This document shows positions 1-64,000 of a stretch of 64,000 nucleotides of DNA, one piece after another. Position 1 is the stretch's first letter; the number at the start of each line of letters is the position of its first letter. Origin of the DNA: Escherichia coli (lineage in GTDB: Bacteria > Pseudomonadota > Gammaproteobacteria > Enterobacterales > Enterobacteriaceae); NCBI RefSeq assembly GCF_001677475.2, contig NZ_CP015229.1. One strand, given 5' to 3'. Under the pieces are notes generated by a model. The model ran no database searches. It was not told where the DNA came from and saw nothing but the letters and a program-made list of their open reading frames with translations. The translations under genes were made by a program, and so were the position numbers.

Positions 1-409
1 CGCAGGCACCTTTTCGATCACCTGCATTAATTCGTTTATAAAACGTCGACGGGAAACACTTACCGGGGCCAATGTTATACGGACAGAATGACGCGATCCC
101 CGCTTTCTGGGGTTCGGTCAGCGGCACTTTGATGTTTTTCTCCACCCATGCCAGCGCCTTATCCCGTTCGATAGCGTTAACCCGGTCGCATTTTTCTTTC
201 GACAGCTTCATGCCAGGAATCACAGGCTTACCATCCACCCGGGTGGCTCCACGGCAGATGGTCCAGATCCCCGCACCATCACGGTATGCCGTGGTGTGGT
301 TACCTTCCTTTTCATCCAGAAACTGATCCAGGATTTCAGGCGCAGAAGCACCTGCGGCAATCAGCGCCAGAACGGCAGCCGATAAACCATAGCGGAGTTT
401 CCTGCTCAT
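1..409 (-). CDS. SAR endolysin (phage 21 R-type lysozyme), C-terminus outside window
   Basis: Minus-strand translation from ATG at 407-409 gives MSRKLRYGLSAAVLALIAAGASAPEILDQF...TAYRDGAGIWTICRGAT; no stop before window edge; directly downstream of pinholin. Confidence 0.75.
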   Translation of the reverse strand, partial: MSRKLRYGLSAAVLALIAAGASAPEILDQFLDEKEGNHTTAYRDGAGIWTICRGATRVDGKPVIPGMKLSKEKCDRVNAIERDKALAWVEKNIKVPLTEPQKAGIASFCPYNIGPGKCFPSTFYKRINAGDRKGAC

Positions 410-413
410 CAGC

Positions 414-629
414 TTACTCTCCCCGTGCCGCCTTACGCCGGTCCTCTCTGATTTTGAAATACAGGTTAGTCAGACATGTCAGCAGCCCAAACAGCAGACT
501 CCCCAGCACGCCTATTGCCGCCCACTGAGACGGGGAAACCCTGTCCAGCAACTGCAGGAACCAGTAGCCCGTTCCCACCGCTGACGTGGTGTATGACACA
601 CCTGTTGTGATTTTTTCCATCTGGTACAT
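414..629 (-). CDS. Pinholin (phage 21 S-type, 71 aa)
   Basis: 71-aa ORF with two hydrophobic segments and charged C-terminus ([13 protein letters not shown]), closely resembling recalled S21; immediately upstream of SAR endolysin. Confidence 0.75.
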
Positions 630-705
630 ACCCCGTCTCCCGCAATCCGGAAGCTCACAACATGAAAAAGGCCAGCAGCTGTTTACTGATGGCCCTGACT
701 CCCCG

Positions 706-978
706 TTACAGCATCATGACCGATTCGGGTTGAGGTTCAGTCGCATCGGCGACCGGTGATTCAGGCTGAACTTCACCGCTCTCTGCGGTGGTATCTCCCG
801 CTTCAGTCGGTGGCTCTGCCTGTACACCAAGCAGCTCATCCAGAATGGCATCAACTTCTGCATCAAGACGCGCTTCCAGGTTATGGCGAAGTTTCTGTTT
901 CAGTGCGCTCAGGACTTCTTCAGAGCGCAGGACGTCCTTCACTGCCTCAGCAGTGACCAGGGATGTAATTTCTGACAT
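706..978 (-). CDS. Hypothetical acidic phage protein (~90 aa)
   Basis: ORF in late operon between esterase and holin; start taken at internal Met (MSEITSLV...). Confidence 0.35.
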
Positions 979-1003
979 GGGATTTTCTCGCTGAAAGGGG
1001 TTG

Positions 1004-1186
1004 TTAAGGAGTAATGGGCTCTTCGGGTTTGCTTCCGGCTGACTGACTGGCGCTGATTTTCTCAGCGGCCCTTTTATCAATCTGCCTGCGCCAGAAGTCA
1101 CGCATGGCCCTGTACCCACCCGAAAGGAGATACAGCACACAGACCACCGTACAGAAGTACAGCATCAGCTGATGAATAAATGTCAT
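1004..1186 (-). CDS. Hypothetical small membrane protein (60 aa)
   Basis: ORF with one hydrophobic segment followed by charged tail; late operon position. Confidence 0.3.
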   Translation of the reverse strand: MTFIHQLMLYFCTVVCVLYLLSGGYRAMRDFWRRQIDKRAAEKISASQSAGSKPEEPITP

Positions 1187-1322
1187 AATTTCTTACCGTT
1201 ATGGTTAACTAAGTAAACAGTTTTCATTTAAAAATGCCGATGACGAAAGTGGTAGTATCTTTCCTTGATTCTCCATGAATCTCACACCGCCAGAGGTCTC
1301 AGGCAACTGGCGGCTTTTTTTA

Positions 1323-3263
1323 TCATGCCGCGGCATCCGCGTTGTTCACTTCCACCGCAATGCTGTCAATCAGCACCGGGTAAGTCGCATTCCTGGTAAT
1401 GTCTGTCACATGCATCTTATCCGCCGCAAAGGCACTGACCGGTGACTGCGTCAGCGTGAACGGTGTACCATCCTGACCATCAATAACCGGCGTTACCTGA
1501 AGGCTGTTATTCCCGGCAAAGCGGAAAGCCAGCGTATGCCATTCATTATCAAATGCGCCAAGGGTTCCCAGTTTCTGGTTATTTGTCGCCACTTTCGCAT
1601 TGTGGTACATCACATTCAGGTCTTTTGCGTCTGTCTGGATGTAAAACGATGCCAGCAGATTATTCCCTGCATCCCCTGTCAGGGTGACACCCTGTGGCAG
1701 AGAGGAAACCGGCCAGTAAAGCGCCATGACATACTGGTTTGCCACCAGTTCACCGGATGCCTTAAAGCGGCAACTGATTAAACCTCCATTTTTCAGCAGT
1801 TCAGCGCCAGTACCGGCATCATGCTCCAGATGCCATGACCCTTTACCTGTCTCCTTGCTCAGCTTCATCGCGGTTCCACCTGTTGCACCCTCATCAGCAA
1901 CAATTTCCGCTTTACCTCCGCCAGCACTCCAGCCCTGTTCGGTCAGCTTCCCTTCAGACTCACTGGCCCGGTAAGACAGCAGTGTTGTGGTGCTTACCGC
2001 TTCACTTTCTGACGGTGACGGCGTCGGTGCGCCAGTTTCAGAAGATGGAACATCGACTTTTACTGTGGTTCTCCCGGCATGAACCAGAATCGCCGTTGCC
2101 AGACGGTCGGAAATAATCCCACGGCGTGCCCAGGAGCTGAAATGGCTCGCCCTGTCCTGTGACGTCCAGGTGGCTGAGCTGTCACGCCATTTCGAACCGT
2201 AATAACCGATACCCGGAATGTCCGGGTCTTCTTCCGGTTTGTTCGTCGGCACATTCACCCCGTTCTCATCGGTCATGAACGGTACGAAATGGATATTCTT
2301 TTCCGTTTTGTTTTTATAGCTGCCGTACACCATCTGGTAGGTGGATTCGTTCTTCTGCTTCCAGAAATACGTCGTGTCCCCACATATCCAGGGAACACCG
2401 CCAGCAGAGCCACCGACGCACTGGCCAGCCATATCCGCCAGGTCTGCACGGAATTTATCAACCAGCGCACCAAACTGTGCTGCGTGATTTGCCGGCGTAC
2501 CGCCAAAATCAAATTCCCCCTGCATCCACACCACGGCAAACAGCACATTTTTCGGGTTCTTCTTCAGTGCTGCTTTTGTTCGACCTATAAGGTCCTTATA
2601 CAGGGGCTTGTCCACCCCCCAGCGCACTGAATTCTCCGAGGCACCGGTCGCGTCACTGTATGTGCCATCAGCTCCGGTGGTGAACGCTGAACCACCACGA
2701 CAGCACGGAACCAGCAGAATACCCGCATTCGCCGGTATAAACGGCAGCAGTTTTTTGGCGATATGCAGCCCCTGCCCCACGGTTCCGTACTGCCCCTTTG
2801 ACAGGTCCGCTTTCGGATGGTTAAGACGGCTCATGTCCTGCACATCATGCAGACAATGGTCCGCCGGAATGATGTCGTTATATTTACAGGCGACACCGCC
2901 CGGTGTCACCGTACTGCGACGCGCCAGCTGCTTAATACGCGGCTCCGGACGGTCATATGTCTCCGGTAGCGGAAGACCTTCACCGTATGACATACCATTG
3001 GACTGACCGGCAAGCGCAATCACATAGTAATATTCTGGCGCAACAGAAGGATTCGTTGAGGTCGTCGGACGGTTGCCTGGCTCCTCAGGTGATGAGATGC
3101 TTCCCTCGCTCACAACTGGCTGGATGAATTCCGCACCATAACCAGCTGTCGAAATCAGCGCACTACCATAAGGCTGCCACCCTTCCTTCAGTTTTTGAGT
3201 TATTCGTTCCGCAAGATCGGACGGCGATACCGCCCTGACCACGTCATAGTGTTTAAATGCCAT
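1323..3263 (-). CDS. nanS-p: Prophage sialate O-acetylesterase-like protein (NanS-p family)
   Basis: 646-aa ORF starting MAFKHYDVVRAVSPSDLAERITQKLKEGWQPYG (DUF1737-like N-terminus) followed by esterase-like core; located between tRNAs and lysis genes as in Stx-type prophages. Confidence 0.7.
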   Translation of the reverse strand: MAFKHYDVVRAVSPSDLAERITQKLKEGWQPYGSALISTAGYGAEFIQPVVSEGSISSPEEPGNRPTTSTNPSVAPEYYYVIALAGQSNGMSYGEGLPLPETYDRPEPRIKQLARRSTVTPGGVACKYNDIIPADHCLHDVQDMSRLNHPKADLSKGQYGTVGQGLHIAKKLLPFIPANAGILLVPCCRGGSAFTTGADGTYSDATGASENSVRWGVDKPLYKDLIGRTKAALKKNPKNVLFAVVWMQGEFDFGGTPANHAAQFGALVDKFRADLADMAGQCVGGSAGGVPWICGDTTYFWKQKNESTYQMVYGSYKNKTEKNIHFVPFMTDENGVNVPTNKPEEDPDIPGIGYYGSKWRDSSATWTSQDRASHFSSWARRGIISDRLATAILVHAGRTTVKVDVPSSETGAPTPSPSESEAVSTTTLLSYRASESEGKLTEQGWSAGGGKAEIVADEGATGGTAMKLSKETGKGSWHLEHDAGTGAELLKNGGLISCRFKASGELVANQYVMALYWPVSSLPQGVTLTGDAGNNLLASFYIQTDAKDLNVMYHNAKVATNNQKLGTLGAFDNEWHTLAFRFAGNNSLQVTPVIDGQDGTPFTLTQSPVSAFAADKMHVTDITRNATYPVLIDSIAVEVNNADAAA

Positions 3264-3480
3264 GAATCCTCCCGGCCGGGATAATGTACTGAATAAGATA
3301 AGGAGTGAGCGGAAGTCCCGAAACACAAGGGAAAAAGACAACCACCCGCAAAAAAGAAATACACTCCTCACAGTTGCGCAGGGTGATTACTGTAAGGTAT
3401 TATTCGCAGCGTTAATTAATTGTTCATATTGCTTTTCTTCTTGCCAACCGCTCTTCCCGGGGGCGGCTTTTTTTGCATGT

Positions 3481-3504
3481 AAAAGGCCCCTGCTATGAGG
3501 GGCC
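3481..3504 (-). terminator. Putative intrinsic terminator upstream of esterase gene
   Basis: Minus-strand hairpin GGCCCCT-catagc-AGGGGCC followed by TTTT. Confidence 0.4.
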
Positions 3505-3752
3505 CTAGTATATGCCTAATCTCTGTATACTGCATGGTGCCGGGTGCCTCCCGGTGAGTTCGGCCTGGTGCCACCAAACCCGCGTATTCTCGCTTACGAT
3601 CATCAAAGAGATCATACCATTCACCAGTCGCCCCTCCGCACAGGGGGATTCACCATGCCAGTTTCTTTTAACAAACTCCCCGCAAATCAGACAACTGTCA
3701 ACTGTCTGAATTGTGAGACATTTAAAATTTTCGGGGCATGACTGATACCCGG

Positions 3753-3917
3753 CTAACTACCTGGCATGCCCTTTTTCACCAAAGGGAAAAGCACCACCAC
3801 AATACCAACCACCAGCACTCCATCCGCCAGCACCGACATGACCCTGCTGGTGAAATCCACCATCACCACCAGAAACAGCAGGAGTGCCACAGCAGCCAGA
3901 CGCAGTTTTAATGTCAC
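3753..3917 (-). CDS. Small hydrophobic protein (~54 aa), start overlapping upstream stop
   Basis: GTG start overlaps the TGA of the TerB-like gene; product VTLKLRLAAVALLLFLVVMVDF...GIVVVLFPLVKKG is strongly hydrophobic; not in ORF track (short). Confidence 0.3.
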   Translation of the reverse strand: MTLKLRLAAVALLLFLVVMVDFTSRVMSVLADGVLVVGIVVVLFPLVKKGMPGS

Positions 3918-4345
3918 AGGTGGTTCTCCAGTCGCAGGCCAAGAACACCGGCGATCTCTTCCAGAACCTTACGCTCTTCCGGCTCAATTTCACCATCCGC
4001 TTCAGCAATGGCCACCGCCACATCCAGCACATCTTCCGCTTCATGCGTATCGTGTTTTACATCTTCAATTTCACGCAACGCCGCTCGACGACCAATTTTA
4101 AAGTTGGTGTCAAGCTGACCTGTGATCGTGGCACTGATGGCATTAATTTCTGACGTAAACGCGGACAACGCAGGCTGGTTACGTAATACCTGTTCGATCT
4201 TCGCTTTCTCTGAAGCCTCACATTCACCATCTGCATAGGCCACCAGATAGGCAGCATTAATAACCGCCTGTGCCAGATCACGTTTCTCAAACTTTTTAAT
4301 TTCCGCTGCCGCTCTGCGGGTTTTCTTTTTGAAAATACCAAACAT
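3914..4345 (-). CDS. TerB-family (tellurite-resistance TerB-like) protein
   Basis: 143-aa ORF with paired ADGE(C/I)E-type motifs (AYADGECEASEKAKIE; AEADGEIEPEERKVLEEIAG) typical of TerB domain. Confidence 0.6.
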   Translation of the reverse strand: MFGIFKKKTRRAAAEIKKFEKRDLAQAVINAAYLVAYADGECEASEKAKIEQVLRNQPALSAFTSEINAISATITGQLDTNFKIGRRAALREIEDVKHDTHEAEDVLDVAVAIAEADGEIEPEERKVLEEIAGVLGLRLENHL

Positions 4346-4514
4346 CGTGACGTTCCTTTAGGTGGGTGAGCCAACGCCCGGGAGCGATCTGCCCACAGAG
4401 AAAGTCACACTGACCACTCCGTAAGCTCACCCCCGAAAGGCTCTGTGGTTGATATGCGCCGGGCGTGGCGCGGAGACAAAAAAGGCCCGCAAAAGCGAGC
4501 CTGGTAAATAAATA

Positions 4515-4591
4515 TGGCGCGTTGTACTAGATTCGAACCAGTGACCGATTGCTTAGAAGGCAATTGCTCTGTCCGGCTGAGCTAACAACGC
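4515..4591 (-). tRNA. argO: tRNA-Arg (anticodon UCU)
   Basis: 77-nt cloverleaf on minus strand: acceptor GCGTTGT/ACAACGC, anticodon loop CU-UCU-AA, TTCGAAT T-loop, encoded CCA. Confidence 0.8.
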
Positions 4592-4604
4592 AGTGTACAG
4601 ATAA

Positions 4605-4681
4605 TGGACCGCCATCGAGGACTCGAACCCCGCGCAACCAGCTTCGAAGGCTGGCGCTCTATCCCGATGAGCTAATGGCGG
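4605..4681 (-). tRNA. argN: tRNA-Arg (anticodon UCG)
   Basis: 77-nt cloverleaf on minus strand: anticodon stem CCAGC/GCTGG, loop CU-UCG-AA, TTCGAGT T-loop, encoded CCA; acceptor stem begins with C (unusual). Confidence 0.7.
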
Positions 4682-4688
4682 TAGGTGA

Positions 4689-4764
4689 TGGTGGCCCTTG
4701 CTGGATTTGAACCAGCGACCTGGCGATTATGAGTCGCTCGCTCTCACCACTGAGCTAAAGGGCC
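4689..4764 (-). tRNA. ileZ: tRNA-Ile2 type (anticodon CAU)
   Basis: 76-nt cloverleaf GGCCCTTTAGCTCAGTGG...anticodon loop CU-CAU-AA...GGGCCACCA; CAU anticodon could also be Met, Ile2 inferred from Stx-phage ileZ-argN-argO arrangement. Confidence 0.7.
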
Positions 4765-5134
4765 GGGCGCAGGATAATAACGGCACGTAACTAATTCTGC
4801 AATATCATCCGTTCTGACTGACTAAATTCTGAACTTCCCTGACCGTCTGCTCAAAACGCCCGCTCTCCAGCTCAACGCCAATTGCACGACGCCCCAGCGA
4901 CATTGCTGCTTTGACGCTACGGACATAAAAAAGCCAGCCACTGGGGGAGGCTGGCAAACTCGTAGAGCAAAATGCTGTTACGCAAACTTCGTTACAGGGT
5001 TATCCTGCAATACTTAAAATATACAATATTTAGAAAACTAATAGCACCATATGCGATTTTTAAGATTTTATTATTAATTGCGGTCGCACCTTCCTTTCTG
5101 TGTACTTTCCGTATAACTAACAGGATTCCGGATA

Positions 5135-5160
5135 CAAAAAACCCGCGCATCGGCGGGTTA
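5135..5160 (-). terminator. Intrinsic terminator between AT-rich island and tRNAs (possible tR')
   Basis: Minus-strand hairpin AACCCGC-cgatgc-GCGGGTT followed by TTTTTT. Confidence 0.5.
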
Positions 5161-5271
5161 AGCAGCGTGGCAATGTAACCACTCTTATCATGATATGCAG
5201 ATTTTTACGTACGTAAAATACTTTTTAGCATCCCGTTCAATCGGGAGCGGAATCAGGGATTCCGCGACGCT

Positions 5272-5586
5272 TCACACCACCTCTGGTGGGGATTTTCGAG
5301 CTCTTTTTTTACCACATAGCAATGTATTCAGTCGGCGTTGTTTGGGGCTTCTGCATAAACGACACCAGCTTTGCGGCCTTTTCTTATTCCAACAAATTCT
5401 GAATTCTAATTTTTTCTCAATTTCCTCATCAGAGACAGCTATTTTGCCGCAGAGAGGGCAAGTGTGCTTTTTATCATACTCGGTTTTCAGCACCTCAATT
5501 AACTTACGAATTAATGGCTTGATGTCATAAACGTTCCGCAAATCATAATCATGACCGATTTGAGCATAACTTATCTTCTGCAACAT
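5272..5586 (-). CDS. Hypothetical Cys-rich (zinc-ribbon-like) protein
   Basis: 104-aa ORF with CPLCGK...CWNK...CRLCRS; GGAGG 9 nt upstream of ATG; AT-rich; overlaps upstream gene by 16 nt. Confidence 0.45.
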   Translation of the reverse strand: MLQKISYAQIGHDYDLRNVYDIKPLIRKLIEVLKTEYDKKHTCPLCGKIAVSDEEIEKKLEFRICWNKKRPQSWCRLCRSPKQRRLNTLLCGKKRARKSPPEVV

Positions 5587-5864
5587 CCCTTTTCCTCCAG
5601 GCGTTGAAAGCCTTCTTCTATAATGGCACGAGATGCACGCATTCTGGTGGCAAAAAGAGATATTGACGGTAATGTTTGTGAATCTACATCTTGATGAAAT
5701 GAAACAAAATTAGCCAGCAGAGCTAATTCTGAATGGTTTATTTTTAACCTGTGCTGGTATTTCAAAAGCTCTCTGAGAATAACGAACCAGTCAATGTTTA
5801 AAATATCATCACTCCACAGAGACAAATCGTTTTTCTCTGCTTCCGGGAAATCCTCGATGTCCAT
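5571..5864 (-). CDS. Hypothetical winged-helix-like DNA-binding protein
   Basis: ~97-aa ORF; segment LPSISLFATRMRASRAIIEEGFQRLEEKG resembles winged-helix recognition region of replisome-organizer N-terminal domains; AGGGG upstream of second ATG. Confidence 0.4.
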   Translation of the reverse strand: MDIEDFPEAEKNDLSLWSDDILNIDWFVILRELLKYQHRLKINHSELALLANFVSFHQDVDSQTLPSISLFATRMRASRAIIEEGFQRLEEKGCCRR

Positions 5865-5994
5865 TTTACCCCTGTTCATTGTTGTATCTCTGCGGTTAAA
5901 CGGTAGATAACTCTTACGTCCTTGTCCTATAAAGTAAATAGCATAACGTTCACAAATTTACATACTTCACATAGTGAACGACAAGCGCCTGCTA

Positions 5995-6375
5995 TCACAG
6001 GCGCTGCACATATCGGTCCATTTTCAGTCTGACACCAAGTAACATTAACATCCCTTCAACCACGCCCTCCGCTTTCTGTAATTTTTTACCAATAGTTCCA
6101 TCAGAGCATCCATGCTTACGTGCCAGCGCCATGAACGTCTCCCCCAACACGTAATAATCAACCAGCAAGTCATGCAGATCACTGTTGTTCCTGTTAAGGC
6201 GAGCCATACACCCGCATATAATCATCGCGTCATCGTCACAACACTGTGGACGTGATTTTACTTTTTCGGGGATCAGTCCCTTAAATCCGGCAGCAATGGG
6301 CGACCATGTAACATCCTCATGGTTATTTGCCGCCCATGCCCCCCAGCGCTCAAGAACCTGCCGGATATCACGCAT
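5995..6375 (-). CDS. Late-gene antiterminator Q (QuuD / phage-21 Q family)
   Basis: [24 protein letters not shown]...[19 protein letters not shown] closely resembles recalled QuuD. Confidence 0.8.
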
Positions 6376-6565
6376 CAGTATCTTTACCCCATCCGCGATG
6401 AACCATAAGGACTCCATTGACGACGGCGTGCTTTTTCGCATCTTTATCATCAATGTATTTTCTGACTGTGGCACGATTGCAGTTCAGTATTCTGGCGACT
6501 TCTGTCTGATTTCCCCTGGTGCAGATCAGTAATTCAGGTATCGTTTGAATTTTAGCATTCATCAA
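6368..6565 (-). CDS. Small HTH-like protein
   Basis: 65-aa ORF with [21 protein letters not shown] helix-turn-helix-like segment; overlaps Q start by 8 nt. Confidence 0.35.
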
Positions 6566-6924
6566 ATGTTCTCCAGTTCGGTGATTTTTATCCCCACTCT
6601 ACCGCCAGGCACTTTCACGCCGCGAATTACGCGAATGTCATCGAATTGCTCGTCGTCTTCCGCAAATCCGGCGTGGATAAGAGAGTCGAGTAAACCTTTT
6701 AGGATGTTATCGAGGTCGCGACGGCGGGAATCTGGTGGTTCAGCAATAATTGTGATGCTAAGTCGTGATTTAGTGAAAATGTCTAATCTGAGTTGCCGGA
6801 TGATTTGCTGTACGTCTTTTCGGTATTTCTGGCCTTTATCGCTGATGTAGTACTGGCTTCCCCGTCTTCGCCAGTAGGTATTCACCGTCGGCGGCCAGGG
6901 AAGCACAAACTCATATTCATTCAT
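6562..6924 (-). CDS. rusA: RusA Holliday-junction resolvase
   Basis: 120-aa ORF with LPWPP..N.Y and DSRRRDLDN motifs characteristic of RusA. Confidence 0.85.
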   Translation of the reverse strand: MNEYEFVLPWPPTVNTYWRRRGSQYYISDKGQKYRKDVQQIIRQLRLDIFTKSRLSITIIAEPPDSRRRDLDNILKGLLDSLIHAGFAEDDEQFDDIRVIRGVKVPGGRVGIKITELENI

Positions 6925-7211
6925 GACTTAATTTTCCCCTCCTTCAGTAGTATCGCCTGCGTCCTGATCACGCCTTCCAGGTGGTAAAGTCTGGCGTCTT
7001 TGTTGTCGAGATTATGGGTGCGTCGGTCGATTTCATCGTGACACGCGCTACAAGCCCATGAGCCGATCAGGTCGTCAGGCTTCATTCCCGTTCCGCAAAT
7101 TCCAGCCATCCGGTAATGTGCCAGAACTGTAGTTTCAGGATTGCCATTGCATACGCCGTAAATACGTACCTGGCATTCTCTGCCGCGCGCTTCTTTGCGT
7201 AGGTTAGCCAT
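6921..7211 (-). CDS. Cys-rich nin-region protein (DUF1364 / YbcO-like)
   Basis: 96-aa ORF with CQVRIYGVC...CSACHDEID; conserved position upstream of rusA. Confidence 0.5.
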   Translation of the reverse strand: MANLRKEARGRECQVRIYGVCNGNPETTVLAHYRMAGICGTGMKPDDLIGSWACSACHDEIDRRTHNLDNKDARLYHLEGVIRTQAILLKEGKIKS

Positions 7212-7416
7212 TTACCTTCCCTCGCAATTGAAGAATTGACTGAAGGTCTTTTTTAATAAATATGCGAGTGCGAATTGAGCAGTAGTTTTCCTTCATTCTG
7301 GCGTAGTAATAGTCCTTTCTTTGCTTAAGCTTGTTGGCATCCGCTGTCATCCAGTCTTTTACAGCAAACTTAATTAACCAGCGGTAGCAGAGATACCATT
7401 TCAGATAATCACTCAT
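7204..7416 (-). CDS. Hypothetical nin-region protein
   Basis: 70-aa ORF, 8-nt overlap with downstream gene. Confidence 0.35.
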   Translation of the reverse strand: MSDYLKWYLCYRWLIKFAVKDWMTADANKLKQRKDYYYARMKENYCSIRTRIFIKKDLQSILQLRGKVNG

Positions 7417-7642
7417 CGTCTTCTTCCTCGTACATTGAGCTATTCGGATCGCTCATCAGTTCTGCGCAGCAATCGGAGCACACGTGAACTTCCAGCACAT
7501 GCAGCTTCTGACCGCAGTTAGCGCACGTTAAAGCTCGCTCGACGCTTTCTTTCTGGTATTGAAGAGATTGGGATGGACTAAGCATGGCTTTCACCATTAA
7601 AAAGTCGCTTGTAAGCATCAATGTCTCGTTTTGCTTCACCAA
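7409..7642 (-). CDS. Hypothetical Cys-rich protein with acidic tail
   Basis: CANCGQ...CSDCC motif, C-terminal EEEDDE; true start probably an internal Met because the 5' end overlaps the upstream gene. Confidence 0.35.
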   Translation of the reverse strand: MVKQNETLMLTSDFLMVKAMLSPSQSLQYQKESVERALTCANCGQKLHVLEVHVCSDCCAELMSDPNSSMYEEEDDE

Positions 7643-8021
7643 GCTTTCGTCTTAATTCCATGTTTTCTGATTCAAGCTTTTCCATGTCTTGCTGGTATCG
7701 ATCGCGGTGTTCTTTCCATGCTTTTCGATACGCCTTCATGTATGTCGTATTGGCCTTTCTCTTTGCCTGACGAACTGCGTGGTGGTTTTTCACAAACCAG
7801 TCAGGGTCGTTAAATGCTGCTCTGGCGCATGTATACCAATAATTTGTTGCCTCCCTGTTTAGCCAATAAATACTGATAAATGGCAACTGGATAGACACCA
7901 TTTTTCGTTGAGACTCTTTCTCGCCAAACATGTGCCCTTTTTTGATGCTAAGGCCAAATCCAGGTTGAATTAAAAGCATTGTCATTTCCTCGCACGATGT
8001 CTTAGCCACCGGATATCCCAC
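7578..8021 (-). CDS. Hypothetical phage protein with C-terminal coiled coil
   Basis: 147-aa ORF; start uncertain. Confidence 0.4.
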
Positions 8022-8154
8022 AGGTGAGCCGTGTAGTTGAAGGTTTTTACGTCAGATTCTTTTGGGATTGGCTTGCGTTTATTTCTGGAGCGTTTCGTTG
8101 GAAGGTATTTGCAGTTTTCACAGACTATATCGGTGATGCTTCGTCGCTTTCGTC

Positions 8155-8556
8155 TCATTCATACCTCCTGTCAGTAAATCTGATCCCCTGCTCCACAGCC
8201 CAGGAAGTTGTGTACTCAATCAGGCTTGCCATACGCTTCACGCTCATCTGCGCACTGCTTTCGCGGATATTGACGTATTCACCTTCAAGACCTGGCAAAA
8301 CATCAGCTTCCTGTTTTGTCGCCACGGCATGACCGCTGATTAACAAAACTTTCCACTGTTCTGGTTTTAGCCATCTGCCGCACCACTGAACCTGTCGGGA
8401 GATATCAGCGACCATCGCGTGAAATTTGGCATTTTGAGATAATTTTCTTGTTGGTTTGCGGATGTCTATGATGAATTTATCGGGGGCGGATTTTACTGCG
8501 TTTAATGCGTTAGCTCTGACGGATTCATTAATCAGATGATACCTTTGTCTTTCCAT
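8155..8556 (-). CDS. ninB: NinB recombination protein
   Basis: [30 protein letters not shown] matches recalled lambda NinB core (LDQNRKLWACLGDVSRQVEWHGRWL). Confidence 0.75.
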
Positions 8557-9238
8557 TAGATAGCGCCTCTTCTATGGTTTTTCCTCTCATTAGCCTTACT
8601 GTAATCGTTGAGTAGGGTATGCCTGTTTCTTCACTCCATTCTTTAATGGTCATTGTTTTCCCGTACGCTGTAAGATTTCGCGTTCTTCTGGTGTTGAGCT
8701 TTTGCTCTCGGTCAGTAGCCCATCGGCAATTCTCTTTGCAGTAATCACCATTGACATCAATACGATCAATGCTGCATCCGTCAGGCCTCTCTCCCATGTC
8801 TTCCAGGAAAAGATCAAATGAATTCCACCGTTCACAAACGCGAATCCCCCTCCCTCCATAGTTTTTGTATCCTGGTGTTTCGGGGTTATTGCATCTAGAT
8901 TTCATTTGGGCCCATGAAGAATATGCGCCCTTCCTTTTCCTGGGTTTTCCGTTATTTGCACATCTCAATGCTGCCGATTTCTTTACAAGACATCCGCATG
9001 ATTTAGTTCTACCTGTTGTCAGGGCCGAACGATAAATAAGTTTTTCCTTTCCACAATCACACCGACAAACCCATCGGCTTTCTCCAACTTTACCTCTTGG
9101 GTTTATATATGGATCTCCTTTTCGTAATACCACCAGGAGTCCGTATCTGTTGCCAATTTCAACCATATAGTAATTCCTTGCGCTTGTAGTCAGTAATGCG
9201 GATGGTGACTGGCTTGTCTTTATCGAGAGTTGTTGCAA
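8528..9238 (-). CDS. Cys-rich phage protein, possible HNH-type nuclease/DNA-binding protein
   Basis: CRCDCGK...CGC Zn motif and GYKNYGGRGIRVCERW...CRWAT segment; family assignment is from memory only. Confidence 0.4.
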   Translation of the reverse strand: MQQLSIKTSQSPSALLTTSARNYYMVEIGNRYGLLVVLRKGDPYINPRGKVGESRWVCRCDCGKEKLIYRSALTTGRTKSCGCLVKKSAALRCANNGKPRKRKGAYSSWAQMKSRCNNPETPGYKNYGGRGIRVCERWNSFDLFLEDMGERPDGCSIDRIDVNGDYCKENCRWATDREQKLNTRRTRNLTAYGKTMTIKEWSEETGIPYSTITVRLMRGKTIEEALSNGKTKVSSD

Positions 9239-9323
9239 GGATGGCGTTAATGGCGAATTGTTGCTGCTGCTTACTTCGGAGGAAGATAGTCTGGTTCATT
9301 ATTCCCTCTCATTGGATTTTCCC

Positions 9324-9348
9324 AACAAAAAAGGAGCCGAAGCTCCTT
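9324..9348 (-). terminator. Intrinsic terminator after Bro-N antirepressor gene
   Basis: Minus-strand hairpin AAGGAGC-ttcg-GCTCCTT followed by TTTTTTG. Confidence 0.4.
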
Positions 9349-9353
9349 TAGTT

Positions 9354-9986
9354 TCAGAATTCAAATTGTCTTGCCCGTAGTTGCGCCAGCATGCTTCTGG
9401 CCCTATGCACCATATAGTTGGCGGGATCAAGTTTTGCTGCTTCGCGGAGCAATGTGTCGCGAGTCCGGTTGGTTATATGACGAGTCTCGTAGGCCAGATC
9501 AAACAGTTTCCCGTAGTAATCAGAGTTCAGTTCTCTCATGACGGGGTATAGCTGTTTACTGAGTTGTTGTGCTTTTTCCATCCAGAGTTGAACGTAGCAG
9601 AGCAGGATGATGTCTTCTGCTGTGAATTGCGGCTGAATATGAGGTTGTGGCGGTATAGCGCTTTTTTCAGCTTCACGGTCCAGAATATCCAATACCCAGC
9701 GACGAAACTCTTTTGCTATTGGAGTTCGAGCAAACATCGCTATTAGGTGAGCGCCGCGTAATGAGAAGATGCGAGTCTCTTGCTTGTCCCCTTTAGGATC
9801 GGTCAATTTGACCGAGGCTGTCATACCGTTTGTGAATTCATCTGCGTGACGGGCATAGATGCGTGTTACCGAGCTTTGATCTGCATATTGTAACGCGCTG
9901 GCTATTTGGGGGGCAGACAACCACAGTAGACCATCTCGTTGAACGGTCTGGAATTGAACATTGTGGAATACAAGTTGAGTGCTCAT
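9354..9986 (-). CDS. Antirepressor-like protein, Bro-N-type N-terminal domain
   Basis: 210-aa ORF; C-terminal ~100 aa homologous to the adjacent paralog (QPQFTAEDIILLCYVQLWMEKAQ...LRARQFEF). Confidence 0.55.
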   Translation of the reverse strand: MSTQLVFHNVQFQTVQRDGLLWLSAPQIASALQYADQSSVTRIYARHADEFTNGMTASVKLTDPKGDKQETRIFSLRGAHLIAMFARTPIAKEFRRWVLDILDREAEKSAIPPQPHIQPQFTAEDIILLCYVQLWMEKAQQLSKQLYPVMRELNSDYYGKLFDLAYETRHITNRTRDTLLREAAKLDPANYMVHRARSMLAQLRARQFEF

Positions 9987-10240
9987 AGTTTTATGTCCTT
10001 TCGATTCGTTCAGATCACCCCGTGTTCAGCAGGGCGGTCGGGTACTTGAACACCGTCGAAAGTTCGGCCCGCATCCTTAGCCTTGCGGCTGTTTTTCGGT
10101 ATACGCGCTACCCGACCATATCTGAAAAATGGACATAAAAAATCCGCATGACTGACGGGCGCGGTTTCCGCTTTCGAAGGTGTGTTCAGCACCATGGAGC
10201 GGAATATATCCCCGCTAATGCGGATTTGTCAAATCTGGCC

Positions 10241-10906
10241 TTAAAACTCGAATTGTCTTGCCCGCAGGCTTTTCAGCATTGGTCTGGCCCGCTGGATAAC
10301 GAAACTTGACTGGTCAAGCCGTGCCGCCTCCCGCAGTAGCGCGTCTCTGTTCTTCGTCACCATGTAGATGGTTTCAAACGCAATGTCATACAGCTTGTTC
10401 GTGTATGAGGAGTTCAGCTCTTTCATAATGGGATACAGGTGTTTGCTGATGTTCTGGGCTTTTTCCATCCAGAGCTGCATGTAGCAAAGGAGGATGATTT
10501 CCTCGGCTGTGAATTGTGGCTGAATCTGCGACTGCTGTTCGGTTTGTATTGTTTTTCCCAGGCTGAAATAGCAGTCTTCCAGTTTTTCGAATACTTCCCA
10601 CGCTCGATCGGTTTCGAGCATTTTTGCATGACGGGCTGCGCCGCGTTCTGTCCAGAGGATGAGGTGCTTTGTACGCGGTGCAACTAAGTTACTTTGAGTA
10701 ACCTTGTTCTTAAATTCCCGCAATTCAGCCCCTTCCAATTTGAAGTAGTGCTTCCCGCAAACAAAACGCTCGGCATTGCGCGTATAGTTCACTTTGATGT
10801 TATTAGTTTCGGTGCCATAAAGTTGTGCCAAAAGCTCGGTGGTAATAACAAGAATCTGGTTATGGGTAATCGGGGAGATGGTTTCAACAGAGATTTGAGT
10901 TGTCAT
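10241..10906 (-). CDS. Antirepressor-like protein, ORF6N-type N-terminal domain
   Basis: N-terminus LAQLYGTETNNIKVNYTRNAERF...KHLILWTERGAARHAKML resembles ORF6N; C-terminus shared with 9354-9986 gene. Confidence 0.55.
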   Translation of the reverse strand: MTTQISVETISPITHNQILVITTELLAQLYGTETNNIKVNYTRNAERFVCGKHYFKLEGAELREFKNKVTQSNLVAPRTKHLILWTERGAARHAKMLETDRAWEVFEKLEDCYFSLGKTIQTEQQSQIQPQFTAEEIILLCYMQLWMEKAQNISKHLYPIMKELNSSYTNKLYDIAFETIYMVTKNRDALLREAARLDQSSFVIQRARPMLKSLRARQFEF

Positions 10907-11064
10907 AATGACGCCCTCTAGTGGTTTCTAAACTATCACCACCGTAAGGTTCCAATCATCGGGTGGTGAGACGCACAGGGTTGGAACTACCGGGAAACCG
11001 ACCGGCGAGCTTTTCAGCTCCCCCATGCGCCCCACCATAATTCAGATGTGCGCGTGCATACGAC

Positions 11065-11089
11065 AATAAAAAACACGCTCGCGGCGTGT
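11065..11089 (-). terminator. Intrinsic terminator upstream of antirepressor gene
   Basis: Minus-strand hairpin ACACGC-cgcga-GCGTGT followed by TTTTTATT. Confidence 0.4.
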
Positions 11090-11173
11090 GTTTGTCGCGG
11101 TCTCTATCCGGGGTTCCAATCCCGACGGCCAACTCGACCGTGCGAAGAATATAATCCCGGATAAGTAATTACG

Positions 11174-11257
11174 TCAACCCCAGCGGCAAATCGAATACTC
11201 CACCAGCGCCACCGCCAGTGCAATTCCTGCCGTTGTGAACGCCTCAGGCCAGGTCAT
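11174..11257 (-). CDS. 27-aa hydrophobic peptide, start overlapping upstream stop
   Basis: ATG overlaps TGA of 11254-11577 gene (ATGA); product MTWPEAFTTAGIALAVALVEYSICRWG; not in ORF track. Confidence 0.25.
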   Translation of the reverse strand: MTWPEAFTTAGIALAVALVEYSICRWG

Positions 11258-11577
11258 CGTAAAACATCCTCCACGCTTATAAGTCCGTTTCGCTCCAGAT
11301 AGTCCATCGCTTTATCCGGTAATTTGCAGCCCGGTTTCGCTTTCCTCAGTTGCCAGGCTAACTGCTTTACCAGCATGGTTAACTCGTCGACCAGACGCTG
11401 ATATCCCACTGGTTTGTATTCATGCAATTTACCAGCTGGCTCTGCTACCAGCGATGCCAGTGCAATTTTGAATAACTCACCCTCTACCCGTGCCATCTCT
11501 GAATTAGGGTGGCATTTCGCAATCGCTATTTTTAATTTAGCTTCTTCGATTAATTGCTCTTTTGTTAATTCAGTCAT
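11254..11577 (-). CDS. Hypothetical phage protein (107 aa)
   Basis: Clean ORF in nin-like region. Confidence 0.5.
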   Translation of the reverse strand: MTELTKEQLIEEAKLKIAIAKCHPNSEMARVEGELFKIALASLVAEPAGKLHEYKPVGYQRLVDELTMLVKQLAWQLRKAKPGCKLPDKAMDYLERNGLISVEDVLR

Positions 11578-11672
11578 TTTTCATTACTGCCCTTTCAGGC
11601 GGACTCCTGATGTTCTGAGGGTACAGAAATCCCTCCGGTTAAGGATTAAATTTTTAACAGTGCTAAATTTAA

Positions 11673-12029
11673 TTATTCAGTTCTGGATTTTGTCGCTCTG
11701 CGCATCCGCGCTTTTGCGTTACGCTCAATCTGAATTAGCTTTTCTATATTTTTCCGCCTTTCCCGTTCCTCCTGACGCAATAGCCTTACATCATCTGCCA
11801 GTCTGGTTTCTCTTTTCGCCACAGAGAGCATCCAGTCAAACGGCTCCACAACTGCACCGCAGATTTTACAGCGGACCTGACGCTCTTTTTCGTCAACCCG
11901 GACAGAGTCGTGATGACAATATGGTCTTTCCGATGGCTCATAAAGAAAATTAACCTGATTACGTGGGTCATCCTCTTTTACCGGAAATAAAACAATATTA
12001 CTTAACTCATCTTCTGGTTTTATTTCCAC
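11673..12029 (-). CDS. Hypothetical Cys-containing phage protein
   Basis: ORF with CHHD...CKICG; start set at GTG 12027-12029 preceded by AGGAGA, just past upstream stop. Confidence 0.4.
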   Translation of the reverse strand: MEIKPEDELSNIVLFPVKEDDPRNQVNFLYEPSERPYCHHDSVRVDEKERQVRCKICGAVVEPFDWMLSVAKRETRLADDVRLLRQEERERRKNIEKLIQIERNAKARMRRATKSRTE

Positions 12030-12030
12030 G

Positions 12031-12333
12031 TTAGTCTCCTTTAATACGAATCCCTGCAACACGTAGTGCATGTTCTAAATCAGCAAGATAAAGCCAGCTA
12101 CCATTTTCTTTAGGTATCATGACATGACGCTCATCAGCATTTATCGGGTGTCCATATCGAAGTTCATAGCCAGCCGGTAGCTGGACTTCCCTTGCTTCCA
12201 GTTCTGCAATGCGCTTGTCTTTGGCTTCCAGTTCATCAAGAACCTTCTTTATGGCTGGTGAATGTGCCGTATAACTCGCAGCCGGACCAGCAAGCATTAT
12301 CCTGAGCTGTGCTTTCGCTTTTTCTATTCTCAT
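12031..12333 (-). CDS. Hypothetical phage protein (100 aa)
   Basis: ORF; abuts next gene. Confidence 0.5.
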   Translation of the reverse strand: MRIEKAKAQLRIMLAGPAASYTAHSPAIKKVLDELEAKDKRIAELEAREVQLPAGYELRYGHPINADERHVMIPKENGSWLYLADLEHALRVAGIRIKGD

Positions 12334-12645
12334 CTATGCCATCACCTTGTTTCGCAACCAGACACAAACCGGACCATCTTCAGTATCATGAATGGAGCCA
12401 ATAAACCAGCCTTCGCCCTCTGGTCGTTCCGGTTCCCAGGTGGAAATATCGGGGTCATCTGCAACCGGATTTAAATAATCTTCATCCATGCTGCAAATAG
12501 TCCACTGAAGATTATTTGCCTTCATCCAGGCGCTAAACTCTTCCGTTGAAATATATTCCCGACCGTCACAGAACTTTTCATATTCTGGATGTGTCCAGCA
12601 GCCATATTCATCACGTTCTACTGGTATTTCTCTAATTTCATTCAT
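12334..12645 (-). CDS. Hypothetical phage protein (103 aa)
   Basis: ORF; 8-nt overlap with upstream gene. Confidence 0.5.
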   Translation of the reverse strand: MNEIREIPVERDEYGCWTHPEYEKFCDGREYISTEEFSAWMKANNLQWTICSMDEDYLNPVADDPDISTWEPERPEGEGWFIGSIHDTEDGPVCVWLRNKVMA

Positions 12646-12892
12646 TTCTGTTCTCCCATGTTTTCAGACTTTCACCGCAGAACGGGCAAAATGAAACCCG
12701 AACTGGTGATTTAGAAAATTCACCGGAACGCAACATCACTAAATCAGGGTCGCGAGTTAAATTCTCATTCCAGATTTTGTATATCAGCAGACCTTTTCGC
12801 GTCGTGTATTCAGCATCATGCTCAAGGGAGTTTGCCAGTGCCGTACACGGTTCTATCTTGTTGCCATAAACCTGGCATTTTGATTTACCCAC
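12638..12892 (-). CDS. Hypothetical Cys-containing phage protein (84 aa)
   Basis: ORF with CPFCG; 8-nt overlap with upstream gene. Confidence 0.45.
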   Translation of the reverse strand: MGKSKCQVYGNKIEPCTALANSLEHDAEYTTRKGLLIYKIWNENLTRDPDLVMLRSGEFSKSPVRVSFCPFCGESLKTWENRNE

Positions 12893-13373
12893 TGGTCGCT
12901 TCCTTCACAAAAATAATCCAATGTGTTTTATCGTTCTTACCGGTGCGCTGGCTGATGATTGGTTTCGCGTCGGTTAGTGCCAATATCTGGCGGACAGGTA
13001 TTTGCGTTTCATTCCATTTAAAAATCAGAACACCGTGTGGCCACAACACACGAAAGGCTTCTTTAAATCCCTGCCGCAAATCATCACGCCAGGTATCTTT
13101 ATTCAGCCGTCCATATTTCTTTCCCATCCAGGCGTTATCACCAACACGCTCAAGATGCGGAGGGTCGAATACAACAACCGGAAACGATGCGTCTGCAAAT
13201 GGTAATGCACGAAAATCTGCTATCAGGTCAGGGCTAATTATCAGGCGTCGTCCATCACATAATGTGTGCTCTTCTTTTCTGATATCGCTAAATATCGCCC
13301 GGTCGTCATTCTTATCGAACCAGAACATACGGCTGCCACAGCACATATCAAGAATGGTTGCAGGTGTACTCAC
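12885..13373 (-). CDS. Small SAM-dependent methyltransferase, probable orphan DNA methyltransferase
   Basis: 162-aa ORF with N-terminal DMCCGS (motif I-like) and downstream VVFDPPH (DPPY-like motif IV); no adjacent restriction gene. Confidence 0.5.
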   Translation of the reverse strand: MSTPATILDMCCGSRMFWFDKNDDRAIFSDIRKEEHTLCDGRRLIISPDLIADFRALPFADASFPVVVFDPPHLERVGDNAWMGKKYGRLNKDTWRDDLRQGFKEAFRVLWPHGVLIFKWNETQIPVRQILALTDAKPIISQRTGKNDKTHWIIFVKEATSG

Positions 13374-13801
13374 AGCATCACCTCCTGAAATTTCCCCTGA
13401 TAAAACGCCAACACGCGCTGCATAACCTCACTCTTCCGGCACTCGCGACAGATTATGTTCAGACGCCTGTCGTAACGACGTATTTCTCCGTCTGGTAATG
13501 AATAAACCAGGTCCGGGTCGCTCTTTTTTTTCACTGCTGCTTTCGACATCTTTTTGCGGGCCTTTATCCAGTCCTTACGTGCCTGTTCAGACGGAAATAG
13601 CCCGTAGCCGGAGTTGTATAAATCGCCACTGGCAACCAGCTCTCTGGCAAGAACACTCATCAGATATCTTGTCGCACCTGTTTTCGCTTCCAGTTGCCGT
13701 AACGTCTCGCGCCCGCTCAGACGCACAAGTTCAACAACCTGTACCTTAATTTTTTCCCGCTCTTCTTGTGTAAATACTTTTGCCATAAGCGCCTCCGGCA
13801 A
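13370..13801 (-). CDS. Hypothetical phage protein (143 aa)
   Basis: ORF; 4-nt overlap with methyltransferase gene. Confidence 0.5.
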   Translation of the reverse strand: MPEALMAKVFTQEEREKIKVQVVELVRLSGRETLRQLEAKTGATRYLMSVLARELVASGDLYNSGYGLFPSEQARKDWIKARKKMSKAAVKKKSDPDLVYSLPDGEIRRYDRRLNIICRECRKSEVMQRVLAFYQGKFQEVML

Positions 13802-14572
13802 TCACTTTTCCGATGCAACACGGCGGGAAGAATCAGCAATCTGTCGAACAATATCCCGGTGCTTGTTCAGCTCCCGCAGCGCGGCGCAGACACGCTCCCA
13901 CTTCTGGACATGATTTTTCGCCCGACGCAGTTCGCGGTTTGCCATATGCAGCGATGGTAAAACCAGGTCATCCGCTCGCGTTTCAGTAAACGATGGCAAC
14001 GACTGCACAATGTCCGCCACAGTTTCTGTTTTAATATCTTCCTGTGTTGCAGCTTCCTGTACCGGTAACGCAACACCTGCTGGCTGAGGAAAGGCTTTAC
14101 CATCGGTTTCTGCTACCGATGCAGCTTTCGGCTCTGCTGGTAAATTATCTCCAGGCATGCAGTAGCGAAATTTACCGTTCTGATTTACGCGTGCCAGGCG
14201 TCCCGTTGCGGTTACCACCGCCAGCGTGGAAGCAACCTTGCGAGTGCTGACACCGAACTTACCCGCCAGTTCCTCACATGTTTTAGCCCCCTCCTGAGAG
14301 ATAAACTCAATCATCATGTCAGCGCTAACTTTTGGAGCGACCTCTTCGGTTACCACATCCGGCGCTTCAGGTTGTAGTGCCTGCCCTTCGGTTACCCCGG
14401 ATTCACCTTCGACAGCCAGAAACCAGGTGTGACCCGTTTTATCAACAACGCCATTTTTTTTGAGTTCCCACAGTTCGTTGAGAACTTCTTCACGGCTGAT
14501 ATCAAGCCGCGCCGCCAGTTCAACAGAATTGGCTTTTCCCATCGCTTTCAGTGCATGCAGTACGGTTTCCAT
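13802..14572 (-). CDS. Hypothetical phage protein with winged-helix-like segments (256 aa)
   Basis: ORF directly downstream of DnaC-like gene. Confidence 0.5.
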
Positions 14573-14597
14573 CGAAAATTTACCTCGTCAAAAATTC

Positions 14598-15338
14598 TCA
14601 CATACCCTGACGCCCAACGTTTGATCGCCAGCTCTCCCAGTTAAAACTCACCCAACGACCACCGTTCATGGTCATACGGTCCATCACCCGCTCGCCGAGG
14701 AGTGTGCTCATCGCTGCGTGATTCAGGTTCGTCAGGATTCCGACAGTGCGCAGTGATGCCGTTCTGCGGTCGACGATCTGGTTCAGTATGACCTGCTCGT
14801 TGCGCGTATCCCGCTGCATGCCAATTTCATCCAGGACCAGAAGGTCGACCCCGCAAAGTTCCTGTAAAAATTTCTCACCGGACTTGCCGTTGTCATAGCC
14901 GTCATGCAACACGCTCATGACATCGGACACGGTGACGATAATCACGCTTCTCCCCTTCGCCATCAGCCGGTTGCCAATCGCTGCTGCCAGGTGATTTTTA
15001 CCGGTACCAGGTTTACCGCTGAACACGAAGTTTGTACACCCGGTCATCAATTCATCGGCAATGGATTTCGCCTGGCTCAGAGCATGGCGCTGACCGTCGT
15101 TCTGCACCCGGTAGTTCTCGAATGAGCACTTCCTGTGAAGCGGCTGGATGCCCGCACGGTTCAGGATTTTTTCAACCCGCGCCTGATGATTCTGGCGGTT
15201 AATTTCCTCGCTGCGCTTACGGCCCTCAGCCAGTTGCCATTCCCGCCATTCGTCGGTCGTCCGGAACGGTGCTGCCACGTGCGGTGGTGCCAGACGGCGC
15301 ACCCGTTCAAGAATCCCTCCTGTCGAAATGTTTTTCAT
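14598..15338 (-). CDS. DnaC-like replicative helicase loader (AAA+ ATPase)
   Basis: Walker A FSGKPGTGKNHLAAAIG and Walker B DLLVLDEIG in DnaC/IstB-like context. Confidence 0.8.
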   Translation of the reverse strand: MKNISTGGILERVRRLAPPHVAAPFRTTDEWREWQLAEGRKRSEEINRQNHQARVEKILNRAGIQPLHRKCSFENYRVQNDGQRHALSQAKSIADELMTGCTNFVFSGKPGTGKNHLAAAIGNRLMAKGRSVIIVTVSDVMSVLHDGYDNGKSGEKFLQELCGVDLLVLDEIGMQRDTRNEQVILNQIVDRRTASLRTVGILTNLNHAAMSTLLGERVMDRMTMNGGRWVSFNWESWRSNVGRQGM

Positions 15339-15344
15339 GGCTGA

Positions 15345-16427
15345 TTACCCCCTGAACCCCGGCGGAATTTCGGTGTCCGGTTCAGAAATGTGGTTCACGC
15401 AACGCTGGCTGACTGCGCCAGCCTTCGGCAGCGACCACGGATTTTCGAAATTCCTGTTCGGGCCAAAAAACGTCGATGCCTGCTGAACAAATTCAGTTCC
15501 CGCTTTCCCGGTAGCCTCCAGGTATCTTGCGTAACGCCTCACGCCATCCAGCACGACATCCGGTGACACCCCTTCGCGTAATCTGGCCCTCCAGGCATTG
15601 AACGCGGATTTCTTCGGGTTTGACCCTGCCCGATGCGGATATTCACGCCAGACCCGTTCGAACACGTCAGGATAATCAACTCGTCCCGCAGACGGTCCCG
15701 GCATCGCCCGGGTTAACCCAATCGGCTTCCCGCTCATCGCGGAATCGGCTTCAGGCTGCTGCGGTTGGTGTTGTTGCTCCGGTTCGACGAGCAGCACCTG
15801 CTGCACACAACGCCCGGAATCTGCTTCCGGTGTCATGCCAGCTGGTCCTGGACGTTCAGTCAGAACGGGACAAGAATCCACCAGTGGGTCCGTGGCGATT
15901 TTTTCGCCATGGACCAGAAGGGTTTTATCTCTTTCCTGTTCCTGTTCCTGTTCCTGTTCTTGGCTTGAAAGGGGCTCTGAAGGGGCTTCAATTTTCCGAC
16001 ATGATTCACGTCTGACATCCAGGTGGAAATCATCCTTATATCTATCATAAAAGGATGATAAAAAAGGATTTTCCAGCAACGCGGAATATTCATTTCTTAC
16101 CCCAGCACAACGGTTATCGCCTGGTTTCAGCGCTTCACCAACCTGCCATGCTGCCATTTCATGCACCCATACAACCTCAGAATCATGGTCATAGCTGCAA
16201 AAACCAGCCTCGCAAGCCATTTGAAGCCCCTTAGAAGCCCCTTCAGGATCAAGTCCGGTTTCGTGAGCAATGTACAAAACAGGCAGGTAATAAAGGCCCA
16301 GCATATTGGAATGAGGCGAGGTCATCATATACAACGCCACTACCATACATTCCGGACCAGACTTCCTTAGTTTTCGCCCTGTATCGCCTAACCAGAACTG
16401 AGGTGAAATTGTTGCGTAATTACGCAT
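15345..16427 (-). CDS. Replication initiator (lambda O-like replisome organizer)
   Basis: 360-aa ORF between cII and DnaC-like gene; internal repeats and an AT-rich tract inside the coding region resemble an O-gene-embedded origin. Confidence 0.55.
   Translation of the reverse strand: MRNYATISPQFWLGDTGRKLRKSGPECMVVALYMMTSPHSNMLGLYYLPVLYIAHETGLDPEGASKGLQMACEAGFCSYDHDSEVVWVHEMAAWQVGEALKPGDNRCAGVRNEYSALLENPFLSSFYDRYKDDFHLDVRRESCRKIEAPSEPLSSQEQEQEQEQERDKTLLVHGEKIATDPLVDSCPVLTERPGPAGMTPEADSGRCVQQVLLVEPEQQHQPQQPEADSAMSGKPIGLTRAMPGPSAGRVDYPDVFERVWREYPHRAGSNPKKSAFNAWRARLREGVSPDVVLDGVRRYARYLEATGKAGTEFVQQASTFFGPNRNFENPWSLPKAGAVSQRCVNHISEPDTEIPPGFRG
15935..15958. repeat. Hexanucleotide tandem repeat (CCTGTT)x4 inside replication gene
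   Basis: Perfect four-unit repeat; encodes (EQ)n on minus strand. Confidence 0.9.
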
Positions 16428-16460
16428 AGTCCCCTCGCATACAAGATTTACTCCATACCG

Positions 16461-16610
16461 CAGACGGTCCCGGTATCTCCCGGGTTAACCCAATCGGCTT
16501 CAGGCTGCTGCGGTTGGTGTGACTGCACATTGGTGTGACTGCACATCTTCACAGACGGTCCCGGTATCTCCGGGTTAACCCAATCGGCTTCAGGCTGCTG
16601 CGGTTGGTGT
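16461..16610. repeat. Two direct copies of a ~60-bp repeat, third copy at 15689-15775 inside the replication gene; includes tandem 15-bp repeat
   Basis: cagacggtcccggtatctc(c)cgggttaacccaatcggcttcaggctgctgcggttggtgt at 16461-16520 and 16552-16610; ggtgtgactgcacat duplicated at 16516-16545. Confidence 0.85.
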
Positions 16611-16680
16611 TGTTGCTGGCGAAATTCTTCCAGATGTGGCAGAATTATTACCGTGTATTGCTCCATGCCCTGCCTGAATA

Positions 16681-16977
16681 TCAGATATTCATCAGGATTT
16701 GCTCAGAACGTCCGGCCCCAACCGGACGTTTTTTATTTGCATGAACGTTAATGGCATGCTGGAAAGCCCGGCTGATCGGACTGATATCAGATGCCATCTG
16801 GAACGCGCATAAAATCGCCGCGATGTATCGCCAGTCGGTACGACTGACCTTCGATTCATGGCAGCCAATCATCTTCGCCAGTCCCCTTTGCGTCAGAGCT
16901 GACAGGTTGATAAGTAAATCCGTTTCAGCGCGATCGATATCGCGCTGCGACAGTTTGCTGTAACTTGTTTGTGACAT
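16681..16977 (-). CDS. cII: CII-like transcriptional activator
   Basis: C-terminus KKRPVGAGRSEQILMNI matches lambda CII C-terminus (KKRPAATERSEQIQMEF); position between cro and replication gene. Confidence 0.75.
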   Translation of the reverse strand: MSQTSYSKLSQRDIDRAETDLLINLSALTQRGLAKMIGCHESKVSRTDWRYIAAILCAFQMASDISPISRAFQHAINVHANKKRPVGAGRSEQILMNI

Positions 16978-17120
16978 TTCTTATGATTCCAAATAGTGAA
17001 TAGTTAGTTGAAAGGTATGCGTGGAAACGCATATGGCCTTAATTGGTCAGATATCTTGGGCCTCGCTTTTCAGCGACGTAGGACGAATGTCCATTGTGAA
17101 AAGAGCAGTGTTAATTGAGC

Positions 17121-17360
17121 TTATCGTTGACGATCAGGATTCGCTACATTGCGTAACCATTCGGCGGTAAATTTGCCATCAGATGCATTGGCGAGAATTT
17201 CCGAATAGTTGGTTTTCATCGTGTATTCGGTGCGAGGTAACGCTCCGTTTTTAACCCACTTATGAATTGCAACATTTGACAACCCGCATAAACGGGCAGC
17301 GACTGTTTGACCACCAACAGCTTTTACTGCGAATTGTATCGGATTCATACTGCTATCCAT
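17121..17360 (-). CDS. Cro-like HTH repressor
   Basis: 79-aa ORF with HTH-like QTVAARLCGLSNVAIHKWVK; divergent from cI. Confidence 0.6.
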   Translation of the reverse strand: MDSSMNPIQFAVKAVGGQTVAARLCGLSNVAIHKWVKNGALPRTEYTMKTNYSEILANASDGKFTAEWLRNVANPDRQR

Positions 17361-17440
17361 TAATTTAGTTAACTTCGAGTTAATGTTAACTATTAGCTGA
17401 CAGTTATGTCAACTATGTTTGATAATTAACGTATGGTTAA
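17361..17440. promoter_or_regulatory. Divergent cro/cI promoter-operator region (OR)
   Basis: Two perfect TTAAC-N5-GTTAA palindromes (17369-17383, 17426-17440); rc TTGACA at 17407-17412 for cro; CTGACA-18bp-GATAAT ending 7 nt before cI ATG. Confidence 0.5.
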
Positions 17441-18203
17441 AAAAGATGAACTAAAAGAAGCGTTCTCAAAGAGACTACTACAGGCATTATTAGATGCAGG
17501 TGTGGGCGGACGCGGTCAGGCTAAGCGGATTCAGAATGCAATGAAACTGCGAGGCATTGATATCTCTGAACCGGGGATCTGGAAATGGCTTAATTCTGCA
17601 TCAATTCCAGAAAAAACAAGTATTTTGGCACTTAGTGACTGGCTTTCCGTGAGGCCGGAGTGGTTGGAGTATGGCAGTAACGAGCCATCCGTAAAACAGC
17701 GACCTTCAATTCCAAACGAATCAGAATGGGGTTCCCTTGAAACTTGGGACAGAAATACACCACTACGAGATGATGAAGTTGAGGTGCCATATCTGAAAGA
17801 CATTGAGTTTGCATGCGGTGACGGAAGAGTTCATTGCGAAGATCATAATGGTTTTAAATTACGCTTCTCAAAAGCAACCCTGCGCCGTGTCGGAGCTAAC
17901 AGTGATGGTTCTGGTGTGCTTTGTTTTCCGGCTACTGGTGATAGCATGGAGCCCGTGATACCAGATGGAACAACAATCGCAGTAGACACAAACAACAAAC
18001 GTATTGTTGACGGCAAACTCTACGCCATCGCACAGCCTGGTGTCGGTGATGAAAAACTGAAGCGTATAAAACTATTGTACAGACGCCCCGGTGGAAAACT
18101 AATCATACGCAGTTATAACAGTGAAGAGTACCCTGACGAAGAAGCAGATACTCAAAGCGTGGAGATTATCGGAAAAGTTTTCTGGTATTCAGTTCTGCTT
18201 TAG
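17433..18203 (+). CDS. cI: CI-type prophage repressor (HTH N-terminus, S24 LexA-like C-terminus)
   Basis: 256-aa ORF with GDSMEP active-site motif and K-containing LexA-like C-terminal domain. Confidence 0.85.
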   Translation: MVKKDELKEAFSKRLLQALLDAGVGGRGQAKRIQNAMKLRGIDISEPGIWKWLNSASIPEKTSILALSDWLSVRPEWLEYGSNEPSVKQRPSIPNESEWGSLETWDRNTPLRDDEVEVPYLKDIEFACGDGRVHCEDHNGFKLRFSKATLRRVGANSDGSGVLCFPATGDSMEPVIPDGTTIAVDTNNKRIVDGKLYAIAQPGVGDEKLKRIKLLYRRPGGKLIIRSYNSEEYPDEEADTQSVEIIGKVFWYSVLL

Positions 18204-18213
18204 CCCCTCTCCC

Positions 18214-18237
18214 CCCGGCCTCAGAGCCGGGTTTTTT
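18214..18237 (+). terminator. Intrinsic terminator after cI
   Basis: Hairpin CCCGGC-ctcaga-GCCGGG followed by TTTTTT. Confidence 0.55.
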
Positions 18238-18366
18238 ATTAACCCAGCTAGCCAAAACTCATCTATCCTAGCTTCTATACCCCTTCATACTTGATAACCG
18301 TCGCTCACCGAACAAGCAATAATAATTAACTAAAAATCAAAAACATAGAATTTCCCCACAATAATT

Positions 18367-18409
18367 TTAACTTTTGGTTATTGACTAATGCTAACCAACA
18401 GTTAATAAT
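18367..18409 (+). promoter_or_regulatory. Candidate pL with operator half-sites (OL)
   Basis: TTGACT(18381-18386)-17bp-AATAAT(18404-18409); operator-like TTAAC-N5-GTTAT (18367-18381) and TAAC-N5-GTTA (18392-18404). Confidence 0.4.
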
Positions 18410-18445
18410 CATTTCACCAACAGGTCACCGATAACAACGCGGCCC

Positions 18446-18473
18446 CAATTGGAAAGCTCTTTAAACAACGTCG
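18446..18473 (+). promoter_or_regulatory. Candidate nutL (boxA + boxB hairpin)
   Basis: GCTCTTTAA (boxA-like) followed 5 nt later by GTCGA-acac-TCGAC hairpin, between putative pL and N-like gene. Confidence 0.35.
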
Positions 18474-18599
18474 AACACTCGACTACGTGGCTGCAAAGCC
18501 AGATCGCCCAACCGCATAAGCTGTCGGGTGCAATGCCGAAGCAATCATCTCAGGGGAGGCTTCGAGATTGCATCGCCAAAGTTTATTCGGGAGAAATCT

Positions 18600-18872
18600 A
18601 TGTCCAGAAAAACAGAATTTAAAGGCACCGCAGCTTCCCGCCGCAGAGCACGCAGGGCCGAGCTTCAGGGTCTGGAGGCATCAAGCGCTGATAAACTGCA
18701 CCGCCCCACACCTTCACGGGTGTACTTACAGTGCAAACGCAAAGCCGCAATGCGAGCTGAAGTAGTCACGATAACGACATTAACCAGAAAATATGAAGGC
18801 TCTACTTGTCTTCCAAACACTGCACTTTACGCAGCTGGCTATCGCAAATCAGGAACAATAACAGCGAGGTGA
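18600..18872 (+). CDS. N-like antiterminator with arginine-rich motif
   Basis: 90-aa ORF; N-terminal TAASRRRARRAELQGLE resembles lambda N ARM (QTRRRERRAEKQAQW); first gene right of cI. Confidence 0.55.
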   Translation: MSRKTEFKGTAASRRRARRAELQGLEASSADKLHRPTPSRVYLQCKRKAAMRAEVVTITTLTRKYEGSTCLPNTALYAAGYRKSGTITAR

Positions 18873-18875
18873 TTG

Positions 18876-19589
18876 ATGACCACGCCTTCAGTTTTGCCGC
18901 AAAAATTATGGCGTCCGCTTGCAGAGATTAAAAACTTCGTTGAAAAAATGCCTGATGGTGTTCGCCTTACGGAGGTTACAAAAAAAGTTAAGACGTTTGC
19001 CGAACTGTCAGGAAAAGAGAGAAACCAGCTCATCGATTTTATCGATAAACGGGAAAGCATCATTGTATTTAAGGTCAGAAAAGAAGGTTCTGGTAACGGA
19101 GTAACCTTTTTCCGCCACAAAAAATATGGATATCCCAAACGGGAAGGAAACGTCACAATCATTAAGGACCTTCAATCAAAATTATGTACCAAATGCGGGC
19201 AGACAAAATCAGTCAATGATTTTTATTCAGATGCCAGCAAGCGTGACGGGAGAGCCATTTATTGCAAGAAGTGCGAATCTGCAATGAAACGCTCACGCAG
19301 AGAATGCAACAAATTAATTCTGCAACAACAGGAACCTGAAATGAATAACCTCAAAGCAGTATCACCTTCACCAGAAACACTCAGAAAACAGGCTGAAGAA
19401 TTGCTGAAAGCCGCCGAAATTGCGGAGAAAAAACGCCAGGAAGATGATGTATTCAACAAAAAACTTGCGCCCTTAAAACTTGAAATTCTTCAGGCCGCCG
19501 GAAAAATGCAGCTTAAACTGGACGAATTCATCGACTGTATGGATGAAATGAATAAAGCAGTTCAGAAGCTTAAAGAGCTGACCGCCTGA
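18876..19589 (+). CDS. Hypothetical protein with Cys4 zinc-ribbon and C-terminal coiled coil (237 aa)
   Basis: CTKCGQ...CKKCES; GAGGTG upstream of ATG; follows N stop directly. Confidence 0.5.
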   Translation: MTTPSVLPQKLWRPLAEIKNFVEKMPDGVRLTEVTKKVKTFAELSGKERNQLIDFIDKRESIIVFKVRKEGSGNGVTFFRHKKYGYPKREGNVTIIKDLQSKLCTKCGQTKSVNDFYSDASKRDGRAIYCKKCESAMKRSRRECNKLILQQQEPEMNNLKAVSPSPETLRKQAEELLKAAEIAEKKRQEDDVFNKKLAPLKLEILQAAGKMQLKLDEFIDCMDEMNKAVQKLKELTA

Positions 19590-19620
19590 TATTAATAAAT
19601 TGCAACTACCGGAGTTAACT

Positions 19621-19977
19621 ATGAACGAAACAGAACTGAAGCACATTATCGCCCTGCTTCTGGAAGATGCCAGACAGGTTTATCGACTTAGCCCAAACTC
19701 CGCAACGCAGGAACGCATCCGGATGGCAGAAAAAGCGCTGAAACAGGAGAGTGAAAATAACATATCCGAAGTTAGCGCGAATGGTGAAAATGAAGCAATA
19801 GAAATAAACAGCAATATCAGCGACGGCGTAATAGCTTCATCCCACAAGACAATTCTCATGGGCGCACGACTTCTGGAGGTGATTACGAGTGAGCTTGAAA
19901 AGAACGGCATCAAGCCCACCCCTTGTTATTTAGAGTGTGTGTTAAATGTTATTGCTTACTCGATGTTCCGTCGGTGA
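19621..19977 (+). CDS. Hypothetical protein (~118 aa)
   Basis: ORF; start taken at MNETELKH. Confidence 0.45.
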   Translation: MNETELKHIIALLLEDARQVYRLSPNSATQERIRMAEKALKQESENNISEVSANGENEAIEINSNISDGVIASSHKTILMGARLLEVITSELEKNGIKPTPCYLECVLNVIAYSMFRR

Positions 19978-20090
19978 CAGATGAAAGTTTTCGATCAAGG
20001 AATGTTTCAAGTGCATCGTAAATAATGGAAATCGCCCCAGACGCCTGAGTAACACCCCCGCAGCAACATCCATGTATCAATATCCTCTTT

Positions 20091-20132
20091 GGCGGACATC
20101 GGTTTGCCGATTACTGATGTCCGCCCTTTTTT
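20091..20132 (+). terminator. Intrinsic terminator inside accessory block
   Basis: Hairpin GGCGGACATC-15nt-GATGTCCGCC followed by CTTTTTT. Confidence 0.5.
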
Positions 20133-20290
20133 AAAGTGAATTTTATGATGCGGTGAATGCGGCTATGCGCACGCGGAACAGTTAAACCGACAGGATGTCA
20201 CGGAAAATCATCATCCCCTGCTCCGGCGTTAATTGTTAACTGGTTAACGTCACCTGGAGGCACCAGGCACCGCATCAACAAAGTTCATTT

Positions 20291-20530
20291 GTGAAAATGG
20301 AGATAATTATGATTGCTCATCACTTCGGAACTGATGAAATACCACGTCAGTGCGTGACACCTGGCGATTATGTTCTTCATGAAGGCCGCACATATATCGC
20401 TTCAGCAAACAATATTGAAAAGAGAAAGCTCTATATTCGTAGCCTGACTACAAAAACATGCATTACCAACTGCATGATTAAAGTATTCATCGGGCGCGAT
20501 GGCTTACCCGTAAAAGCAGAGTCGTTGTGA
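20291..20530 (+). CDS. Hypothetical protein (79 aa)
   Basis: ORF downstream of internal terminator; start uncertain. Confidence 0.35.
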
Positions 20531-20615
20531 CGAGCAATTAAAATACACCTTCCATATCTGTAACAGACAAGCCGAAATAAAAACCGCATTAATTATCAAT
20601 CACGGAAAAATCAAA

Positions 20616-21002
20616 ATGAAAGAACTTGCGCAAAATGAAATATTTTCCGAAACCAGTCCTGATGCAATAAATGAACTCAAAGAAATTGCAGAACGCATCA
20701 GTAAAATATGCAAAGAATACCAAATCGACTTTGTATTTTCTTTTTCAGTACTTACAGAGGTTGGAAATAACGAATATAAGGACAGTCGTTTTGTTTTATG
20801 TGGGTTAAATGGCAAAACACCAAGCCCATATATTCATGCTGCACGTGAAGTCGTCAGAAGCAACATTGGAGCACAACAAATCCATACACTGGCGCAGGCT
20901 CTTGAGTTTGCAAGAGAAAATTCTGAGTGCGACTGCCCTGAATGCCAGCACGAAAAGGAAAAAACAACTCACAAAACAGCAAACCAGGCAACCTTCCACT
21001 GA
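20616..21002 (+). CDS. Hypothetical protein with C-terminal Cys cluster (128 aa)
   Basis: ORF ending SECDCPECQHEKE. Confidence 0.45.
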   Translation: MKELAQNEIFSETSPDAINELKEIAERISKICKEYQIDFVFSFSVLTEVGNNEYKDSRFVLCGLNGKTPSPYIHAAREVVRSNIGAQQIHTLAQALEFARENSECDCPECQHEKEKTTHKTANQATFH

Positions 21003-21109
21003 AATAAAAATCCGGCAGCGCAGGCTACCGGATTTCTCCCTGCGTCACCGTATTCGGAGAAATCAGACAAAGGGCCGCTAATTCTAATCCAGCCAGAGGT
21101 TTAAATACA

Positions 21110-23179
21110 ATGAGCGCTGATAAACAGACTTTTGCACTACACTGCGAAGCAAAAAACGATAAAGTCAGAAAACGCCTTAGCATCAAAGGCGGTTTTTTCT
21201 GGACCGAGGCCAGAAAACTTTCTGTCGCAGTTTCCCGCTGCATTGCAGCCATGGACGATGCAGGCTACGACGAGGATGATTTCAAAAAACCCGTTCGCGT
21301 AAATTTCCCCGTCGTGAATGACCTTCCACCGGAAGGCGTGTTTGATACTGAATTCTGCAACCGCTATGAAAAAGGCGGTAACGATGGCATCACCATGATG
21401 GCTATCCCCTTCGATGACAACATCAACGGTGAAGATGCTACAACTGCTGGCGATGACAACGATAACCTGGACGGAACTATTCCGGATGATGTGGAGAAAA
21501 GCGAATCCCCGGACAGCGACGATGACTGTTCTGAGTGTGAAATTCCCGTCGCCACTCTGAGCCTTACTCATCGCTTCCTTCACCTCTTCTTCTTCAGCAA
21601 GGATGAAGATGGAAAATACCGGCATCACGCCACACCAGAACAACGTAATCAGGTGATTCGTCTGGAGATGGACACAGAAGACAGTTACCTTCAGAGCCTG
21701 CTTACTGCTGTGCGTTCACATCCAGAACTGGATAAGCTGACGAATTATCATCTGGGAAGACTGGCACAATCCGTTGGAAAGGCATTCTCTCACTCAACAA
21801 CCCGTCATATCAGCCCGGCCGAATTCGACAAGTTCATCTCCACCTGGATGAAAACAGACTATGTGGATCAGGGATTGCTGGCAAAAGAATGGCAGAAAGG
21901 AAATTGTGTTACAGGCATCACCCGTACGCCTTCCGGTGCTAACGCTGGCGGCGGAAATCTTACCGATCGTGGCGAAGGCTTTACCCACAATCAGGCATCA
22001 CTGGCGCGAGACATTGCCACTGGCGTTCTGGCCCGTTCAATGGATGTGGATATTTATAACCTGCACCCTGCACATGCAAAACGCGTTGAAGAAATCGTTG
22101 CAGAGAATAAACCGCCCTTTTCTGTTTTCCGTGACAAATTCATCGCCATGCCCGGTGGGCTGGATTATTCCCGCGCCATTGTGGTGGCTTCCGTGAAAGA
22201 AGCACCAATCGGCATTGAGGCTATCCCGGCGCGCGTGACTGAATATCTCAACAAAGTGTTGACCGAAACCGATCACGCTAACCCGGATCCGGAAATCGTA
22301 GAAATTGCCTGCGGTCGCTCATCAGCCCCGATGCCGCAGCGCGGAACAGCAGAAGAGATACATGACGATGAAGAAAAGCAGCAAACATCGGACGCAATGT
22401 CTAATGAACAGGCAGCGCCTGAATCAGTGGAAGAAATTCCAGTTAAACATAATGCGGACACGCAATCACTGGAAAATGTCTCATCTGTAGAAACGAAATA
22501 CCAGGAACTGAGAGCAGAACTCCATGAAGCCAGGAAAAACATTTCGCCCAAAAATCCTGTCGATGCAGACAAATTGCTGGCTGCCTCTCGTGGGGAGTTC
22601 GTTGAAGGTATCAGCGACCCAACCGACCCGAAGTGGGTGAAGGGGATCCAGACTCGCGACACTGAGGACCAGAATCAATCCAAAGTGGAACAAAATGAGC
22701 CAGAAGCAGAACAAAACAGCCCGGATACGCAACAAAACGGACCGGAAGAGCAACAGCCAGGGCCAGTAATGCAACAGGAAGTGGAAAAGGTTTGCACCGC
22801 ATGCGGTCAGAACGGTGGCGGGCATTGCCCTGACTGTGGTCCAGTAATGGGAGATGAAACTTACGCTGAAACTTTTGGAGAAAATGACACCGCTGCTGGA
22901 GATGACCAGGCACAAATGAAGAATGAATACATTCAGAAAAATGCTGTTGATACAACTCAGGAACACGATTCGGTTGTTCACATCGATCCAGATAGTGATG
23001 CTTCTGACAATAATGATGATTCAGAGCAAGCAGATTTCGACTGGAAAAGGCAACTCGTGCTTGCAGCCGTCTATGGTTTGTGCGCAAACCCTGCATGCGT
23101 CGCAACAGCGCCAGCAATCCCTGATATCGCAATCATGATTGCCAACAGGCTTGAAAATTTTGGAGGTGATAAATCATGA
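21110..23179 (+). CDS. Large highly acidic protein of unknown function (689 aa) with C-terminal Cys4 motif
   Basis: Multiple D/E-rich tracts ([50 protein letters not shown]), [16 protein letters not shown]; stop overlaps gam start. Confidence 0.6.
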
Positions 23180-23472
23180 ATGCCTGGCTTATCCCCGATC
23201 GCATTGAAGAGCAGTCATGGGCACGACACTACCGGCAAATTGCCCGTGAGGAAAACGAGACTGAACTGGCGGACGACCTGGAAAAAGGTCTGCCCCAGCA
23301 CCTGTTTGAATCGCTGTGCATCGATAATCTGCAACGTCATGGAGCCAGCAAAAAAGCCATTGCCCGTGCATTTGATGACGATGTCGATTTTCAGGAACGC
23401 ATGGCAGAACACATCCGGTACATGGTTGAAACCATTGCCCGCCACCAGATTTATATTGATTCAGAGGTATAA
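23176..23472 (+). CDS. gam: Gam (RecBCD inhibitor)
   Basis: 98-aa product near-identical to recalled lambda Gam C-terminal 98 aa (EAQSWARHY...[12 protein letters not shown]...MVETIA). Confidence 0.9.
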
Positions 23473-23477
23473 ACCAG

Positions 23478-24263
23478 ATGAGTACAGCTCTCGCAACGCT
23501 GGCAGGGAAGCTGGCTGAACGTGTCGGCATGGATTCTGTCGACCCACAGGAACTGATCACCACTCTTCGCCAGACTGCATTTAAAGGTGATGCCAGCGAT
23601 GCGCAGTTCATCGCATTGCTGATCGTTGCCAACCAGTACGGCCTTAATCCATGGACGAAAGAAATTTACGCCTTCCCTGATAAGCAGAACGGCATCGTTC
23701 CGGTGGTGGGCGTTGATGGCTGGTCCCGCATTATCAACGAAAACCAGCAGTTTGATGGCATGGACTTTGAGCAGGACGATGAATCCTGTACATGTCGGAT
23801 TTACCGCAAAGACCGTAATCATCCGATCTGTGTTACCGAATGGATGGATGAATGCCGCCGCGCACCATTCAAAACCCGCGAAGGCAGAGAAATCACGGGG
23901 CCCTGGCAGTCGCATCCCAAACGGATGTTACGGCATAAAGCCATGATTCAGTGTGCCCGTCTGGCCTTCGGATTTGCTGGTATCTATGACAAGGATGAAG
24001 CCGAACGCATTGTCGAAAATACCGCATATACTACAGAACGTCAGCCGGAACGCGACATCACCCCGGTTAACGAAGAGACCATGTCGGAAATTAACGCCCT
24101 TCTTACTTCCATGGAAAAAACGTGGGATGACGACCTCTTGCCGCTCTGTTCCCAGATATTTCGCCGCTACATTCGAGCGTCGTCAGAACTGTCCCAGGCC
24201 GAAGCAGAGAAGGTTCTTGGATTCCTGAAACAGAAAGCCACGGAGCAGAAGGTGGCAGCATGA
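23478..24263 (+). CDS. bet: Bet (Red-beta single-strand annealing protein)
   Basis: 261-aa product near-identical to recalled lambda Bet ([72 protein letters not shown]...). Confidence 0.92.
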
Positions 24264-24940
24264 CACCAGAAATTATCCTACAACGTACCGGGATCGACGT
24301 GAGAGGTGTCGAGCAGGGAGATTATGCATGGCAAAAATTACGGCTCGGGGTCATCACAGCTTCAGAAGTTCACAACGTGATAGCCAAACCCCGCTCCGGA
24401 AAGAAATGGCCTGACATGAAAATGTCCTACTTCCACACCCTGCTGGCTGAGGTCTGCACGGGTGTGGTCCCGGAAGTTAACGCCAAAGCCCTGGCATGGG
24501 GAAAACAGTACGAGAACGACGCCAGAGCCCTGTTTGAGTTTACTTCCGGCGTGAATGTTACTGAATCCCCGATCATCTATCGCGACGAAAGTATGCGTAC
24601 CGCCTGCTCTCCGGATGGATTATGCAGTGACGGCAACGGCCTTGAGCTGAAATGTCCGTTTACCTCCCGGGATTTCATGAAATTCCGGCTCGGTGGTTTC
24701 GAGGCCATAAAATCAGCTTACATGGCCCAGGTGCAATTCAGCATGTGGGTGACTCGAAAAGATGCCTGGTACTTCGCCAACTATGACCCGCGCATGAAGC
24801 GTGAAGGCCTGCATTATGTCGTGGTCGAGCGGGATGAAAAATACATGGCTGGTTTTGACGAGATGGTGCCGGAGTTCATCGAAAAAATGGACGAAGCACT
24901 GGCTGAAATTAGTTTTGTATTTGGGGAGCAATGGCGATAG
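24260..24940 (+). CDS. exo: Exo (lambda 5'-3' exonuclease)
   Basis: 226-aa product near-identical to recalled lambda Exo (...[33 protein letters not shown]...). Confidence 0.92.
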
Positions 24941-24978
24941 CCGTAGCAACGAGGTGCAAATGATATGACAGTTAAGGA

Positions 24979-25239
24979 ATGCTACCGGTGTTCGTCCTGA
25001 TCCAGCGCGGGCAATCTTTCGTCGATGCCAACAACTATCCGGTGGAAATCTGCAAGGTAACTCTTACTCAGGTGATCTACCGAAGACTCGACGGCAGAAC
25101 CCGAGCCACTTCAATTGGTGCATTTAATGAAGAATTTGAGCGAGTCGACCACAACGAACTACACATGATTAAAGCGGAAATTGAGAAGGAAATGCATATT
25201 GCCAGCCTTCGAAAAATGCGACGTACATCAATCAACTGA
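24979..25239 (+). CDS. Hypothetical small protein
   Basis: ORF between exo and xis; start codon uncertain. Confidence 0.3.
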   Translation: MLPVFVLIQRGQSFVDANNYPVEICKVTLTQVIYRRLDGRTRATSIGAFNEEFERVDHNELHMIKAEIEKEMHIASLRKMRRTSIN

Positions 25240-25273
25240 CAACCGCCTTCGGGCGGTTTTTAATGGCAAAAAT

Positions 25274-25645
25274 ATGGATTCACACAGTATCACCCTCAAA
25301 GAGGCCTGTCAGTTTCTCAAGATATCAAGGCCAACAGCTGTTAACTGGATACGAACGGGCCGACTACAGGCAACACGAAAAAATTCTTCCGGTAAAAGAT
25401 CACCTTATCTCACAACCCGGCAAGCCTGCATTGCAGCACTTCATTCACCGCTGCATACTGTCCAGGTGAGCGCGGGTGATGGCATAACAGAGGAAAGAAA
25501 ATGTCACTCTTCCGCAGAGGTGAAATATGGTACGCCTCGTACTCGCTCCCGGGCGGGAAGCGAATTAAGGAGTCTCTTGGCACAAAGGACAAGCAGCAAG
25601 CTCAGGAGTTGCACGACAAGCGAAAAGCAGAACTCTGGCGAGTAG
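25274..25645 (+). CDS. xis: Excisionase-like HTH protein
   Basis: [31 protein letters not shown] matches Xis/AlpA-type HTH; directly upstream of and overlapping int; C-terminal extent uncertain. Confidence 0.5.
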
Positions 25646-26664
25646 ACAGACTGGGGGATATGCCAGATGTCACTTTCGAAGAAGCCTGCCTGAGATGGCT
25701 TGAGGAAAAAGCCGACAAGAAATCCATCGATTCCGATAAATCCAGAATCGCATTCTGGATTGAGCATTTCGAGGGAATAAGGATTAAGGATATATCGGAG
25801 GCAATGATCTACTCAGTTATCAGCAAAGCGTATAACCGAAAAACAAAGGAGAGATGGAAGTTGCAGGTGGAGGCTGCATTAAGAAAAGGGAAAGAACCAC
25901 CAGCCTATATACCTAAATCGGTGAGCACGCAAACAAAAGCAACACACCTGGCAATGATCAAGGCTATTCTGCGCGCCGCAGAGCGAGACTGGAAATGGCT
26001 TGAAAAAGCACCTGTAATCAAAATACCTGCCGTAAAAAACAAACGCGTGAGATGGCTGGAAAAAGAAGAAGCCAGGAGACTCATTGATGCATGTTCTGAC
26101 CCCCTGAAATCTGTAGTTAAATTTGCATTGGCAACTGGCCTGAGGAGATCAAACATTATTAATCTGGAGTGGCAACAAATCGATATGCAGCGACGTGTTG
26201 CCTGGGTAAACCCTGAAGACAGTAAGTCAAACCGCGCTATTGGGGTCGCACTGAATGACACTGCCTGCAAGGTGTTGCGTGATCAAATAGGCAAACATCA
26301 CCGCTGGGTGTTTGTTTATACCACTGCTGCCAGAAGGCCTGACGGGACAATGACACCAAGCATCAGAAAGATGCGCCTGGACTATAACACATCGTGGTTA
26401 ACAGCATGTCGTCGGGCAGGAATTGAAAATTTCCGTTTTCATGACCTCCGCCATACCTGGGCCAGTTGGTTAATTCAGTCAGGTGTACCGCTGTCAGTAC
26501 TTCAGGAAATGGGCGGCTGGGAGTCTATCGAAATGGTGCGTAGGTACGCACACCTTGCACCTAATCATTTGACAGAGCACGCGAGGAAAATTGACGACAT
26601 ATTGGGTGACGATGTCCCAAATTTGTCCCACTCTGAGGTTTTTGAGGATGCAAAGAAAGCATAA
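25501..26664 (+). CDS. int: Tyrosine integrase
   Basis: 387-aa ORF with HDLRHTWAS...RRYAHL catalytic region; last phage gene before host junction. Confidence 0.85.
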
Positions 26665-26701
26665 GCAATTGAATTAGAATGAGTTAAGCTCACGCTTTCA
26701 A

Positions 26702-27256
26702 GTGGTGAGCAACAACTTTAAAGATCTTGGCCCGGAAGTCAGTTTCCGCCGTATTTATGAATATGCTGGCGGCGACTGGCAGGAAGATAATGGCGTCTGG
26801 CACCAGAACGTGTTCGCTTATTATCTCTCCATCTCCTGTAACCATTGCGATGACCCCGCATGTACAAAAGTCTGCCCCAGCGGCGCAATGCATAAGCGTG
26901 AAGATGGCTTTGTGGTGGTTGATGAAGATGTTTGTATCGGCTGCCGCTACTGCCACATGGCTTGTCCGTACGGCGCGCCACAGTACAATGCTGAAAAAGG
27001 GCACATGACGAAGTGCGATGGTTGTTATTCGCGCGTCGCCGAGGGGAAACAACCCATATGTGTCGAATCCTGCCCGCTGCGTGCACTTGAGTTCGGTCCA
27101 ATTGAAGAGCTGCGCCAGAAGCACGGCACTCTGGCTGCCGTTGCGCCACTGCCGCGCGCGCATTTCACAAAACCCAATATCGTTATCAAACCTAACGCCA
27201 ACAGCCGCCCGACCGGCGATACCACTGGTTATCTGGCTAACCCGGAGGAAGTGTAA
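26702..27256 (+). pseudogene. ynfG: ynfG 3' fragment (DmsB-like Fe-S subunit), 5'-truncated at prophage junction
   Basis: In-frame C-terminal ~180 aa of a DmsB-type ferredoxin (CNHCDDPAC..., CIGCRYCHMACP) with no upstream N-terminal Cys cluster; frame opens just after int. Confidence 0.6.
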
Positions 27257-27257
27257 A

Positions 27258-28112
27258 ATGGGAAATGGATGGCATGAATGGCCACTGGTTATCTTTACCG
27301 TATTGGGTCAATGCGTAGTAGGCGCGCTGATTGTTAGCGGAATTGGCTGGTTCGCCGCCAATAATGACGCAGACCGTCAGCGTATTGTCCGTGGCATGTT
27401 TTTCCTCTGGCTGTTGATGGGCATCGGGTTTATTGCCTCTATCATGCACCTGGGATCCCCACTGCGGGCGTTTAACTCGCTGAATCGAATCGGAGCTTCT
27501 GGTCTGAGTAACGAGATTGCTGCCGGTTCCATATTTTTTGCCGTTGGCGGATTATGGTGGCTGGTGGCAGTCATCGGTAAAATGCCGCAAGCGTTGGGGA
27601 AACTCTGGTTACTTGTCAGCATGGCGCTCGGCGTCATTTTCGTCTGGATGATGACCTGCGTGTATCAAATCGACACAGTGCCAACCTGGCATAACGGTTA
27701 CACTACGCTGGCTTTCTTCCTGACAGTATTGTTGAGCGGTCCAATACTTGCTGCCACAATTCTGCGGGCAGCCCGCGTTACATTTAATACCACACCATTT
27801 GCCATCATTAGCGTTCTGGCGCTGATCGCTTGTGCCGGGGTGATTGTGCTGCAAGGTTTGTCTCTGGCGTCTATTCACTCATCCGTACAACAAGCCAGCG
27901 CACTGGTACCAGATTATGCCTCCTTACAGGTCTGGCGTGTGGTATTGTTATGCGCAGGTCTAGGATGCTGGCTTTGTCCGCTCATTCGTCGCCGTGAACC
28001 TCACGTTGCCGGACTTGTTCTGGGGCTAATCCTCATACTTGGCGGTGAGATGATCGGGCGTGTGCTCTTTTATGGCCTGCACATGACGGTAGGAATGGCT
28101 ATTGCAGGTTAA
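27258..28112 (+). CDS. ynfH: DMSO-reductase-type membrane anchor subunit YnfH
   Basis: 284-aa polytopic membrane ORF starting MGNGWHEWPLVIF, start abuts ynfG stop. Confidence 0.85.
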   Translation: MGNGWHEWPLVIFTVLGQCVVGALIVSGIGWFAANNDADRQRIVRGMFFLWLLMGIGFIASIMHLGSPLRAFNSLNRIGASGLSNEIAAGSIFFAVGGLWWLVAVIGKMPQALGKLWLLVSMALGVIFVWMMTCVYQIDTVPTWHNGYTTLAFFLTVLLSGPILAATILRAARVTFNTTPFAIISVLALIACAGVIVLQGLSLASIHSSVQQASALVPDYASLQVWRVVLLCAGLGCWLCPLIRRREPHVAGLVLGLILILGGEMIGRVLFYGLHMTVGMAIAG

Positions 28113-28154
28113 CAAATTGGTGCGGGGCAACCCGCACATTTCAGGATGTTAGGA

Positions 28155-28769
28155 ATGACCCATTTTTCACAGCAAGATAATTTTTCTGTCGCGGCGCGCG
28201 TGTTGGGTGCGCTGTTTTATTACGCTCCAGAGAGTGCTGAAGCCGCACCTCTGGTTGTGGTACTCACCAGTGACGGCTGGGAAACTCAGTGGCCGCTACC
28301 AGAAGCGTCATTAGCGCCGCTGGTGACAGCTTTTCAGGCACAGAGTGAAGAGACTCACGCCCAGGCCTGGCAGCGTTTGTTTGTCGGCCCGTGGGCACTG
28401 CCGTCTCCGCCGTGGGGATCGGTCTGGCTGGATCGCGAATCTGTGCTGTTTGGCGATTCAACATTGGCACTTCGTCAGTGGATGCGCGAGAAAGGCATTC
28501 AGTTTGAAATGAAGCAAAACGAACCGGAAGATCATTTTGGTTCACTGCTGTTGATGGCTGCGTGGTTGGCGGAGAATGGTCGCCAGACAGAATGCGAAGA
28601 ATTGCTGGCATGGCACCTTTTTCCGTGGTCAACACGATTTCTTGACGTTTTTATCGAAAAAGCAGAACACCCTTTCTACCGTGCACTGGGTGAACTGGCT
28701 CGCTTAACGCTGGCGCAATGGCAATCACAACTGTTGATTCCTGTCGCGGTTAAACCACTCTTTCGATAG
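28155..28769 (+). CDS. dmsD: Tat proofreading chaperone DmsD
   Basis: 204-aa ORF MTHFSQQDNFSVAARVLGALFYYAPES; conserved position after ynfH. Confidence 0.85.
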   Translation: MTHFSQQDNFSVAARVLGALFYYAPESAEAAPLVVVLTSDGWETQWPLPEASLAPLVTAFQAQSEETHAQAWQRLFVGPWALPSPPWGSVWLDRESVLFGDSTLALRQWMREKGIQFEMKQNEPEDHFGSLLLMAAWLAENGRQTECEELLAWHLFPWSTRFLDVFIEKAEHPFYRALGELARLTLAQWQSQLLIPVAVKPLFR

Positions 28770-28962
28770 GATCACCGTAATATTGCCGGATGGTGACGAT
28801 TACGCGCAATTCGGCAATAATAGGTTACAGTGTCACCTTTTTAATCTCTTAAAGCACGCACTGCTTTTGCGGCTGGCCTCTTTTGCCGCAAAATAGTCAC
28901 CCGTGTTTAATTGCCCATTTCTGCTCATGCATCATCTACACATCTATCCGGATCTGCGCACT

Positions 28963-30219
28963 ATGTTCCGCCGTCTGCTTATCGCAACAGTCGTCGGTAT
29001 TCTCGCGGCCTTTGCCGTTGCCGGGTTTCGTCATACGATGCTGCTACTGGAGTGGTTGTTCCTCAATAATGACTCGGGCAGTCTGGTCAATGCAGCTACA
29101 AATCTTTCCCCGTGGCGACGGCTGCTAACTCCGGCGCTCGGCGGACTGGCGGCGGGTTTGTTGCTGATGGGCTGGCAGAAATTTACCCAGCAACGCCCTC
29201 ATGCGCCGACCGATTACATGGAAGCGTTGCAAACCGATGGTCAGTTTGATTACGCAGCAAGCCTGGTTAAATCGCTTGCCTCTCTGCTGGTAGTAACCAG
29301 CGGCAGTGCAATAGGTCGCGAAGGTGCGATGATTCTTTTAGCTGCCCTTGCCGCCTCCTGTTTTGCCCAACGTTTTACGCCACGCCAGGAGTGGAAATTA
29401 TGGATCGCCTGTGGAGCTGCGGCGGGAATGGCTGCGGCCTATCGCGCCCCGCTTGCTGGCAGTTTATTTATAGCCGAAGTGCTGTTTGGCACTATGATGT
29501 TGGCCTCTCTCGGCCCGGTGATTATTTCCGCCGTCATGGCGTTGCTGGTTAGCAATCTTATTAATCATAGCGACGCGTTACTCTACAGCGTACAACTCTC
29601 AGTGACGGTTCAGGCTCGTGACTATGCGCTGATTATCAGTACAGGTGTGCTGGCAGGTCTGTGCGGACCACTGTTGTTAACGTTAATGAACGCCTGTCAT
29701 CGTGGATTTGTGAGCCTCAAGCTTGCGCCGCCCTGGCAACTGGCACTGGGCGGGTTGATCGTGGGTCTGCTTTCCCTGTTCACACCTGCAGTGTGGGGCA
29801 ATGGCTATAGCACCGTACAATCCTTTTTAACCGCCCCGCCACTGTTAATGATCATTGCCGGGATCTTCCTCTGTAAACTGTTTGCCGTGCTGGCGAGTAG
29901 TGGTTCTGGCGCGCCCGGTGGTGTCTTTACACCGACGCTATTTATCGGTCTTGCCATTGGCATGCTGTATGGTCGTAGCCTGGGATTATGGTTCCCTGAT
30001 GGCGAAGAAATTACGCTTTTACTCGGATTGACCGGAATGGCGACACTGTTGGCGGCGACCACGCACGCGCCGATTATGTCGACGTTGATGATATGTGAAA
30101 TGACCGGGGAGTATCAGCTACTCCCCGGTTTATTGATTGCCTGCGTAATTGCGTCGGTAATTTCGCGGACGTTACACCGTGACTCTATCTACCGCCAGCA
30201 CACTGCGCAGCATAGCTAA
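28963..30219 (+). CDS. clcB: Voltage-gated ClC-type chloride channel ClcB
   Basis: 418-aa membrane ORF with GREG and GxFxP ClC motifs. Confidence 0.85.
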
Positions 30220-30867
30220 GCGGATGTATTGCCCCAGTTCACGCTGTTCGGCGCGCGGCAGATAAGGCAGTTCACCAATGAGCGGTGCCGGAAGTTTTTT
30301 ACCCAGCACATCAATGATTTCCGCATAATGCGCCAGTCCTGGATTGATTCGGTTAGCCACCCAGCCAATGAGCGGCAGCCCGTCGTTGGCAATCGCCTGA
30401 GCTGTTAGTAGTGCATGGTTAATGCAACCTTCCTGAATACCGACAACCATCAATACCGGCAGTTGTTCCTGCACCACCCATTCAGAGAGCGGACGCAAAT
30501 CATTCATCAGACTGCGCCAGCCGCCAGTCCCTTCTACCACGACATGATCGACTTTATCGGTCAGGTTTGCCAGGCCGTTTGAAATGAGGGTGTAATTGAT
30601 TGGGCAACTGTGCGCCACGCTACTTTCTTCTTCGCTTAACGCGATAGGATTAACTGCTTCATAAGGCAGTTCGATGGTTGAAACACTCTGCAACACCAGG
30701 GCATCTTTATTACGCAGCCCTTCGGGTGTCTCTTTGCTCCCCTTCGCTACGGGTTTATATCCCGCAACCGTTTTTCCCTGGGAGGCTAACGCTTGTAGCA
30801 ATGCGCGGGAAACCACCGTTTTCCCTACAGAAGTGTCTGTACCGGTAATAAAGAAACGCTTCAGCAT
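30172..30867 (-). CDS. ynfK: Dethiobiotin synthetase paralog BioD2 (YnfK)
   Basis: 231-aa ORF with P-loop GTDTSVGKT; convergent overlap with clcB. Confidence 0.85.
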
Positions 30868-30991
30868 CACTAACTCCACCGTTATGCTTCACAAATATAA
30901 ACCAGGAAAATAATTAACCTTGAAAGTCTAAGTTATGCTTTCCTGGCCCAAATTGAGATAGCGCAAATTTTGGTAGAACAGTTAAAAAATG

Positions 30992-32212
30992 TTAACCCTG
31001 CAACAGACGAATCAACAAAGAACCGTTATACATCGCGTCTTTTACCAGCGCAGCCCCTGCCATCGTACCCTGGTTAGAAAACTGAGTACTCTCAACGCTA
31101 ATGTGCTGACTATACGCAGGAAGGGCCTGCTGACGGATGCTGTCCGAGATGACCGGGAAGAGGATATCTGCCGCTTTACTTAACGGTGAGCCAATCAGTA
31201 TTTTTTGCGGGTTAAATAAATTCACCATGATGGCAAGAATGCGACCGACATGCGCGCCTACCCCGGTAATGATGTCTTTTGCCAGTAGATCGCCGCGCAA
31301 TGCCGCCTGACACAATGAGTCCACGGTTAACGGTTGTCCATGTAACATCGAGCTCATGGATTGATTGAGACGCAGCTGTGCCAGCTCAAGAATACTGTCC
31401 ACACTGGCGATGGTTTCGAGGCAACCGTGATTCCCGCAATAACAGCGTTTCCCATACGGGTCAACCTGTGTGTGGCCTATTTCCACGAGGCTACTGCTGC
31501 CTGCGTGTAGCAGATGACCATCGGTAATGACGCCCGCCCCCACGTTGTGATCGATAACCACCTGAATCACATCGCGCGCCCCGCGTGAGGCACCAAACAA
31601 GGCCTCTGCCATCGTCCATGCGCTGATATCATGCTGGATATAAACCGGTACGCCGGTATGCTGCTCCAGCGCCTCGCCGAGCGGCATCTCTTTTACATCC
31701 TCGTAGAACGGCATGCGATGTACAATGCCATTTTCCGTATCAATAATTCCCGGCAAGGTTATGGCAATCGAAGTTAGACGCTCAAGTTTTTTCTGGTGGC
31801 GGATAAAAAACTGATCGATATGGGAAATAATACGATCCAGCAATGGTGAGTCATCTTTTAACGCCAGTTCCTGCGCCTCCTCCACCACCAGTTTGCTGCT
31901 CAGATCGCGCAGAGCAAGGAAAATCTCCCCGCGACTAATGCGCAGAGAAAGATAGTGCCAGGCTTCAGTTTCAACCACCAGCCCCACCGCCGGACGGCCA
32001 CGGTTCCCCGCTTCTTTGATTTCCAGCTCTTGCACCAGGTGTGCTTCGAGCATCTCACGGACAATTTTAGTGATACTGGCAGGAGCCAGTTGCGCCAGAC
32101 GGGAAAGATCGATACGCGAGACTGGACCAAGCTGATCAATCAGGCGATATACCGCGCCCGCGTTGGTCTGCTTTATTTGATCAATGTGCCCAGGCTGGTT
32201 TTCAGCAACCAC
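30992..32212 (-). CDS. mlc: Mlc (DgsA) ROK-family global regulator
   Basis: 406-aa ORF MVAENQPGHIDQIKQTNAGAVYRLIDQLGPVSRIDLSR. Confidence 0.9.
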   Translation of the reverse strand: MVAENQPGHIDQIKQTNAGAVYRLIDQLGPVSRIDLSRLAQLAPASITKIVREMLEAHLVQELEIKEAGNRGRPAVGLVVETEAWHYLSLRISRGEIFLALRDLSSKLVVEEAQELALKDDSPLLDRIISHIDQFFIRHQKKLERLTSIAITLPGIIDTENGIVHRMPFYEDVKEMPLGEALEQHTGVPVYIQHDISAWTMAEALFGASRGARDVIQVVIDHNVGAGVITDGHLLHAGSSSLVEIGHTQVDPYGKRCYCGNHGCLETIASVDSILELAQLRLNQSMSSMLHGQPLTVDSLCQAALRGDLLAKDIITGVGAHVGRILAIMVNLFNPQKILIGSPLSKAADILFPVISDSIRQQALPAYSQHISVESTQFSNQGTMAGAALVKDAMYNGSLLIRLLQG

Positions 32213-32346
32213 CGCATACTCCCTATATTTTCGCGCTCCGAAATAATCTGTAGGCTATGGTGAAGCACTTCAATACGTGTCGTCAAATTTTTACTTAGGC
32301 ATGTGATTAACAGCACATTTTTCGGGCTTTTTCGCTGAAATTTCCC

Positions 32347-33240
32347 TCACCTGAGAGCATTCAGCAGATGAATACGAAAGTTTCGCGCAGCTGGACTTTG
32401 TTCATGATGTTTCGGCCAGACCAACCACATTTCAGAAACCGCATCCTCTTCAGCAATCGGCACCCAGCGCATTTCGTTGAGCTGAACACGTTTAAATGAC
32501 GCAGGCAAAATTGAAACACCCAGACCGGCGGAAACCAGACCGATGATGGTCATAGCCTCACCCACCTCCTGAGTGATGACGGGCGTCAAATGGTAACGTC
32601 GCATCAGTCCGAGAATATCGTCATACAGCCCTGTCCCTACGTGCGGATCAAAAAAGACAAAGGGTTCTTTCGCCAGTTCAGCCAGCGTTACATTCGGGTT
32701 ATTTGCCAGGGGATGATCGTGCGGGATCATCGCCATAAGCGGTTCATGGACGATGACTGCGTGTTCAAGCGTCTCCGGTAACGCTGTGTTACGCAGCAAT
32801 CCCATATCCAGCGTTCCTTCAATGAGCGGGGCGATTTGCTCGCGAGTGTTCATTTCGCGGGTTTGTAAATGGACATCAGGATAATCACGGCGAAACAGCG
32901 ATAACGTATCAGACACCGCCCGAATAAAAGGAGCGGACGAAGTAAAACCAATACGCAACTCCCCCGCTTCACCCTGATGCAGTCTTTCCGCTCGAGCGGC
33001 AGCGTCATCCACCATAGACAGGATTTGCCGACTATCTGCAAGAAACTGTTTTCCTGCTGCTGTCAGCAATACACTGCGATTGGTTCGTGCCAGCAGTCGG
33101 GCACCAATTTGTTGCTCCAGCGCTTGAATCTGCTGACTTAGCGGCGGTTGCGAAATATTCAGGCGGGCAGCGGCGCGCCCGAAATGCAGCTCTTCCGCAA
33201 CAGCAACAAAGTAACGCAGATGACGAAGTTCAATATTCAT
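32347..33240 (-). CDS. ynfL: LysR-type transcriptional regulator YnfL
   Basis: 297-aa ORF with N-terminal LysR HTH; divergent from ynfM. Confidence 0.85.
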   Translation of the reverse strand: MNIELRHLRYFVAVAEELHFGRAAARLNISQPPLSQQIQALEQQIGARLLARTNRSVLLTAAGKQFLADSRQILSMVDDAAARAERLHQGEAGELRIGFTSSAPFIRAVSDTLSLFRRDYPDVHLQTREMNTREQIAPLIEGTLDMGLLRNTALPETLEHAVIVHEPLMAMIPHDHPLANNPNVTLAELAKEPFVFFDPHVGTGLYDDILGLMRRYHLTPVITQEVGEAMTIIGLVSAGLGVSILPASFKRVQLNEMRWVPIAEEDAVSEMWLVWPKHHEQSPAARNFRIHLLNALR

Positions 33241-33346
33241 ATTTAAAACATCTTATTTGAGATTATTAATATATTAGACAGAACAATTCGATTTTCCTAC
33301 CCTATGTATAAGCCTGATCCACAGGCATATTTAGCAAGGATTTCAA

Positions 33347-34600
33347 GTGAGCCGTACTACAACTGTTGATGGCGCTCCGGCAAGCGACACTGACAAGCAA
33401 AGCATTTCTCAGCCAAATCAATTTATTAAACGCGGTACGCCGCAATTTATGCGCGTCACCCTGGCGCTGTTCTCTGCCGGACTGGCAACCTTTGCACTTC
33501 TCTATTGTGTGCAGCCTATCCTTCCGGTGCTTTCGCAGGAGTTTGGCTTAACGCCCGCGAACAGTAGTATTTCACTGTCCATTTCCACGGCGATGTTGGC
33601 TATCGGTTTGCTGTTTACTGGCCCGCTATCCGATGCCATTGGGCGCAAACCAGTGATGGTAACGGCGCTACTGTTGGCCTCCATTTGTACGTTACTTTCG
33701 ACAATGATGACCAGCTGGCACGGCATTTTGATTATGCGCGCCTTGATTGGGCTTTCGTTAAGTGGCGTGGCTGCTGTTGGCATGACTTATCTTAGCGAGG
33801 AAATCCACCCCAGTTTCGTGGCCTTTTCGATGGGGTTGTATATCAGCGGCAACTCAATTGGCGGCATGAGCGGACGCTTAATTAGTGGTGTCTTCACGGA
33901 CTTTTTCAACTGGCGAATTGCTCTGGCGGCAATCGGTTGTTTCGCGCTAGCCTCGGCGTTGATGTTCTGGAAAATCCTCCCGGAATCACGCCATTTTCGC
34001 CCGACTTCGCTGAGACCTAAGACGTTGTTTATCAACTTTCGTCTGCACTGGCGTGACCGGGGATTACCGTTATTGTTCGCAGAAGGCTTTTTGCTGATGG
34101 GGTCGTTCGTCACGCTGTTTAATTACATCGGCTATCGGTTGATGCTCTCCCCCTGGCATGTCAGTCAGGCCGTGGTTGGCTTATTATCGCTGGCCTATTT
34201 GACCGGTACATGGAGCTCACCCAAAGCCGGAACCATGACCACCCGCTATGGGCGCGGTCCAGTGATGTTGTTTTCGACGGGGGTTATGCTGTTTGGTTTA
34301 CTGATGACCTTATTTAGCTCGCTGTGGCTGATCTTTGCCGGAATGTTACTCTTCTCAGCCGGGTTCTTCGCAGCCCACTCAGTAGCCAGCAGCTGGATCG
34401 GCCCCCGCGCAAAACGCGCTAAAGGCCAGGCCTCCTCGCTGTATCTGTTCAGTTACTATCTGGGGTCGAGTATTGCCGGGACGCTGGGTGGTGTTTTCTG
34501 GCATAACTATGGCTGGAACGGCGTCGGCGCATTTATTGCTCTGATGCTGGTCATTGCTCTGCTGGTCGGGACGCGTTTGCATCGTCGTCTGCACGCCTGA
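33347..34600 (+). CDS. ynfM: MFS transporter YnfM
   Basis: 417-aa 12-TM-like ORF. Confidence 0.85.
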   Translation: MSRTTTVDGAPASDTDKQSISQPNQFIKRGTPQFMRVTLALFSAGLATFALLYCVQPILPVLSQEFGLTPANSSISLSISTAMLAIGLLFTGPLSDAIGRKPVMVTALLLASICTLLSTMMTSWHGILIMRALIGLSLSGVAAVGMTYLSEEIHPSFVAFSMGLYISGNSIGGMSGRLISGVFTDFFNWRIALAAIGCFALASALMFWKILPESRHFRPTSLRPKTLFINFRLHWRDRGLPLLFAEGFLLMGSFVTLFNYIGYRLMLSPWHVSQAVVGLLSLAYLTGTWSSPKAGTMTTRYGRGPVMLFSTGVMLFGLLMTLFSSLWLIFAGMLLFSAGFFAAHSVASSWIGPRAKRAKGQASSLYLFSYYLGSSIAGTLGGVFWHNYGWNGVGAFIALMLVIALLVGTRLHRRLHA

Positions 34601-35023
34601 AAAATAAGTCCGGACTGCGGTAAATACCCATCCGGACTTATTGCCTGCTCAAACCAACGTTAATAGCCATCCTAAAATAGACGAAGCGCCAGCCAATTCC
34701 CGCAGCGCATCTAGCGTCATCAGGATTATAAGTACCCAAATAAACGGATTCATTTTGCTGTGTGTCATTTATTACTGATGCGCAGTTATTCTACCGCTTT
34801 GTAAGTAGTAAAATAGTTAACCCGATCAAGACTACTATTATTGGTAGCTAAATTTCCCTTAAGTCACAATGCGTTATTATCAATGCTGTAATTTATTCAG
34901 CATTTGTACATATCGTTACACGCTGAAACCAACCACTCACGGAAGTCTGCCATTCCCAAAGATATAGTTATTTCAACGGCCCCGCAGTGGGGTTAAATGA
35001 AAAAACAAATTGAGGGTATGACA

Positions 35024-35332
35024 ATGAAAAAAGTATTAGCTCTGGTTGTTGCCGCTGCTATGGGTCTGTCTTCTGCCGCCTTTGCTGCAGAGACTGCGAC
35101 CACTCCTGCTCCGACTGCGACGACCACCAAAGCAGCGCCTGCGAAAACCACACATCATAAAAAACAGCATAAAGCAGCACCTGCCCAGAAAGCGCAGGCG
35201 GCTAAAAAGCATCATAAAAATGCGAAAGCTGAACAGAAAGCCCCTGAACAAAAAGCGCAGGCAGCGAAGAAACACGCCAGGAAACACAGCCATCAGCAAC
35301 CGACAAAACCTGCTGCACAACCCGCAGCGTAA
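35024..35332 (+). CDS. asr: Acid shock protein Asr
   Basis: Signal peptide [21 protein letters not shown] followed by low-complexity K/A/H/Q-rich repeats. Confidence 0.85.
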
Positions 35333-35424
35333 GTTTTCAACAGTAATGCTGGCGCGCCCCCTCGCGCCTGAAAATTACGGTGCTAAGCGGGTAACGTTTA
35401 GCACCGCCTTTAGCGGAGGGTAGT

Positions 35425-35508
35425 ATGGTGGGCCGTTATCGCTTTGAGTTCATTCTTATCATCCTTATTTTATGCGCACTGATTGCCGCCCGTTTTTATC
35501 TTTCCTGA
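35425..35508 (+). CDS. ydgU: Small hydrophobic protein YdgU (27 aa)
   Basis: ATG preceded by GGAGGG; MVGRYRFEFILIILILCALIAARFYLS; conserved position between asr and ydgD. Confidence 0.6.
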   Translation: MVGRYRFEFILIILILCALIAARFYLS

Positions 35509-35607
35509 TCGTAGTTATCTGATTTTACTCCCACTTTCATCCCGTCCCGTCTATAGTATTTATGAGGGTTTGCTTTTAATAATCATAATTACCCACCAGA
35601 GTGTGAT

Positions 35608-36429
35608 ATGCGTACAACCATTGCTGTAGTGTTGGGTGCAATTAGTTTGACGTCTGCTTTTGTGTTTGCAGATAAACCAGACGTTGCCAAATCGGCAAAC
35701 GATGAGGTCAGCACCCTGTTTTTTGGTCATGATGATCGTGTGCCAGTGAATGACACGACCCAATCACCGTGGGATGCGGTTGGGCAACTGGAAACGGCCA
35801 GCGGCAATTTATGTACGGCGACGCTGATTGCACCCAATCTGGCATTAACAGCAGGACACTGTTTATTGACGCCGCCTAAGGGTAAAGCCGATAAAGCGGT
35901 GGCGCTGCGTTTTGTGTCAAATAAAGGTCTTTGGCGCTATGAGATCCACGACATAGAAGGCCGCGTTGATCCGACACTGGGAAAGCGGTTAAAAGCAGAT
36001 GGGGATGGTTGGATTGTTCCTCCCGCAGCTGCGCCGTGGGACTTCGGTTTGATTGTGCTACGTAATCCCCCTTCTGGCATTACACCGTTGCCGTTATTTG
36101 AGGGAGATAAAGCCGCGCTTACCGCCGCATTAAAATCGGCTGGTCGTAAAGTCACTCAGGCGGGATACCCAGAAGATCATCTCGATACGTTGTACAGTCA
36201 TCAAAACTGTGAAGTGACTGGCTGGGCGCAAACGTCGGTAATGTCACATCAGTGCGATACCTTGCCGGGTGACAGCGGTTCGCCTCTGATGTTGCATACC
36301 GATAACGGCTGGCAATTAATTGGGGTACAAAGTTCGGCTCCTGCTGCGAAAGATCGCTGGCGCGCCGATAATCGGGCCATTTCTGTTACCGGTTTTCGTG
36401 ACAAGCTGGATCAACTGTCACAAAAATAA
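35608..36429 (+). CDS. ydgD: Trypsin-like serine peptidase YdgD
   Basis: Signal peptide plus catalytic motifs TAGHC and GDSGSP. Confidence 0.85.
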
Positions 36430-36467
36430 TGTTCAAACGCTGCCCGACAGCGCGGGCAGCGTGTTCA

Positions 36468-36797
36468 TCAGGCAAGTTTCACCATGATCATTCCAGCCAA
36501 CAGCAAGACCAGGCCAATCCAGCCTTTACGATTTAACCGTTGACCAAACAAGATCCAACCTGCGGCTAACGTGGCGGCAATACCAAACCCGCCCCACAAT
36601 GCATAAGCGACAGACAAGTCGATCCCTTTAACGGCCTGAGAAAGCGCACTAAAGGCAGCCAGCACCGCTGCCAGGGAGAGCAAGCCAAATATTTTGCGAC
36701 GAAAGCCGTCAGAAAATTTCAAAAAGACGTTAGCAACGATTTCCAGCACGATTGCCAATGCCAGCCAGGCGGCGTGAACCCATTCAAACTGCGCCAT
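36468..36797 (-). CDS. mdtI: SMR-family spermidine exporter subunit MdtI
   Basis: 109-aa 4-TM ORF overlapping mdtJ. Confidence 0.85.
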
Positions 36798-37149
36798 GGT
36801 TCACCTCCAGTTCAGGTTTACGCGCTTTACGGGTACCTGATTTGATCAACACAATCCCGGCGACCAGGGTGGTTAACCCGGCAATTTTCATCAGCGATAA
36901 ACTTTCGTCGAATAACAAAACGCTAAACAAGGTAATAAATAAAATACCGATACCTTCCCACAGCGCATAAGCCACGCCTAAGGCTATTTTTTTAACGGCG
37001 AAAGAGAGAAATATATACGACAGAGAAATCATCACCAGCATTAAAATAAAGCCGCCATTTCCCTCACTGACGCTCGCCCATTTCATAGACAGCGTACCGG
37101 TAATTTCTGTAGCAATAGCCAGACCTAATAAAATCCAATAAATATACAT
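36784..37149 (-). CDS. mdtJ: SMR-family spermidine exporter subunit MdtJ
   Basis: 121-aa 4-TM ORF. Confidence 0.85.
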
Positions 37150-37560
37150 TATCCTTCTCCTGCAAGAGAATTATTTTAATTTTCGCTTAATTCAGCGAAA
37201 CCAAAGTAAAGTGGTCAAGCCCCGCGCATAGGGCAAGCTTAGGCAGAAGAAAGGACTAAAGCGCGTTGCGCCAGTGCTGCTCACCTACGAGCAAGATAGT
37301 GGATGAGGTACGAAGATGGGTAAATGTAGAAAATAACGTCCTGAACAAATTGTCCATAATATTACAATTATCCGCAGTGTTGCTTCTCGTCATCGCGGAT
37401 GATAATTGTCCTCGGTAGTTGAACACGCCTTTTTTGTATCATAGCTTAAGAATTAACTCAAAATATTTTCATTTCTTTACCTGAGCGGTTTGATTTTCGT
37501 TATGATGACGGAGCGAAAAAGACATTATTATTAGCAAAGGAAGAAAAAACGGGGACAAGC

Positions 37561-38595
37561 ATGGCAAAGCCGATCATCACGCTCAATGGCCTAAAAATCG
37601 TCATTATGTTGGGAATGCTGGTCATTATTCTCTGCGGTATCCGTTTTGCCGCCGAGATCATCGTGCCGTTTATTCTCGCATTATTTATTGCTGTTATTCT
37701 TAACCCGCTGGTGCAACATATGGTCCGCTGGCGAGTGCCGCGTGTACTGGCGGTGTCGATTTTGATGACCATCATCGTGATGGCGATGGTGTTGCTATTA
37801 GCTTATCTGGGTTCCGCGCTCAACGAGTTGACGCGGACGTTACCGCAATATCGCAACTCTATTATGACGCCGCTGCAAGCTCTTGAGCCGTTGTTGCAAC
37901 GCGTAGGGATTGACGTCTCAGTTGACCAACTGGCGCATTACATAGATCCGAACGCGGCGATGACGTTGCTCACCAACTTATTGACGCAGTTATCTAATGC
38001 CATGTCATCAATCTTTTTATTGCTGCTGACGGTGCTGTTTATGCTGCTCGAAGTGCCACAATTGCCCGGAAAATTTCAGCAAATGATGGCGCGTCCGGTT
38101 GAAGGGATGGCGGCGATTCAACGTGCGATTGACAGTGTTTCTCATTATCTGGTGCTGAAAACAGCCATCAGCATCATCACCGGCCTGGTCGCCTGGGCGA
38201 TGCTCGCCGCACTCGATGTTCGCTTCGCTTTTGTCTGGGGATTGCTGGCCTTTGCGCTTAATTACATCCCTAATATTGGTTCAGTTCTCGCGGCAATCCC
38301 CCCTATCGCTCAGGTACTGGTGTTTAATGGCTTCTACGAAGCGTTGCTGGTGCTGGCGGGATATCTGCTGATTAATCTGGTCTTCGGCAATATTCTGGAG
38401 CCGCGCATCATGGGACGTGGGCTGAGGCTTTCGACATTGGTGGTATTTTTGTCGTTGATTTTTTGGGGATGGTTGTTAGGACCGGTGGGTATGCTGCTTT
38501 CCGTGCCGTTGACAATTATTGTCAAAATTGCGCTTGAACAAACAGCGGGAGGTCAAAGCATCGCCGTTCTGTTAAGCGATCTCAATAAAGAGTGA
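37561..38595 (+). CDS. tqsA: AI-2 exporter family protein TqsA (YdgG)
   Basis: 344-aa polytopic membrane ORF. Confidence 0.85.
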
Positions 38596-38616
38596 CGGCC
38601 TCCGCAGAGGCCGTCA
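38593..38616 (-). terminator. Hairpin between convergent tqsA and pntB
   Basis: TGACGGCCTC-cgca-GAGGCCGTCA perfect 10-bp stem; U-rich stretch on minus strand. Confidence 0.4.
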
Positions 38617-38619
38617 GGG

Positions 38620-40011
<1,392 letters not shown>

Positions 40012-40018
40012 TTACCCC

Positions 40019-41614
<1,596 letters not shown>

Positions 41615-42074
41615 TCATGTACGAGCTAAATGTTACTCCGTTAAAATAAATTAGTAACAAACGCCCTATAACGTACTGAAAATTATGCCTGTGATCTAGC
41701 GCCAAAAATCAGTATTTCGGCGTGAACTCGCAAAATATTAACGATTCAGCCGTGATAGTGGGATAAACACCTTAGAACGCCGGATAAAGACTGATAATTG
41801 TCTTCGACGGTCAGGTAAAACGAGACATCGCCCCGGTACGAATCACTACTTAACATTAAATTAACTTATACAATTCAGTTGCTTCAGCAGTATTGATGCT
41901 GATACGGCTGTTTTTTAAGCATCGACGGTCATTTGAGCACGATTAAAATTGGCTTAAGGAATGTGATATGAAAAATGACGCAGACAGTTACACCGTTTAA
42001 ATGCAATAATCAGCCACGTTTCTCGTTAATAACAATACCAGTACCTGGTTTGCGCAAGGCGAAGGATTATTTTT

Positions 42075-43019
42075 ATGAAGCTTAAGAACACCCTCCTGGC
42101 GTCGGCACTGCTTTCTGCTACGGCATTCTCCGTTAACGCAGCAACAGAACTGACACCGGAGCAAGCGGCAGCGGTTAAACCTTTTGACCGTGTAGTGGTT
42201 ACCGGTCGTTTTAATGCTATTGGCGAAGCGGTGAAAGCCGTTTCTCGTCGCGCAGATAAAGAAGGTGCCGCCTCTTTTTATGTTGTCGACACTTCTGATT
42301 TTGGTAACAGCGGTAACTGGCGTGTGGTCGCTGACCTCTATAAAGCCGATGCTGAAAAAGCAGAAGAAACAAGTAATCGCGTAATTAACGGTGTTGTCGA
42401 ACTGCCGAAAGATCAGGCTGTTCTGATTGAACCGTTTGACACGGTCACCGTCCAGGGCTTCTATCGTAGCCAGCCAGAAGTCAATGATGCCATCACCAAA
42501 GCGGCAAAAGCGAAAGGTGCCTACTCTTTCTACATCGTTCGTCAAATCGATGCCAACCAGGGCGGCAACCAGCGTATTACTGCATTCATCTATAAAAAAG
42601 ATGCGAAGAAACGTATCGTCCAGAGCCCGGATGTGATCCCGGCAGATTCCGAAGCAGGACGTGCAGCTCTGGCTGCCGGTGGCGAAGCTGCGAAGAAAGT
42701 TGAGATCCCGGGTGTTGCGACTACCGCATCACCAAGTTCTGAAGTCGGTCGCTTCTTTGAAACCCAGTCATCAAAAGGCGGGCGTTACACCGTCACGCTC
42801 CCGGATGGCACTAAAGTCGAAGAACTCAACAAAGCGACCGCAGCGATGATGGTCCCGTTCGACAGCATCAAATTCTCTGGCAACTACGGCAACATGACCG
42901 AAGTCTCCTATCAGGTTGCGAAACGTGCCGCGAAGAAAGGTGCTAAGTATTACCACATCACCCGCCAGTGGCAGGAACGTGGTAATAACCTGACCGTCAG
43001 CGCAGATCTGTATAAATAA
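42075..43019 (+). CDS. ydgH: Periplasmic DUF1471-repeat protein YdgH
   Basis: Signal peptide and three internal repeats. Confidence 0.85.
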   Translation: MKLKNTLLASALLSATAFSVNAATELTPEQAAAVKPFDRVVVTGRFNAIGEAVKAVSRRADKEGAASFYVVDTSDFGNSGNWRVVADLYKADAEKAEETSNRVINGVVELPKDQAVLIEPFDTVTVQGFYRSQPEVNDAITKAAKAKGAYSFYIVRQIDANQGGNQRITAFIYKKDAKKRIVQSPDVIPADSEAGRAALAAGGEAAKKVEIPGVATTASPSSEVGRFFETQSSKGGRYTVTLPDGTKVEELNKATAAMMVPFDSIKFSGNYGNMTEVSYQVAKRAAKKGAKYYHITRQWQERGNNLTVSADLYK

Positions 43020-43037
43020 CTATTCAGTTACTCCTAT

Positions 43038-43068
43038 AAGGCGGCTTGATGCCGCCTTTCGCATTTTT
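43038..43068 (+). terminator. Intrinsic terminator after ydgH
   Basis: AAGGCGGC-ttgat-GCCGCCTT followed by TCGCATTTTT. Confidence 0.5.
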
Positions 43069-43204
43069 AGTCACAAATTTCCCCGCGACCATTGCATGCA
43101 GACACATCTCTTCGTAAAATCCCGCGCTTCAGTGGCAAACTCCATTTTTATGCGTTTTGCCCTAATATTTATTCTTCTTATCACGTTTTAATCACTGGAT
43201 ATCG

Positions 43205-44587
43205 ATGGAAAAGAAACTGGGACTGAGCGCACTCACCGCGCTGGTATTAAGCTCAATGCTGGGCGCGGGTGTTTTCAGTCTGCCGCAAAATATGGCGGCA
43301 GTTGCCAGCCCGGCAGCACTGCTCATCGGCTGGGGTATTACTGGCGCTGGCATTTTATTGCTGGCCTTTGCCATGCTGATCCTCACGCGCATTCGTCCCG
43401 AACTTGACGGCGGTATCTTTACCTATGCCCGCGAAGGGTTTGGCGAGCTAATCGGCTTTTGTTCCGCATGGGGATACTGGCTGTGCGCAGTCATCGCCAA
43501 CGTCTCCTATCTGGTGATCGTTTTTTCCGCGTTAAGCTTTTTTACGGACACGCCGGAATTGCGCCTGTTTGGCGATGGTAATACCTGGCAATCGATAGTC
43601 GGTGCATCGGCTTTATTGTGGATTGTTCACTTTTTGATCCTGCGCGGGGTGCAAACCGCTGCCAGTATTAACCTGGTGGCGACACTGGCAAAATTGTTGC
43701 CGCTTGGTCTGTTTGTCGTGCTGGCGATGATGATGTTCAAACTGGATACCTTCAAGCTCGACTTCACCGGACTTGCACTTGGCGTACCCGTTTGGGAACA
43801 GGTGAAAAACACCATGCTGATCACCCTGTGGGTTTTCATTGGTGTGGAAGGTGCCGTGGTTGTTTCTGCGCGTGCGCGTAATAAACGTGATGTTGGCAAA
43901 GCGACACTGCTGGCGGTTCTCTCCGCTCTGGGCGTTTACTTGCTGGTAACGCTGCTTTCGCTGGGTGTGGTGGCACGTCCTGAACTGGCTGAAATTCGTA
44001 ACCCGTCAATGGCCGGTCTGATGGTGGAAATGATGGGACCGTGGGGCGAAATCATCATCGCTGCCGGTTTGATCGTTTCCGTTTGCGGCGCGTACTTAAG
44101 CTGGACCATCATGGCGGCGGAAGTTCCGTTTCTTGCAGCCACTCATAAAGCATTCCCGCGCATTTTTGCGCGCCAGAACGCACAAGCTGCGCCGTCCGCT
44201 TCACTATGGCTGACCAACATCTGCGTGCAAATTTGTCTGGTACTCATCTGGCTGACCGGTTCCGATTACAACACATTGCTGACCATCGCCTCAGAAATGA
44301 TTCTGGTGCCCTATTTCCTGGTCGGCGCGTTCTTGCTGAAAATCGCAACCCGTCCACTGCATAAGGCGGTAGGTGTCGGTGCCTGCATTTATGGCTTATG
44401 GTTACTGTACGCCTCTGGTCCAATGCACTTGCTGTTATCCGTTGTTCTGTATGCACCGGGGCTGCTGGTTTTCCTGTATGCGCGCAAAACGCATACACAT
44501 GATAATGTACTGAACCGTCAGGAAATGGTGCTGATTGGCATGCTGTTAATTGCCTCAGTTCCGGCGACCTGGATGCTGGTGGGATAA
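43205..44587 (+). CDS. ydgI: APC-family amino-acid antiporter YdgI (arginine:ornithine antiporter-like)
   Basis: 460-aa 12-TM-like ORF. Confidence 0.8.
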   Translation: MEKKLGLSALTALVLSSMLGAGVFSLPQNMAAVASPAALLIGWGITGAGILLLAFAMLILTRIRPELDGGIFTYAREGFGELIGFCSAWGYWLCAVIANVSYLVIVFSALSFFTDTPELRLFGDGNTWQSIVGASALLWIVHFLILRGVQTAASINLVATLAKLLPLGLFVVLAMMMFKLDTFKLDFTGLALGVPVWEQVKNTMLITLWVFIGVEGAVVVSARARNKRDVGKATLLAVLSALGVYLLVTLLSLGVVARPELAEIRNPSMAGLMVEMMGPWGEIIIAAGLIVSVCGAYLSWTIMAAEVPFLAATHKAFPRIFARQNAQAAPSASLWLTNICVQICLVLIWLTGSDYNTLLTIASEMILVPYFLVGAFLLKIATRPLHKAVGVGACIYGLWLLYASGPMHLLLSVVLYAPGLLVFLYARKTHTHDNVLNRQEMVLIGMLLIASVPATWMLVG

Positions 44588-44623
44588 CGTTCATCCCATC
44601 GTTGGATAGCAAAGGAGATAACG

Positions 44624-45346
44624 ATGGGTAAAACCCAGCCCTTGCCAATATTAATTACTGGCGGAGGTCGTCGCATCGGCCTCGCCCTCGCATGGCATTT
44701 CATTAATCAAAAGCAACCGGTGATTGTCAGCTATCGGACACACTATCCAGCCATTGATGGACTGATTAATGCAGGTGCGCAGTGTATTCAGGCTGATTTT
44801 TCGACCAACGACGGTGTGATGGCGTTTGCCAATGAAGTACTAAAAAGCACCCATGGTCTGCGTGCTATTTTGCATAACGCCAGTGCGTGGATGGCGGAAA
44901 AACCGAGTGCGCCACTGGCCGACGTGCTGGCTTGCATGATGCAGATCCACGTTAATACCCCATACCTGCTCAACCATGCGCTGGAAAGATTACTGCGTGG
45001 GCACGGACACGCCGCCAGCGATATCATTCACTTTACCGATTATGTGGTGGAGCGCGGTAGCGACAAACATATTGCGTATGCTGCAAGCAAAGCGGCACTG
45101 GATAATATGACCCGCTCGTTTGCCCGCAAGCTGGCACCGGAAGTGAAAGTGAATTCTATTGCGCCATCGCTGATCCTGTTTAATGAACATGATGATGCCG
45201 AATATCGACAACAGGCGCTGAATAAATCACTGATGAAAACCGCGCCTGGCGAGAAAGAAGTGATCGACCTGGTCGATTACTTACTTATCAGCTGCTTTGC
45301 CACCGGACGCAGTTTCCCACTTGATGGCGGTCGTCATCTGCGTTAA
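44624..45346 (+). CDS. folM: Dihydromonapterin reductase FolM (SDR family)
   Basis: 240-aa ORF with N-terminal TGGGRRIG Rossmann motif and YxxxK. Confidence 0.85.
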   Translation: MGKTQPLPILITGGGRRIGLALAWHFINQKQPVIVSYRTHYPAIDGLINAGAQCIQADFSTNDGVMAFANEVLKSTHGLRAILHNASAWMAEKPSAPLADVLACMMQIHVNTPYLLNHALERLLRGHGHAASDIIHFTDYVVERGSDKHIAYAASKAALDNMTRSFARKLAPEVKVNSIAPSLILFNEHDDAEYRQQALNKSLMKTAPGEKEVIDLVDYLLISCFATGRSFPLDGGRHLR

Positions 45347-45678
45347 TGCAGCTTTATCCAGCATATAATCAACACCCATGCGCTTATTCCCCAGCACGCA
45401 ACAGAACCAACAAAAGCAGCGGGTAAGCGCATCATTCCGGTGAAATACCACAGCGACACCAGGTAAACAAAATAGGGAATAATCGACCACATGCTAAAAA
45501 TGATGGTTGCGCGCAAGGCTTCAATGCCGCGTTCGCTGGCAACAATATAATGCGCGATGAGTGCAAAGGTCGGGAAAAGTGGTATCAGCCCGGCGATATA
45601 ATAATTTTTCGTTTTTGCTAAAACACCAATCAACAGCACTACCAGCGCACCGAGCGCGGCTTTGATTACCAGCCCCAT
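45343..45678 (-). CDS. ydgC: GlpM-family inner membrane protein YdgC
   Basis: 111-aa hydrophobic ORF convergent with folM. Confidence 0.8.
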   Translation of the reverse strand: MGLVIKAALGALVVLLIGVLAKTKNYYIAGLIPLFPTFALIAHYIVASERGIEALRATIIFSMWSIIPYFVYLVSLWYFTGMMRLPAAFVGSVACWGISAWVLIICWIKLH

Positions 45679-45806
45679 CTTTTTACCTTAACACTTCCAT
45701 AACAAGTCATCAGTAGAATACCTGATGAAACCTTGTTTAGAAACGATTGATAGTAAGTAAAAACAGCGGGGTGTATTGTGACGTTTTTATATCTACCGTG
45801 AATGTT

Positions 45807-46526
45807 ATGAACACTATCGTATTTGTGGAAGATGATGCGGAAGTCGGTTCACTGATTGCTGCGTACCTGGCAAAACATGATATGCAGGTTACCGTGGAAC
45901 CGCGCGGCGACCGGGCCGAAGAAACTATTTTGCGAGAAAATCCGGATTTGGTGTTACTCGACATCATGCTACCAGGCAAGGACGGCATGACCATTTGTCG
46001 TGATTTACGCGCAAAGTGGTCCGGACCGATTGTTCTTCTAACCTCTCTCGATAGCGATATGAACCACATCCTGGCACTGGAAATGGGTGCCTGCGACTAT
46101 ATTCTCAAAACGACGCCCCCTGCTGTTTTGCTAGCGCGTTTACGTTTGCATTTGCGTCAGAATGAGCAAGCCACACTGACCAAAGGTCTACAGGAAACGT
46201 CTCTGACTCCCTACAAAGCCCTGCATTTCGGCACATTGACCATCGATCCCATCAACCGCGTAGTCACCCTGGCTAACACTGAAATCTCGCTCTCGACAGC
46301 TGATTTCGAATTATTGTGGGAATTAGCTACCCATGCCGGGCAAATCATGGACCGCGATGCATTGCTGAAAAATTTACGCGGCGTCAGTTATGACGGACTG
46401 GATCGTAGCGTGGACGTGGCTATTTCGCGGTTAAGAAAAAAACTGCTCGATAACGCCGCAGAACCTTATCGCATTAAAACTGTGCGTAACAAAGGCTATC
46501 TATTTGCGCCTCATGCATGGGAATAA
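45807..46526 (+). CDS. rstA: Response regulator RstA (OmpR family)
   Basis: 239-aa ORF MNTIVFVEDDAEVGSLIA... with receiver and winged-helix domains. Confidence 0.9.
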   Translation: MNTIVFVEDDAEVGSLIAAYLAKHDMQVTVEPRGDRAEETILRENPDLVLLDIMLPGKDGMTICRDLRAKWSGPIVLLTSLDSDMNHILALEMGACDYILKTTPPAVLLARLRLHLRQNEQATLTKGLQETSLTPYKALHFGTLTIDPINRVVTLANTEISLSTADFELLWELATHAGQIMDRDALLKNLRGVSYDGLDRSVDVAISRLRKKLLDNAAEPYRIKTVRNKGYLFAPHAWE

Positions 46527-46529
46527 GCG

Positions 46530-47831
46530 ATGAAAAAATTGTTTATCCAGTTTTACCTGTTATTGTTTGTCTGCTTCCTTGTGATGTCTCTGCTGGTTGG
46601 GCTGGTGTACAAATTTACCGCCGAACGCGCGGGCAAACAGTCGCTGGATGATTTGATGAACAGTTCGCTGTATCTGATGCGCAGCGAATTGCGTGAGATC
46701 CCCCCACACGACTGGGGTAAGACGCTGAAAGAGATGGATTTAAATCTCTCTTTCGATCTGCGTGTCGAGCCACTGAGTAAATACCATCTTGATGATATTT
46801 CCATGCACCGACTGCGTGGCGGCGAAATTGTCGCCCTGGACGATCAGTACACGTTTTTGCAACGTATCCCGCGCAGCCACTACGTGCTGGCAGTTGGTCC
46901 TGTTCCTTATCTTTATTATCTCCATCAGATGCGATTGCTGGATATCGCCCTGATCGCTTTTATTGCTATTTCCCTCGCCTTTCCGGTGTTTATCTGGATG
47001 CGTCCGCACTGGCAGGATATGTTAAAACTGGAAGCAGCGGCGCAACGATTTGGCGATGGGCATCTCAATGAACGTATCCACTTTGATGAGGGTTCGAGCT
47101 TTGAACGACTTGGTATCGCATTTAACCAGATGGCCGACAATATCAACGCCTTGATTGCCAGCAAAAAACAGCTTATTGACGGTATCGCTCACGAACTGCG
47201 AACACCGTTAGTGCGCCTGCGTTATCGACTGGAGATGAGCGATAACCTGAGCGCCGCCGAATCCCAGGCGTTGAATCGCGATATCAGTCAACTTGAAGCT
47301 TTAATTGAAGAGCTGCTGACTTATGCCCGACTCGATCGCCCACAAAACGAGCTTCATCTTAGCGAACCAGACCTGCCGTTGTGGCTGTCAACGCATCTGG
47401 CAGACATTCAGGCAGTAACACCCGATAAAACGGTACGGATTAAAACGCTCGCGCAAGGCCATTATGCGGCGTTGGATATGCGCTTAATGGAGCGCGTGCT
47501 GGATAATTTGCTCAATAACGCCCTGCGCTACTGTCATTCAACGGTTGAAACCAGCCTGCTACTGTCGGGGAATAGAGCGACATTAATTGTTGAGGATGAT
47601 GGCCCAGGGATTGCCCCAGAAAACCGCGAACATATCTTTGAACCTTTTGTTCGCCTCGATCCCAGCCGGGATCGCTCAACCGGCGGCTGCGGGCTGGGGT
47701 TGGCAATTGTCCACTCTATAGCACTAGCAATGGGCGGTACGGTTAATTGTGACACCAGCGAACTGGGTGGTGCCCGCTTCTCGTTTAGCTGGCCGTTATG
47801 GCATAACATCCCGCAATTTACCTCTGCTTGA
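46530..47831 (+). CDS. rstB: Sensor histidine kinase RstB
   Basis: 433-aa ORF with two TM segments, HAMP, H-box AHELRTP and ATPase motifs. Confidence 0.9.
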   Translation: MKKLFIQFYLLLFVCFLVMSLLVGLVYKFTAERAGKQSLDDLMNSSLYLMRSELREIPPHDWGKTLKEMDLNLSFDLRVEPLSKYHLDDISMHRLRGGEIVALDDQYTFLQRIPRSHYVLAVGPVPYLYYLHQMRLLDIALIAFIAISLAFPVFIWMRPHWQDMLKLEAAAQRFGDGHLNERIHFDEGSSFERLGIAFNQMADNINALIASKKQLIDGIAHELRTPLVRLRYRLEMSDNLSAAESQALNRDISQLEALIEELLTYARLDRPQNELHLSEPDLPLWLSTHLADIQAVTPDKTVRIKTLAQGHYAALDMRLMERVLDNLLNNALRYCHSTVETSLLLSGNRATLIVEDDGPGIAPENREHIFEPFVRLDPSRDRSTGGCGLGLAIVHSIALAMGGTVNCDTSELGGARFSFSWPLWHNIPQFTSA

Positions 47832-47872
47832 CACTACGCGCACGGTGGTCAAGTCACCACCACTGTGCTATA

Positions 47873-50236
<2,364 letters not shown>

Positions 50237-50417
50237 GGCCTGCTCCTCACCTGATTAATTTTTTCTTTCTGTTTTGCTTTCGCTAAGCAACTTTTAGCTC
50301 ACTCATTATTTACCATTTGATAACAAATGTTTGGTCTTTCGTGCCATGTAAAAAAACCGCCCCGAATGAACTGCACCCCAAAAGTTGGACACTCAACGAA
50401 GTAAGGTGCAGTTTTTT

Positions 50418-50939
50418 ATGAGTAAATATTCTCTCAGCTTTAAGCTTGAGGTTGTGCAGCACTATCTTTCCGGCATGGAAGGGCAGAAAGCGACTGCAAA
50501 GCGTTTTGGTATCGATCACAGTGCCGTTCGTAAGTGGACTGCTGCCTGGAAGCTTCATGGCGAAGCCGGACTTACCACCCGGCATTTCGCCTATTCTCCC
50601 GTCTTTAAAGAGTCCGTTATCCTGCATATGCGTGAGCACCGGTTGTCTGTTCGCGAAGTCTGTGCAAAATTCACTATTCCGGCTTTCTCCACGGTCCTTC
50701 TGTGGGAACGCCTGTATGATGAAGGGGGATTAGAAGCCCTCACTGACAGCCGACGCGGGAGAAAAACGATGCCAGAACGCCCTGAAAATAACCCGGCACC
50801 TTCTTTACAGGCTCCTCTTAACCATGATGAACGAGAGGAACTTGAACAACTGCGTGTTGAAGTGGCTTATCTAAAAAAGTTGCAGGCCTTGCTCAGGGAA
50901 AAAAGCACGTCAAAACGCGGGATAAAACGCAGATCGTGA
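50418..50939 (+). CDS. IS3-family transposase OrfA (HTH)
   Basis: 173-aa ORF MSKYSLSFKLEVVQHY...; contains A_AAA_AAG slippery heptamer at 50873-50879. Confidence 0.8.
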   Translation: MSKYSLSFKLEVVQHYLSGMEGQKATAKRFGIDHSAVRKWTAAWKLHGEAGLTTRHFAYSPVFKESVILHMREHRLSVREVCAKFTIPAFSTVLLWERLYDEGGLEALTDSRRGRKTMPERPENNPAPSLQAPLNHDEREELEQLRVEVAYLKKLQALLREKSTSKRGIKRRS

Positions 50940-51775
50940 ATGAGTTAAGGCCGGACTTCCCTCTTGCGCGCTTGTTAAAAGCGGCAGGGCTGGCGAGAAG
51001 TACGTTCTACTGGCAACTGGCGAGCGGTAAAAAACCAGACAAATATGCCGATGATAAGCGGCAGATTTTAACGCTGTTCCATAAACATAAAGGACGGTAT
51101 GGATACAGGCGAATCACGCTGGCTATCCGCCGGGAAGGAAGCTTACTGAACCATAAAAAGGTTCAGAGGTTAATGAAGGCGTTAGATTTAACCTGCTGTA
51201 TCAGAAGGAAGAAATACAACTCTTACAGAGGCCGGTATGGGAAAGTGGCGGGTAATGTGCTGAACCGGCAGTTCAGTGCGGATAAGCCCAACCAGAAGTG
51301 GGTAACAGATGTCACGGAATTTAAAATCAGCGGAGAAAAACTGTATCTGTCCCCCGTTCTGGATCTGTATAACGGAGAAATAGTTGCGTATCAGATGGCG
51401 TCCCGTCCTCTTCTGTCGATGGTGGATGACATGCTGTTGAAGGCTGTATCTGTACTGGGTAAAGACGAATACCCGCTGCTCCACTCAGATCAGGGCTGGC
51501 AATATCAGATGGCGCATTATCAGAACCGGCTTAAGGAGGCTGGTCTGAAACAGAGCATGTCAAGGAAGGGGAACTGTCATGACAATGCGGTGATGGAAAG
51601 CTTCTTCGGCACGCTGAAATCTGAGTGTTTTTACCTGATGGAACACAAGAATATCAGCGAGTTGCGCATGGCTATCGATAATTACATCCACTATTACAAC
51701 CATGAAAGAATAAAACAGAAACTGAAAGGCCTGAGTCCGGTAGAGTACCGAACCCAGGCCCTGATAGCCGCTTAA
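50936..51775 (+). CDS. IS3-family transposase OrfB (DDE catalytic domain; likely expressed as OrfAB by -1 frameshift)
   Basis: 279-aa ORF in -1 frame relative to orfA with integrase-core-like DDE region (HSDQGWQY..., ...NAVMESFFGTLKSE). Confidence 0.8.
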   Translation: MNELRPDFPLARLLKAAGLARSTFYWQLASGKKPDKYADDKRQILTLFHKHKGRYGYRRITLAIRREGSLLNHKKVQRLMKALDLTCCIRRKKYNSYRGRYGKVAGNVLNRQFSADKPNQKWVTDVTEFKISGEKLYLSPVLDLYNGEIVAYQMASRPLLSMVDDMLLKAVSVLGKDEYPLLHSDQGWQYQMAHYQNRLKEAGLKQSMSRKGNCHDNAVMESFFGTLKSECFYLMEHKNISELRMAIDNYIHYYNHERIKQKLKGLSPVEYRTQALIAA

Positions 51776-51823
51776 TATAAACCGTCCAACATTATGGGGT
51801 CAGTTCACGAAGGGCGGCTCTGT

Positions 51824-53470
51824 TTATTTCACACAGCGGGTGCATTGTGTGAGTTGTATCTGCTGGAAGAAGTCATTTCCTTTATCATCCACAAGGATAA
51901 ACGCCGGGAAATCTTCCACTTCAATTTTCCAGATGGCTTCCATTCCCAGTTCCGGATATTCAACACATTCCAGGCTCTTAATACTTCCCTGCGCCAATAC
52001 AGCTGCCGGACCACCGATACTGCCGAGGTAGAAGCCGCCGTGTTTTTTACAAGCATCCGTCACCTGCTGGCTGCGGTTGCCTTTCGCCAGCATGATCATA
52101 CTTCCGCCCTGCGCTTGCAGTTGATCGACATAAGAATCCATCCGTCCGGCGGTCGTTGGGCCAAGAGAACCGGAGGCATAACCTTCCGGCGTTTTGGCCG
52201 GACCCGCGTAGTAAATCGGATGATCTTTAATGTACTGCGGCAGCCCTTCACCGTTATCCATCCGCTCTTTCAGTTTGGCGTGAGCAATATCACGACCAAC
52301 GATAATCGTGCCATTCAGCGATAAGCGTGTAGAAACGGGATACTGCGACAACTGTGCGAGGATCTCTTTCATCGGACGGTTAAGGTCAACGCGCACCGCT
52401 TCGCCTTCTCCCGCTTTGCGCAGCTCTTCCGGGATATATTTGCCTGGATTATGTTCCAGTTTTTCGATCCAGACACCCTGACGGTTGATCTTCGCTTTGA
52501 TATTACGGTCAGCAGAACAGGAGACACCCATACCGACCGGGCAGGATGCGCCGTGACGTGGCAGGCGAATCACGCGGATGTCGTGAGCGAAGTATTTACC
52601 ACCAAACTGCGCACCCAGACCAAGATTTTGCGCTTCGATCAGCAATTCTTTTTCCAGTTCCACATCGCGGAACGCCTGACCGTGCTCATTCCCTTCCGTT
52701 GGTAGTTCATCATAGTATTTCGCGGAAGCCAGTTTCACCGTTTTAAGGTTCGTTTCTGCAGAAGTTCCACCAATAACGAACGCAATATGATACGGAGGAC
52801 AGGCCGCCGTACCCAGAGTGCGCATCTTCTCAACCAGGTAATTTTTCAGTTTCCCCGGCGTTAGTAACGCTTTGGTTTCCTGATAGAGATACGTCTTGTT
52901 TGCCGAACCACCACCTTTGGCGATACAGAGGAATTTGTACTCGTCGCCATCAACGGCATAAAGATCGATCTGCGCTGGCAGATTGGTGCCGGTATTCACC
53001 TCTTTATACATATCCAGTGGCGCGTTTTGCGAGTAGCGCAGATTATCTTCGATATAAGTGTTATAGACACCGCGCGCCAGCGCCGCTTCATCACCACCAC
53101 CGGTCCATACACGCTGCCCTTTTTTACCAACAATAATCGCGGTGCCGGTATCCTGACAGGTCGGCAGAATGCCTTTCGCCGCGATGTCGGAGTTACGCAG
53201 GAATTGCAGCGCCACATATTTATCATTTTCGCTGGCTTCTGGGTCACGCAGAATGTCGGCCACCTGTTGTTGGTGAGCCGGACGCAGCATAAACGACGCA
53301 TCATGAAACGCCTGACGCGCCAACAAAGTTAACGCTTCGGGTGCGACTTTCAAAATCTCCTGCCCTTCAAATTCAGATACGCTAACGTGTTCGCTGGTTA
53401 GCAGGTAATACTCAGTATCATCTTTTTTGAGTGGAAAAGGAGCCTGATAATGAAAGGGTTTGTTTGACAT
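51824..53470 (-). CDS. fumA: Fumarate hydratase class I, aerobic
   Basis: 548-aa [34 protein letters not shown]. Confidence 0.92.
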
Positions 53471-53668
53471 TGTTCTCTCACTTACTGCCTGGTTTGGTTA
53501 TGCTCTGGGCGGGTGTTCCGTTGCCCTGTTAAAAGCGAGTAACAATATCCTACACACTTTTTTAACAAAAACTGAGACTAGTACGACTTTTTGCGGCTCC
53601 AGGTTACTTCCCGTAGGATTCTTGCTTTAATAGCGGGATTAATTTCCACATTAAAACAGGGATTGATC

Positions 53669-54844
53669 ATGCAAAAACTCATTAACTCAGTGCAAAACTA
53701 TGCCTGGGGCAGCAAAACGGCGTTGACTGAACTTTATGGTATGGAAAATCCGTCCAGCCAGCCGATGGCCGAGCTGTGGATGGGCGCACATCCGAAAAGC
53801 AGTTCACGGGTGCAGAATGCCGCCGGAGATATCGTTTCACTGCGTGATGTGATTGAGAGTGATAAATCGACTCTGCTCGGAGAGGCCGTTGCCAAACGCT
53901 TTGGCGAACTGCCTTTCCTGTTCAAAGTATTATGCGCAGCACAGCCGCTCTCCATTCAGGTTCATCCAAACAAACGCAATTCTGAAATCGGTTTTGCCAA
54001 AGAAAATGCCGCAGGTATTCCGATGGATGCCGCCGAGCGTAACTATAAAGATCCTAACCACAAGCCGGAGCTGGTTTTTGCGCTGACGCCTTTCCTTGCG
54101 ATGAACGCGTTTCGAGAGTTTTCCGAGATTGTCTCCCTACTCCAGCCGGTCGCAGGTGCACATCCGGCGATTGCTCACTTTTTACAACAGCCTGATGCCG
54201 AACGTTTAAGCGAACTGTTCGCCAGCCTGTTGAATATGCAGGGTGAAGAAAAATCCCGCGCGCTAGCGATTTTAAAATCGTCCCTCGATAGCCAGCAGGG
54301 TGAACCGTGGCAAACGATTCGTTTAATTTCTGAATTTTACCCGGAAGACAGCGGTCTGTTCTCCCCGCTATTGCTGAATGTGGTGAAATTGAATCCTGGC
54401 GAAGCGATGTTCCTGTTCGCTGAAACACCGCACGCTTACCTGCAAGGCGTGGCACTGGAAGTGATGGCGAACTCCGATAACGTGCTGCGTGCGGGTCTGA
54501 CCCCTAAATACATTGATATTCCGGAACTGGTTGCCAATGTGAAGTTCGAAGCCAAACCGGCTAACCAGTTGTTGACCCAGCCGGTGAAACAAGGTGCAGA
54601 ACTGGACTTCCCGATTCCTGTGGATGATTTTGCCTTCTCGCTGCATGACCTTAGTGATAAAGAAACCACCATTAGCCAGCAGAGTGCCGCCATTTTGTTC
54701 TGCGTCGAAGGCGATGCAACGCTGTGTAAAGGTTCTCAACAGTTACAGCTTAAACCGGGTGAATCAGCGTTTATTGCCGCCAACGAATCACCGGTGACTG
54801 TCAAAGGCCACGGCCGTTTAGCGCGTGTTTACAACAAGCTGTAA
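53669..54844 (+). CDS. manA: Mannose-6-phosphate isomerase
   Basis: 391-aa ORF MQKLINSVQNYAWGSKTALTELYG. Confidence 0.92.
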   Translation: MQKLINSVQNYAWGSKTALTELYGMENPSSQPMAELWMGAHPKSSSRVQNAAGDIVSLRDVIESDKSTLLGEAVAKRFGELPFLFKVLCAAQPLSIQVHPNKRNSEIGFAKENAAGIPMDAAERNYKDPNHKPELVFALTPFLAMNAFREFSEIVSLLQPVAGAHPAIAHFLQQPDAERLSELFASLLNMQGEEKSRALAILKSSLDSQQGEPWQTIRLISEFYPEDSGLFSPLLLNVVKLNPGEAMFLFAETPHAYLQGVALEVMANSDNVLRAGLTPKYIDIPELVANVKFEAKPANQLLTQPVKQGAELDFPIPVDDFAFSLHDLSDKETTISQQSAAILFCVEGDATLCKGSQQLQLKPGESAFIAANESPVTVKGHGRLARVYNKL

Positions 54845-54944
54845 GAGCTTACTGAAAAAATTAACATCTCTTGCTAAGCTTATTAAAGGCTTATAACACC
54901 TTCAGGCGGCCAGTCCGCCTGATTTCATTTTATGGATAATCATT

Positions 54945-56453
54945 ATGAATAAATCGCTGGTAGCGGTAGGCGTCATTGTTGCGCTAGGCGTAGTCTGGAC
55001 AGGCGGCGCATGGTATACAGGCAAGAAGATTGAAACCCATCTCGAAGACATGGTCGCGCAAGCGAACGCGCAACTCAAACTGACAGCTCCTGAATCCAAC
55101 CTGGAAGTCAGTTATCAAAACTATCATCGCGGCGTATTCAGCAGCCAGTTGCAACTGTTGTTGAAACCCATTGCCGGGAAAGAAAATCCGTGGATTAAAA
55201 GCGGTCAGAGCGTCATCTTCAACGAATCGGTTGATCATGGTCCCTTTCCCCTTGCCCAGCTCAAAAAACTGAACCTGATCCCGTCGATGGCATCAATTCA
55301 AACCACGCTGGTTAATAACGAAGTAAGCAAACCACTGTTTGATATGGCAAAAGGTGAAACGCCTTTTGAGATTAACTCCCGCATTGGTTACAGCGGAGAT
55401 TCCAGTTCCGATATTTCGCTCAAACCACTGAATTACGCGCAAAAGGATGAAAAAGTCGCCTTTAGCGGCGGCGAGTTCCAGTTAAATGCTGACAGAGACG
55501 GCAAAGCTATCTCCCTTTCCGGGGAGGCGCAAAGTGGTCGGATAGACGCAGTTAACGAATACAACCAGAAAGTGCAGTTGACCTTTAATAATCTGAAAAC
55601 CGACGGTTCCAGCACGCTGGCAAGTTTTGGTGAGCGCGTAGGAAACCAAAAACTGTCACTGGAAAAAATGACCATTTCAGTGGAAGGCAAAGAACTGGCA
55701 CTGCTGGAAGGCATGGAGATCAGCGGTAAATCGGATCTGGTCAATGATGGTAAAACGATCAATAGCCAACTGGATTACTCGCTAAACAGCCTGAAGGTAC
55801 AGAATCAGGATCTGGGCAGCGGCAAGCTGACTTTAAAAGTCGGCCAGATTGATGGTGAAGCCTGGCATCAGTTTAGCCAGCAATATAACGCGCAAACTCA
55901 GGCGCTGCTGGCACAGCCAGAAATTGCCAACAATCCCGAACTTTATCAGGAGAAAGTGACAGAAGCCTTCTTTAGCGCCCTGCCGCTGTTGCTGAAAGGC
56001 GATCCGGTGATTACTATTGCGCCGCTAAGCTGGAAAAACAGTCAGGGTGAAAGTGCGCTGAATCTTTCGCTGTTCCTGAAAGATCCGGCAACGACTAAAG
56101 AAGCGCCGCAAACGCTAGCGCAGGAAGTAGACCGCTCGGTTAAATCTCTGGATGCGAAACTTACCATTCCGGTGGATATGGCAACTGAGTTGATGACTCA
56201 GGTAGCGAAGCTGGAAGGTTATCAGGAAGATCAAGCGAAAAAACTGGCGAAACAGCAAGTTGAAGGTGCATCAGCAATGGGGCAGATGTTCCGTCTGACC
56301 ACCTTGCAGGACAATACCATCACCACCAGCCTGCAATATGCTAACGGTCAGATCACGTTAAACGGGCAGAAAATGCCACTGGAAGATTTTGTTGGGATGT
56401 TTGCGATGCCGGCATTAAACGTTCCGGCTGTACCCGCTATTCCGCAGCAGTAA
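54945..56453 (+). CDS. ydgA: DUF945-family protein YdgA
   Basis: 502-aa ORF with N-terminal TM/signal segment. Confidence 0.85.
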   Translation: MNKSLVAVGVIVALGVVWTGGAWYTGKKIETHLEDMVAQANAQLKLTAPESNLEVSYQNYHRGVFSSQLQLLLKPIAGKENPWIKSGQSVIFNESVDHGPFPLAQLKKLNLIPSMASIQTTLVNNEVSKPLFDMAKGETPFEINSRIGYSGDSSSDISLKPLNYAQKDEKVAFSGGEFQLNADRDGKAISLSGEAQSGRIDAVNEYNQKVQLTFNNLKTDGSSTLASFGERVGNQKLSLEKMTISVEGKELALLEGMEISGKSDLVNDGKTINSQLDYSLNSLKVQNQDLGSGKLTLKVGQIDGEAWHQFSQQYNAQTQALLAQPEIANNPELYQEKVTEAFFSALPLLLKGDPVITIAPLSWKNSQGESALNLSLFLKDPATTKEAPQTLAQEVDRSVKSLDAKLTIPVDMATELMTQVAKLEGYQEDQAKKLAKQQVEGASAMGQMFRLTTLQDNTITTSLQYANGQITLNGQKMPLEDFVGMFAMPALNVPAVPAIPQQ

Positions 56454-56465
56454 TTCACAGCCAAA

Positions 56466-56491
56466 ACGCCGGAGATTTTTCTCTCCGGCGT
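56466..56491. terminator. Bidirectional intrinsic terminator between ydgA and uidC
   Basis: ACGCCGGAGA-tttttc-TCTCCGGCGT with T-run on plus and A-run before it. Confidence 0.55.
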
Positions 56492-56497
56492 TATTTC

Positions 56498-57763
56498 TTA
56501 CTTCAACATAAAGTCATACTGAATACTCATTTTCACATCCCAGTAATTCAGGCGATCGCCCAGAGTACTGCCATCGCGCTTTTCCCGCCCTTTATCGGCA
56601 GCAAGAAAGAAATTCATCCCTTGTAACGGCCCTTCGCTGACCCGATAGTTCATACCACCTAAGATACCCGCGCCTTCAATCCGCACATCTCGTTTACTGG
56701 ATTCATAGCCGCGAGTCACAATCGGTGCAAATGTCAGCGTAAATTGCGGAGTTACACGGTAGTTAACGCCCAATTGCCAGGACTGCATTCCTTCACGGTT
56801 ACGATCAAGACTTAATGAAAAGGGATAGCCAATGTCGGTATCCACCACGGCACCATTCATTGCATGGCGCAAATAACCACCACTGCCAAATACGCTTCCC
56901 CACGGCGCATTCCAGGTCAATTGTCCACTAACCAACGCCGTTTCATTGGGCTGGCTGGTATTACGACTTAAACCTTCGAGCTGCGCGTAAAAGCCGAGCA
57001 ACTCCCCTTTCAACGTATAATTCGGGTCGAGCGGTATGCTTTTCTCAAGAATACTTTGTATCTGATTGGAAACATCTTTCTGTACCGATGCCCCCAGAGA
57101 ATAGCGACTGGTATTATCATGCCAACTGGCGGCTAAAAAAGAACGTGCGCGGTGTTTATCGTATTTTCCCGTCTGGCTGTTATACACCCCTTCATCACGA
57201 ATACCGGTTGTTGAATCGGTCCATAAAAATACTCGTGAACGCCACATTCCCCACAGATCAATATTTGGCGTTAAAGCCCAATAACCTAATGCTCCTTCAG
57301 AAACTGTCGGTAATGTACGTTGCGAACTGCCAGCCATTAACGGAATACGATAAGGTAAGCTACCATAACTATAATCCGTCCCGAAGCGACCTAATTTAAG
57401 TAGGCTATTTTCACTGGGTTTTATTTTTACTGCTCCCAGGGCAAAGCCAAAACTTTTATCACCATCAAGATACCACCGGGTACTCATATCAGCACGAGCA
57501 CCTAATTTATAAACATAATACGCCCCGCCTTCAACGCCAATAATATTGGAATAATAACCACTATTGAAATCGAGCAATCCTCCCTGTACCCATGCGTAAA
57601 TATCTCTTCCCGCGCCAGCACTGGGCTTATCAGCCCTGCGTAATTCATTTTTCAGTCTGATGCGCAGTCCCGCTTCATCGTCAGCCAGTTGCGCCGCGTA
57701 AGCAGAGGTAAGGCCAGAGGCAGCCGTCAGGCAAATAACGGCCATGGCCACTATTTTTCTCAT
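56498..57763 (-). CDS. uidC: Outer-membrane porin-like protein UidC
   Basis: 421-aa ORF with signal peptide, ends in aromatic residue pattern typical of OM beta-barrels. Confidence 0.85.
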   Translation of the reverse strand: MRKIVAMAVICLTAASGLTSAYAAQLADDEAGLRIRLKNELRRADKPSAGAGRDIYAWVQGGLLDFNSGYYSNIIGVEGGAYYVYKLGARADMSTRWYLDGDKSFGFALGAVKIKPSENSLLKLGRFGTDYSYGSLPYRIPLMAGSSQRTLPTVSEGALGYWALTPNIDLWGMWRSRVFLWTDSTTGIRDEGVYNSQTGKYDKHRARSFLAASWHDNTSRYSLGASVQKDVSNQIQSILEKSIPLDPNYTLKGELLGFYAQLEGLSRNTSQPNETALVSGQLTWNAPWGSVFGSGGYLRHAMNGAVVDTDIGYPFSLSLDRNREGMQSWQLGVNYRVTPQFTLTFAPIVTRGYESSKRDVRIEGAGILGGMNYRVSEGPLQGMNFFLAADKGREKRDGSTLGDRLNYWDVKMSIQYDFMLK

Positions 57764-57801
57764 AGTTGCACCTTTGATGTTCTGATTATTTTTATTGAAT
57801 A

Positions 57802-61034
<3,233 letters not shown>

Positions 61035-61203
61035 TTAACCAATTCTGTGTTGCACACAGTTATCTGTGAGAAACCCATGGAAGAGAAATGGAAATAAAAA
61101 GAACTGACACCGCGATCAAAAAACCAAAAACTGCAATACCCACAGCGTGATATAGATCGCATTAATCTTTCAAACAGCGTTGACAGAAGCCATAAAATAA
61201 GCA

Positions 61204-61219
61204 ATCGAACGTTCGTTCG
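61204..61219. promoter_or_regulatory. Candidate UidR operator in uidA promoter region
   Basis: TCGAACGTTCGTTCGA with perfect 10-bp palindrome CGAACGTTCG, between uidR and uidA. Confidence 0.3.
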
Positions 61220-61371
61220 AGCGTCTTGAGAACGATAAACTCTCATGACATATGGCTACGGTGAATATTTTTGGGGGAATTCTCCGATCCCGGGGAGATT
61301 GTATTTTGTACAGGGAAATTAAAGTATGAAACGCGGGCTCAGTTGTCACCAGCCCGCGGAAAGAGAGAGGA

Positions 61372-61962
61372 TCAGGATGCGGTTAAGATACCGCCAATCA
61401 TCGCGCGTAATCCCTGAGCAAACGACGCTTCACGCGCCAGATCTTCCGCTTCGATATCGGCCAGTACACCGTAGGTCAGATCCAGCAGTAAACGTGAAGT
61501 CATTGCCGTGTTGATGTCTGGGCTTATCTCGCCTTTTTGCTGGGCATCACGCATCCGCTGGGCAACAAATTCCGTGATCGTCATATGCTTATTTTTAAGC
61601 ATGGCGGCGACCTGTGGGTTACGCATCCCTTCCGCCATAATTTCGACCACCAACGCCCGTTGTCCAAAGGCTTCATGGGTGAGAGAGACAATAGACTCGA
61701 CCATATAGTCAACGAAATGAATCCCTTCAATCGGTTCCCGGAAACGGGCCAGCGCCCTCTCCTGGTCCTGTAAGATAATCGCCTGAATCAGGGCTTCTTT
61801 GGAGATGAAATGGTGATAGAGCGTCCCGGGACTAATGGCGCAAGATTTACAGATGGCTTTCATCGAGGCACTGTGAAATCCATTTTCTGAAAAAATCTCT
61901 CTGGCAGCATTGAGGATCCGGGTCCGTGTCGGTTGTGCTTCAGTCTGCATGTTATCCATCAT
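61372..61962 (-). CDS. uidR: TetR-family repressor UidR
   Basis: 196-aa ORF with N-terminal TetR HTH (RTRILNAAREIFSENGFHSASMKAICKSCAISPGTLYHHF). Confidence 0.9.
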   Translation of the reverse strand: MMDNMQTEAQPTRTRILNAAREIFSENGFHSASMKAICKSCAISPGTLYHHFISKEALIQAIILQDQERALARFREPIEGIHFVDYMVESIVSLTHEAFGQRALVVEIMAEGMRNPQVAAMLKNKHMTITEFVAQRMRDAQQKGEISPDINTAMTSRLLLDLTYGVLADIEAEDLAREASFAQGLRAMIGGILTAS

Positions 61963-62190
61963 AAAACCATTATAGTTAGCGTGAATAACTAGTTTACCGC
62001 GTTGTCAGGTGAGCGCCTATCATTGCTGTTGAATAGTGCGAAGGCACACTCTATTCGTATACTTTTCACCCAGCAATTGGTTAACCAATAGCCGTGATTT
62101 GGCTGCCAGTTGTTTCGCAGAGACGTTGATGAATTGCACACGCTATCCCGGTAAACAACACATACGGCTGTTTACCGGTTCGTTAGTGTA

Positions 62191-62958
62191 TTAATTCAGC
62201 TCCTGTACCCCACCACCGGAGACGGTGAGAATTTGTCCGCTTACCCAGCTGGCTGCAGGCGAGCAAAGGAACAGCGCCGCGTTAGCAATATCTTGCGGTT
62301 GGCCCAGACGTCTGATCGGCGTGTGCTGTAACATTTTTTGTTCAATTTCTGGTGTAATAACGGATTTCAAGGCATCGGTTAATATTGCCCCCGGCGCAAT
62401 GCCATTCACCCGAATATTTTTTTCACCCAGGTCAAACGCCATATTTCTGACCAGATGACTGGCCGCAGCTTTAGATGATGCATAAGAAGTCATGTTTATA
62501 TTTTTATTTTCTGCCGCCATAGAAGTGATGGTCAGAATAACGCCACCGCCATTTTTTTCCATTTCTGGCGCAACAAGTTGTGACAGATGGAAAAAAGAAA
62601 ACACATTCAGTTCATAAGCACGGCGAAAATCTGCCATTGGCATATCAAACGGTTTAGGACCACCGCCACCGGCGTTGTTAACCAGGATATCAACTTTACC
62701 CAGCTTACTGACGGCAAAGTCTGCCAGTGCAGAGAGTTCCTGTTCGGAAGTAATATCACAACGGCAGGCAAATGCCTGACCACCCAGTTGTTGAATTTCA
62801 TCTACAACATGGTTAGCTGCGTCGGCGTTAATATCACTGACCACCACAGATGCGCCAGCTGTCGCGAATGTAATGGCAATTTCTTTACCAATACCTGCAC
62901 CGGCACCTGTGATGATGGCACATTTTCCGTCGAGTCTCAGGTTGTCAGAATTAAACAC
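62191..62958 (-). CDS. hdhA: 7-alpha-hydroxysteroid dehydrogenase (SDR)
   Basis: 255-aa ORF with TGAGAGIG Rossmann motif and YxxxK. Confidence 0.9.
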   Translation of the reverse strand: MFNSDNLRLDGKCAIITGAGAGIGKEIAITFATAGASVVVSDINADAANHVVDEIQQLGGQAFACRCDITSEQELSALADFAVSKLGKVDILVNNAGGGGPKPFDMPMADFRRAYELNVFSFFHLSQLVAPEMEKNGGGVILTITSMAAENKNINMTSYASSKAAASHLVRNMAFDLGEKNIRVNGIAPGAILTDALKSVITPEIEQKMLQHTPIRRLGQPQDIANAALFLCSPAASWVSGQILTVSGGGVQELN

Positions 62959-63069
62959 ATAAACCTCCTGTGAACTTCAGTAAAAATAAAAGGCACCGCC
63001 TGTGTGCCACATTTTTTATCATTAACCTTGAGGAAAGGACACTACCAGGTATAGCAGATAAAGAGAGGA

Positions 63070-64000
<931 letters not shown>

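Follow-up and report, generated by a model that had tools for sequence, protein, structure and literature searches.

The locus described here, part of a 64 kb stretch of Escherichia coli DNA (referred to as the window), is, from its sequence, the late-gene leader of a toxin-less lambdoid prophage of the Stx-phage type, with a tciA-tciB gene pair in the slot that holds stxAB in Shiga toxin phages. The explanation we favor, with modest confidence, is that this Stx-type slot carries a Q-dependent, membrane-tethered TerB module that serves lytic growth. All late-region features are located on the minus strand, at coordinates that agree with those claimed in an initial annotation (Table 1), and the anatomy proposed there was right in every checkable detail. 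No open reading frames for Shiga toxin A or B had been seen, and tblastn searches of the whole 64 kb with the A and B subunits of Stx1 and Stx2 returned a best E-value of 0.16. Because both stxA and stxB are missing, the element is best classed as Stx-phage-like rather than as an Stx phage. The prophage is integrated at ynfG. Across 12.5 kb of its early region, from integrase to replication, it shares 98% identity with the Shigella Stx1 phages POCJ13 and 75/02, of which it is a close relative. Both phages also share with the window the nin/Q/orf197/pR' region (92.5% identical) and the region from the esterase to the lysis genes (88% identical). In contrast, the slot of POCJ13 holds stx1AB without tRNAs, whereas that of the window holds three tRNAs and tciAB.

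Table 1. Features of the prophage late region, listed from Q to the endolysin (positions in the window).
Feature	Position	Strand	Basis
Late antiterminator Q, 933W/Stx2 type	5995..6375	-	phrog_79, E = 1e-52
Split ORF, phrog_34160, between Q and pR'	5272..5879	-	two overlapping ORFs, 5879-5571 and 5586-5272
Late promoter pR' and terminator tR'	5134..5217	-	promoter/terminator scan
DNA methyltransferase C-terminal remnant, 50 aa	4805..4957	-	phrog_14488, E = 2e-38
tRNA, anticodon CAT, ileZ (Ile2) type	4689..4764	-	ARAGORN; Rfam, 72.5 bits
tRNA-Arg (TCG), argN type	4605..4681	-	ARAGORN, Rfam, Stx2a phage homology
tRNA-Arg (TCT), argO type	4515..4591	-	ARAGORN, Rfam, Stx2a phage homology
Intrinsic-terminator-like hairpin after the tRNAs	4483..4502	-	terminator scan: 8 pairs, 6 of them G-C, T-run
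tciA, TerB-family protein, 143 aa	3914..4345	-	Pfam TerB, phrog_632, PDB 2JXU, AF2 model
tciB, DUF3927 membrane peptide, 54 aa	3753..3917	-	Pfam DUF3927, E = 2e-15; phrog_1470
STnc100 / PasD-type prophage sRNA, full length	3475..3687	-	Rfam RF02076
NanS-p-type sialate O-acetylesterase, 646 aa	1323..3263	-	Pfam DUF1737, SASA, DUF6645
DUF1378-type small protein	1004..1186	-	phrog_494; homologue annotated DUF1378 in Stx phages
DUF826-type protein	706..978	-	phrog_311 on residues 55-144 of the long ORF; annotated DUF826 in Stx phages
Class II (S21-type) holin, 71 aa	414..629	-	phrog_9876, phrog_20
SAR-type endolysin, N-terminal part	1..409	-	runs off the window; annotated lysozyme in Stx phages

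The cargo exchange is apparent in comparison with the Stx2a phage Lyz12581Vzw, which carries a stx2 locus of the 933W type. Two segments of the window, 5229-4467 (bearing the tRNAs) and 3720-1, align with this phage at 95% and 89% identity respectively, and between these conserved flanks 746 bp (4466-3721) are found in place of the 1,324-bp segment containing stx2AB. The two loci share, in the same order, Q (93% amino acid identity over 125 residues), pR'/tR', the methylase remnant, the ileZ-argN-argO tRNAs with their terminator, STnc100, NanS-p (89% amino acid identity), DUF1378, DUF826, the S21-type holin and the endolysin. They differ in that the window lacks stx2AB and contains an extra 770-bp segment with the split ORF between Q and pR'. 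The alignments with Stx1 and Stx2 phages confirm two proposals of the initial annotation, namely that the gene order (Q, tRNAs, cargo, NanS-p, 21-type lysis genes) mirrors the stx locus and that a TerB gene with a coupled membrane peptide occupies the position of stxAB. The exchangeable slot, which here holds tciA-tciB instead of stxAB, is located between the post-tRNA terminator and STnc100. This terminator, common to the window, the Stx2a phage and the Escherichia phage JLK-2012, marks the left edge of the slot. JLK-2012, a prophage of E. coli O55:H7 DEC5E, is 88.5% identical at the DNA level to the cassette and its flanks (4521-3628). Its two genes are annotated as tciA and tciB, overlap by 4 nt (TciA is 96% identical at the amino acid level) and are likewise preceded by Q and three tRNAs and followed by a DUF1737/SASA esterase and lysis genes. 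On the other hand, the JLK-2012 tRNAs are annotated as Asn, Thr and Gly (ARAGORN calls two of them), and the phage differs in Q, in esterase subtype (70% nucleotide identity) and in its lysis genes, which are of the lambda S/R/Rz type.

Upstream of the slot, the two halves of the split ORF match positions 1-94 and 94-197 of the phrog_34160 profile, and the loss of 1 nt, compared with the intact gp33 (197 aa) of Shigella phage POCJ13, accounts for the split. The late promoter consists of TTTACG and TATCAT separated by 16 nt (5217-5190), and the terminator of a stem (5159-5140) with a T-run extending to 5134. The names pR' and tR' were given from homology and position, the pair being near-identical to the segment just 3' of Q in both Lyz12581Vzw and POCJ13. 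The methyltransferase remnant is also annotated in the Stx2a phage, and E. coli FHI_NMBU_10 has a full-length methylase at this position. The three tRNAs, previously proposed to be of ileZ-argN-argO type, were each called by both ARAGORN and Rfam; for the CAT tRNA, the Stx2a phage homologue bears the note tRNA-Ile2, and PGAP calls the E. coli equivalent tRNA-Ile.

Downstream of the slot, the 646-aa protein is predicted to be NanS-p, a prophage 9-O-acetyl-sialate esterase, based on its domain architecture and on similarity to solved NanS (3PT5, E = 1e-117) and to the C-terminal domain of NanS-p (6YP6, E = 9e-116), in line with its first description as NanS-p-like. The gene starts with the ATG at 3263 and not with the GTG at 3371. 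The lysis genes, originally described as 21-type, comprise the S21-type holin, whose homologue carries the PGAP name 'class II holin', followed by the SAR-type endolysin, whose frame-2 translation begins MSRKLRYGLSAAVLALIAAGASAP. Between tciB and the esterase we also found the sRNA STnc100, matching RF02076 with 181.9 bits (gathering score 47) over model positions 1-206 of 206; it had been overlooked initially although it lies inside the annotated coordinates. Pairing of STnc100 with stxB has been proposed (PMC12370729), but the sRNA is retained here where stx is absent, and therefore this pairing is not its sole role.

The assignment of tciA to the TerB family held in profile and structure-based searches. 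The product matches Pfam TerB PF05099 (i-Evalue 1.1e-12, 48.6 bits, residues 26-138, with a second stretch at 11-53), phrog_632 'tellurite resistance' (E = 3.3e-69, covering all 143 residues and all 143 profile positions) and the solved TerB 2JXU_A (E = 1e-7, query residues 14-137 on chain residues 20-144). The AF2 model is all-helical with seven helices (pLDDT 87.7, pTM 0.81). Its best Foldseek matches were 2H5N (probability 1.00, TM 0.53-0.62), which we take to be a TerB-like structure, and 2OU3, 'tellurite resistance protein COG3793' (probability 0.69), both with weak E-values of at least 0.01; 2JXU itself was not retrieved in this search. TciA contains a pair of acidic motifs of the ADGxxxxxE type, ADGECEASE (38-46) and ADGEIEPEE (116-124). 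Among 16 phage homologs, E46 and E124 are invariant, conservation reaches at least 90% at D39, G40, D117 and G118, and key TerB residues are kept at overall identities of 27-46%. These duplicated motifs represent putative cation-binding sites. TciA thus resembles TerB of the terZABCDEF operon, the operon for tellurite resistance, phage inhibition and colicin resistance, in several respects: both belong to one Pfam family, their sequences are similar across residues 14-137, both are helical (TciA in its model) and carry the acidic motif twice, and both have a membrane protein as partner. In contrast to that TerB, however, TciA is phage-borne, is found in lytic-phase transcription units and has a 54-aa peptide as its partner instead of the multi-span TerC. 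None of the ter partner genes (terZ, terA, terC, terD, terE, terF) was found among the ORFs from Q to the holin, all of which were assigned to other families.

The second gene of the pair had been described as encoding a hydrophobic peptide of about 54 aa with a GTG start on the TerB stop codon. Consistent with this, the GTG of tciB overlaps the TGA of tciA (GTGA), the hydropathy profile contains two hydrophobic segments and, besides DUF3927, the peptide matches phrog_1470 'TciB-like' (E = 6e-24). The pair is not new but is the known tciA/tciB module (phrog_632 and phrog_1470; Pfam TerB and DUF3927), which was named in phage P1, and as a variant of EHEC-type lambdoid prophages its arrangement is ordinary and has been annotated before. 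With coverage of at least 80% of the query as threshold, the cassette is present and intact in 802 complete E. coli genomes out of 5,426 (15%, median of four copies), O157:H7 included, and is enriched in pathogenic E. coli. Across the 15 phage lineages examined, a small hydrophobic ORF is located directly 3' of the TerB gene in 12 (nine DUF3927, three of other types), usually overlapping it; PMBT3, Cygsa01 and BUCT194 carry TerB without a small membrane ORF directly 3'. The tciA-tciB arrangement is found in JLK-2012, P1, Caitlin, Pollock, Klebsiella phage 5, pJN2-26, Fostie and LIET2, and one Vibrio phage has a second TerB paired with a TerC-like membrane protein. In other lambdoid phages (Fostie, Klebsiella phage 5 and an O157:H7 prophage) the pair is again located between Q and the lysis genes. 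TerB homologues also occur amid DNA-replication and nucleotide-metabolism genes in Pollock, Zuri and BUCT194 (N4-like Schitoviridae) and in jumbo Erwinia phages, all presumably families of virulent phages.

The module of phage P1, tciA-tciB-tciC, similarly has a TerB-family TciA, 42% identical, with a DUF3927 TciB immediately after it, and is flanked by tRNA genes including an Ile2 (CAT) tRNA. It differs in its third small membrane ORF, tciC, and in its position in an early C1-controlled operon versus the Q-dependent late operon of the window; being part of the C1-repressed ban operon, it is expressed only after loss of the repressor. In the window tciC is absent, and there is no room for it because the stretch from the tciB stop (3753) to the start of STnc100 (3687) is just 65 nt long. 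We conclude that tciC is P1-specific and not a defining feature of the wider tciA/tciB family. The P1 names 'tellurite/colicin resistance/inhibition of cell division' rest on homology only, and no published functional test of tciA/tciB was found in the literature. In a CRISPRi screen, tciA, tciB and tciC of P1 were dispensable for plaque formation (PMC10695390), and therefore any benefit would be conditional. Such non-essentiality would also fit a cassette of hitch-hiking DNA without current function, in which the small ORF is a chance frame. We regard this reading, already disfavored, as highly improbable: tciB follows tciA in 78 of 80 IMG/VR loci, with both ORFs intact and coupled, the cassette is maintained in the 802 genomes mentioned above, tciB matches DUF3927 and a profile derived from distant phages, and the key TerB residues are invariant despite low overall identity.

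The initial annotation had proposed a candidate stress or exclusion moron expressed with the late operon. Late-operon expression is supported by the near-identity of pR'/tR' and by the lack of a sigma-70-like promoter between the post-tRNA terminator and tciA (4482-4346, minus strand) in a simple consensus scan, which a weak or other-sigma promoter may escape, leaving some chance of expression in the lysogen; a moron in the strict sense, with its own promoter and terminator, did not hold up. Our best inference is that tciA-tciB are expressed with the late operon. Lacking a promoter of their own, the genes would be read, like stx2, when Q carries RNA polymerase from pR' past both tR' and the post-tRNA terminator during lytic growth, and the GTGA overlap would couple their translation. 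Alternatively, TciA and TciB could be made in the prophage state and render the host resistant to tellurite, pore-forming colicins or incoming phage, in the manner of a plasmid- or island-borne ter operon. Such lysogenic conversion, which would accord with the TerB family of TciA, the PHROG category 'moron, auxiliary metabolic gene and host takeover', the use of the same slot by conversion genes such as stx and the enrichment of tciAB in pathogenic E. coli at several copies per genome, seems unlikely given that no terZ, terA, terC, terD, terE or terF lies alongside (the other late-region ORFs being all accounted for), that two terminators and no detected promoter precede tciAB, that the P1 pair belongs to a C1-repressed operon and that virulent phages with homologues have no lysogen to convert. 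We therefore favor a module for lytic growth, since no tciA promoter was found, the pair belongs to the Q-dependent late transcript and homologous pairs are present in virulent phages; TciA-TciB would not be a source of classical tellurite resistance in the lysogen.

Under the favored lytic-growth explanation, TciB would cross the membrane twice as a helical hairpin, its two basic ends facing the cytoplasm, and would tether the soluble, acidic and probably cation-binding TerB-fold TciA to the inner membrane. Parallels to such a tether may be seen in TerB with TerC or in the membrane-anchored TerB-like domain of DjlA. The weakest step is the last one, in which the TciA-TciB complex may aid lytic development of the phage by keeping the state of the inner membrane stable or by sensing it, possibly through homeostasis of ions or of the proton-motive force, by shutting out superinfecting phages or by protecting against pore-formers. 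A phage TerB mimic might instead act in counter-defense, as a decoy that disturbs TerB-domain stress or defense systems of the host or membrane-depolarizing abortive infection systems. The spread of the pair over unrelated temperate and virulent phages resembles that of accessory anti-defense genes, and both the dispensability of the P1 genes in a laboratory host (PMC10695390) and a weak, sub-threshold match to the TerB-containing PADLOC candidate PDC-S48 (E = 0.002) point in the same direction. The PADLOC search for defense systems otherwise gave no meaningful match. We consider a decoy quite unlikely, as the conserved residues of metal-binding type suggest an active TerB function and the pair is retained by P1, a phage able to grow on E. 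coli K-12, which is not known to carry a ter operon.

Overall, the same flanks carry either stxAB or tciAB, which illustrates the exchange of toxin and non-toxin cargo by recombination in one slot, and the Stx1 phages of Shigella and E. coli have close relatives in circulation that lack the toxin. The tciAB pair is among the commonest late-operon cargoes in pathogenic E. coli and is also found in virulent phages. More tentatively, tciA-tciB could be no relic of tellurite resistance but a widespread phage module, composed of a TerB sensor and a miniature membrane anchor, that is switched on in lytic growth across many temperate and virulent families and controls the state of the host's inner membrane; it might, for instance, keep out superinfecting phages, overcome membrane-depolarizing abortive infection or guard against lysis that comes too early. 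In EHEC prophages, this module may rival stxAB for the Q-driven slot, with the tRNA terminator and STnc100 serving as recombination anchors.

Alignment with the Stx2a phage Lyz12581Vzw showed conserved flanks around swapped cargo, in agreement with the stx-like gene order that the initial annotation had read from this late locus, every gene of which lies on the minus strand. Identity to the phage was 90% over ninH and Q (6514-6002), 95% from pR' to the tRNA terminator (5229-4467) and 89% from the small RNA to the endolysin (3720-1), while 746 bp of the window (4466-3721) stand in for 1324 bp carrying stx2AB. The Q protein is 93% identical to that of the Stx2a phage, and the promoter/terminator downstream of Q is a near base-for-base match. 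The toxin genes are indeed missing: a tblastn search across the whole window found no Stx subunit (best E 0.16). A similar picture emerged from two Shigella Stx1 phages, POCJ13 and 75/02, to which the integrase-to-replication half of the prophage is 98% identical over 12.5 kb. POCJ13 also matches the window at 92.5% identity over the stretch bounded by Q and the methylase remnant, with the split ORF and pR' in between, but its slot holds stx1AB without tRNAs, whereas ours holds tRNAs and a TerB pair, tciA and tciB. On these alignments, the prophage is a sibling of known Stx phages, specifically of an Stx1 lineage, that lacks the toxin, the cargo of a single slot having been cleanly exchanged. 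Homology of the window with both the Stx2a phage and Escherichia phage JLK-2012 stops at the tRNA terminator and at the small RNA, which points to these two elements as probable recombination anchors for the exchange. The prophage is inserted in ynfG. When positions 24000-34000, host flank included, were used as a query, the best identity to any complete E. coli genome was 98.8%.

Features of the toxin-less late locus in its 5' to 3' order, followed by the early region of the prophage
Feature	Position	Strand	Source or remark
Q	6375-5995	-
Split ORF of phrog_34160 (two overlapping ORFs)	5879-5272	-	between Q and pR'
Promoter/terminator pair pR'/tR'	5217-5134	-	downstream of Q
DNA methyltransferase remnant, 50 aa	4957-4805	-
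tRNA, anticodon CAT	4764-4689	-	ARAGORN, Rfam
tRNA Arg-TCG	4681-4605	-	ARAGORN, Rfam
tRNA Arg-TCT	4591-4515	-	ARAGORN, Rfam
Terminator-like hairpin after tRNAs	4502-4483	-	terminator scan
tciA, 143 aa	4345-3914	-	Pfam PF05099, phrog_632
tciB, 54 aa	3917-3753	-	Pfam DUF3927, phrog_1470
STnc100 sRNA, 213 nt	3687-3475	-	Rfam
Esterase, 646 aa	3263-1323	-	DUF1737 + SASA + DUF6645
Two small ORFs, DUF1378 type and DUF826 type	between esterase and holin	-
Holin, 71 aa	629-414	-
Endolysin start, N-terminal signal-anchor-release sequence	409 to window edge	-
Prophage early region	about 14200-26700		integrase 25501-26664 (+); host genes from about 26700

The remaining parts of the locus were largely as first described. 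All three claimed tRNAs were called by both programs; ARAGORN labels the CAT tRNA as Met, but its homologue is tRNA-Ile2 in the Stx2a phage annotation and tRNA-Ile according to PGAP, in agreement with an ileZ-argN-argO set. The esterase is NanS-p-like, as proposed, in its domain architecture, in its 89% identity to the Stx2a phage esterase and in its matches to the structures 3PT5 (NanS) and 6YP6 (NanS-p C-terminal domain). A listed start at GTG 3371 was discarded, as the homologs and phrog_143 all begin at residue 37, ATG 3263. Compared with gp33 of POCJ13, which is intact at 197 aa, the split ORF has lost 1 nt near 5590; the break marks either a pseudogene or an error in sequencing, and the segment is identical in an IMG/VR locus (L010). 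By eye, a hairpin (stem 7 bp, loop 9 nt) followed by a T-run is visible within the methylase remnant (4927-4955, minus strand), where the terminator scan made no call.

One element inside the 1323-4764 locus was overlooked by the initial annotation. A full-length STnc100 small RNA (181.9 bits against an Rfam gathering score of 47) begins 65 nt past the tciB stop. Just downstream of it, at 3448-3466 on the plus strand, lies a terminator-like hairpin with a T-run, possibly bidirectional. In Stx2 phages the same sRNA is found about 75 nt after stx2B, and pairing with stxB has been proposed (PMC12370729). Since STnc100 is present here without stx, it is part of the conserved frame of the locus and not of the toxin cargo, and it cannot act only on stxB. 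A 2026 preprint relates STnc100 to the sRNA PasD and lists TerB among the genes conserved beside the prophage sRNAs PasA and PasC (10.64898/2026.05.13.724894). Elsewhere in the prophage, Rfam detected sRNA-Xcc1 (10028-10117), C4 antisense RNA (10959-11042) and isrK (11068-11141), all on the minus strand and adjoining two anti-repressor (Ant) genes (9354-9986 and 10241-10906); this set resembles a C4-controlled antirepressor module of the P1/P7 type.

Both cargo genes belong to recognizable families. The TerB assignment of TciA was upheld by Pfam PF05099 (E 1.1e-12), by a full-length match to phrog_632 (E 3e-69) and by a sequence match to the solved TerB structure 2JXU (E 1e-7). An AlphaFold model built from 16 phage homologs is confident and all-helical (pLDDT 87.7). 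Its closest PDB structures by Foldseek were 2H5N and 2OU3, the latter titled as a tellurite resistance protein (COG3793), with all E-values 0.01 or higher, and the NMR structure 2JXU was not retrieved; the assignment therefore rests on the sequence-level matches. In NCBIfam, TciA scored 28.7 bits on the TerB-like part of DjlA, below the cut-off of 162, and the other nine proteins returned nothing. PADLOC assigned no defence system and gave a single weak match, to PDC-S48 (E 0.002). The peptide that had been noted after TerB matches DUF3927 (E 2e-15) and the 'TciB-like' phrog_1470 (E 6e-24), its GTG start overlapping the tciA TGA stop as GTGA, and by these sequence criteria it is a genuine gene. 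In its product a short polar loop divides two hydrophobic segments, and both termini are basic. In TciA, both acidic ADGxxxxxE-type motifs are kept at overall identity as low as 27%, consistent with retained TerB-type cation binding. Because both ORFs and key residues are conserved, the pair is unlikely to be an inert passenger.

The locus is real and was read correctly, and the arrangement is common and already annotated. JLK-2012 is 88.5% identical to window 4521-3628, covering the cassette and its immediate flanks; its genes, annotated tciA/tciB, are preceded by Q and three tRNAs and followed by esterase and lysis genes. The names come from P1, where tciA-tciB-tciC lie in the C1-repressed ban operon amid tRNA genes and are described 'by homology' only. 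RefSeq/PGAP labels for the two genes are 'tellurite resistance TerB family protein' and 'DUF3927 family protein'. Of 5,426 complete E. coli genomes, 802 carry the pair, at a median of four copies; O157:H7 is among them, and one O157:H7 prophage has the order antiterminator, tRNA-Ile, tRNA-Arg, TerB, DUF3927, esterase, holin, lysozyme. A 1.1-kb segment that starts at the end of the tRNAs and stops ahead of the esterase is covered to at least 80% in 105 genomes. A relative is encoded in at least 591 IMG/VR stretches; among the best 80 loci, tciB follows tciA in 78 and the same tRNAs lie upstream in most. One of the IMG/VR loci, L010 (IMGVR_UViG_2721755653_000006), is 100% identical to the window in every compared segment and is probably where the window comes from. 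Small tciB genes are easily overlooked by annotators: with a profile built in this analysis, we found an unannotated homolog directly after TerB in Klebsiella phage 5 LV-2017 (L009, 3360-3575; E 1e-23). Full-text literature searches for functional studies of tciA/tciB, DUF3927 or phage TerB yielded none, only annotations and one CRISPRi essentiality table, from a screen in which P1 tciA, tciB and tciC were dispensable (PMC10695390).

Across 15 phage lineages examined, a DUF3927-type ORF directly follows the TerB gene in nine, usually overlapping it, and a different small hydrophobic ORF does so in three. For example, the loci of Pseudomonas phages AF (L007, 1926-2150) and Zuri (L094, 1943-2146) have in common a single-helix ORF family with the motif Y-G-[YW]-Q-T-E-R-E-T. 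In Vibrio phage BUCT194 (L008, 1-1395) a second TerB stands beside a TerC-like multi-span membrane protein. This recurrence of a membrane ORF supports a model in which the TciB peptide would hold the soluble TciA at the inner membrane. In five lineages (P1, the unrelated Erwinia jumbo phage Caitlin, JLK-2012, Klebsiella phage 5, and the window at 4515-4764), tRNA genes are found no more than about 800 bp upstream of tciA, and for four of the five the distance is at most about 400 bp; which tRNAs they are varies. That tciAB travels together with tRNA genes was rejected, given that just 5 of 15 lineages show it and the tRNA identities differ; the tRNAs may mark only a common cargo hot spot.

The cassette lies downstream of pR'/tR', and a consensus scan of the interval separating tciA from the tRNA terminator detected no sigma-70-like promoter. 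In Stx2 phages, stx2 depends on Q-modified transcription from pR'. By analogy, tciAB would be expressed whenever Q is, which would place it in lytic growth. Other contexts agree with such expression: tciAB lies between Q and lysis genes in the unrelated lambdoid phages Fostie and Klebsiella phage 5, in an early operon under repressor control in P1, and amid genes for replication and nucleotide metabolism in N4-like phages and jumbo phages. The gene name suggests instead that the lysogen is converted to resistance against tellurite or colicins. This reading is weakened by the fact that no other ter genes are present, by the lack of a promoter in the scan and by the occurrence of tciAB in the N4-like and jumbo groups, which are virulent and have no lysogen to convert; we consider it improbable. 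A decoy or anti-defence role seems slightly less probable still. Under the favored Q-dependent, membrane-tethered reading, the pair could contribute to homeostasis of the membrane or of ions, to exclusion or to counter-defence, a role that hundreds of genomes would share and that would not be special to the window.

Follow-up and report, generated by a model that had tools for sequence, protein, structure and literature searches.

Free-standing homing endonucleases of phages, such as Seg and Mob of T4, the I-HmuI-like HNH enzymes and the 'PacI-like HNHE' of Skunavirus (PMC12724721), are encoded without an intron or intein; they share with the locus described here presence/absence polymorphism, a build of nuclease plus helix-turn-helix (HTH), tight gene packing and the occurrence of decayed copies. 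However, such genes normally lie between genes and cut a neighbour, whereas the cassette in the window (the whole 64,000-nucleotide stretch of Escherichia coli DNA that was analysed) lies inside the open reading frame of its host gene and carries a replacement for the 5' part of that gene. It has been reported that homing genes occupy phage coding genes by means of introns, inteins, gene splitting (nrdA of Aeromonas phage Aeh1) or collaborative homing (PMC10448857). The gene mobE, which splits nrdA of Aeh1, is likewise an HNH-type gene that sits inside a coding gene with no splicing element while host function is kept; both halves of the Aeh1 nrdA are used and their products assemble, whereas in the window the upstream piece is discarded and replaced, and a single full-length protein is predicted (PMC10448857). 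In fungal mitochondria, free-standing endonuclease genes associated with atp6 and cob travel with a terminal duplication of the host gene and leave the displaced fragment behind, as the cassette does; the fungal enzymes are of the GIY-YIG or LAGLIDADG type and the insertion affects the 3' (C-terminal) end of a gene in an organelle genome, whereas the window has a PacI-like His-Me finger at the 5' end of a gene in a temperate phage (PMC6279837). By comparison of layout, these partial duplications of atp6 and cob are the closest analogue to the design of the cassette. In the literature covered, which is incomplete, neither a homing or HNH cassette resident in ninB nor a phage design with 5' replacement was found.

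On the enzyme side, the relevant comparison is PacI, a His-Me finger nuclease without a catalytic His, which uses a Tyr in the inter-strand loop and holds its metal with Asp and Asn (PMC5714182, PMC4081073). PacI (PDB 3LDY/3M7K; His-Me finger group 20, Jablonska et al. 2017) and the protein encoded in the window have in common a D-R-x-D-x4-Y-x3-N-x-R...(N/Q) motif, the lack of the catalytic His, a loop Tyr at the same place and a small zinc-stabilised fold. PacI is a stand-alone homodimeric restriction enzyme of 142 aa with two Cys4 sites at other positions and an Asn ligand; the window protein, unlike PacI, has an N-terminal Zn-barrel module, a C-terminal HTH and a Gln at the ligand position, and its gene belongs to a mobile cassette. 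In lactococcal phages, "PacI-like HNH endonucleases" have been recognised by HHpred as predictions only (PMC12724721).

Our reading is that positions 8438-9177 of the window probably constitute a free-standing homing-endonuclease cassette that has settled inside the lambdoid recombination gene ninB and carries a replacement for the 5' segment of that gene. The features on which the comparison depends are as follows.

8438..9177, minus strand: inserted cassette of 740 bp, made up of the nuclease gene, the replacement ninB 5' segment and a short linker that bears a ribosome-binding site
9178..9220, minus strand: putative co-conversion tract, 43 bp adjoining the insertion, differing from the empty allele by 9 substitutions, of which 8 are silent
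9159..9299, minus strand: ninB 5' remnant, 46 aa (41 native codons plus 5 foreign ones), Pfam NinB positions 1-41, E 4e-07
8528..9166, minus strand: nuclease-like gene, 212 aa plus stop
8693..8767, minus strand: codons of the putative active-site motif D134-R135-I-D-x4-Y142-x3-N146-C-R-W-x5-Q155-x2-N158, assigned from PacI spacing, family conservation and hhalign
8440..8556, minus strand: replacement ninB 5' segment, codons 1-39, with its own GAGG ribosome-binding site and ATG
8155..8556, minus strand: restored full-length ninB, 133 aa, Pfam NinB E 1e-47 over profile positions 2-131 of 131
8528..8556, minus strand: 29 nt shared by the end of the nuclease gene and the beginning of the new ninB, from the ORF coordinates

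The first-pass annotation had described a Cys-rich open reading frame at 8528..9238 (minus strand), overlapping ninB. The frame is real, with 236 aa counted from a TTG at 9238, and it encodes the CRCDCG...SCGC cluster (CxCxC...CGC) and the GYKNYGGRGI...NCRWAT segment that had been pointed out, both of which are conserved across homologues. Its 5' end was over-extended. The TTG at 9238 almost certainly lies too far upstream to be the gene start, and the start is likely the ATG at 9166, which gives 212 aa plus stop; this ATG is preferred because it is preceded by AAGGAA at 9179-9174, because PGAP annotates the identical DNA of E. coli NZ_CP180600.1 with a gene of 639 bp (WP_001563208.1), and because the N-termini of homologues begin at the equivalent Met. 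The overlap with ninB holds in two ways: the nuclease-like gene runs 29 nt into a full-length ninB, and the first 72 nt of the TTG-started frame run over the remnant of a second ninB 5' end, 46 aa long. That ninB is split and rebuilt here had been missed. Neither the nuclease gene nor ninB was found again elsewhere within the 64-kb window.

The arrangement of ninB becomes clear by comparison with phiSTEC1589-Stx1c and POCJ13, in both of which the two flanks adjoin directly as parts of a single intact ninB starting MNQTIFLRSK. Base-level alignment places 8438-9177 in exchange for 6 bp of the intact ninB of phiSTEC1589-Stx1c; the cassette cuts off the resident ninB after codon 41, adds the nuclease gene and supplies a new 5' end of 39 codons. 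The native part of the remnant reads MNQTIFLRSK...ITDYKRK and corresponds to codons 1-40 of the intact phiSTEC1589-Stx1c NinB, codon 41 being different (K for N); its stop codon overlaps the region of the nuclease ATG (TATGGTTGA), and PGAP labels it a ninB pseudogene in NZ_CP180600.1. At the other end, the replacement segment continues in frame into the resident ninB at ...QNAKFHAM, so that the full-length NinB frame is restored, and residues 41-133 of the restored NinB are nearly identical to NinB of the empty-site phage. By sequence comparison the restored gene is a hybrid of a cassette-borne 5' end and a resident 3' part. A source for the replacement segment was sought among 50,697 phage records, in which it has no close relative, the best match reaching 37-40% identity.

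In cassette-free phages the flanks are 100% identical to those of the window over ~480 bp upstream and ~200 bp downstream, and in a megablast search against phages 43 records match the window flanks and none has the middle. Among 5,426 complete E. coli genomes the empty ninB allele, counted at >=95% identity across the site, occurs in 80 and the cassette in one. The locus shows presence and absence at one defined site in otherwise homologous genomes, as is required of a homing gene. No terminal repeats were found at the ends of the cassette, and the nuclease-like protein matched no transposase family in Pfam, PHROGs or NCBIfam; a transposon or insertion sequence was rejected on these two grounds. 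The 43-bp tract that adjoins the insertion has 80% identity to L001, compared with 100% further upstream, and its variant is absent from all empty-site alleles in the 5,426 E. coli genomes, the next best match being 90.6%; judged from these substitutions, it looks like a co-conversion tract. At 42.8%, the G+C content of the cassette lies below that of the neighbouring nin genes (45-47%) and of the whole window (49.4%), which is consistent with a foreign origin.

The AlphaFold model of the 212-aa protein (pLDDT 91) has three parts: a small N-terminal beta-barrel at residues 6-60 that holds the CxCxC...CGC cluster and is predicted to bind Zn; a helical and beta-beta-alpha core at residues 78-160 that is PacI-like and contains D134, R135, Y142, N146, Q155 and N158; and a C-terminal hairpin with HTH at residues 164-201. 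Within the core, the beta-beta-alpha unit spans 131-156 (strands 131-135 and 147-151, helix 152-156), and the predicted structure has the beta-hairpin followed by a metal-ligand alpha-helix that defines the His-Me finger superfamily. PacI is the best structural match to the predicted core; a Foldseek search of the AlphaFold model against the PDB gave no match below E 0.8, and PDB sequence searches (phmmer with the protein, hmmsearch with the family profile) returned nothing relevant and did not find PacI.

The family had been named in the first-pass annotation as HNH-type, with an HHpred/Pfam search proposed as a check. In a Pfam search the protein had no match at E <= 1 to Pfam HNH (PF01844) or HNH_3 (PF13392); its sole Pfam match was a weak C-terminal Sigma70_r4, and HNH_3 was reached by only 2 of 53 relatives, with a best E of 0.055. 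At the position of the catalytic His, where HNH proteins have D-H, the family has D-R, with Arg135 invariant in 53/53 relatives, and the metal-binding Asn of HNH proteins is replaced by the invariant Gln155. A canonical HNH endonuclease is excluded by this Arg at the catalytic His position together with the failure of the Pfam HNH models to match. On the other hand, several PHROGs families labelled "HNH endonuclease" match the protein, the best being phrog_374 (E 1.2e-65) and another PHROG 3377 (E 1.4e-53), although in both the name is an annotation label only. The "HNH-type endonuclease" label is right at the level of superfamily and annotation, as borne out by PHROG 374, the beta-beta-alpha unit and the match to PacI, and wrong at the level of the motif.

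The PacI sequence reads D92-R93-S-D-S-F-E-G-Y100-S-P-Q-N104-A-R...N113, and the counterpart in the window protein reads D134-R135-I-D-V-N-G-D-Y142-C-K-E-N146-C-R...Q155; the spacing (+1, +8, +12, +21) is identical in the two, and the shared positions are invariant or nearly so in both families. D134 is nearly invariant; Y142, invariant and 8 residues after D134 as PacI Y100 is after D92, is the putative catalytic Tyr; the position of PacI N113 is taken by the invariant Gln155, and an invariant Asn158 follows one turn on. R.KpnI uses a Gln at the position equivalent to PacI N113. The residues of the PacI Cys4 zinc sites (C63/C66/C109/C112) have no Cys counterparts in the alignment of the window family, which has conserved Cys sets of its own (C34/C36/C38/C57/C59 and C92/C111/C147). 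Alignment of the two families by hhalign gave E 0.007 over 91 columns, a marginal similarity, and it aligns exactly the segments of the motif; the sequence evidence for a relationship to PacI is consistent and statistically modest. From the motif and its conservation, the window protein is a PacI-like protein in which Tyr would replace His, and it is predicted to be a nuclease.

In 53 diverse sequences of the family C36, C38, G39, C57, G58, C59, W85, R91, G104, G107, I108, W114, F120, R135, Y142, N146, C147, W149, Q155, N158 and R191 are invariant. The column of residue 72 is His in >=90% of the family and Asn in the enteric subclade to which the window protein belongs, and this subclade carries a Cys three residues upstream of the column; a swapped zinc ligand may explain this change. 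Many relatives, which reach up to ~900 aa, carry the N-terminal Zn-barrel module (profile positions 4-63) as 2-11 tandem copies, and this suggests a repeatable DNA-binding unit; at the other end of the protein, HTH models of Pfam match the C-terminus of several relatives. The family was found by tblastn in 1,204 deposited phage genomes, often in 2-3 copies each, with hosts that include Staphylococcus, Salmonella, Pseudomonas, Vibrio, Bacillus, Mycobacterium and others. In a profile search of 1.84 billion cluster representatives, 205,366 matched at E <= 1e-3 and 84,673 at E <= 1e-30, so that the family comprises more than 200,000 clusters at 50% identity, its core being covered by no Pfam model; an NCBIfam search with the protein also gave no match. 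Within this family, which is very common in phages, the window protein is nothing unusual.

The same cassette is present in other backgrounds. The window and the viral contig L013 have the cassette in common despite their differing flanks: they are 88-100% identical only across 9180-8440, compared with ~70% in the flanking ninB and ~35% further upstream. At least five further lineages have the same three-part layout within ~2 codons of the same ninB position, with nuclease identities to the window of 93% (L013), 72% (L009), 54% (L005), 54% (L010/L011) and 50% (L014). Their upstream ninB remnants were detected by the NinB profile with E from 2e-7 to 6e-3; a general comparison of downstream N-termini with the translated DNA upstream, run on 84 loci and controlled by shuffling, had been too insensitive, scoring the known positive L012 at z -0.2, and the profile search replaced it. 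Counting the window, diverged copies in at least six lineages have reused the site, and the cassette has moved between backgrounds, as is expected of a homing gene. The layout of the 29-nt overlap is the same in L005, L009, L012 and L013.

Between the window and L013, dS is 0.23 and dN 0 in the new ninB 5' segment and dS is 0.27 in the nuclease gene, while the rest of ninB is saturated (pS 0.78); judged from this match, the new 5' segment has been co-inherited with the nuclease gene independently of the host gene. In the same comparison the nuclease gene has a dN/dS of 0.115 and is thus under purifying selection. A Logan contig (L008, ERR5014305) carries at 125-772 the same cassette with the nuclease frameshifted after GGRG, the ninB leader fused to the region upstream of the nuclease start, and an intact ninB alongside; it is a decaying copy of the cassette. 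Homing endonuclease genes are expected to show both purifying selection and decayed copies in the course of their life cycle.

More distant relatives are also found close to ninB. The nucleases of L019/L020 (45%) and orf78 of Pseudomonas phage D3 (45%) lie directly upstream of ninB-like genes, with no visible 5' ninB remnant at these loci, which suggests that the association of the nuclease lineage with ninB is old. In phage D3 (L003, phi_D3) the orf78 homologue and the NinB/Orf-like gene overlap (2483-3115 and 3045-3695), and the latter has a ...RNAKFH... motif like that of the window ninB; this layout may be the ancestral arrangement between genes. Gene-internal insertion was also considered for homologues in Acinetobacter (near MazG) and Streptococcus (labelled dUTPase), and was rejected, as both are ordinary between-gene placements.

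The mechanism that we propose is as follows. The 212-aa product would act as a site-specific DNA endonuclease, with the N-terminal Zn-barrel module and the C-terminal HTH serving DNA recognition and with a PacI-like His-Me finger core in which the loop Y142 would replace the missing histidine and D134 and Q155 would hold the metal. When a carrier and a cassette-free lambdoid phage or prophage meet in one cell, the enzyme would bind the intact ninB and cut it near codons 40-44, in the conserved R-N-L-D-Q-N stretch; the break would be repaired by recombination off the carrier, with the ninB remnant as the upstream arm and the 3' part of ninB as the downstream arm, and the cassette would be copied in together with short flanking tracts. 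Insertion inside the reading frame would truncate NinB, and the spare 5' segment, which has its own start and is in frame with the resident 3' part, avoids this truncation, while the original 5' end of ninB that it displaces persists as a short leader ORF. To judge from the layout, there may be three cistrons coupled in translation, namely the leader left from the old ninB, the nuclease gene and ninB as rebuilt; the nuclease start lies at the leader stop and the ninB start within the last 29 nt of the nuclease gene, so that the nuclease and the new ninB could borrow the native expression signals of ninB, with translational coupling presumably operating at the nuclease/ninB overlap.

Homing, packaging and exclusion had been the three roles offered in the first-pass annotation, and the cassette, present or absent at a fixed site, fits homing best. 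The most different account is that the protein is a catalytically dead, HNH-derived DNA-binding protein, for example a regulator, and that the cassette is only a passive piece of mosaic DNA, produced by a single illegitimate recombination and since spread among lambdoid phages by ordinary homologous recombination through the ninB flanks. Such an account accommodates the invariant Arg in place of the canonical catalytic His, the silence of the Pfam HNH models, the two DNA-binding-type modules of the protein and the rarity of the cassette, and there is a precedent in SMAD MH1, a His-Me finger without catalysis that has kept DNA binding (PMC5714182). It is nevertheless unlikely, since the equivalents of all PacI active-site residues are invariant across a very large family, which is hard to explain for a pure binding protein, and since recombination joints lie within ~40 bp of both cassette ends even in backgrounds that are ~70% identical; the family also behaves as selfish nuclease genes do, in that a genome can hold several copies, the insertion contexts vary and some copies have decayed.

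If the protein is an active nuclease, it could be mainly a weapon of the resident prophage against the ninB of incoming related phages, its own spread being a side effect. The molecular evidence for exclusion of this kind is the same as that for homing, and marker exclusion is known for Seg and Mob of T4 and has been seen for some lactococcal HNH endonucleases (PMC12724721, PMC10448857). However, no PADLOC defence model matched the protein at E <= 0.01, and the design with a rebuilt ninB points to selection for harmless residence and not for defence. The gene ninB is non-essential for lambdoid growth, and cutting it would by itself exclude poorly unless the break were lethal. A primary role in exclusion is on this balance quite improbable. 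A packaging function, in which the HNH endonuclease would assist terminase at cos sites, is known for some phage HNH proteins (PMC3592412, PMC12724721), but it can be given almost no credence here: the gene lies in the nin region between the antirepressor-like genes and ninB and not beside terminase, closely related phages that are viable lack it, and the protein lacks the match to canonical HNH models that is typical of packaging HNH proteins.

A broader claim is advanced tentatively, as a serious possibility that falls somewhat short of a probability: that the cassette represents a fourth way, beside introns, inteins and gene splitting, for homing genes to live inside phage coding genes, by bringing a spare 5' segment, leaving the original as a leader ORF and forming a coupled three-cistron unit, and that its enzyme comes from a huge family of homing nucleases with a Tyr-type (PacI-like) His-Me finger, which has no Pfam model and comprises more than 200,000 sequence clusters. 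If the homing reading is right, a selfish nuclease gene would be able to occupy a coding gene without splicing machinery by bringing a replacement for the part that it displaces, and some of the short fragments labelled "pseudogene" and of the hybrid alleles that occur in mosaic lambdoid phages would thereby be explained. It would also provide a candidate target site, ninB codons 40-44, for a very large HNH-labelled family without the defining histidine, and the family could yield new sequence-specific nucleases in which the Zn-barrel DNA-binding modules serve as repeatable building blocks. For annotation, a 46-codon remnant and overlapping genes are easily mis-called, as the over-long TTG frame illustrates.

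Several features of the neighbourhood were observed in addition. Upstream of the ninB remnant there is a terminator-like hairpin at 9330-9349 on the minus strand (AAAGGAGCTTCGGCTCCTTT followed by a T run), and after it, just upstream of the remnant, a promoter-like site at 9298-9325 (minus strand); both belong outside the cassette, because this stretch is 100% identical to the empty-site phage. On the other side, ninE and ninF are separated by an ORF of 133-147 aa at 7578-8021 (minus strand), which is without Pfam annotation in the contigs that match it, L006 and L007. At 9354-9986 and 10241-10906, both on the minus strand, there are tandem antirepressor-like genes, one with an N-terminal Bro-N and the other with an ORF6N domain, whose C-terminal halves are closely similar (P22_AR_C; ...QPQFTAE[DE]IILLCY[VM]QLWMEKAQ...LRARQFEF); the pair looks like the result of domain shuffling between paralogues.

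Follow-up and report, generated by a model that had tools for sequence, protein, structure and literature searches.

Two antirepressor-like genes in a Stx-type lambdoid prophage of Escherichia coli, each probably locked by its own c4-type antisense RNA

The immI operon of the plasmid prophages P1 and P7 reportedly consists of the c4 antisense RNA, icd and ant (Citron & Schuster, 1990), and the heteroimmunity of these phages rests on differing box sequences, which give differing specificities. In phage P22, Ant binds repressors. Gifsy-type antirepressors under LexA control are said to carry an SOS box at the promoter (Lemire et al., 2011). In Gifsy-1 itself, anrP expression depends on translation of orf45 (Hershko-Shalev et al., 2016, PMC4825925). 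Supplying IsrK in trans increases the translation of anrP 140-fold, and AnrP, when expressed, induces the prophage (PMC4825925). The APSE phages of Hamiltonella carry isrK and C4 upstream of a BRO gene, with the a' and b' regions annotated (PMC7313666). PICI satellites have a "Bro zone", described as a Bro-N network with domain swapping and with immunity RNAs alongside (PMC10111431). Neither paper analyzed Xcc1-type RNA as a c4-like lock, or tandem cassettes of orthogonal specificity. In the searchable literature sRNA-Xcc1 appears as a trans-acting virulence sRNA, or as "divergently regulating" symE.

We analyzed a 64,000-nt stretch of an E. coli genome (contig NZ_CP015229.1, assembly GCF_001677475.2), here called the window, which holds two neighboring genes, antA and antB. 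They probably belong to two independent, co-oriented cassettes encoding antirepressor-like regulators of the domain-swapping Bro-N network, each translationally locked by its own c4-type antisense RNA. On the minus strand, both cassettes show the same order of a sigma-70-like promoter, two target boxes, a leaky terminator, a structured RNA of ~85 nt, the same boxes again and the start codon. The locus is an ordinary switch of a kind that phages are already known to use, following the logic of P1 immI and of Gifsy-1 isrK-anrP, and tandem paralogs with shuffled domains, taken as such, are an ordinary result.

Both cassettes sit in the nin region of a Stx-type lambdoid prophage, before ninB. An inserted HNH endonuclease gene separates antA from ninB, and the other neighbors are small ORFs of unknown function. 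Sixteen complete E. coli genomes and phage phiSTEC1589-Stx1c contain the same tandem pair at ~95% identity. The prophage repressor (17433..18203, 256 aa, CI-like) has a Peptidase_S24 domain of the LexA-like cleavage type. A search for LexA boxes (CTGT-N8-ACAG with at most one mismatch) gave none within 9300-11300, so that the cassettes differ from the LexA-controlled Gifsy-type genes in having no SOS box nearby.

According to the ORF listing, antA (9354..9986, 210 aa) and antB (10241..10906, 221 aa) are intact. The different N-terminal domains proposed in the earlier note were both called by Pfam: AntA has a Bro-N head (residues 12-101, E 6e-11; nt 9684..9953) and AntB an ORF6N head (residues 12-96, E 1e-20; nt 10619..10873). 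Each is followed by P22_AR_C (PF10548), at residues 118-182 in AntA (E 7e-7; nt 9441..9635) and 127-191 in AntB (E 5e-7; nt 10334..10528). Pairwise BLASTP gave E = 1e-47 with 42% identity over 192 aa, most of the similarity lying in the C-terminal regions, which the earlier note had described as near-identical. The motifs that it quoted, QPQFTAE[D/E]IILLCY[V/M]QLWMEKAQ and LRARQFEF, are indeed present, but that wording is too strong for a region in which 63/98 residues (64%) and 190/294 nt are identical (9357..9650 in antA, 10244..10537 in antB). In sliding windows, amino acid identity reached 80-87% over ~40 codons past the junction, with the N-terminal halves at background; the two genes are paralogous only within their last 98 residues.

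Domain shuffling, also suggested previously, was corroborated among relatives, in which the P22_AR_C-type tail occurs behind heads of the ORF6N, Bro-N and AntA/AntB types, the ORF6N head occurs with three different tails, and two proteins (P0048, P0049) are recombinant head/tail alleles. This swapping is symmetrical and, like the tail model described below, speaks neither for nor against the suggestion of the earlier note that the shared domain is the effector and the variable domains do the targeting. Between AntB and Gifsy-1 AnrP, the heads are 63% identical over ~118 residues and the tails are unrelated; the AntA head is 39% identical to the BRO protein of APSE-7, whose gene likewise has isrK and C4 upstream. 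Heads, tails and leaders are freely recombining modules, as described for the "Bro-N network". P22_AR_C was present in all 13 aligned relatives (Pfam), and a phmmer search of representative proteins with the tail returned only 14 relatives, suggesting a subfamily that is narrow at phmmer sensitivity. Both proteins match PHROG anti-repressor families (AntB to phrog_377 at E 1e-79). The Bro-N and ORF6N heads also both match phrog_2127, over the same region of the profile.

An AlphaFold2 (AF2) model of AntB has two domains (pLDDT 79.9), and the tail is predicted as a plain three-helix bundle. Comparison of the modeled tail gave no informative structural neighbors and no functional clue, and a PDB sequence search with AntA and AntB gave no significant match. 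Homology between the two kinds of head was considered on the basis of a profile-profile comparison, in which the E value of 0.012 and probability of 3.7%, from small alignments, were too weak to claim it.

Cassette B begins with a promoter at 11148..11177 (TTGACG, 18-nt spacer, TATATT; 10/12 matches in the consensus scan), which is kept in the homologous leaders of Gifsy-1, 1717, PA28, Meifeng and APSE-7. Its end lies 7 nt before the start of an IsrK-type leader RNA (11068..11141; Rfam isrK 54.9 bits, gathering score 50), and Rfam also gave a weak c4-a1b1 match (23.5 bits) in this leader at 11154..11105. The leader contains the upstream junction target UUGGAAC (11119..11113), the upstream loop target GAGACCG (11104..11098) and an intrinsic terminator, which the terminator scan showed as a clean hairpin at 11089..11073 followed by a U-run. 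Downstream lies a full-length C4-family antisense RNA (10959..11042; Rfam C4 71 bits, gathering score 45), whose MFE fold reproduces the structure of the family. Its recognition elements are the hairpin-2 loop CGGUUUC (11000..10994) and the junction GUUCCAA (10987..10981), the latter absent from the other C4-type cassettes sampled. The ribosome-binding region of antB (10914..10955) repeats the junction target UUGGAAC (10955..10949) and has the loop target GAAACC (10928..10923), ahead of the Shine-Dalgarno (SD) sequence AGAGGG (10919..10914) and the ATG at 10906. This loop target stops 4 nt short of the SD without overlapping it, within a 30S footprint. Loop pairing in cassette B covers just 6 nt at the downstream target and requires one G.U pair at the upstream one; the downstream target positions have homologous counterparts in six further cassettes of the C4 type, with co-varying sequences.

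The promoter of cassette A (10203..10232; TTGACA, 18-nt spacer, TATATT; 11/12 matches) starts 9 nt past the antB stop codon and is kept in four homologous leaders (L001, L010, L011, L012). Like that of cassette B, it is constitutive-looking and of the sigma-70 type, judged by its sequence. The leader (10137..10188) matched no Rfam family, and is by position the analog of IsrK. It holds the junction target UGAACAC (10188..10182) and the loop target UCGAAAG (10177..10171), then a small hairpin, GCGG-AAA-CCGC, and a weak one with U6 (~10164..10137). The U-run hairpin is retained in L002 and L012, where its stem is better. The structured RNA that follows (10028..10117) is a full-length member of the sRNA-Xcc1 family (Rfam 67.5 bits, gathering score 53) and went undetected by the Rfam C4 model even at E <= 1. 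Its architecture is nevertheless c4-like, with a hairpin-2 loop CUUUCGA (10062..10056) and a junction GUGUUCA (10053..10047). In the ribosome-binding region of antA (9996..10028), the junction target UGAACAC recurs at 10028..10022 and the loop target UCGAAAG at 10004..9998, the latter overlapping the SD AAGGA (10000..9996) of the ATG at 9986. The cassette ends in an intrinsic terminator at 9322..9349, a clean hairpin (9349..9330) with an 8-bp stem and a UUCG loop, followed by U6 (-12.1 kcal/mol).

Each gene had been described in the earlier note as bracketed by its own terminator. This holds as far as position goes, but the two upstream elements lie inside the 5' leaders, downstream of the promoters, and are leader attenuators rather than gene-end terminators. 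The two c4-type antisense RNAs, the predicted central regulators of the locus, went unnoticed in that note.

In both cassettes, the loop and junction of the structured RNA have 6-7-nt complements in both flanks, exact save for the one G.U pair in cassette B. When sequences were shuffled, the observed level of complementarity in both flanks was reached in 1/5000 cases for cassette A and 10/5000 for cassette B. Joint changes in loop, junction and both pairs of targets were seen among seven C4-type and five Xcc1-type specificities, drawn from phiSTEC1589, STEC17-183, WGPS6, 1717, PA28, Gifsy-1, Hafnia phage Meifeng, APSE-7, P13374/Nil2 and F451. At the phiSTEC1589 locus, which is 95% identical, the cassette A loop and both its targets are jointly changed (CUUGUAU / AUACAAG), and such three-way compensatory changes between near-identical loci point to ongoing selection on the lock.

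Cognate and non-cognate pairs were then compared in a 12x12 matrix of exact-complement counts. These counts replaced RNAduplex energies, which did not discriminate cognate from non-cognate pairs because stem nucleotides were included. All diagonal entries were at least 2, whilst off-diagonal entries between cassettes without a common recognition element were 0, except for four isolated single six-mer matches. The antA and antB cassettes scored 0 against each other, and since their box sequences are unrelated, each RNA should act on its own gene only. One candidate for cross-talk, a 7-nt exact complement (GAAACCG) between the cassette B loop and the cassette A leader, was rejected because GAAACCG is one arm and the loop of the GCGG-AAA-CCGC hairpin, which also occurs in F451; upstream of that hairpin, F451 had no C4 match within the 2.9-kb locus scanned.

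Both cassettes resemble P1/P7 immI in encoding a structured RNA of ~80 nt in the leader of the ant transcript, on the same strand, and in pairing two recognition elements with upstream and downstream boxes, the downstream pair being at the ribosome-binding site. In contrast to immI, no icd-like ORF lies between RNA and ant start (upstream of the antB ATG just 4 codons are open), the locus lies in the nin region of a lambdoid prophage and not in a plasmid prophage, the Ant proteins combine Bro-N or ORF6N with P22_AR_C, and the RNA of cassette A belongs to another Rfam family than C4. With Gifsy-1, cassette B shares a leader of 80% identity and the order c4-a1b1/isrK, terminator, C4 (STnc1160, within "orf45" in Gifsy-1), ORF6N gene (anrP), including an IsrK with its own Rho-independent terminator at the operon 5' end. 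However, the orf45 frame of Gifsy-1 has 46 open codons, its stop overlapping the ant start (AUGA), whereas the corresponding frame in the window is open for just 4 codons and lacks a start codon. The junction and loop also differ (ACGCCAA and CGGUGA in Gifsy-1; GUUCCAA and CGGUUUC in cassette B), the AnrP tail is unrelated to that of AntA and AntB, and the Gifsy-1 locus follows Q where this one precedes ninB.

In Stx phages (933W, 1717, Nil2 with antA-antB-roi, phi24B with ant, and phiSTEC1589-Stx1c), tandem Bro-network genes, several preceded by isrK/C4 or Xcc1 RNAs, have the same position, in the nin region after the replication genes and ahead of ninB/Q. The combination of head, tail and RNA specificity varies by phage, and the window is set apart by its HNH endonuclease gene and its GUUCCAA junction. 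With P22 Ant, AntA and AntB share P22_AR_C, but the heads differ (P22_AR_N in P22), as does the control, which in P22 lies with Mnt/Arc and a convergent sar RNA instead of a leader-encoded c4-type RNA. The APSE phages and the PICI "Bro zone" also have sRNA-Xcc1 upstream of an ORF6N gene (PMC7313666, PMC10111431), in other hosts and elements than the prophage of the window.

By analogy with P1/P7 immI and Gifsy-1 isrK-anrP, the structured RNA would be cut from read-through transcripts and would pair with the downstream boxes, blocking ribosome binding and leaving little Ant protein. The upstream boxes may compete for this RNA, in cis or, as a short terminated IsrK-type leader RNA, in trans, and a rise in their level would release ant translation. 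As icd/orf45-like leader ORFs are absent from both cassettes, the exact mechanism of release may differ. Homology suggests that the Ant proteins could then promote derepression or induction of their own or of co-resident prophages, with the Bro-N or ORF6N head as a putative nucleic-acid or target-recognition module and the three-helix tail as a putative protein-interaction or oligomerization module. Since the repressor of this prophage carries an S24 self-cleavage domain, they would serve as an adjunct to the RecA route. The earlier note had left the choice between a derepression and an exclusion module. Derepression is plausible by homology to AnrP and to the Ant of phi24B, knockout of which delays late-promoter firing, although this delay of induction was its only effect there (PMC3064807); exclusion is weakened, as deletion of phi24B ant left superinfection unaffected (PMC3064807).

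It seems unlikely, though it deserves weighing, that AntA and AntB are instead sequence-specific DNA-binding regulators of the Roi/Rha/CapR type, acting on phage or host promoters or disrupting host functions, rather than repressor-binding antirepressors; the RNA locks would then exist because the mistimed proteins are harmful. Membership of the tail in the C-terminal domain family of the repressor-binding P22 Ant speaks against this, as does the induction of Gifsy-1 by AnrP, and an operator-like target for AntA or AntB was not identified in this analysis. On the other hand, heads of the Bro-N network are described as DNA-interactive and a Vibrio PLE member acts as a repressor (PMC10111431), BRO proteins bind DNA according to work cited in a passage of PMC7313666, and AnrP was suggested by the authors of its study to activate transcription (PMC4825925). 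In addition, the phiSTEC1589 homolog is annotated as "Rha protein", ant-like genes adjoin roi in 1717 and Nil2, and in other genomes SymE-like toxins and pRha genes lie behind locks of the Xcc1 type.

That the cassettes form a superinfection-exclusion or anti-phage defense module, with products that block incoming phages or abort their infection, is highly improbable. AntB does have modest matches to PDC-S05, a candidate system in PADLOC (E 9e-12 to 1e-6), and the nin region of lambdoid phages is generally known to hold accessory genes, but the matches run through the ORF6N head and are confined to this generic domain (AntA reaches E 0.003), no partner effector gene is adjacent, and the phi24B deletion again tells against a role in superinfection. 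We give hardly any credence to the reading that the genes are the decaying product of tandem duplication and recombination, one or both copies being without a distinct present function. Truncated or pseudogenized copies do exist in related loci (L002 4385..4696, L003 3121..3456, F451_07), and head and tail alleles recombine, as in P0048 and P0049. However, antA and antB are intact, and neither has lost its promoter, its RNA, its SD or the register of its four target boxes, and the compensatory changes described above point to selection on the lock.

With two independently locked antirepressor-like cassettes as the preferred reading, each ant gene would have its own sequence-specific RNA lock, and the locks would diversify by three-way compensatory change. 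Antirepressor-like genes influence the lytic switching of Stx-type prophages, and hence toxin and phage release, and lock specificities lead to testable predictions as to which prophages of a polylysogen silence or trigger one another. The role of sRNA-Xcc1-family RNAs as c4-like locks across Proteobacteria may be a new by-product of this work. More tentatively, and with some doubt, we suggest that sRNA-Xcc1 RNAs are leader-encoded c4-type locks with upstream decoy targets, and that prophage cassettes with matching boxes form "immunity groups" at the RNA level. If so, the Xcc1 loop would mask the SD of the adjacent downstream gene, be it Bro-N, ORF6N, AntA, pRha, SymE-like or XAC0095-like; immunity groups in polylysogens would cross-repress their antirepressors, or cross-release them via IsrK-like decoys; and cassettes A and B would be two separate, orthogonal channels of such a network. 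The sRNA-Xcc1 upstream of symE in Xanthomonas integrons could also be re-read as probably a cis-linked translational lock, and the "orf45" of Gifsy-1 as largely a C4-family RNA.

The two adjacent antirepressor-like genes, antA and antB, were found as intact minus-strand open reading frames exactly where the earlier note had located them (antA, 9354..9986, 210 aa; antB, 10241..10906, 221 aa). Its Bro-N-like and ORF6N-like calls for the N-terminal domains (heads) were confirmed by Pfam, which assigned Bro-N and P22_AR_C to antA and ORF6N and P22_AR_C to antB, and both were placed in 'anti-repressor Ant' families in PHROGs. The two proteins aligned with E = 1e-47, but only their final 98 residues are similar (63 of 98 aa and 190 of 294 nt identical), most strongly (80–87% aa identity) over the first ~40 codons past the junction and again over the closing 8 residues. 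The C-terminal motifs quoted in the note were correct and the C-terminal region (tail) is homologous, but at 64% identity 'near-identical' was too strong. Of the terminators said to bracket each gene, the one after antA is clean (9349..9330, minus strand), whereas the other two are a hairpin and U-run within the leaders. Tandem paralogs with shuffled domains are ordinary, having already been documented for Stx phages, Gifsy-1, APSE and PICIs; what the present analysis adds is the full anatomy of two orthogonal c4-type RNA locks, the three-way co-variation evidence and the finding that orf45 is not conserved.

The earlier note had overlooked three RNA families encoded in the two 5' leaders. An Rfam scan with curated thresholds identified isrK (11141..11068, 54.9 bits) and a C4 antisense RNA (11042..10959, 71 bits) upstream of antB, and sRNA-Xcc1 (10117..10028, 67.5 bits) upstream of antA, all on the coding (minus) strand. 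A sigma-70-like promoter (TTGACG-18-TATATT; 11177..11148, minus strand) lies just upstream of the antB leader, and another (TTGACA-18-TATATT; 10232..10203, minus strand) begins 9 nt past the antB stop codon. As a promoter-like site precedes each leader, antA and antB are transcribed as separate units, and the leader of each is long and structured; we call these units cassettes A and B. No SOS box was found at either ant promoter, in contrast to the LexA-controlled Gifsy antirepressors.

The two structured RNAs are built alike: a long stem closes the molecule, two hairpins lie inside it, the junction is single-stranded and the 3' tail is rich in C. Here b' denotes the loop of hairpin 2 and a' the junction, the reverse of the labels in the APSE-7 GenBank record. 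The loop (CUUUCGA) and junction (GUGUUCA) of cassette A have exact complements in both flanks: UGAACAC for the junction at 10188..10182 and 10028..10022, and UCGAAAG for the loop at 10177..10171 and 10004..9998 (all minus strand). The 10004..9998 site overlaps the SD AAGGA, whose end is 9 nt ahead of the ATG. For cassette B, the junction (GUUCCAA) is complemented by UUGGAAC at 11119..11113, in the loop of an isrK hairpin, and at 10955..10949, and the loop (CGGUUUC) by GAGACCG at 11104..11098, with one G.U pair, and GAAACC at 10928..10923 (all minus strand), which ends 4 nt before the SD AGAGGG. Complements in both flanks arose by chance in 1/5000 (cassette A) and 10/5000 (cassette B) dinucleotide shuffles. 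Each leader also carries a hairpin and U-run, placed after the upstream boxes and before the structured RNA; it is strong in cassette B, where it is the isrK terminator, and weak but conserved in cassette A, with better stems in relatives.

The cassette A leader also contains GAAACCG (about 10168..10162, minus strand), an exact complement of the cassette B loop, as part of a small GCGG-AAA-CCGC hairpin that immediately follows the upstream boxes. Phage phiSTEC1589 has GAAGCCG instead, which is still G.U-compatible with CGGUUUC. This match is probably coincidental, since the hairpin also occurs in F451 with no C4 match upstream within the locus scanned.

Homologous cassettes were compared from phiSTEC1589, E. 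coli STEC17-183, Stx2a_WGPS6, phi330, 1717, PA28, Gifsy-1, Hafnia phage Meifeng, APSE-7, P13374, Nil2 and F451, with the RNAs placed by Rfam. Loop, junction and both target pairs varied in concert, with a matching box in both flanks in each case listed here. Among the C4-type RNAs, the loop and junction were CGGUUUC and GUUCCAA in cassette B, CGGUUUC and ACGCCAA in 1717, WGPS6 and phi330, CGGUGA and ACGCCAA in Gifsy-1, CCUUUUUC and ACGCCAA in PA28, GGUAGA and UUGCAAA in Meifeng, and CCUUGUUAG and GUCUCAA in APSE-7; P13374 contributed a junction only (GUAGCAA). The Xcc1-type RNAs carried CUUUCGA and GUGUUCA in cassette A and F451, CUUGUAU and GUGUUCA in phiSTEC1589, CUUUAG and UUCUGA in STEC17-183 and WGPS6, and CUACUUG and UUUUGA in P13374 and Nil2, with a junction only (UUUCGAG) for a second F451 cassette. 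In phiSTEC1589, despite ~95% identity with the window at this locus, UGUA has replaced UUCG in the loop and in both of its targets. A 12x12 matrix gave at least two shared six-mers for every cognate combination, whilst non-cognate combinations scored 0 unless one element was shared, bar four isolated single six-mer matches; cassettes A and B of the window scored 0 against each other. These concerted changes and cognate-only matches argue, at the level of sequence, that the RNA-target pairing is under selection and that the two cassettes are orthogonal.

Given that the cassette A RNA, of the Xcc1 type, behaves just as c4 would, a wider scan for the conserved core of sRNA-Xcc1 was made in one genome per species, giving 95 distinct elements from diverse Proteobacteria (locus hits L013-L132). 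At least two loop-to-junction six-mers had complements in both flanks for 54% of the 95 elements, compared to 2.6% of non-cognate pairings, and a loop complement lay at -22..-3 of the next start codon in 51/91 (6% for non-cognate loops). The downstream genes were of Bro-N (the largest group), pRha, AntA, SymE-like and XAC0095-family types. Xanthomonas copies (loop GGCUGUGUGC, junction UUUCGAA) gave no complement match within the fixed flank windows. Rfam keeps sRNA-Xcc1 outside the C4 clan; judged by its predicted pairings, it seems better described as a c4-like, cis-linked lock.

The cassettes share the logic of the phage P1/P7 immI operon, in which, as summarized in PMC12197685, c4 RNA is processed from the ant leader (Citron and Schuster, 1990) and uses a' and b' to pair with a2/b2, located at the ribosome-binding site, a1/b1 lying upstream. 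Cassette B is a direct homolog of the Gifsy-1 isrK-orf45-anrP locus, whose leader is 80% identical and in which c4-a1b1, isrK and C4 (Rfam) and anrP, an ORF6N gene, follow one another in the same order. The Gifsy-1 C4 match (1286..1369 of locus L004; Rfam 69 bits) lies inside 'orf45', that is STnc1160, and fills nearly all of it. Work on Gifsy-1 described read-through of the IsrK terminator, a long, untranslated transcript, a 140-fold rise in anrP translation when IsrK was given in trans, induction of the prophage by AnrP, and a processed RNA of ~80 nt likened by the authors to P4 CI RNA (PMC4825925). IsrK would act as an a1/b1 decoy titrating the C4-type RNA, which fits the compensatory mutations of that study. 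Translation of orf45 (45 codons) was required in Gifsy-1 (PMC4825925). However, the orf45 frame, open for 46 codons in Gifsy-1, is open for only 4 codons, with no start, in the window, and no ORF was found between the RNA and ant in either cassette. With the frame closed and no leader ORF, the comparison suggests that what has been conserved is RNA pairing on or beside the SD rather than the peptide or translational coupling through it.

The reading with the best support has AntA and AntB promoting derepression of their own or co-resident prophages, with their RNAs normally keeping them untranslated. They are likely accessory, as the resident CI-like repressor (17433..18203, plus strand) has an S24 self-cleavage domain (Peptidase_S24, E 5e-16); within the first 125 residues of this repressor, no HTH family passed Pfam's reporting threshold. 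Deletion of ant in phi24B delayed late-promoter firing after induction and left superinfection unaffected (PMC3064807). Such a delay matches an accessory role, whilst the unchanged superinfection leaves little support for a part in superinfection exclusion or defense. There is also little support for the pair being a product decaying after duplication, given that both ORFs are intact and that loop and both targets were co-switched between ~95%-identical loci. That AntA and AntB are DNA-binding regulators of the Roi/Rha/CapR kind is a serious alternative to derepression.

AnrP and antB have unrelated tails, but their heads are 63% identical. Compared overall with the 1717/933W-type Ant, antB shows ~45% identity, and the P22_AR_C tail of that Ant is more distant. 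In antA the head shares 39% identity with the BRO protein of APSE-7, whose gene also follows isrK and C4. Stx phages P32 and WGPS9 carry the shared tail, at 94% identity, joined to an AntA/AntB-type head; in database proteins it also follows ORF6N or Bro-N heads. Two database relatives are recombinant, P0048 joining an antB-type head to an antA-type tail and P0049 being an antA-type protein with an antB-type junction segment. Leaders are shuffled too, Xcc1-type preceding Bro-N, ORF6N and AntA genes and C4-type preceding ORF6N and Bro-N genes. Iyer, Koonin and Aravind reportedly described such domain shuffling in 2002 (the Bro-N network). The same shuffling has been described for PICI satellites along with C4/isrK 'immunity RNAs' (PMC10111431). 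This symmetric swapping favors neither an effector nor a targeting role for either domain, and so lends no preference to the earlier note's assignment of effector to the tail and targeting to the heads. An AF2 model of antB (pLDDT 79.9) comprised an alpha/beta head (1–119), a disordered linker (120–128) and a three-helix-bundle tail (134–219), and structure searches with it returned generic helical bundles only. The Bro-N and ORF6N heads may be distant homologs; both match phrog_2127 over the same region, and their hhalign comparison was weak (small alignments). Of the relatives P0052 and P0057, one joins the P22_AR_C tail to the head-binding domain of the P22 tailspike and the other joins it to ejection protein gp7; both are probably what deletions left of the immI region in P22-like prophages.

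The 25 kb around the cassettes belong to a lambdoid, Stx-phage-like prophage, which in window coordinates is transcribed leftward. Starting at the repressor, replication genes (O and DnaC-like) come first, followed by small genes of the nin region together with a DNA methyltransferase, the two ant cassettes, an HNH gene and ninB (8155..8556). The HNH endonuclease gene (8528..9238, minus strand, 236 aa; phrog_374, E 1e-65) looks like an inserted homing-type endonuclease; in the otherwise collinear phiSTEC1589-Stx1c locus ninB directly follows the BRO gene. Three tRNA genes and the STnc100 sRNA (181.9 bits) lie downstream of the Q region (3475..4764, minus strand), as in Stx phages. Only short ORFs (≤143 aa) separate this block from a 682-aa ORF (1323..3371), and for this reason the prophage may be without stx genes. 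The tandem ant pair also occurs at ~95% identity in phiSTEC1589-Stx1c, where it is annotated 'antirepressor protein' and 'Rha protein', and in 16/5426 complete E. coli genomes, with partial matches in 901 genomes. In related Stx prophages as many as three ant cassettes stand in an array (related loci L002 4385..4696, L003 3121..3456 and L012 1548..1835), including some truncated genes with RNA leaders still intact, which suggests turnover through recombination inside the array.

What the first reader, a model, noticed from the sequence alone, without database searches (positions are those of the whole stretch)
10907..11257. Non-coding leader upstream of the antirepressor with repeated GGTTCCAA motifs, and a coupled 27-aa hydrophobic peptide
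The ~270-bp non-coding stretch upstream of the ORF6N antirepressor contains GGTTCCAATC twice and its inverted copy (GTTGGAAC) once, plus an intrinsic terminator (11065-11089). These are candidate binding sites for a dedicated regulator of the antirepressor. Just upstream, a 27-aa hydrophobic peptide starts in an ATGA overlap with the stop of the 107-aa gene 11254-11577, suggesting translational coupling of a small membrane peptide.
Basis: seen in the sequence. Interest (0 to 1): 0.4.

Follow-up and report, generated by a model that had tools for sequence, protein, structure and literature searches.

The report
Antisense-RNA switch controlling a prophage antirepressor
The repeated GGTTCCAATC motifs are the pairing sites of a known phage P1-type antisense RNA switch (C4 RNA plus an IsrK-like leader) that most likely blocks translation of the antirepressor, and the 27-residue peptide just upstream is a separate, conserved small membrane-protein gene.

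Summary
GGTTCCAATC occurs exactly twice in 64 kb (10948-10957, 11112-11121). Its complement GTTGGAAC lies between the copies (10980-10987), and the terminator is at 11089-11067.

The interpretation as protein-binding sites is wrong. On the minus strand Rfam finds an IsrK-like RNA (11141-11068) and a C4 antisense RNA (11042-10959), both above their curated thresholds, behind an invariant sigma-70-type promoter. The motifs are the P1-type sites a1 and a2; the inverted copy is a' in the single-stranded linker of C4. A second trio (b1, b', b2) ends 4 nt before the antirepressor's Shine-Dalgarno sequence.

In 23 distinct related leaders, eight different "a" sequences change together at all three sites, with every cell still paired. 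Published compensatory mutations in Salmonella Gifsy-1 hit exactly these bases.

A second module with the same design but other pairing sequences (Rfam sRNA-Xcc1) precedes the next antirepressor (9987-10240).

The 27-aa ORF is a genuine, separate gene. It keeps 27 codons, the ATGA overlap and a hydrophobic core behind several unrelated upstream genes, and its DNA is in 1444 of 5426 complete E. coli genomes. Its function is unknown.

Overall this is a new member of a known kind, of modest interest.

The parts
11148..11177 (-). Sigma-70-type promoter of the leader: -35 TTGACG 11177-11172, 18-nt spacer, -10 TATATT 11153-11148. Predicted transcription start is about 11141.
   Evidence: 10 of 12 consensus matches. 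TTGAC and TATATT are invariant in 23 distinct related leaders while the spacer varies. The Rfam isrK match starts 7 nt after the -10.
11068..11141 (-). IsrK-like short leader RNA carrying the upstream C4 target sites a1 and b1 and ending in an intrinsic terminator.
   Evidence: Rfam RF01394 isrK, 54.9 bits against a gathering score of 50. c4-a1b1 (RF03163) overlaps at 23.5 bits, below its threshold. The region is homologous to Gifsy-1 isrK.
11112..11121 (-). Site a1: GAUUGGAACC in the RNA, in the loop of a CGGG/CCCG hairpin.
   Evidence: It pairs with a' at 7 positions; 4 of these change on both sides across 23 leaders and every cell stays paired.
11098..11104 (-). Site b1: GAGACCG, complementary to the b' loop with one G-U pair.
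   Evidence: Cognate b'/b1 duplexes average -9.1 kcal/mol against -5.3 for non-cognate pairs.
11067..11089 (-). Intrinsic terminator of the short leader RNA: 6-bp stem, 5-nt loop, TTTTTT.
   Evidence: structure line of the isrK match.
10959..11042 (-). C4-type antisense RNA. By analogy with P1 the mature RNA would be about 11036-10962. It has a 17-bp closing stem and two hairpins.
   Evidence: Rfam RF01695, 71 bits against 45. The minimum-free-energy fold equals the family structure, -44.9 kcal/mol, z = -5.0. Six closing-stem pairs and five hairpin-1 pairs show compensatory changes. The 5' flank GAAUUAU|GGUGGGGCG is identical to the annotated 5' end of P1 c4.
10994..11001 (-). b': the loop UCGGUUUC of C4 hairpin 2.
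   Evidence: unpaired in the fold.
10981..10988 (-). a': the single-stranded linker AGUUCCAA of C4.
10948..10957 (-). Site a2: GAUUGGAACC, 2 nt after the C4 match.
   Evidence: The a':a2 helix has 7 pairs, 4 with changes on both sides, and every cell paired. It occupies the same position as annotated a2 in P1.
10923..10928 (-). Site b2: GAAACC. It ends 4 nt before the Shine-Dalgarno GAGGG (10918-10914) of the antirepressor, whose ATG is at 10906.
   Evidence: In relatives b2 abuts or overlaps the Shine-Dalgarno sequence, with the downstream copy at -15 to -32 (mostly -15 to -21) from the start codon.
10241..10906 (-). Antirepressor gene, 221 aa (ORF6N plus P22_AR_C domains): the regulated target.
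   Evidence: About 76% nucleotide identity to Gifsy-1 anrP/STM2616 (hit H30).
11174..11257 (-). Conserved 27-aa small hydrophobic protein gene, translationally coupled (ATGA) to the 107-aa gene. It is a separate cassette from the leader.
11254..11577 (-). 107-aa gene of unknown function (PHROG 660/5117). Its stop codon overlaps the start of the small ORF.
9987..10240 (-). Second, orthogonal module of the same design in front of the Bro-N antirepressor 9354-9986. Coordinates: promoter 10232-10203; a1 10189-10182 and b1 10178-10171; sRNA-Xcc1-type RNA 10117-10028 with b' 10062-10056 and a' 10053-10047; a2 10029-10022; b2 10004-9998, overlapping the Shine-Dalgarno AAGGA.

Best explanation
The 270-bp leader is a P1 immI-type antisense RNA switch fused directly to a lambdoid antirepressor gene.

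How it most likely works:
1. A probably constitutive promoter (11177-11148) starts transcription at about 11141.
2. Many transcripts stop at the terminator (11089-11067). This gives a roughly 75-nt IsrK-like RNA that displays a1 (GAUUGGAACC) in a hairpin loop, followed by b1.
3. Read-through transcripts contain a tRNA-like C4 RNA (11042-10959). It is probably cut out by RNase P, as in P1.
4. The unpaired linker a' (AGUUCCAA) and loop b' (UCGGUUUC) of C4 pair with a2 (10957-10948) and b2 (10928-10923), just upstream of the Shine-Dalgarno sequence. This keeps ribosomes off the antirepressor mRNA.
5. The upstream copies a1 and b1 bind the same a' and b'. As measured for the Gifsy-1 homologue, excess short leader RNA supplied in trans turns antirepressor translation on.
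6. The a and b sequences act as a specificity code. The neighbouring module (9987-10240) uses different a and b sequences and should be orthogonal.

Shown here: the family matches, the structure, the three-site complementarity and its co-variation, and the geometry shared with P1.
Inferred: RNase P processing, translational repression, and a decoy role for the leader.

The 27-aa ORF is an independent small gene for a single-pass membrane peptide, translated by coupling to the preceding gene. Its function is unknown.
For: - Family matches: Rfam hits above gathering scores for C4 (71 against 45) and isrK (54.9 against 50).
- Fold: the C4 minimum-free-energy structure equals the family consensus, z = -5.0, and leaves a' and b' unpaired.
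- Geometry: the annotated P1 locus has a1, b1, c4, a2, b2 in the same order and spacing, and an identical 5' junction sequence.
- Co-variation: across 23 distinct leaders there are eight "a" specificities. The a1:a' and a':a2 helices are 100% paired with 4 of 7 pairs changed on both sides. For the structure as a whole, none of 500 shuffles reached the observed values on four of five measures (6 of 500 on the fifth), and slid controls paired only 34-45% of cells.
- Cognate against non-cognate duplex energies: a', -9.6 against -2.7 kcal/mol; b'/b1, -9.1 against -5.3; b'/b2, -10.2 against -7.4.
- An unbiased search for three-copy 7-mers recovers a and/or b sites in P1, Gifsy-1, both window modules and 13 of 14 further relatives. 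At most 3% of shuffles give any such triple.
- Promoter hexamers are invariant.
- Gifsy-1 experiments (PMC4825925): the transcript starts at this promoter and an ~80-nt processed RNA (STnc1160) is detected. IsrK supplied in trans raises anrP translation more than 100-fold. By my numbering, the mutated pairs G28/C162 and G31/C159 are a1:a' pairs, and G114/C175 is a C4 closing-stem pair.
- Peptide: it keeps exactly 27 codons and the ATGA overlap behind upstream genes with at least four unrelated C-terminal ends (a DUF551 protein, 933W p77, an Av-05 protein and the 107-aa type). Its pN/pS ratio is 0.22-0.57 while pS reaches 0.66. The ORF is intact, with 27 codons, in 74 of the 79 viral loci that reach past it. 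The core is hydrophobic and seven residues are invariant. Its DNA is in 1444 of 5426 genomes.
Against: - No expression, processing or repression data exist for this window; everything functional is by homology.
- P1's icd coupling gene is absent, so the step from C4 binding to loss of Ant must differ.
- b2 is only 6 bp and stops 4 nt short of the Shine-Dalgarno sequence.
- In Gifsy-1, a1 mutations in cis partly derepress (93 and 218 against 4). A pure decoy model for the leader does not predict this, so cis a1:a' pairing or termination control may also contribute.
- Whole-segment duplex energies against shuffled targets are not very discriminating.
- One relative (L026) has a b'/b2 mismatch.
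- Peptide: no family, no literature and no translation evidence. The window copy has a charged Glu at position 20, where all other copies examined have an uncharged residue (usually Val).
Confidence: 0.85

Rival explanations
1. One reading: the three motif copies are DNA operator sites for a dedicated protein regulator of the antirepressor promoter.
For: Three copies of one 8-10-bp sequence, one of them inverted, cluster near a promoter. Co-variation of all three copies would in principle also fit a co-evolving DNA-binding protein.
Against: - All copies lie 20-190 nt downstream of the predicted start site, not at the promoter.
- The inverted copy is the unpaired linker of an RNA with strong structural co-variation.
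- The b1 and b2 sites differ (GAGACCG against GAAACC) yet both pair with b' when a G-U pair is allowed, which only makes sense at the RNA level.
- The cassette moves between phages from the -35 hexamer through ant (in the window and some STEC genomes as a tandem of two such cassettes), with no regulator gene attached and with differing upstream neighbours.
- No LexA-box-like site lies in 9900-11300.
Confidence: 0.03
2. The conserved middle region works mainly as a translated upstream ORF (Gifsy-1 'orf45'). Its translation is coupled to that of the antirepressor, rather than the region acting as a C4 antisense RNA.
For: In Gifsy-1, orf45 was epitope-tagged and detected, and its start-codon and stop mutants lower activation of anrP (PMC4825925). 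The window has the same ATG (11038) and a 36-codon ORF.
Against: Across 23 leaders the ORF is 14-45 codons long and stops anywhere from -94 to +1 relative to the ant ATG. Only Gifsy-1 has the AUGA overlap. The peptide sequence is not conserved, whereas RNA pairs co-vary. The ATG is fixed because it is part of the C4 closing stem. In the window the ORF ends 24 nt before the ant ATG.
Confidence: 0.1
3. The C4-like RNA acts chiefly on transcription, as the CI RNA of phage P4 or the CA RNA of N15 does. Pairing with a1/b1 on nascent RNA enforces termination at 11089-11067, and pairing with a2/b2 causes Rho-dependent polarity. Blocking of the ribosome-binding site would be secondary.
For: a1 and b1 sit immediately 5' of the terminator. 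The Gifsy-1 authors raise this idea for STnc1160. IsrK in trans raises a transcriptional fusion 8-fold, and a1 mutations in cis derepress. P1 C4 ultimately prevents ant transcription through Rho (my knowledge of Biere, Citron and Schuster 1992, not checked here).
Against: The effect on the translational fusion (139-fold) far exceeds that on the transcriptional fusion (8-fold). b2 always abuts or overlaps the Shine-Dalgarno sequence in both module types, which points to the ribosome-binding site as the primary target.
Confidence: 0.25
4. The 27-aa ORF is a chance reading frame in conserved non-coding DNA at the end of the upstream cassette.
For: It is too short for gene callers, is mostly unannotated in RefSeq, matches no curated family, and the sampled close relatives are about 90% identical in DNA.
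Against: - Divergent copies (59-81% amino-acid identity) keep exactly 27 codons, the ATGA start, a Shine-Dalgarno sequence and the pattern M-x-W-P-[DE]-A ... G ... R-W.
- Synonymous divergence reaches 0.66 with pN/pS of 0.22-0.57.
- An in-frame 6-nt insertion keeps the frame in L147. One further locus (L164) has lost the stop and reads on to 39 aa. Only 4 of 80 viral loci are disrupted.
Confidence: 0.07

Closest known systems
Phage P1/P7 immI region: c4 antisense RNA with target sites a1, b1, a2, b2, controlling icd and ant (Rfam RF01695, RF03163)
   Same: - Same RNA family by covariance model, and the same fold.
- Same order: promoter, a1/b1, terminator-like hairpin, C4, a2 directly after C4, b2 at the ribosome-binding site.
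- a' lies in the linker and b' in the hairpin-2 loop.
- The 5' junction sequence is identical.
- The target is an antirepressor operon.
- The a and b sequences differ between elements, as they do between heteroimmune P1 and P7.
   Different: - There is no icd gene; b2 lies directly in front of the antirepressor's own Shine-Dalgarno sequence.
- The antirepressor is of the ORF6N/P22_AR_C type.
- The host element is an integrated lambdoid prophage, not a plasmid prophage.
- No C1-type operator was identified at the promoter.
- The a and b sequences are new.
Salmonella Gifsy-1 isrK-orf45-anrP locus (Rfam RF01394; Hershko-Shalev et al. 2016, PMC4825925)
   Same: A direct homologue: about 76% nucleotide identity over window 10563-11131. 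The same promoter, IsrK, terminator, C4 and antirepressor are present. It supplies experimental evidence for the transcript start, read-through, the ~80-nt processed RNA, a1:a' pairing and trans-activation of the antirepressor.
   Different: - Specificities differ: a is UUGGCGU in Gifsy-1 and UUGGAAC here; b is AUCACCG there and GAAACC here.
- The 'orf45' frame is 36 codons here and does not overlap the ant start.
- The module sits between the replication genes and the nin region rather than after Q.
- It is followed by a second module.
sRNA-Xcc1 family (Rfam RF02221), described from Xanthomonas integron cassettes
   Same: The window's second module (10117-10028) matches at 67.5 bits against 53. 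Its layout is C4-like: a closing stem, two hairpins, a loop b', a linker a' and a CCGCCC tail.
   Different: It is not placed in the C4 clan by Rfam, and the papers I read treat it as a trans-acting virulence-linked sRNA. Here it has matched a and b sites on both sides and sits in front of an antirepressor.
Phage P4 CI RNA (seqA/seqB/seqC) and N15 CA RNA immunity systems
   Same: A processed small RNA cut out of the same transcript as its targets, with complementary sites both upstream and downstream. The P4 comparison is made in PMC4825925; the N15 comparison is from my own knowledge.
   Different: Those RNAs act by transcription termination and belong to other sequence families. No Rfam match to them was seen here.
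Small hydrophobic phage and bacterial peptides (type I toxins such as Hok, TisB, Ibs; KdpF-like subunits)
   Same: The 27-aa product is of similar size, with one predicted membrane helix.
   Different: - It has no antisense RNA partner; no Rfam family of any kind matched 11170-11260 at E up to 1.
- It has no promoter of its own and starts in an ATGA overlap with the preceding gene.
- It has no significant family match (KdpF E = 0.024, below the cut-off).

Membership tests
C4 antisense RNA system (P1/P7 immI type; Rfam RF01695 and RF03163) | Covariance-model match at or above the curated gathering score | tested here: met
   C4: 71 bits against 45, full length 1-87. The companion c4-a1b1 model scores only 23.5 against 46.7 here, but 48.1 in the Gifsy-1 homologue.
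C4 antisense RNA system (P1/P7 immI type; Rfam RF01695 and RF03163) | Fold: long closing stem, two hairpins, unpaired hairpin-2 loop (b') and unpaired linker (a') | tested here: met
   The minimum-free-energy structure equals the consensus, z = -5.0. Eleven stem pairs show compensatory changes, and every cell is paired in 23 sequences.
C4 antisense RNA system (P1/P7 immI type; Rfam RF01695 and RF03163) | a' and b' complementary to a2 and b2 downstream at the ribosome-binding site, and to a1 and b1 upstream, in the P1 order and spacing | tested here: met
C4 antisense RNA system (P1/P7 immI type; Rfam RF01695 and RF03163) | The regulated downstream operon encodes an antirepressor | tested here: met
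   ORF6N plus P22_AR_C domains; PHROG 377 anti-repressor Ant, E = 1e-79.
C4 antisense RNA system (P1/P7 immI type; Rfam RF01695 and RF03163) | An icd-like gene between C4 and ant, whose translation is the direct target | tested here: not met
   Only 52 nt separate C4 from the ant ATG. The overlapping 23-aa (TTG start) and 36-aa ORFs are not conserved.
C4 antisense RNA system (P1/P7 immI type; Rfam RF01695 and RF03163) | C4 excised from the precursor by RNase P, and repression of Ant synthesis in vivo | not testable with these tools
   Indirect only: the GAAUUAU|GGUGGGGCG junction is identical to P1's and the 3' tail is ACC. An ~80-nt processed species was seen in Gifsy-1.
IsrK sRNA (Rfam RF01394; Gifsy-1) | Covariance-model match at or above threshold, own promoter, Rho-independent terminator | tested here: met
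   54.9 bits against 50; promoter and terminator; hexamers invariant.
IsrK sRNA (Rfam RF01394; Gifsy-1) | Followed by orf45, whose stop overlaps the antirepressor start (AUGA) for translational coupling | tested here: not met
   The window ORF is 36 codons and stops 24 nt before the ATG. Only 1 of 23 leaders has the overlap.
IsrK sRNA (Rfam RF01394; Gifsy-1) | Hfq binding, and trans-activation of the antirepressor and of Q | not testable with these tools
   Known only for Gifsy-1.
   The sites lie at +21 to +194 of the transcript. No regulator gene lies within the mobile cassette, whose upstream neighbours differ between phages.
Type I toxin-antitoxin small toxins (Hok/Sok-like), considered for the 27-aa ORF | Small hydrophobic toxin with its own transcript and an overlapping antisense RNA | tested here: not met
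   No Rfam family matched 11170-11260 at E up to 1. The start lies in an ATGA overlap with the preceding gene in all nine contexts examined. Toxicity was not tested.

The most novel reading that the evidence does not exclude
P1 C4, Gifsy-1 IsrK with 'orf45'/STnc1160, and the sRNA-Xcc1 family may all be one class of three-site RNA immunity switch: a leader decoy, a processed antisense RNA and a ribosome-binding-site target.

The evidence does not exclude the following points:
- The published 'orf45' is the C4 RNA. The short IsrK RNA is an anti-antisense decoy carrying a1 and b1.
- The failure of the Gifsy-1 double mutants to restore repression (224 and 327 against 4) arises because a2 was left unchanged.
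- The a and b sites form a combinatorial specificity code. At least eight "a" and seven "b" variants are shuffled among E. coli and Salmonella prophages.
- This lets prophages stack two or three orthogonal antirepressor cassettes in tandem, as in this window.

Separately, the 27-aa M-x-W-P-[DE]-A ... R-W peptide would be an unrecognised small membrane protein carried by about a quarter of E. coli genomes.
Probability: 0.45. Interest if true: 0.55.

Novelty: new member of a known kind. Interest (0 to 1): 0.3.

Why it matters
Antirepressors decide when lambdoid prophages, including Shiga-toxin phages, leave lysogeny, so the element that gates them is relevant to phage induction and to cross-talk between co-resident prophages.

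- Reading the motif as RNA pairing sites gives directly testable predictions, chiefly three-way compensatory mutations.
- It links two literatures that the papers I read treat separately: P1 C4 and Salmonella IsrK.
- It suggests that sRNA-Xcc1-type RNAs next to antirepressors do the same job.
- The a/b code would explain how several antirepressor cassettes can coexist without cross-regulation.
- The small peptide adds one more conserved, mostly unannotated small membrane protein to the E. coli prophage pool.

None of this changes the basic picture of how such switches work.

Tried and rejected
- tRNA or tRNA-like gene. GGTTCCAATC resembles a T-arm, and one-mismatch hits fall in real tRNAs at 4530 and 4704. 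ARAGORN finds no tRNA in the leader, so this was rejected.
- LexA control, as for the Gifsy antirepressors gfoA and gftA. No CTGT-N8-ACAG-like site lies in 9900-11300.
- An icd-like ORF. The 23-aa TTG ORF 10884-10955 starts inside a2, and its TTG is lost in relatives whose a site is AUUAGCAC. Rejected.
- Whole-segment RNA duplex energies against shuffled targets were only weakly discriminating (8-59 of 500 shuffles did as well). I relied on co-variation instead.
- The exact-sequence look-up placed the peptide in clusters named after DUF551 proteins. The full-length members read do not contain the peptide; only a 31-aa fragment annotated as a partial DUF551 protein does. I treat the cluster name as an artefact of clustering short sequences.
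- Pfam, NCBIfam, PHROGs and PADLOC give nothing significant for the peptide.
- A full-text search for the peptide sequence found no paper.
- No complete E. coli genome in the collection carries the window's exact junction of the 27-aa ORF with the leader at 80% coverage or more of 9300-11600.
Full report
**1. Observation**

All genes here are on the minus strand. GGTTCCAATC occurs without mismatch only twice in the 64-kb window, at 10948-10957 and 11112-11121. The inverted 8-mer is at 10980-10987.

An intrinsic-terminator-like site lies at 11089-11073, followed by TTTTTT. The 27-aa ORF 11174-11257 starts in an ATGA overlap with the stop of the 107-aa gene 11254-11577. The downstream gene 10241-10906 carries ORF6N and P22_AR_C domains and matches PHROG 377, anti-repressor Ant. 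The description is accurate.

**2. What the leader is**

A scan against Rfam puts three RNA families on the minus strand:
- isrK at 11141-11068, 54.9 bits against a threshold of 50;
- C4 antisense RNA at 11042-10959, 71 bits against 45;
- sRNA-Xcc1 at 10117-10028, 67.5 bits against 53, in the next intergenic region.

A sigma-70-type promoter (TTGACG, 18 nt, TATATT; 11177-11148) ends 7 nt before the isrK match.

The window C4 folds into the family structure: a 17-bp closing stem and two hairpins, -44.9 kcal/mol, z = -5.0. The hairpin-2 loop UCGGUUUC (11001-10994) and the linker AGUUCCAA (10988-10981) are left unpaired.

The annotated P1 genome shows the reference layout: promoters, a1, b1, c4, a2 3 nt after c4, b2 over the Shine-Dalgarno sequence of icd, then icd and ant.

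A second trio is also present. It consists of b1 GAGACCG (11104-11098), the b' loop, and b2 GAAACC (10928-10923). b2 ends 4 nt before the Shine-Dalgarno GAGGG (10918-10914) of the antirepressor, whose ATG is at 10906.

The sequence around the annotated 5' end of P1 c4 (GAAUUAU|GGUGGGGCG) is identical in the window.

**3. Evidence from relatives**

The module is common in Stx-type and other lambdoid phages and is homologous to Gifsy-1 isrK-anrP. I collected 79 viral loci encoding relatives of the antirepressor and aligned 23 distinct leaders.

- The -35 TTGAC and -10 TATATT are invariant.
- Eight different "a" cores occur: GGAAC, GGCGT, TGCAC, AGCAC, AGGAAC, GGTCT, GGCAT, CGAAC. Each is matched at a1, a' and a2.
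- On the named structure, the a1:a' and a':a2 helices each have 7 pairs, 4 with changes on both sides, and no unpaired cell.
- The C4 stems add 11 compensatory pairs.
- No shuffle reached the observed values on four of five measures (6 of 500 on the fifth). Slid controls pair only 34-45% of cells.

Cognate a' duplexes average -9.6 kcal/mol against -2.7 for non-cognate ones. The b sites behave likewise, though less sharply.

I also ran an unbiased search for a 7-mer whose perfect reverse complement lies once upstream and once downstream. It recovers a and/or b trios, with the same distances to the start codon, in P1, Gifsy-1, both window modules and 13 of 14 further relatives. At most 3% of shuffles give any such trio.

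b1 and b2 in the window differ from each other, yet both pair with b' if one G-U pair is allowed. That argues for RNA-level rather than DNA-level recognition.

**4. Link to published experiments**

The Gifsy-1 study (PMC4825925) never mentions P1 or C4. When I number its transcript from the A of ACGCCAGC, all of its coordinates fit:
- its orf45 AUGs (nt 107 and 119) lie in the C4 5' strand;
- G28/C162 and G31/C159 are a1:a' pairs;
- G114/C175 is a pair in the C4 closing stem;
- its ~80-nt processed species STnc1160 corresponds to C4.

The study shows that the promoter is active and that some transcripts read through the terminator. IsrK supplied in trans raises anrP translation about 139-fold and transcription about 8-fold.

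Its double mutants, which restore a1:a' pairing, do not restore repression (224 and 327 against 4). That is expected if a' must also pair with the unchanged a2. Single a1 mutations in cis partly derepress, which a pure decoy model does not predict. Cis pairing or termination control may therefore also contribute.

**5. Is the middle region a coding ORF?**

The orf45-like frame starts at an ATG fixed by the C4 stem. Across the 23 leaders it is 14-45 codons long and stops anywhere from -94 to +1 relative to the ant ATG. In the window it is 36 codons and ends 24 nt upstream. What is conserved is the RNA, not the peptide.

**6. The second module**

The region 9987-10240 repeats the design with other sequences:
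- promoter 10232-10203 (11 of 12 consensus matches);
- a1 CUGAACAC (10189-10182) and b1 UUCGAAAG (10178-10171);
- an sRNA-Xcc1-type RNA with b' CUUUCGA (10062-10056) and a' GUGUUCA (10053-10047);
- a2 (10029-10022) and b2 UCGAAAG (10004-9998), which overlaps the Shine-Dalgarno AAGGA of the Bro-N antirepressor 9354-9986.

Relatives change b while keeping a, and the reverse. The tandem pair occurs in other STEC genomes at 95% identity up to window position 11178, and some genomes carry three antirepressors in a row.

**7. The 27-aa ORF**

Homology with other genomes breaks at 11174-11178, which is both the ORF's stop codon and the -35 hexamer of the leader promoter. The ORF therefore belongs to the upstream cassette.

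Of the 79 viral loci with relatives of the 107-aa gene that reach past the ORF, 74 keep it intact with 27 codons. The exceptions are three loci with a frameshift, one with a premature stop, one with a lost stop (39 aa) and one with an in-frame two-codon insertion. An eightieth locus ends at its contig edge.

Divergent copies (59-81% amino-acid identity) follow upstream genes with at least four unrelated C-terminal ends: BP-4795 DUF551 ORF5 (with two genes annotated Ea22 that share that ending), 933W p77, an Av-05 protein and the 107-aa type. Every copy has the ATGA overlap, and every copy but one, which carries a stop at codon 3, has an intact 27-codon frame.

The pN/pS ratio is 0.22-0.57, with pS up to 0.66. 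M1, W3, P4, A6, G11, R25 and W26 are invariant, and residues 6-24 are strongly hydrophobic. The DNA is present in 1444 of 5426 complete E. coli genomes.

No curated family or paper covers it. The window copy carries Glu20, where all other copies examined have an uncharged residue (usually Val). The ORF is best read as a real, translationally coupled, single-pass membrane peptide of unknown function.

**8. Verdict**

It is wrong on mechanism, because the sites are RNA-RNA pairing sites of a known C4/IsrK-type antisense switch, not protein operators.

The element is a new member of a known kind. It differs from P1 in lacking icd, in its specificity sequences and in being stacked with an orthogonal Xcc1-type module.

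Interest is modest. The most novel reading left open is that IsrK/orf45, C4 and sRNA-Xcc1 form one class with a combinatorial specificity code.

Noticed in passing
window 9987-10240 (minus strand): A second promoter, leader, antisense RNA and target module sits in front of the Bro-N antirepressor 9354-9986. Rfam calls the RNA sRNA-Xcc1 (67.5 bits), a family not placed in the C4 clan. Yet it has matched a and b trios with P1-like geometry, and b2 overlaps the Shine-Dalgarno sequence. This suggests sRNA-Xcc1-type RNAs next to antirepressors are C4-class regulators.
   Followed up: partly
window 10935-10971 (minus strand): The 3' strand of the C4 closing stem (UCACCACC) can instead pair with the downstream GGUGGUGA, forming a hairpin that presents a2 in its loop. 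The pairing is kept in 97.8% of cells across 23 leaders, but only one pair shows compensatory change. It may be a precursor-specific alternative structure.
   Followed up: partly
window 11172-11177: The TGA stop of the 27-aa ORF is formed by the -35 hexamer TTGACG of the leader promoter. Most relatives end ...CGCTGGGGATAA instead, and a few end GGGGTTGA without the leader. The cassette junction therefore lies at a TTGA microhomology.
   Followed up: partly
window 11155-11164 and 11105-11113 (minus strand): The promoter spacer TTATCCGGGA and the 3' flank of the a1 hairpin, CCCCGGATA, form an imperfect inverted repeat about 45 bp apart. Both are largely conserved in relatives. The first copy is not transcribed, so RNA pairing cannot explain it. 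No co-variation was seen (L021 changes one side only). It may be chance.
   Followed up: no
L026 (IMGVR_UViG_2630968933_000007), leader upstream of ant: A natural recombinant whose b' and b1 (GGUUGAUC / UUCAACC) do not match its b2 (GAAACC), while a1, a' and a2 still match. It is a possible partly derepressed cassette, or evidence that "a" pairing alone suffices.
   Followed up: no
E. coli STEC17-183 NZ_CP075652.1 5054262-5056714 (hit H151): Some STEC genomes carry three antirepressor genes in a row (two ORF6N and one BRO) where the window has two.
   Followed up: no
L172 (Escherichia phage Av-05, KM190144.1 74413-74493): The 27-aa peptide gene (MTWPEAFTTVGVVMAVAFAVYSVCRWG, with ATGA overlap) also occurs in a 121-kb Vequintavirinae phage, outside the lambdoid group.
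   Followed up: no
window 11254-11577: The 107-aa gene is mosaic. Its C-terminal half and the small ORF are about 92% identical in DNA to many E. coli prophages. The N-terminal half is much more divergent, leaving the whole protein only 65-71% identical to most relatives. PHROG hits differ between the two halves.
   Followed up: no
window 3475-3687 and 4515-4764 (minus strand): An STnc100 sRNA match (181.9 bits) and three tRNA genes (Met-CAT, Arg-TCG, Arg-TCT) lie downstream of the nin/Q region, as is typical of Stx-type lambdoid prophages.
   Followed up: no
L198-L207, L211 (viral contigs with Bro-N antirepressor relatives): These antirepressor relatives lack any C4-type leader. They follow a small gene whose product ends ...SINSAIVQRLAKSLRE (ribbon-helix-helix-like), then a hairpin. 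This looks like a different control design, reminiscent of P22 arc/mnt.
   Followed up: no

Follow-up and report, generated by a model that had tools for sequence, protein, structure and literature searches.

What does a methyltransferase of 162 residues modify when it is encoded on its own in a prophage, and how might the phage profit from it? The question is raised by a gene in the window, as we call the whole 64,000-nucleotide stretch of Escherichia coli DNA that was analysed. A preliminary description had noted a small protein with a DMCCGS and a DPPH motif, read it as an orphan DNA methyltransferase of the kind that protects phages against host restriction, and added that its target might be RNA.

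The answer matters beyond this locus. The gene is common in E. coli and in temperate phages of Streptococcus, Listeria, Enterococcus, Staphylococcus, Acinetobacter, Klebsiella and Vibrio pathogens, and its annotation is in conflict: RefSeq gives a generic class I or a “TRM11 family” name, whereas PHROGs and PADLOC speak of a DNA methyltransferase. The annotation of thousands of genes hangs on the substrate of this family, which we call the DPPH family after its motif IV, and pipelines that treat Methyltransf_25 as a non-DNA decoy would throw the family out.

The gene and its prophage setting

The methyltransferase gene is the ORF at 12885-13373 on the minus strand, starting with GTG and ending with TAA (Table 1). 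The upstream stop and the GTG start overlap in GTGA (ATG CTG TGA), and the last 8 nt of the methyltransferase gene also form the beginning of the next ORF; such overlaps with both neighbours are the layout of a translationally coupled phage operon. Judged from the strong Shine-Dalgarno sequence and the overlap with the upstream stop, the start codon is credible. Comparison with close homologues gave dN/dS values of 0.086 and 0.09, and distant homologues retain 74–83% protein identity at 70–75% DNA identity, with synonymous sites saturated. The gene is thereby confirmed as real and under purifying selection. On the opposite strand lies an ORF (12832-13425, 197 aa) that is longer than the methyltransferase ORF and whose wobble positions coincide with those of the sense frame. 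It was rejected as a gene and is a by-product, because it is interrupted by stop codons in 58 of 74 homologues.

Table 1. Positions of the methyltransferase gene, its motifs and other features of the prophage within the window.
Feature	Position	Strand	Remarks
Q	5995-6474	-	After nin-region ORFs
NinB	8155-8556	-	Further nin-region ORFs beyond
HNH-endonuclease-like ORF	8528-9238	-	Same operon as methyltransferase, 3.6 kb off; PHROG HNH families
84-aa ORF, four cysteines	12638-12892	-	PHROG 4030 (function unknown); co-operonic, downstream; not a conserved partner
Methyltransferase CDS, stand-alone, 162 aa	12885-13373	-	PHROG 954 E 3.6e-87; dN/dS ~0.09; model pLDDT 95.1
Residues 88-121, G-x-L...W...GF-E-x-FRVL-x-P-x-G-x-L-I-F-K-W	13011-13112	-	Helix and strand 5 after motif IV; the stretch with likeness to beta-class DNA amino-methyltransferases
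Motif IV DPPH, residues 70-73	13155-13166	-	Predicted catalytic loop, directly after strand 4 (64-69)
Motif III ADF, residues 52-54	13212-13220	-	D53 95%, F54 90%
Motif II FSDIR, residues 28-32	13278-13292	-	D30 invariant, R32 99%; model strand 26-30
Motif I LDMCCGS, residues 8-14	13332-13352	-	Predicted SAM-binding glycine loop after strand 1; D9 98%, C12 93%, G13 96% of 92
DUF977 gene	13370-13801	-	PHROG label “Ren-like exclusion protein”; co-operonic; stop overlaps methyltransferase start
Shine-Dalgarno AGGAGGT	13380-13386	-	6 nt 5' of GTG; direct sequence reading
DUF1627 gene	13802-14572	-	Between loader and DUF977 gene
DnaC/IstB-like loader	14598-15338	-	Replication module (14598-16427), same operon, upstream
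O-like replication protein	15345-16427	-	Same operon, upstream of methyltransferase
cI-like repressor	17433-18203	+	Immunity region; Cro-like and CII-like genes next in order

The host element is a lambda-like prophage that fills the window from its left end up to an integrase gene (25501-26664), with ordinary chromosomal genes beyond. Downstream of the methyltransferase, the minus strand carries five small ORFs without assigned function, two antirepressor-like genes, the HNH-like ORF and NinB, in this order. The name “nin-like region” given earlier to this stretch is fair, as is the account of tightly packed small phage genes; more exactly, the gene occupies an exchangeable slot of the early region that is bounded by the replication module and ninB. 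The closest complete genome has a DUF4145 gene and a HigBA pair at this place. The flanking ORFs gave no PADLOC match and the adjacent genes have no nuclease domain. The preliminary statement that the gene lacks a restriction partner thus stands for the neighbourhood, but has to be qualified for the HNH-like ORF farther along the operon.

Motifs and predicted fold

The motifs named in the preliminary description are both present in the 162-residue protein, as LDMCCGS at residues 8–14 and DPPH at residues 70–73; the DPPH codons, read as the reverse complement of 13155-13166, are GAC CCT CCG CAT. DPPH is invariant in all 92 aligned members and present in 142 of 148 representatives. Across the 92 diverse members D30, P48, D70, P71, P72, H73 and R108 do not vary, D9, G13, R32, Y87, G88, W95, E105, K119 and W120 are nearly invariant, and within residues 88–121 the five positions W95, E105, R108, K119 and W120 are conserved at 97% or above. 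Histidine at the fourth position of motif IV is a rare variant.

An AlphaFold2 model built from the alignment of these 92 relatives (pLDDT 95.1, pTM 0.89) has a stripped-down methyltransferase fold with few helices in its N-terminal half, and the chain ends just past the last strand (150–156 of 162). Features of class I enzymes are found: a central beta-sheet, a strand 1 followed by the glycine-rich motif I, and a strand 2 that ends in an acidic residue. This residue, D30, is predicted to contact the SAM ribose. A (D/N/S)-P-P-(Y/F/W/H) motif IV occupies the loop directly after strand 4. The fold and the SAM-binding motifs support the earlier reading as a methyltransferase; the protein is almost certainly a methyltransferase, of a minimal class I type predicted to use SAM, and very probably an amino-methyltransferase of nucleic acids.

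A Foldseek search with the model gave a best E of 1.9e-6 and TM scores of ~0.5–0.6, with M.TaqI at rank 21; for the modelled structure this confirms a class I methyltransferase and does not discriminate between substrates. In the viral structure library one match belonged to the DPPH family and the others were generic, and a search of PDB sequences returned nothing close; there is no close solved homologue. The leading Foldseek matches are Trm112-dependent enzymes and the downstream ORF encodes four cysteines, so that a Trm112-like activator was considered. We rejected this idea, since the neighbouring genes are not conserved.

A widespread family with a small core

The protein gave a significant full-length HMM match to PHROG 954, “DNA methyltransferase” (residues 4–160), and matched the PADLOC models PDLC03288 (MTase_II, 3.6e-72) and PDLC03730 (oMTase, 6.9e-48). 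All three names are annotation labels. The Pfam scan yielded nothing above threshold, the best being generic matches to Methyltransf_11 and Methyltransf_25 confined to the SAM-binding parts, and the NCBIfam scan nothing meaningful. The preliminary description had proposed profile searches as a check for membership of a non-nucleic-acid methyltransferase family, and these generic, sub-threshold hits amount to no such assignment. RefSeq holds proteins of 98% identity under the name “class I SAM-dependent methyltransferase”, and one record of the family is called “TRM11 family methyltransferase”. With its place in PHROG 954 and its 98% identity to proteins in RefSeq, the 162-residue protein has been catalogued before, and orphan methyltransferases of phages are a known type. 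Literature searches by motif, accession, family identifiers and topic found no experimentally characterised member of the DPPH family, and no recognition site assigned to a member came to light; a gut phagenome study contained no family-level data.

A word-indexed search recovered 7,824 relatives, and an exhaustive search 2,024 cluster representatives, 232 of them below 1e-30. The gene is present in 877 of 5,426 complete E. coli genomes, or about one in six. With tblastn we found it in 254 phage records, led by phages of Streptococcus (68), Vibrio (38), Acinetobacter (19) and Porphyromonas (15); Listeria, Gordonia, Lactobacillus, Enterococcus and Staphylococcus are further hosts, and a haloarchaeal virus encodes a relative of 33% identity. 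Homologues from Gordonia phages are 64% identical to the E. coli protein and those from Listeria and Streptococcus phages ~50%; between phages of Enterobacteria, Actinobacteria, Firmicutes and Bacteroidota the range is 45–65%. Such identity across phyla is not usual for host-specific anti-restriction enzymes and counts against the explanation that we favour below, as do the lack of a domain with an obvious capacity to read DNA sequence and of any match above the Pfam or NCBIfam thresholds.

The whole enzyme is a core of ~150 aa. The offset of the PHROG profile and the many members of 200–240 aa had suggested a conserved N-terminal domain, which we rejected: the 40 extensions are all unrelated singletons, for which start codons mis-called in the database entries are the simplest explanation. 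The sole C-terminal extension that forms a family belongs to enterobacterial forms of 248 aa. The window gene is ordinary in kind, while being unusually small and unusually conserved across distant hosts. Not ordinary are the invariant histidine of motif IV, the ~150-aa core without a recognition domain and the 45–65% identity across phyla.

Locus comparison and a shared cassette

The comparison took in 86 loci, made up of 80 contigs from IMG/VR, four phages or contigs, another metagenome contig and the window itself. The immediate upstream genes fall into 59 clusters and the immediate downstream genes into 67. The DPPH methyltransferase has no obligatory partner gene, and this scatter of neighbours supports its first description as an orphan. 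The only functionally informative neighbour that recurs is a large C5 cytosine DNA methylase (PF00145, E 3.4e-24), found on the same strand and at most four genes away in 13 of the 86 loci; a C5 methylase also accompanies the DPPH gene in Gordonia phage Pickett and a distant metagenomic member. In every annotated phage context that we examined the DPPH gene is inside the early replication and recombination module, as in Listeria phage A006, where it directly follows a DnaD-like loader.

The C-terminal extension of the 248-aa forms is a module of ~60–90 aa, here called the tail, that matches phrog_16025 and also the end of another “DNA methyltransferase” family, phrog_111. The same tail ends Sb44 of phage ST64B and the “mtase” of Citrobacter phage phiNP (identity 43–44%, E 1e-15 and 2e-16), two proteins whose catalytic domains are PF05869 phage Dam (E ~1e-43). 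These catalytic parts are unrelated to that of the DPPH enzyme (hhalign probability 0.4% against Sb44; no similarity in BLASTP). Four viral loci have the tail as a small ORF of its own that overlaps the start of a C5 methylase, and in phiNP a C5 methylase comes directly after the gene for Dam plus tail. The recurring layout is [amino-methyltransferase] - [tail] - [C5 DNA methylase], and from the tail fusions and the free-standing tail it follows that the DPPH enzyme and phage Dam occupy the same cassette position. This positional equivalence to a known family of DNA enzymes is an association and not a proof. We also softened the notion that the tail is a sign of DNA binding by the DPPH core: it can be a free ORF tied to the C5 methylase, and so speaks for the shared Dam cassette position rather than for a property of the core itself. 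In the window, the gene lacks both the tail and a C5 methylase neighbour.

Substrate and rival explanations

Comparisons with Pfam, NCBIfam and the PDB leave the substrate undefined. The only substrate-defined Pfam family matched by many members is N6_N4_Mtase, with 34 of 92, all below threshold and with a best E of 3.1e-4. With hhalign, the DPPH family aligned over 54 columns (probability 72.8%, E 3.2e-5) with cds16 of phage SpSL1, a bona fide N6_N4_Mtase (Pfam E 2e-14); the aligned stretch places F-x-L-V-V-F-DPPH...YG...W...F-E-C-FRV of the family over the DPPY segment of cds16. From the hhalign and Pfam similarities, the catalytic half appears related to the beta-class DNA amino-methyltransferases. 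The report that no adenine methylation was detected in phage SpSL1 (PMC6755750) was set aside as a test of the family, cds16 being an ordinary N6_N4_Mtase. We regard DNA as the probable substrate. The earlier reading as a DNA methyltransferase is accordingly favoured by the beta-class likeness, the adjacency to C5 methylases, the position in the Dam cassette, the place in the early replication module and the labels, whereas the DNA target itself is something that we infer.

The reservation about RNA was justified, given that the solved amino-methyltransferases nearest in structure, Trm11, RsmC and TrmN, are RNA m2G enzymes. The protein might methylate a universally conserved host tRNA or rRNA (for example to m2G or m6A), either tuning translation or blocking an RNA-targeting defence or toxin. 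High conservation across phyla with no variable recognition domain would suit a single invariant target, and the “TRM11 family” name of one RefSeq record points the same way, as do weak matches to RsmD-type (6/92) and UPF0020 (5/92) families in a few members. Those matches, however, reach E 0.016 at best and are outweighed by the 34 members that match N6_N4_Mtase; the protein has no RNA-binding domain, THUMP or other, motif I beginning already at residue 8; and the catalytic half aligns with a DNA enzyme, in a gene that recurs beside C5 DNA methylases and in the position of phage Dam. We consider an RNA target unlikely. A protein side chain (glutamine or lysine, as for HemK and N6AMT1/KMT9) or a small molecule is a still weaker candidate, which we think very unlikely. 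In its favour, the generic Methyltransf_11/25 are the best Pfam families, MicrobeMod-type pipelines take Methyltransf_25 as a non-DNA marker, and Foldseek lists KMT9/N6AMT1, NPPY enzymes acting on protein substrates. The Pfam matches, however, are below threshold and cover the SAM-binding parts only, and the gene contexts are those of DNA replication and DNA methylase genes. Small-molecule enzymes of the Methyltransf_11 family, moreover, are not known for an invariant loop of the (D/N/S)PP-aromatic type, which counts against such a target.

A different function would follow if the methyltransferase formed a restriction-modification pair with the HNH-endonuclease-like ORF of the same operon. 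That ORF matches phrog_374 (E 1.2e-65) and phrog_8790, “restriction endonuclease” (E 5.2e-40), and shares strand and prophage with the methyltransferase. Yet a distance of 3.6 kb with seven ORFs separates the two, HNH families are absent from the recurrent neighbours of the 86 loci, and other annotated contexts have the methyltransferase without an HNH ORF. The ORF, moreover, has no Pfam match, and HNH genes of this sort are common as free-standing genes in phages, the ST64B example lying beside a methyltransferase of a different type. A pairing of the two genes is extremely improbable.

Proposed mechanism

Our best explanation, held with moderate confidence, is a stand-alone minimal class I SAM-dependent amino-methyltransferase that acts on phage DNA, likely in anti-restriction. 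In the following account we infer the use of SAM, the DNA substrate, the modified base, the sequence specificity and the anti-restriction role. The gene would be transcribed from the early rightward operon of the prophage and translationally coupled to the replication genes, which would restrict synthesis of the enzyme to the time after induction or infection. SAM is predicted to be bound through motif I (LDMCCGS), D53-F54 and the acidic D30 that follows strand 2. The invariant loop D70-P-P-H73, which comes after strand 4, is predicted to grip a flipped-out base by its exocyclic amino group, to which the methyl group would pass directly. The substrate is most likely replicating phage DNA. Aspartate in the first position of motif IV fits N6-adenine methylation best, and the product would most likely be N6-methyladenine, with N4-methylcytosine as the alternative. 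Having no cognate nuclease, the enzyme counts as an orphan, and its most likely benefit is to shield progeny phage DNA from host restriction, a proposal to which we give even odds. Because there is no target-recognition domain and the protein is nearly identical across unrelated hosts, the enzyme probably recognises one site throughout, short or degenerate.

A bolder possibility, somewhat unlikely in our judgement, is a “universal” methyltransferase without a recognition domain that has one target in every host, rather than a conventional site-specific anti-restriction enzyme. In one version it would be a DNA amino-methyltransferase with no specificity or a specificity of 1–3 nt, giving broad protection from Actinobacteria to Archaea; in the other it would modify a universally conserved RNA and so counter an RNA-targeting defence. 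A DNA methyltransferase of ~150 residues with little or no specificity would be both a compact footprinting-type tool and a broad anti-restriction factor, and the universal DNA version would be the smallest such enzyme known. If the protein is an ordinary site-specific enzyme, the finding is a routine one.

Comparison with known enzyme systems

With the family of PHROG 954, PDLC03288 and PDLC03730 the comparison is simple: the window protein is a member and has no sequence difference that would set it apart. Among type II restriction-modification systems it finds no place, no cognate endonuclease being encoded next to it. The Trm11/Trm14 RNA m2G enzymes (UPF0020) rank among the solved structures nearest to it and share with it a D-P-P-aromatic loop and the order of motif I ahead of motif IV. 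They begin with a THUMP domain, however, and Trm11 works with Trm112, whereas the window protein has neither a THUMP domain nor a conserved partner; it leaves no room for an N-terminal domain, and UPF0020 matches no more than 5 of 92 members, none with an E better than 0.071, which places it outside the Trm11/Trm14/RlmL type.

The beta class of DNA amino-methyltransferases (PF01555; M.RsrI, M.PvuII, CcrM, M.EcoGII) resembles the window protein from before motif IV to motif VI, in the pattern F-x-L-V-V-x-DPP[YH] ... YG ... W ... F-E-x-FRV. Beta-class enzymes are permuted, with motif IV before motif I and a central recognition domain, whereas in the window protein motif I (residue 8) precedes motif IV (residue 70) with no insert, the size is about half, and histidine replaces the aromatic residue. 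The window protein does not reach the PF01555 gathering score and has no match at E up to 1. The gamma class (M.TaqI type) has the same motif order, I before IV, but its C-terminal target-recognition domain is absent from the window protein, for which the Pfam scan gave no match to gamma-class models.

The PF05869 phage Dam enzymes (ST64B Sb44, the phiNP “mtase” and the YfdM fragment) are like the window family in the size of the catalytic part and in the slot after the replication genes, and the two families have in common an optional C-terminal tail and a C5-methylase neighbour. Their motif is NPPY as against DPPH, and the Pfam scan of the window protein found no PF05869 match. E. coli K-12 YfdM was itself considered as a fragment of the DPPH family and rejected (BLASTP E 9.7; no tail match), YfdM being an N-terminal fragment of a PF05869 Dam.

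Two sets of enzymes bear on the size and the possible breadth of action of the protein. Hia5 and Hin1523 are, like M.EcoGII, non-specific orphan adenine DNA methyltransferases of prophages. The phage enzyme PamA of S. aureus, with 141 aa and an NPPY motif, is a different small methyltransferase that we rejected as a member of the DPPH family and use as a precedent only; DNA methylation was reported for it from a DpnI digestion assay (PMC12435837), and small size alone therefore does not preclude sequence-specific DNA methylation. The prophage-borne M.EcoGII is reportedly not expressed in the lysogen (PMC5778455). M.EcoGII, Hia5 and Hin1523 are prophage orphans like the window gene, but larger, beta-class enzymes. 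These three show that enzymes giving broad protection with little or no specificity can exist.

Annotation and gene calling of the DPPH family

The names given to the DPPH family, the methyltransferase of the window (12885–13373) and its relatives, conflict across annotation resources: RefSeq calls them "class I SAM-dependent" or "TRM11 family" and JGI "UbiE", while PHROGs and PADLOC list a DNA methyltransferase. Pipelines that treat Methyltransf_25 as a non-DNA decoy would lose the family. Gene callers could be misled by an ORF of 197 aa that runs on the strand opposite the methyltransferase gene and exceeds it in length. It occupies the wobble-aligned antisense frame, and 58 of 74 homologues break that frame with stop codons, so this ORF is an artefact.

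A microvirus-sized contig of 5,949 bp (L009; ENA ERZ893784 k147_2848839) that codes for a Microviridae major capsid protein (Phage_F) also carries a distant family member (5326–5781; 43% identity). As this gene sits at the contig end and on the opposite strand, it may come from flanking host or prophage sequence and not from the microvirus. The "putative methyltransferase" yfdM of E. coli K-12 (L006:8113–8388; 91 aa) was considered and rejected as a relative: it is unrelated to the DPPH family, and YfdM is an N-terminal fragment of a PF05869 phage Dam (E 2.5e-23).

The C-terminal module of long family forms

The phrog_16025 module of ~60–90 aa was seen in three states (L071:6545–6802; L029, L038, and L035; L092:1820–4421; residues 160–248 of the long form P0013): as a separate ORF directly preceding the gene for a large C5 DNA methylase, joined to a DPPH methyltransferase, and joined to a PF05869 Dam. 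Functionally, the module may belong to the C5 methylase.

Prophage surroundings

Features of the window around the methyltransferase gene.
Feature	Position	Strand	Remarks
DUF1737 + sialate-esterase + DUF6645 protein	1323–3371	−	next after TerB-family ORF
TerB-family ORF	3914–4345	−	occupies expected stx position
Three tRNAs (Met-CAT, Arg-TCG, Arg-TCT)	4515–4764	−	
Q antiterminator	5995–6474	−	
HNH-endonuclease-like ORF	8528–9238	−	236 aa, cysteine-rich, strong HNH endonuclease PHROG matches
Antirepressor-like genes, adjoining	9354–9986; 10241–10906	−	
Antisense ORF	12832–13425	+	
Direct repeats, three copies	15686–15771; 16458–16520; 16549–16610		~60 nt

The HNH-endonuclease-like ORF shares an operon with the methyltransferase, 3.6 kb apart, and is not conserved as its neighbour. 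It strongly matches HNH endonuclease PHROGs (phrog_374, 1.2e-65), one matched PHROG family carries the label "restriction endonuclease", and Pfam gave no match. The two antirepressor-like genes differ in their N-terminal domains (Bro-N vs. ORF6N) and have in common a P22_AR_C C-terminal domain that is near-identical in stretches. Of the direct repeats, one copy lies within the O-like replication gene and two, ~90 nt apart, just upstream of it; the repeat also yields a QQHQPQQPEAD peptide recurring in two ORFs. These repeats could represent iterons of the replication origin, or else a duplication.

The late region (1323–6474, − strand) is arranged as in Shiga-toxin phage and toxin genes are absent from it; the closest complete E. 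coli genome (L007) carries stx1a in the equivalent slot (L007:11470–12696). The slot after the DUF977 gene is mosaic (window 11254–13373 vs. L007:17849–19398): in the window, the methyltransferase together with five small ORFs fills the place that in L007 is taken by a DUF4145 gene and the HigBA toxin-antitoxin pair.
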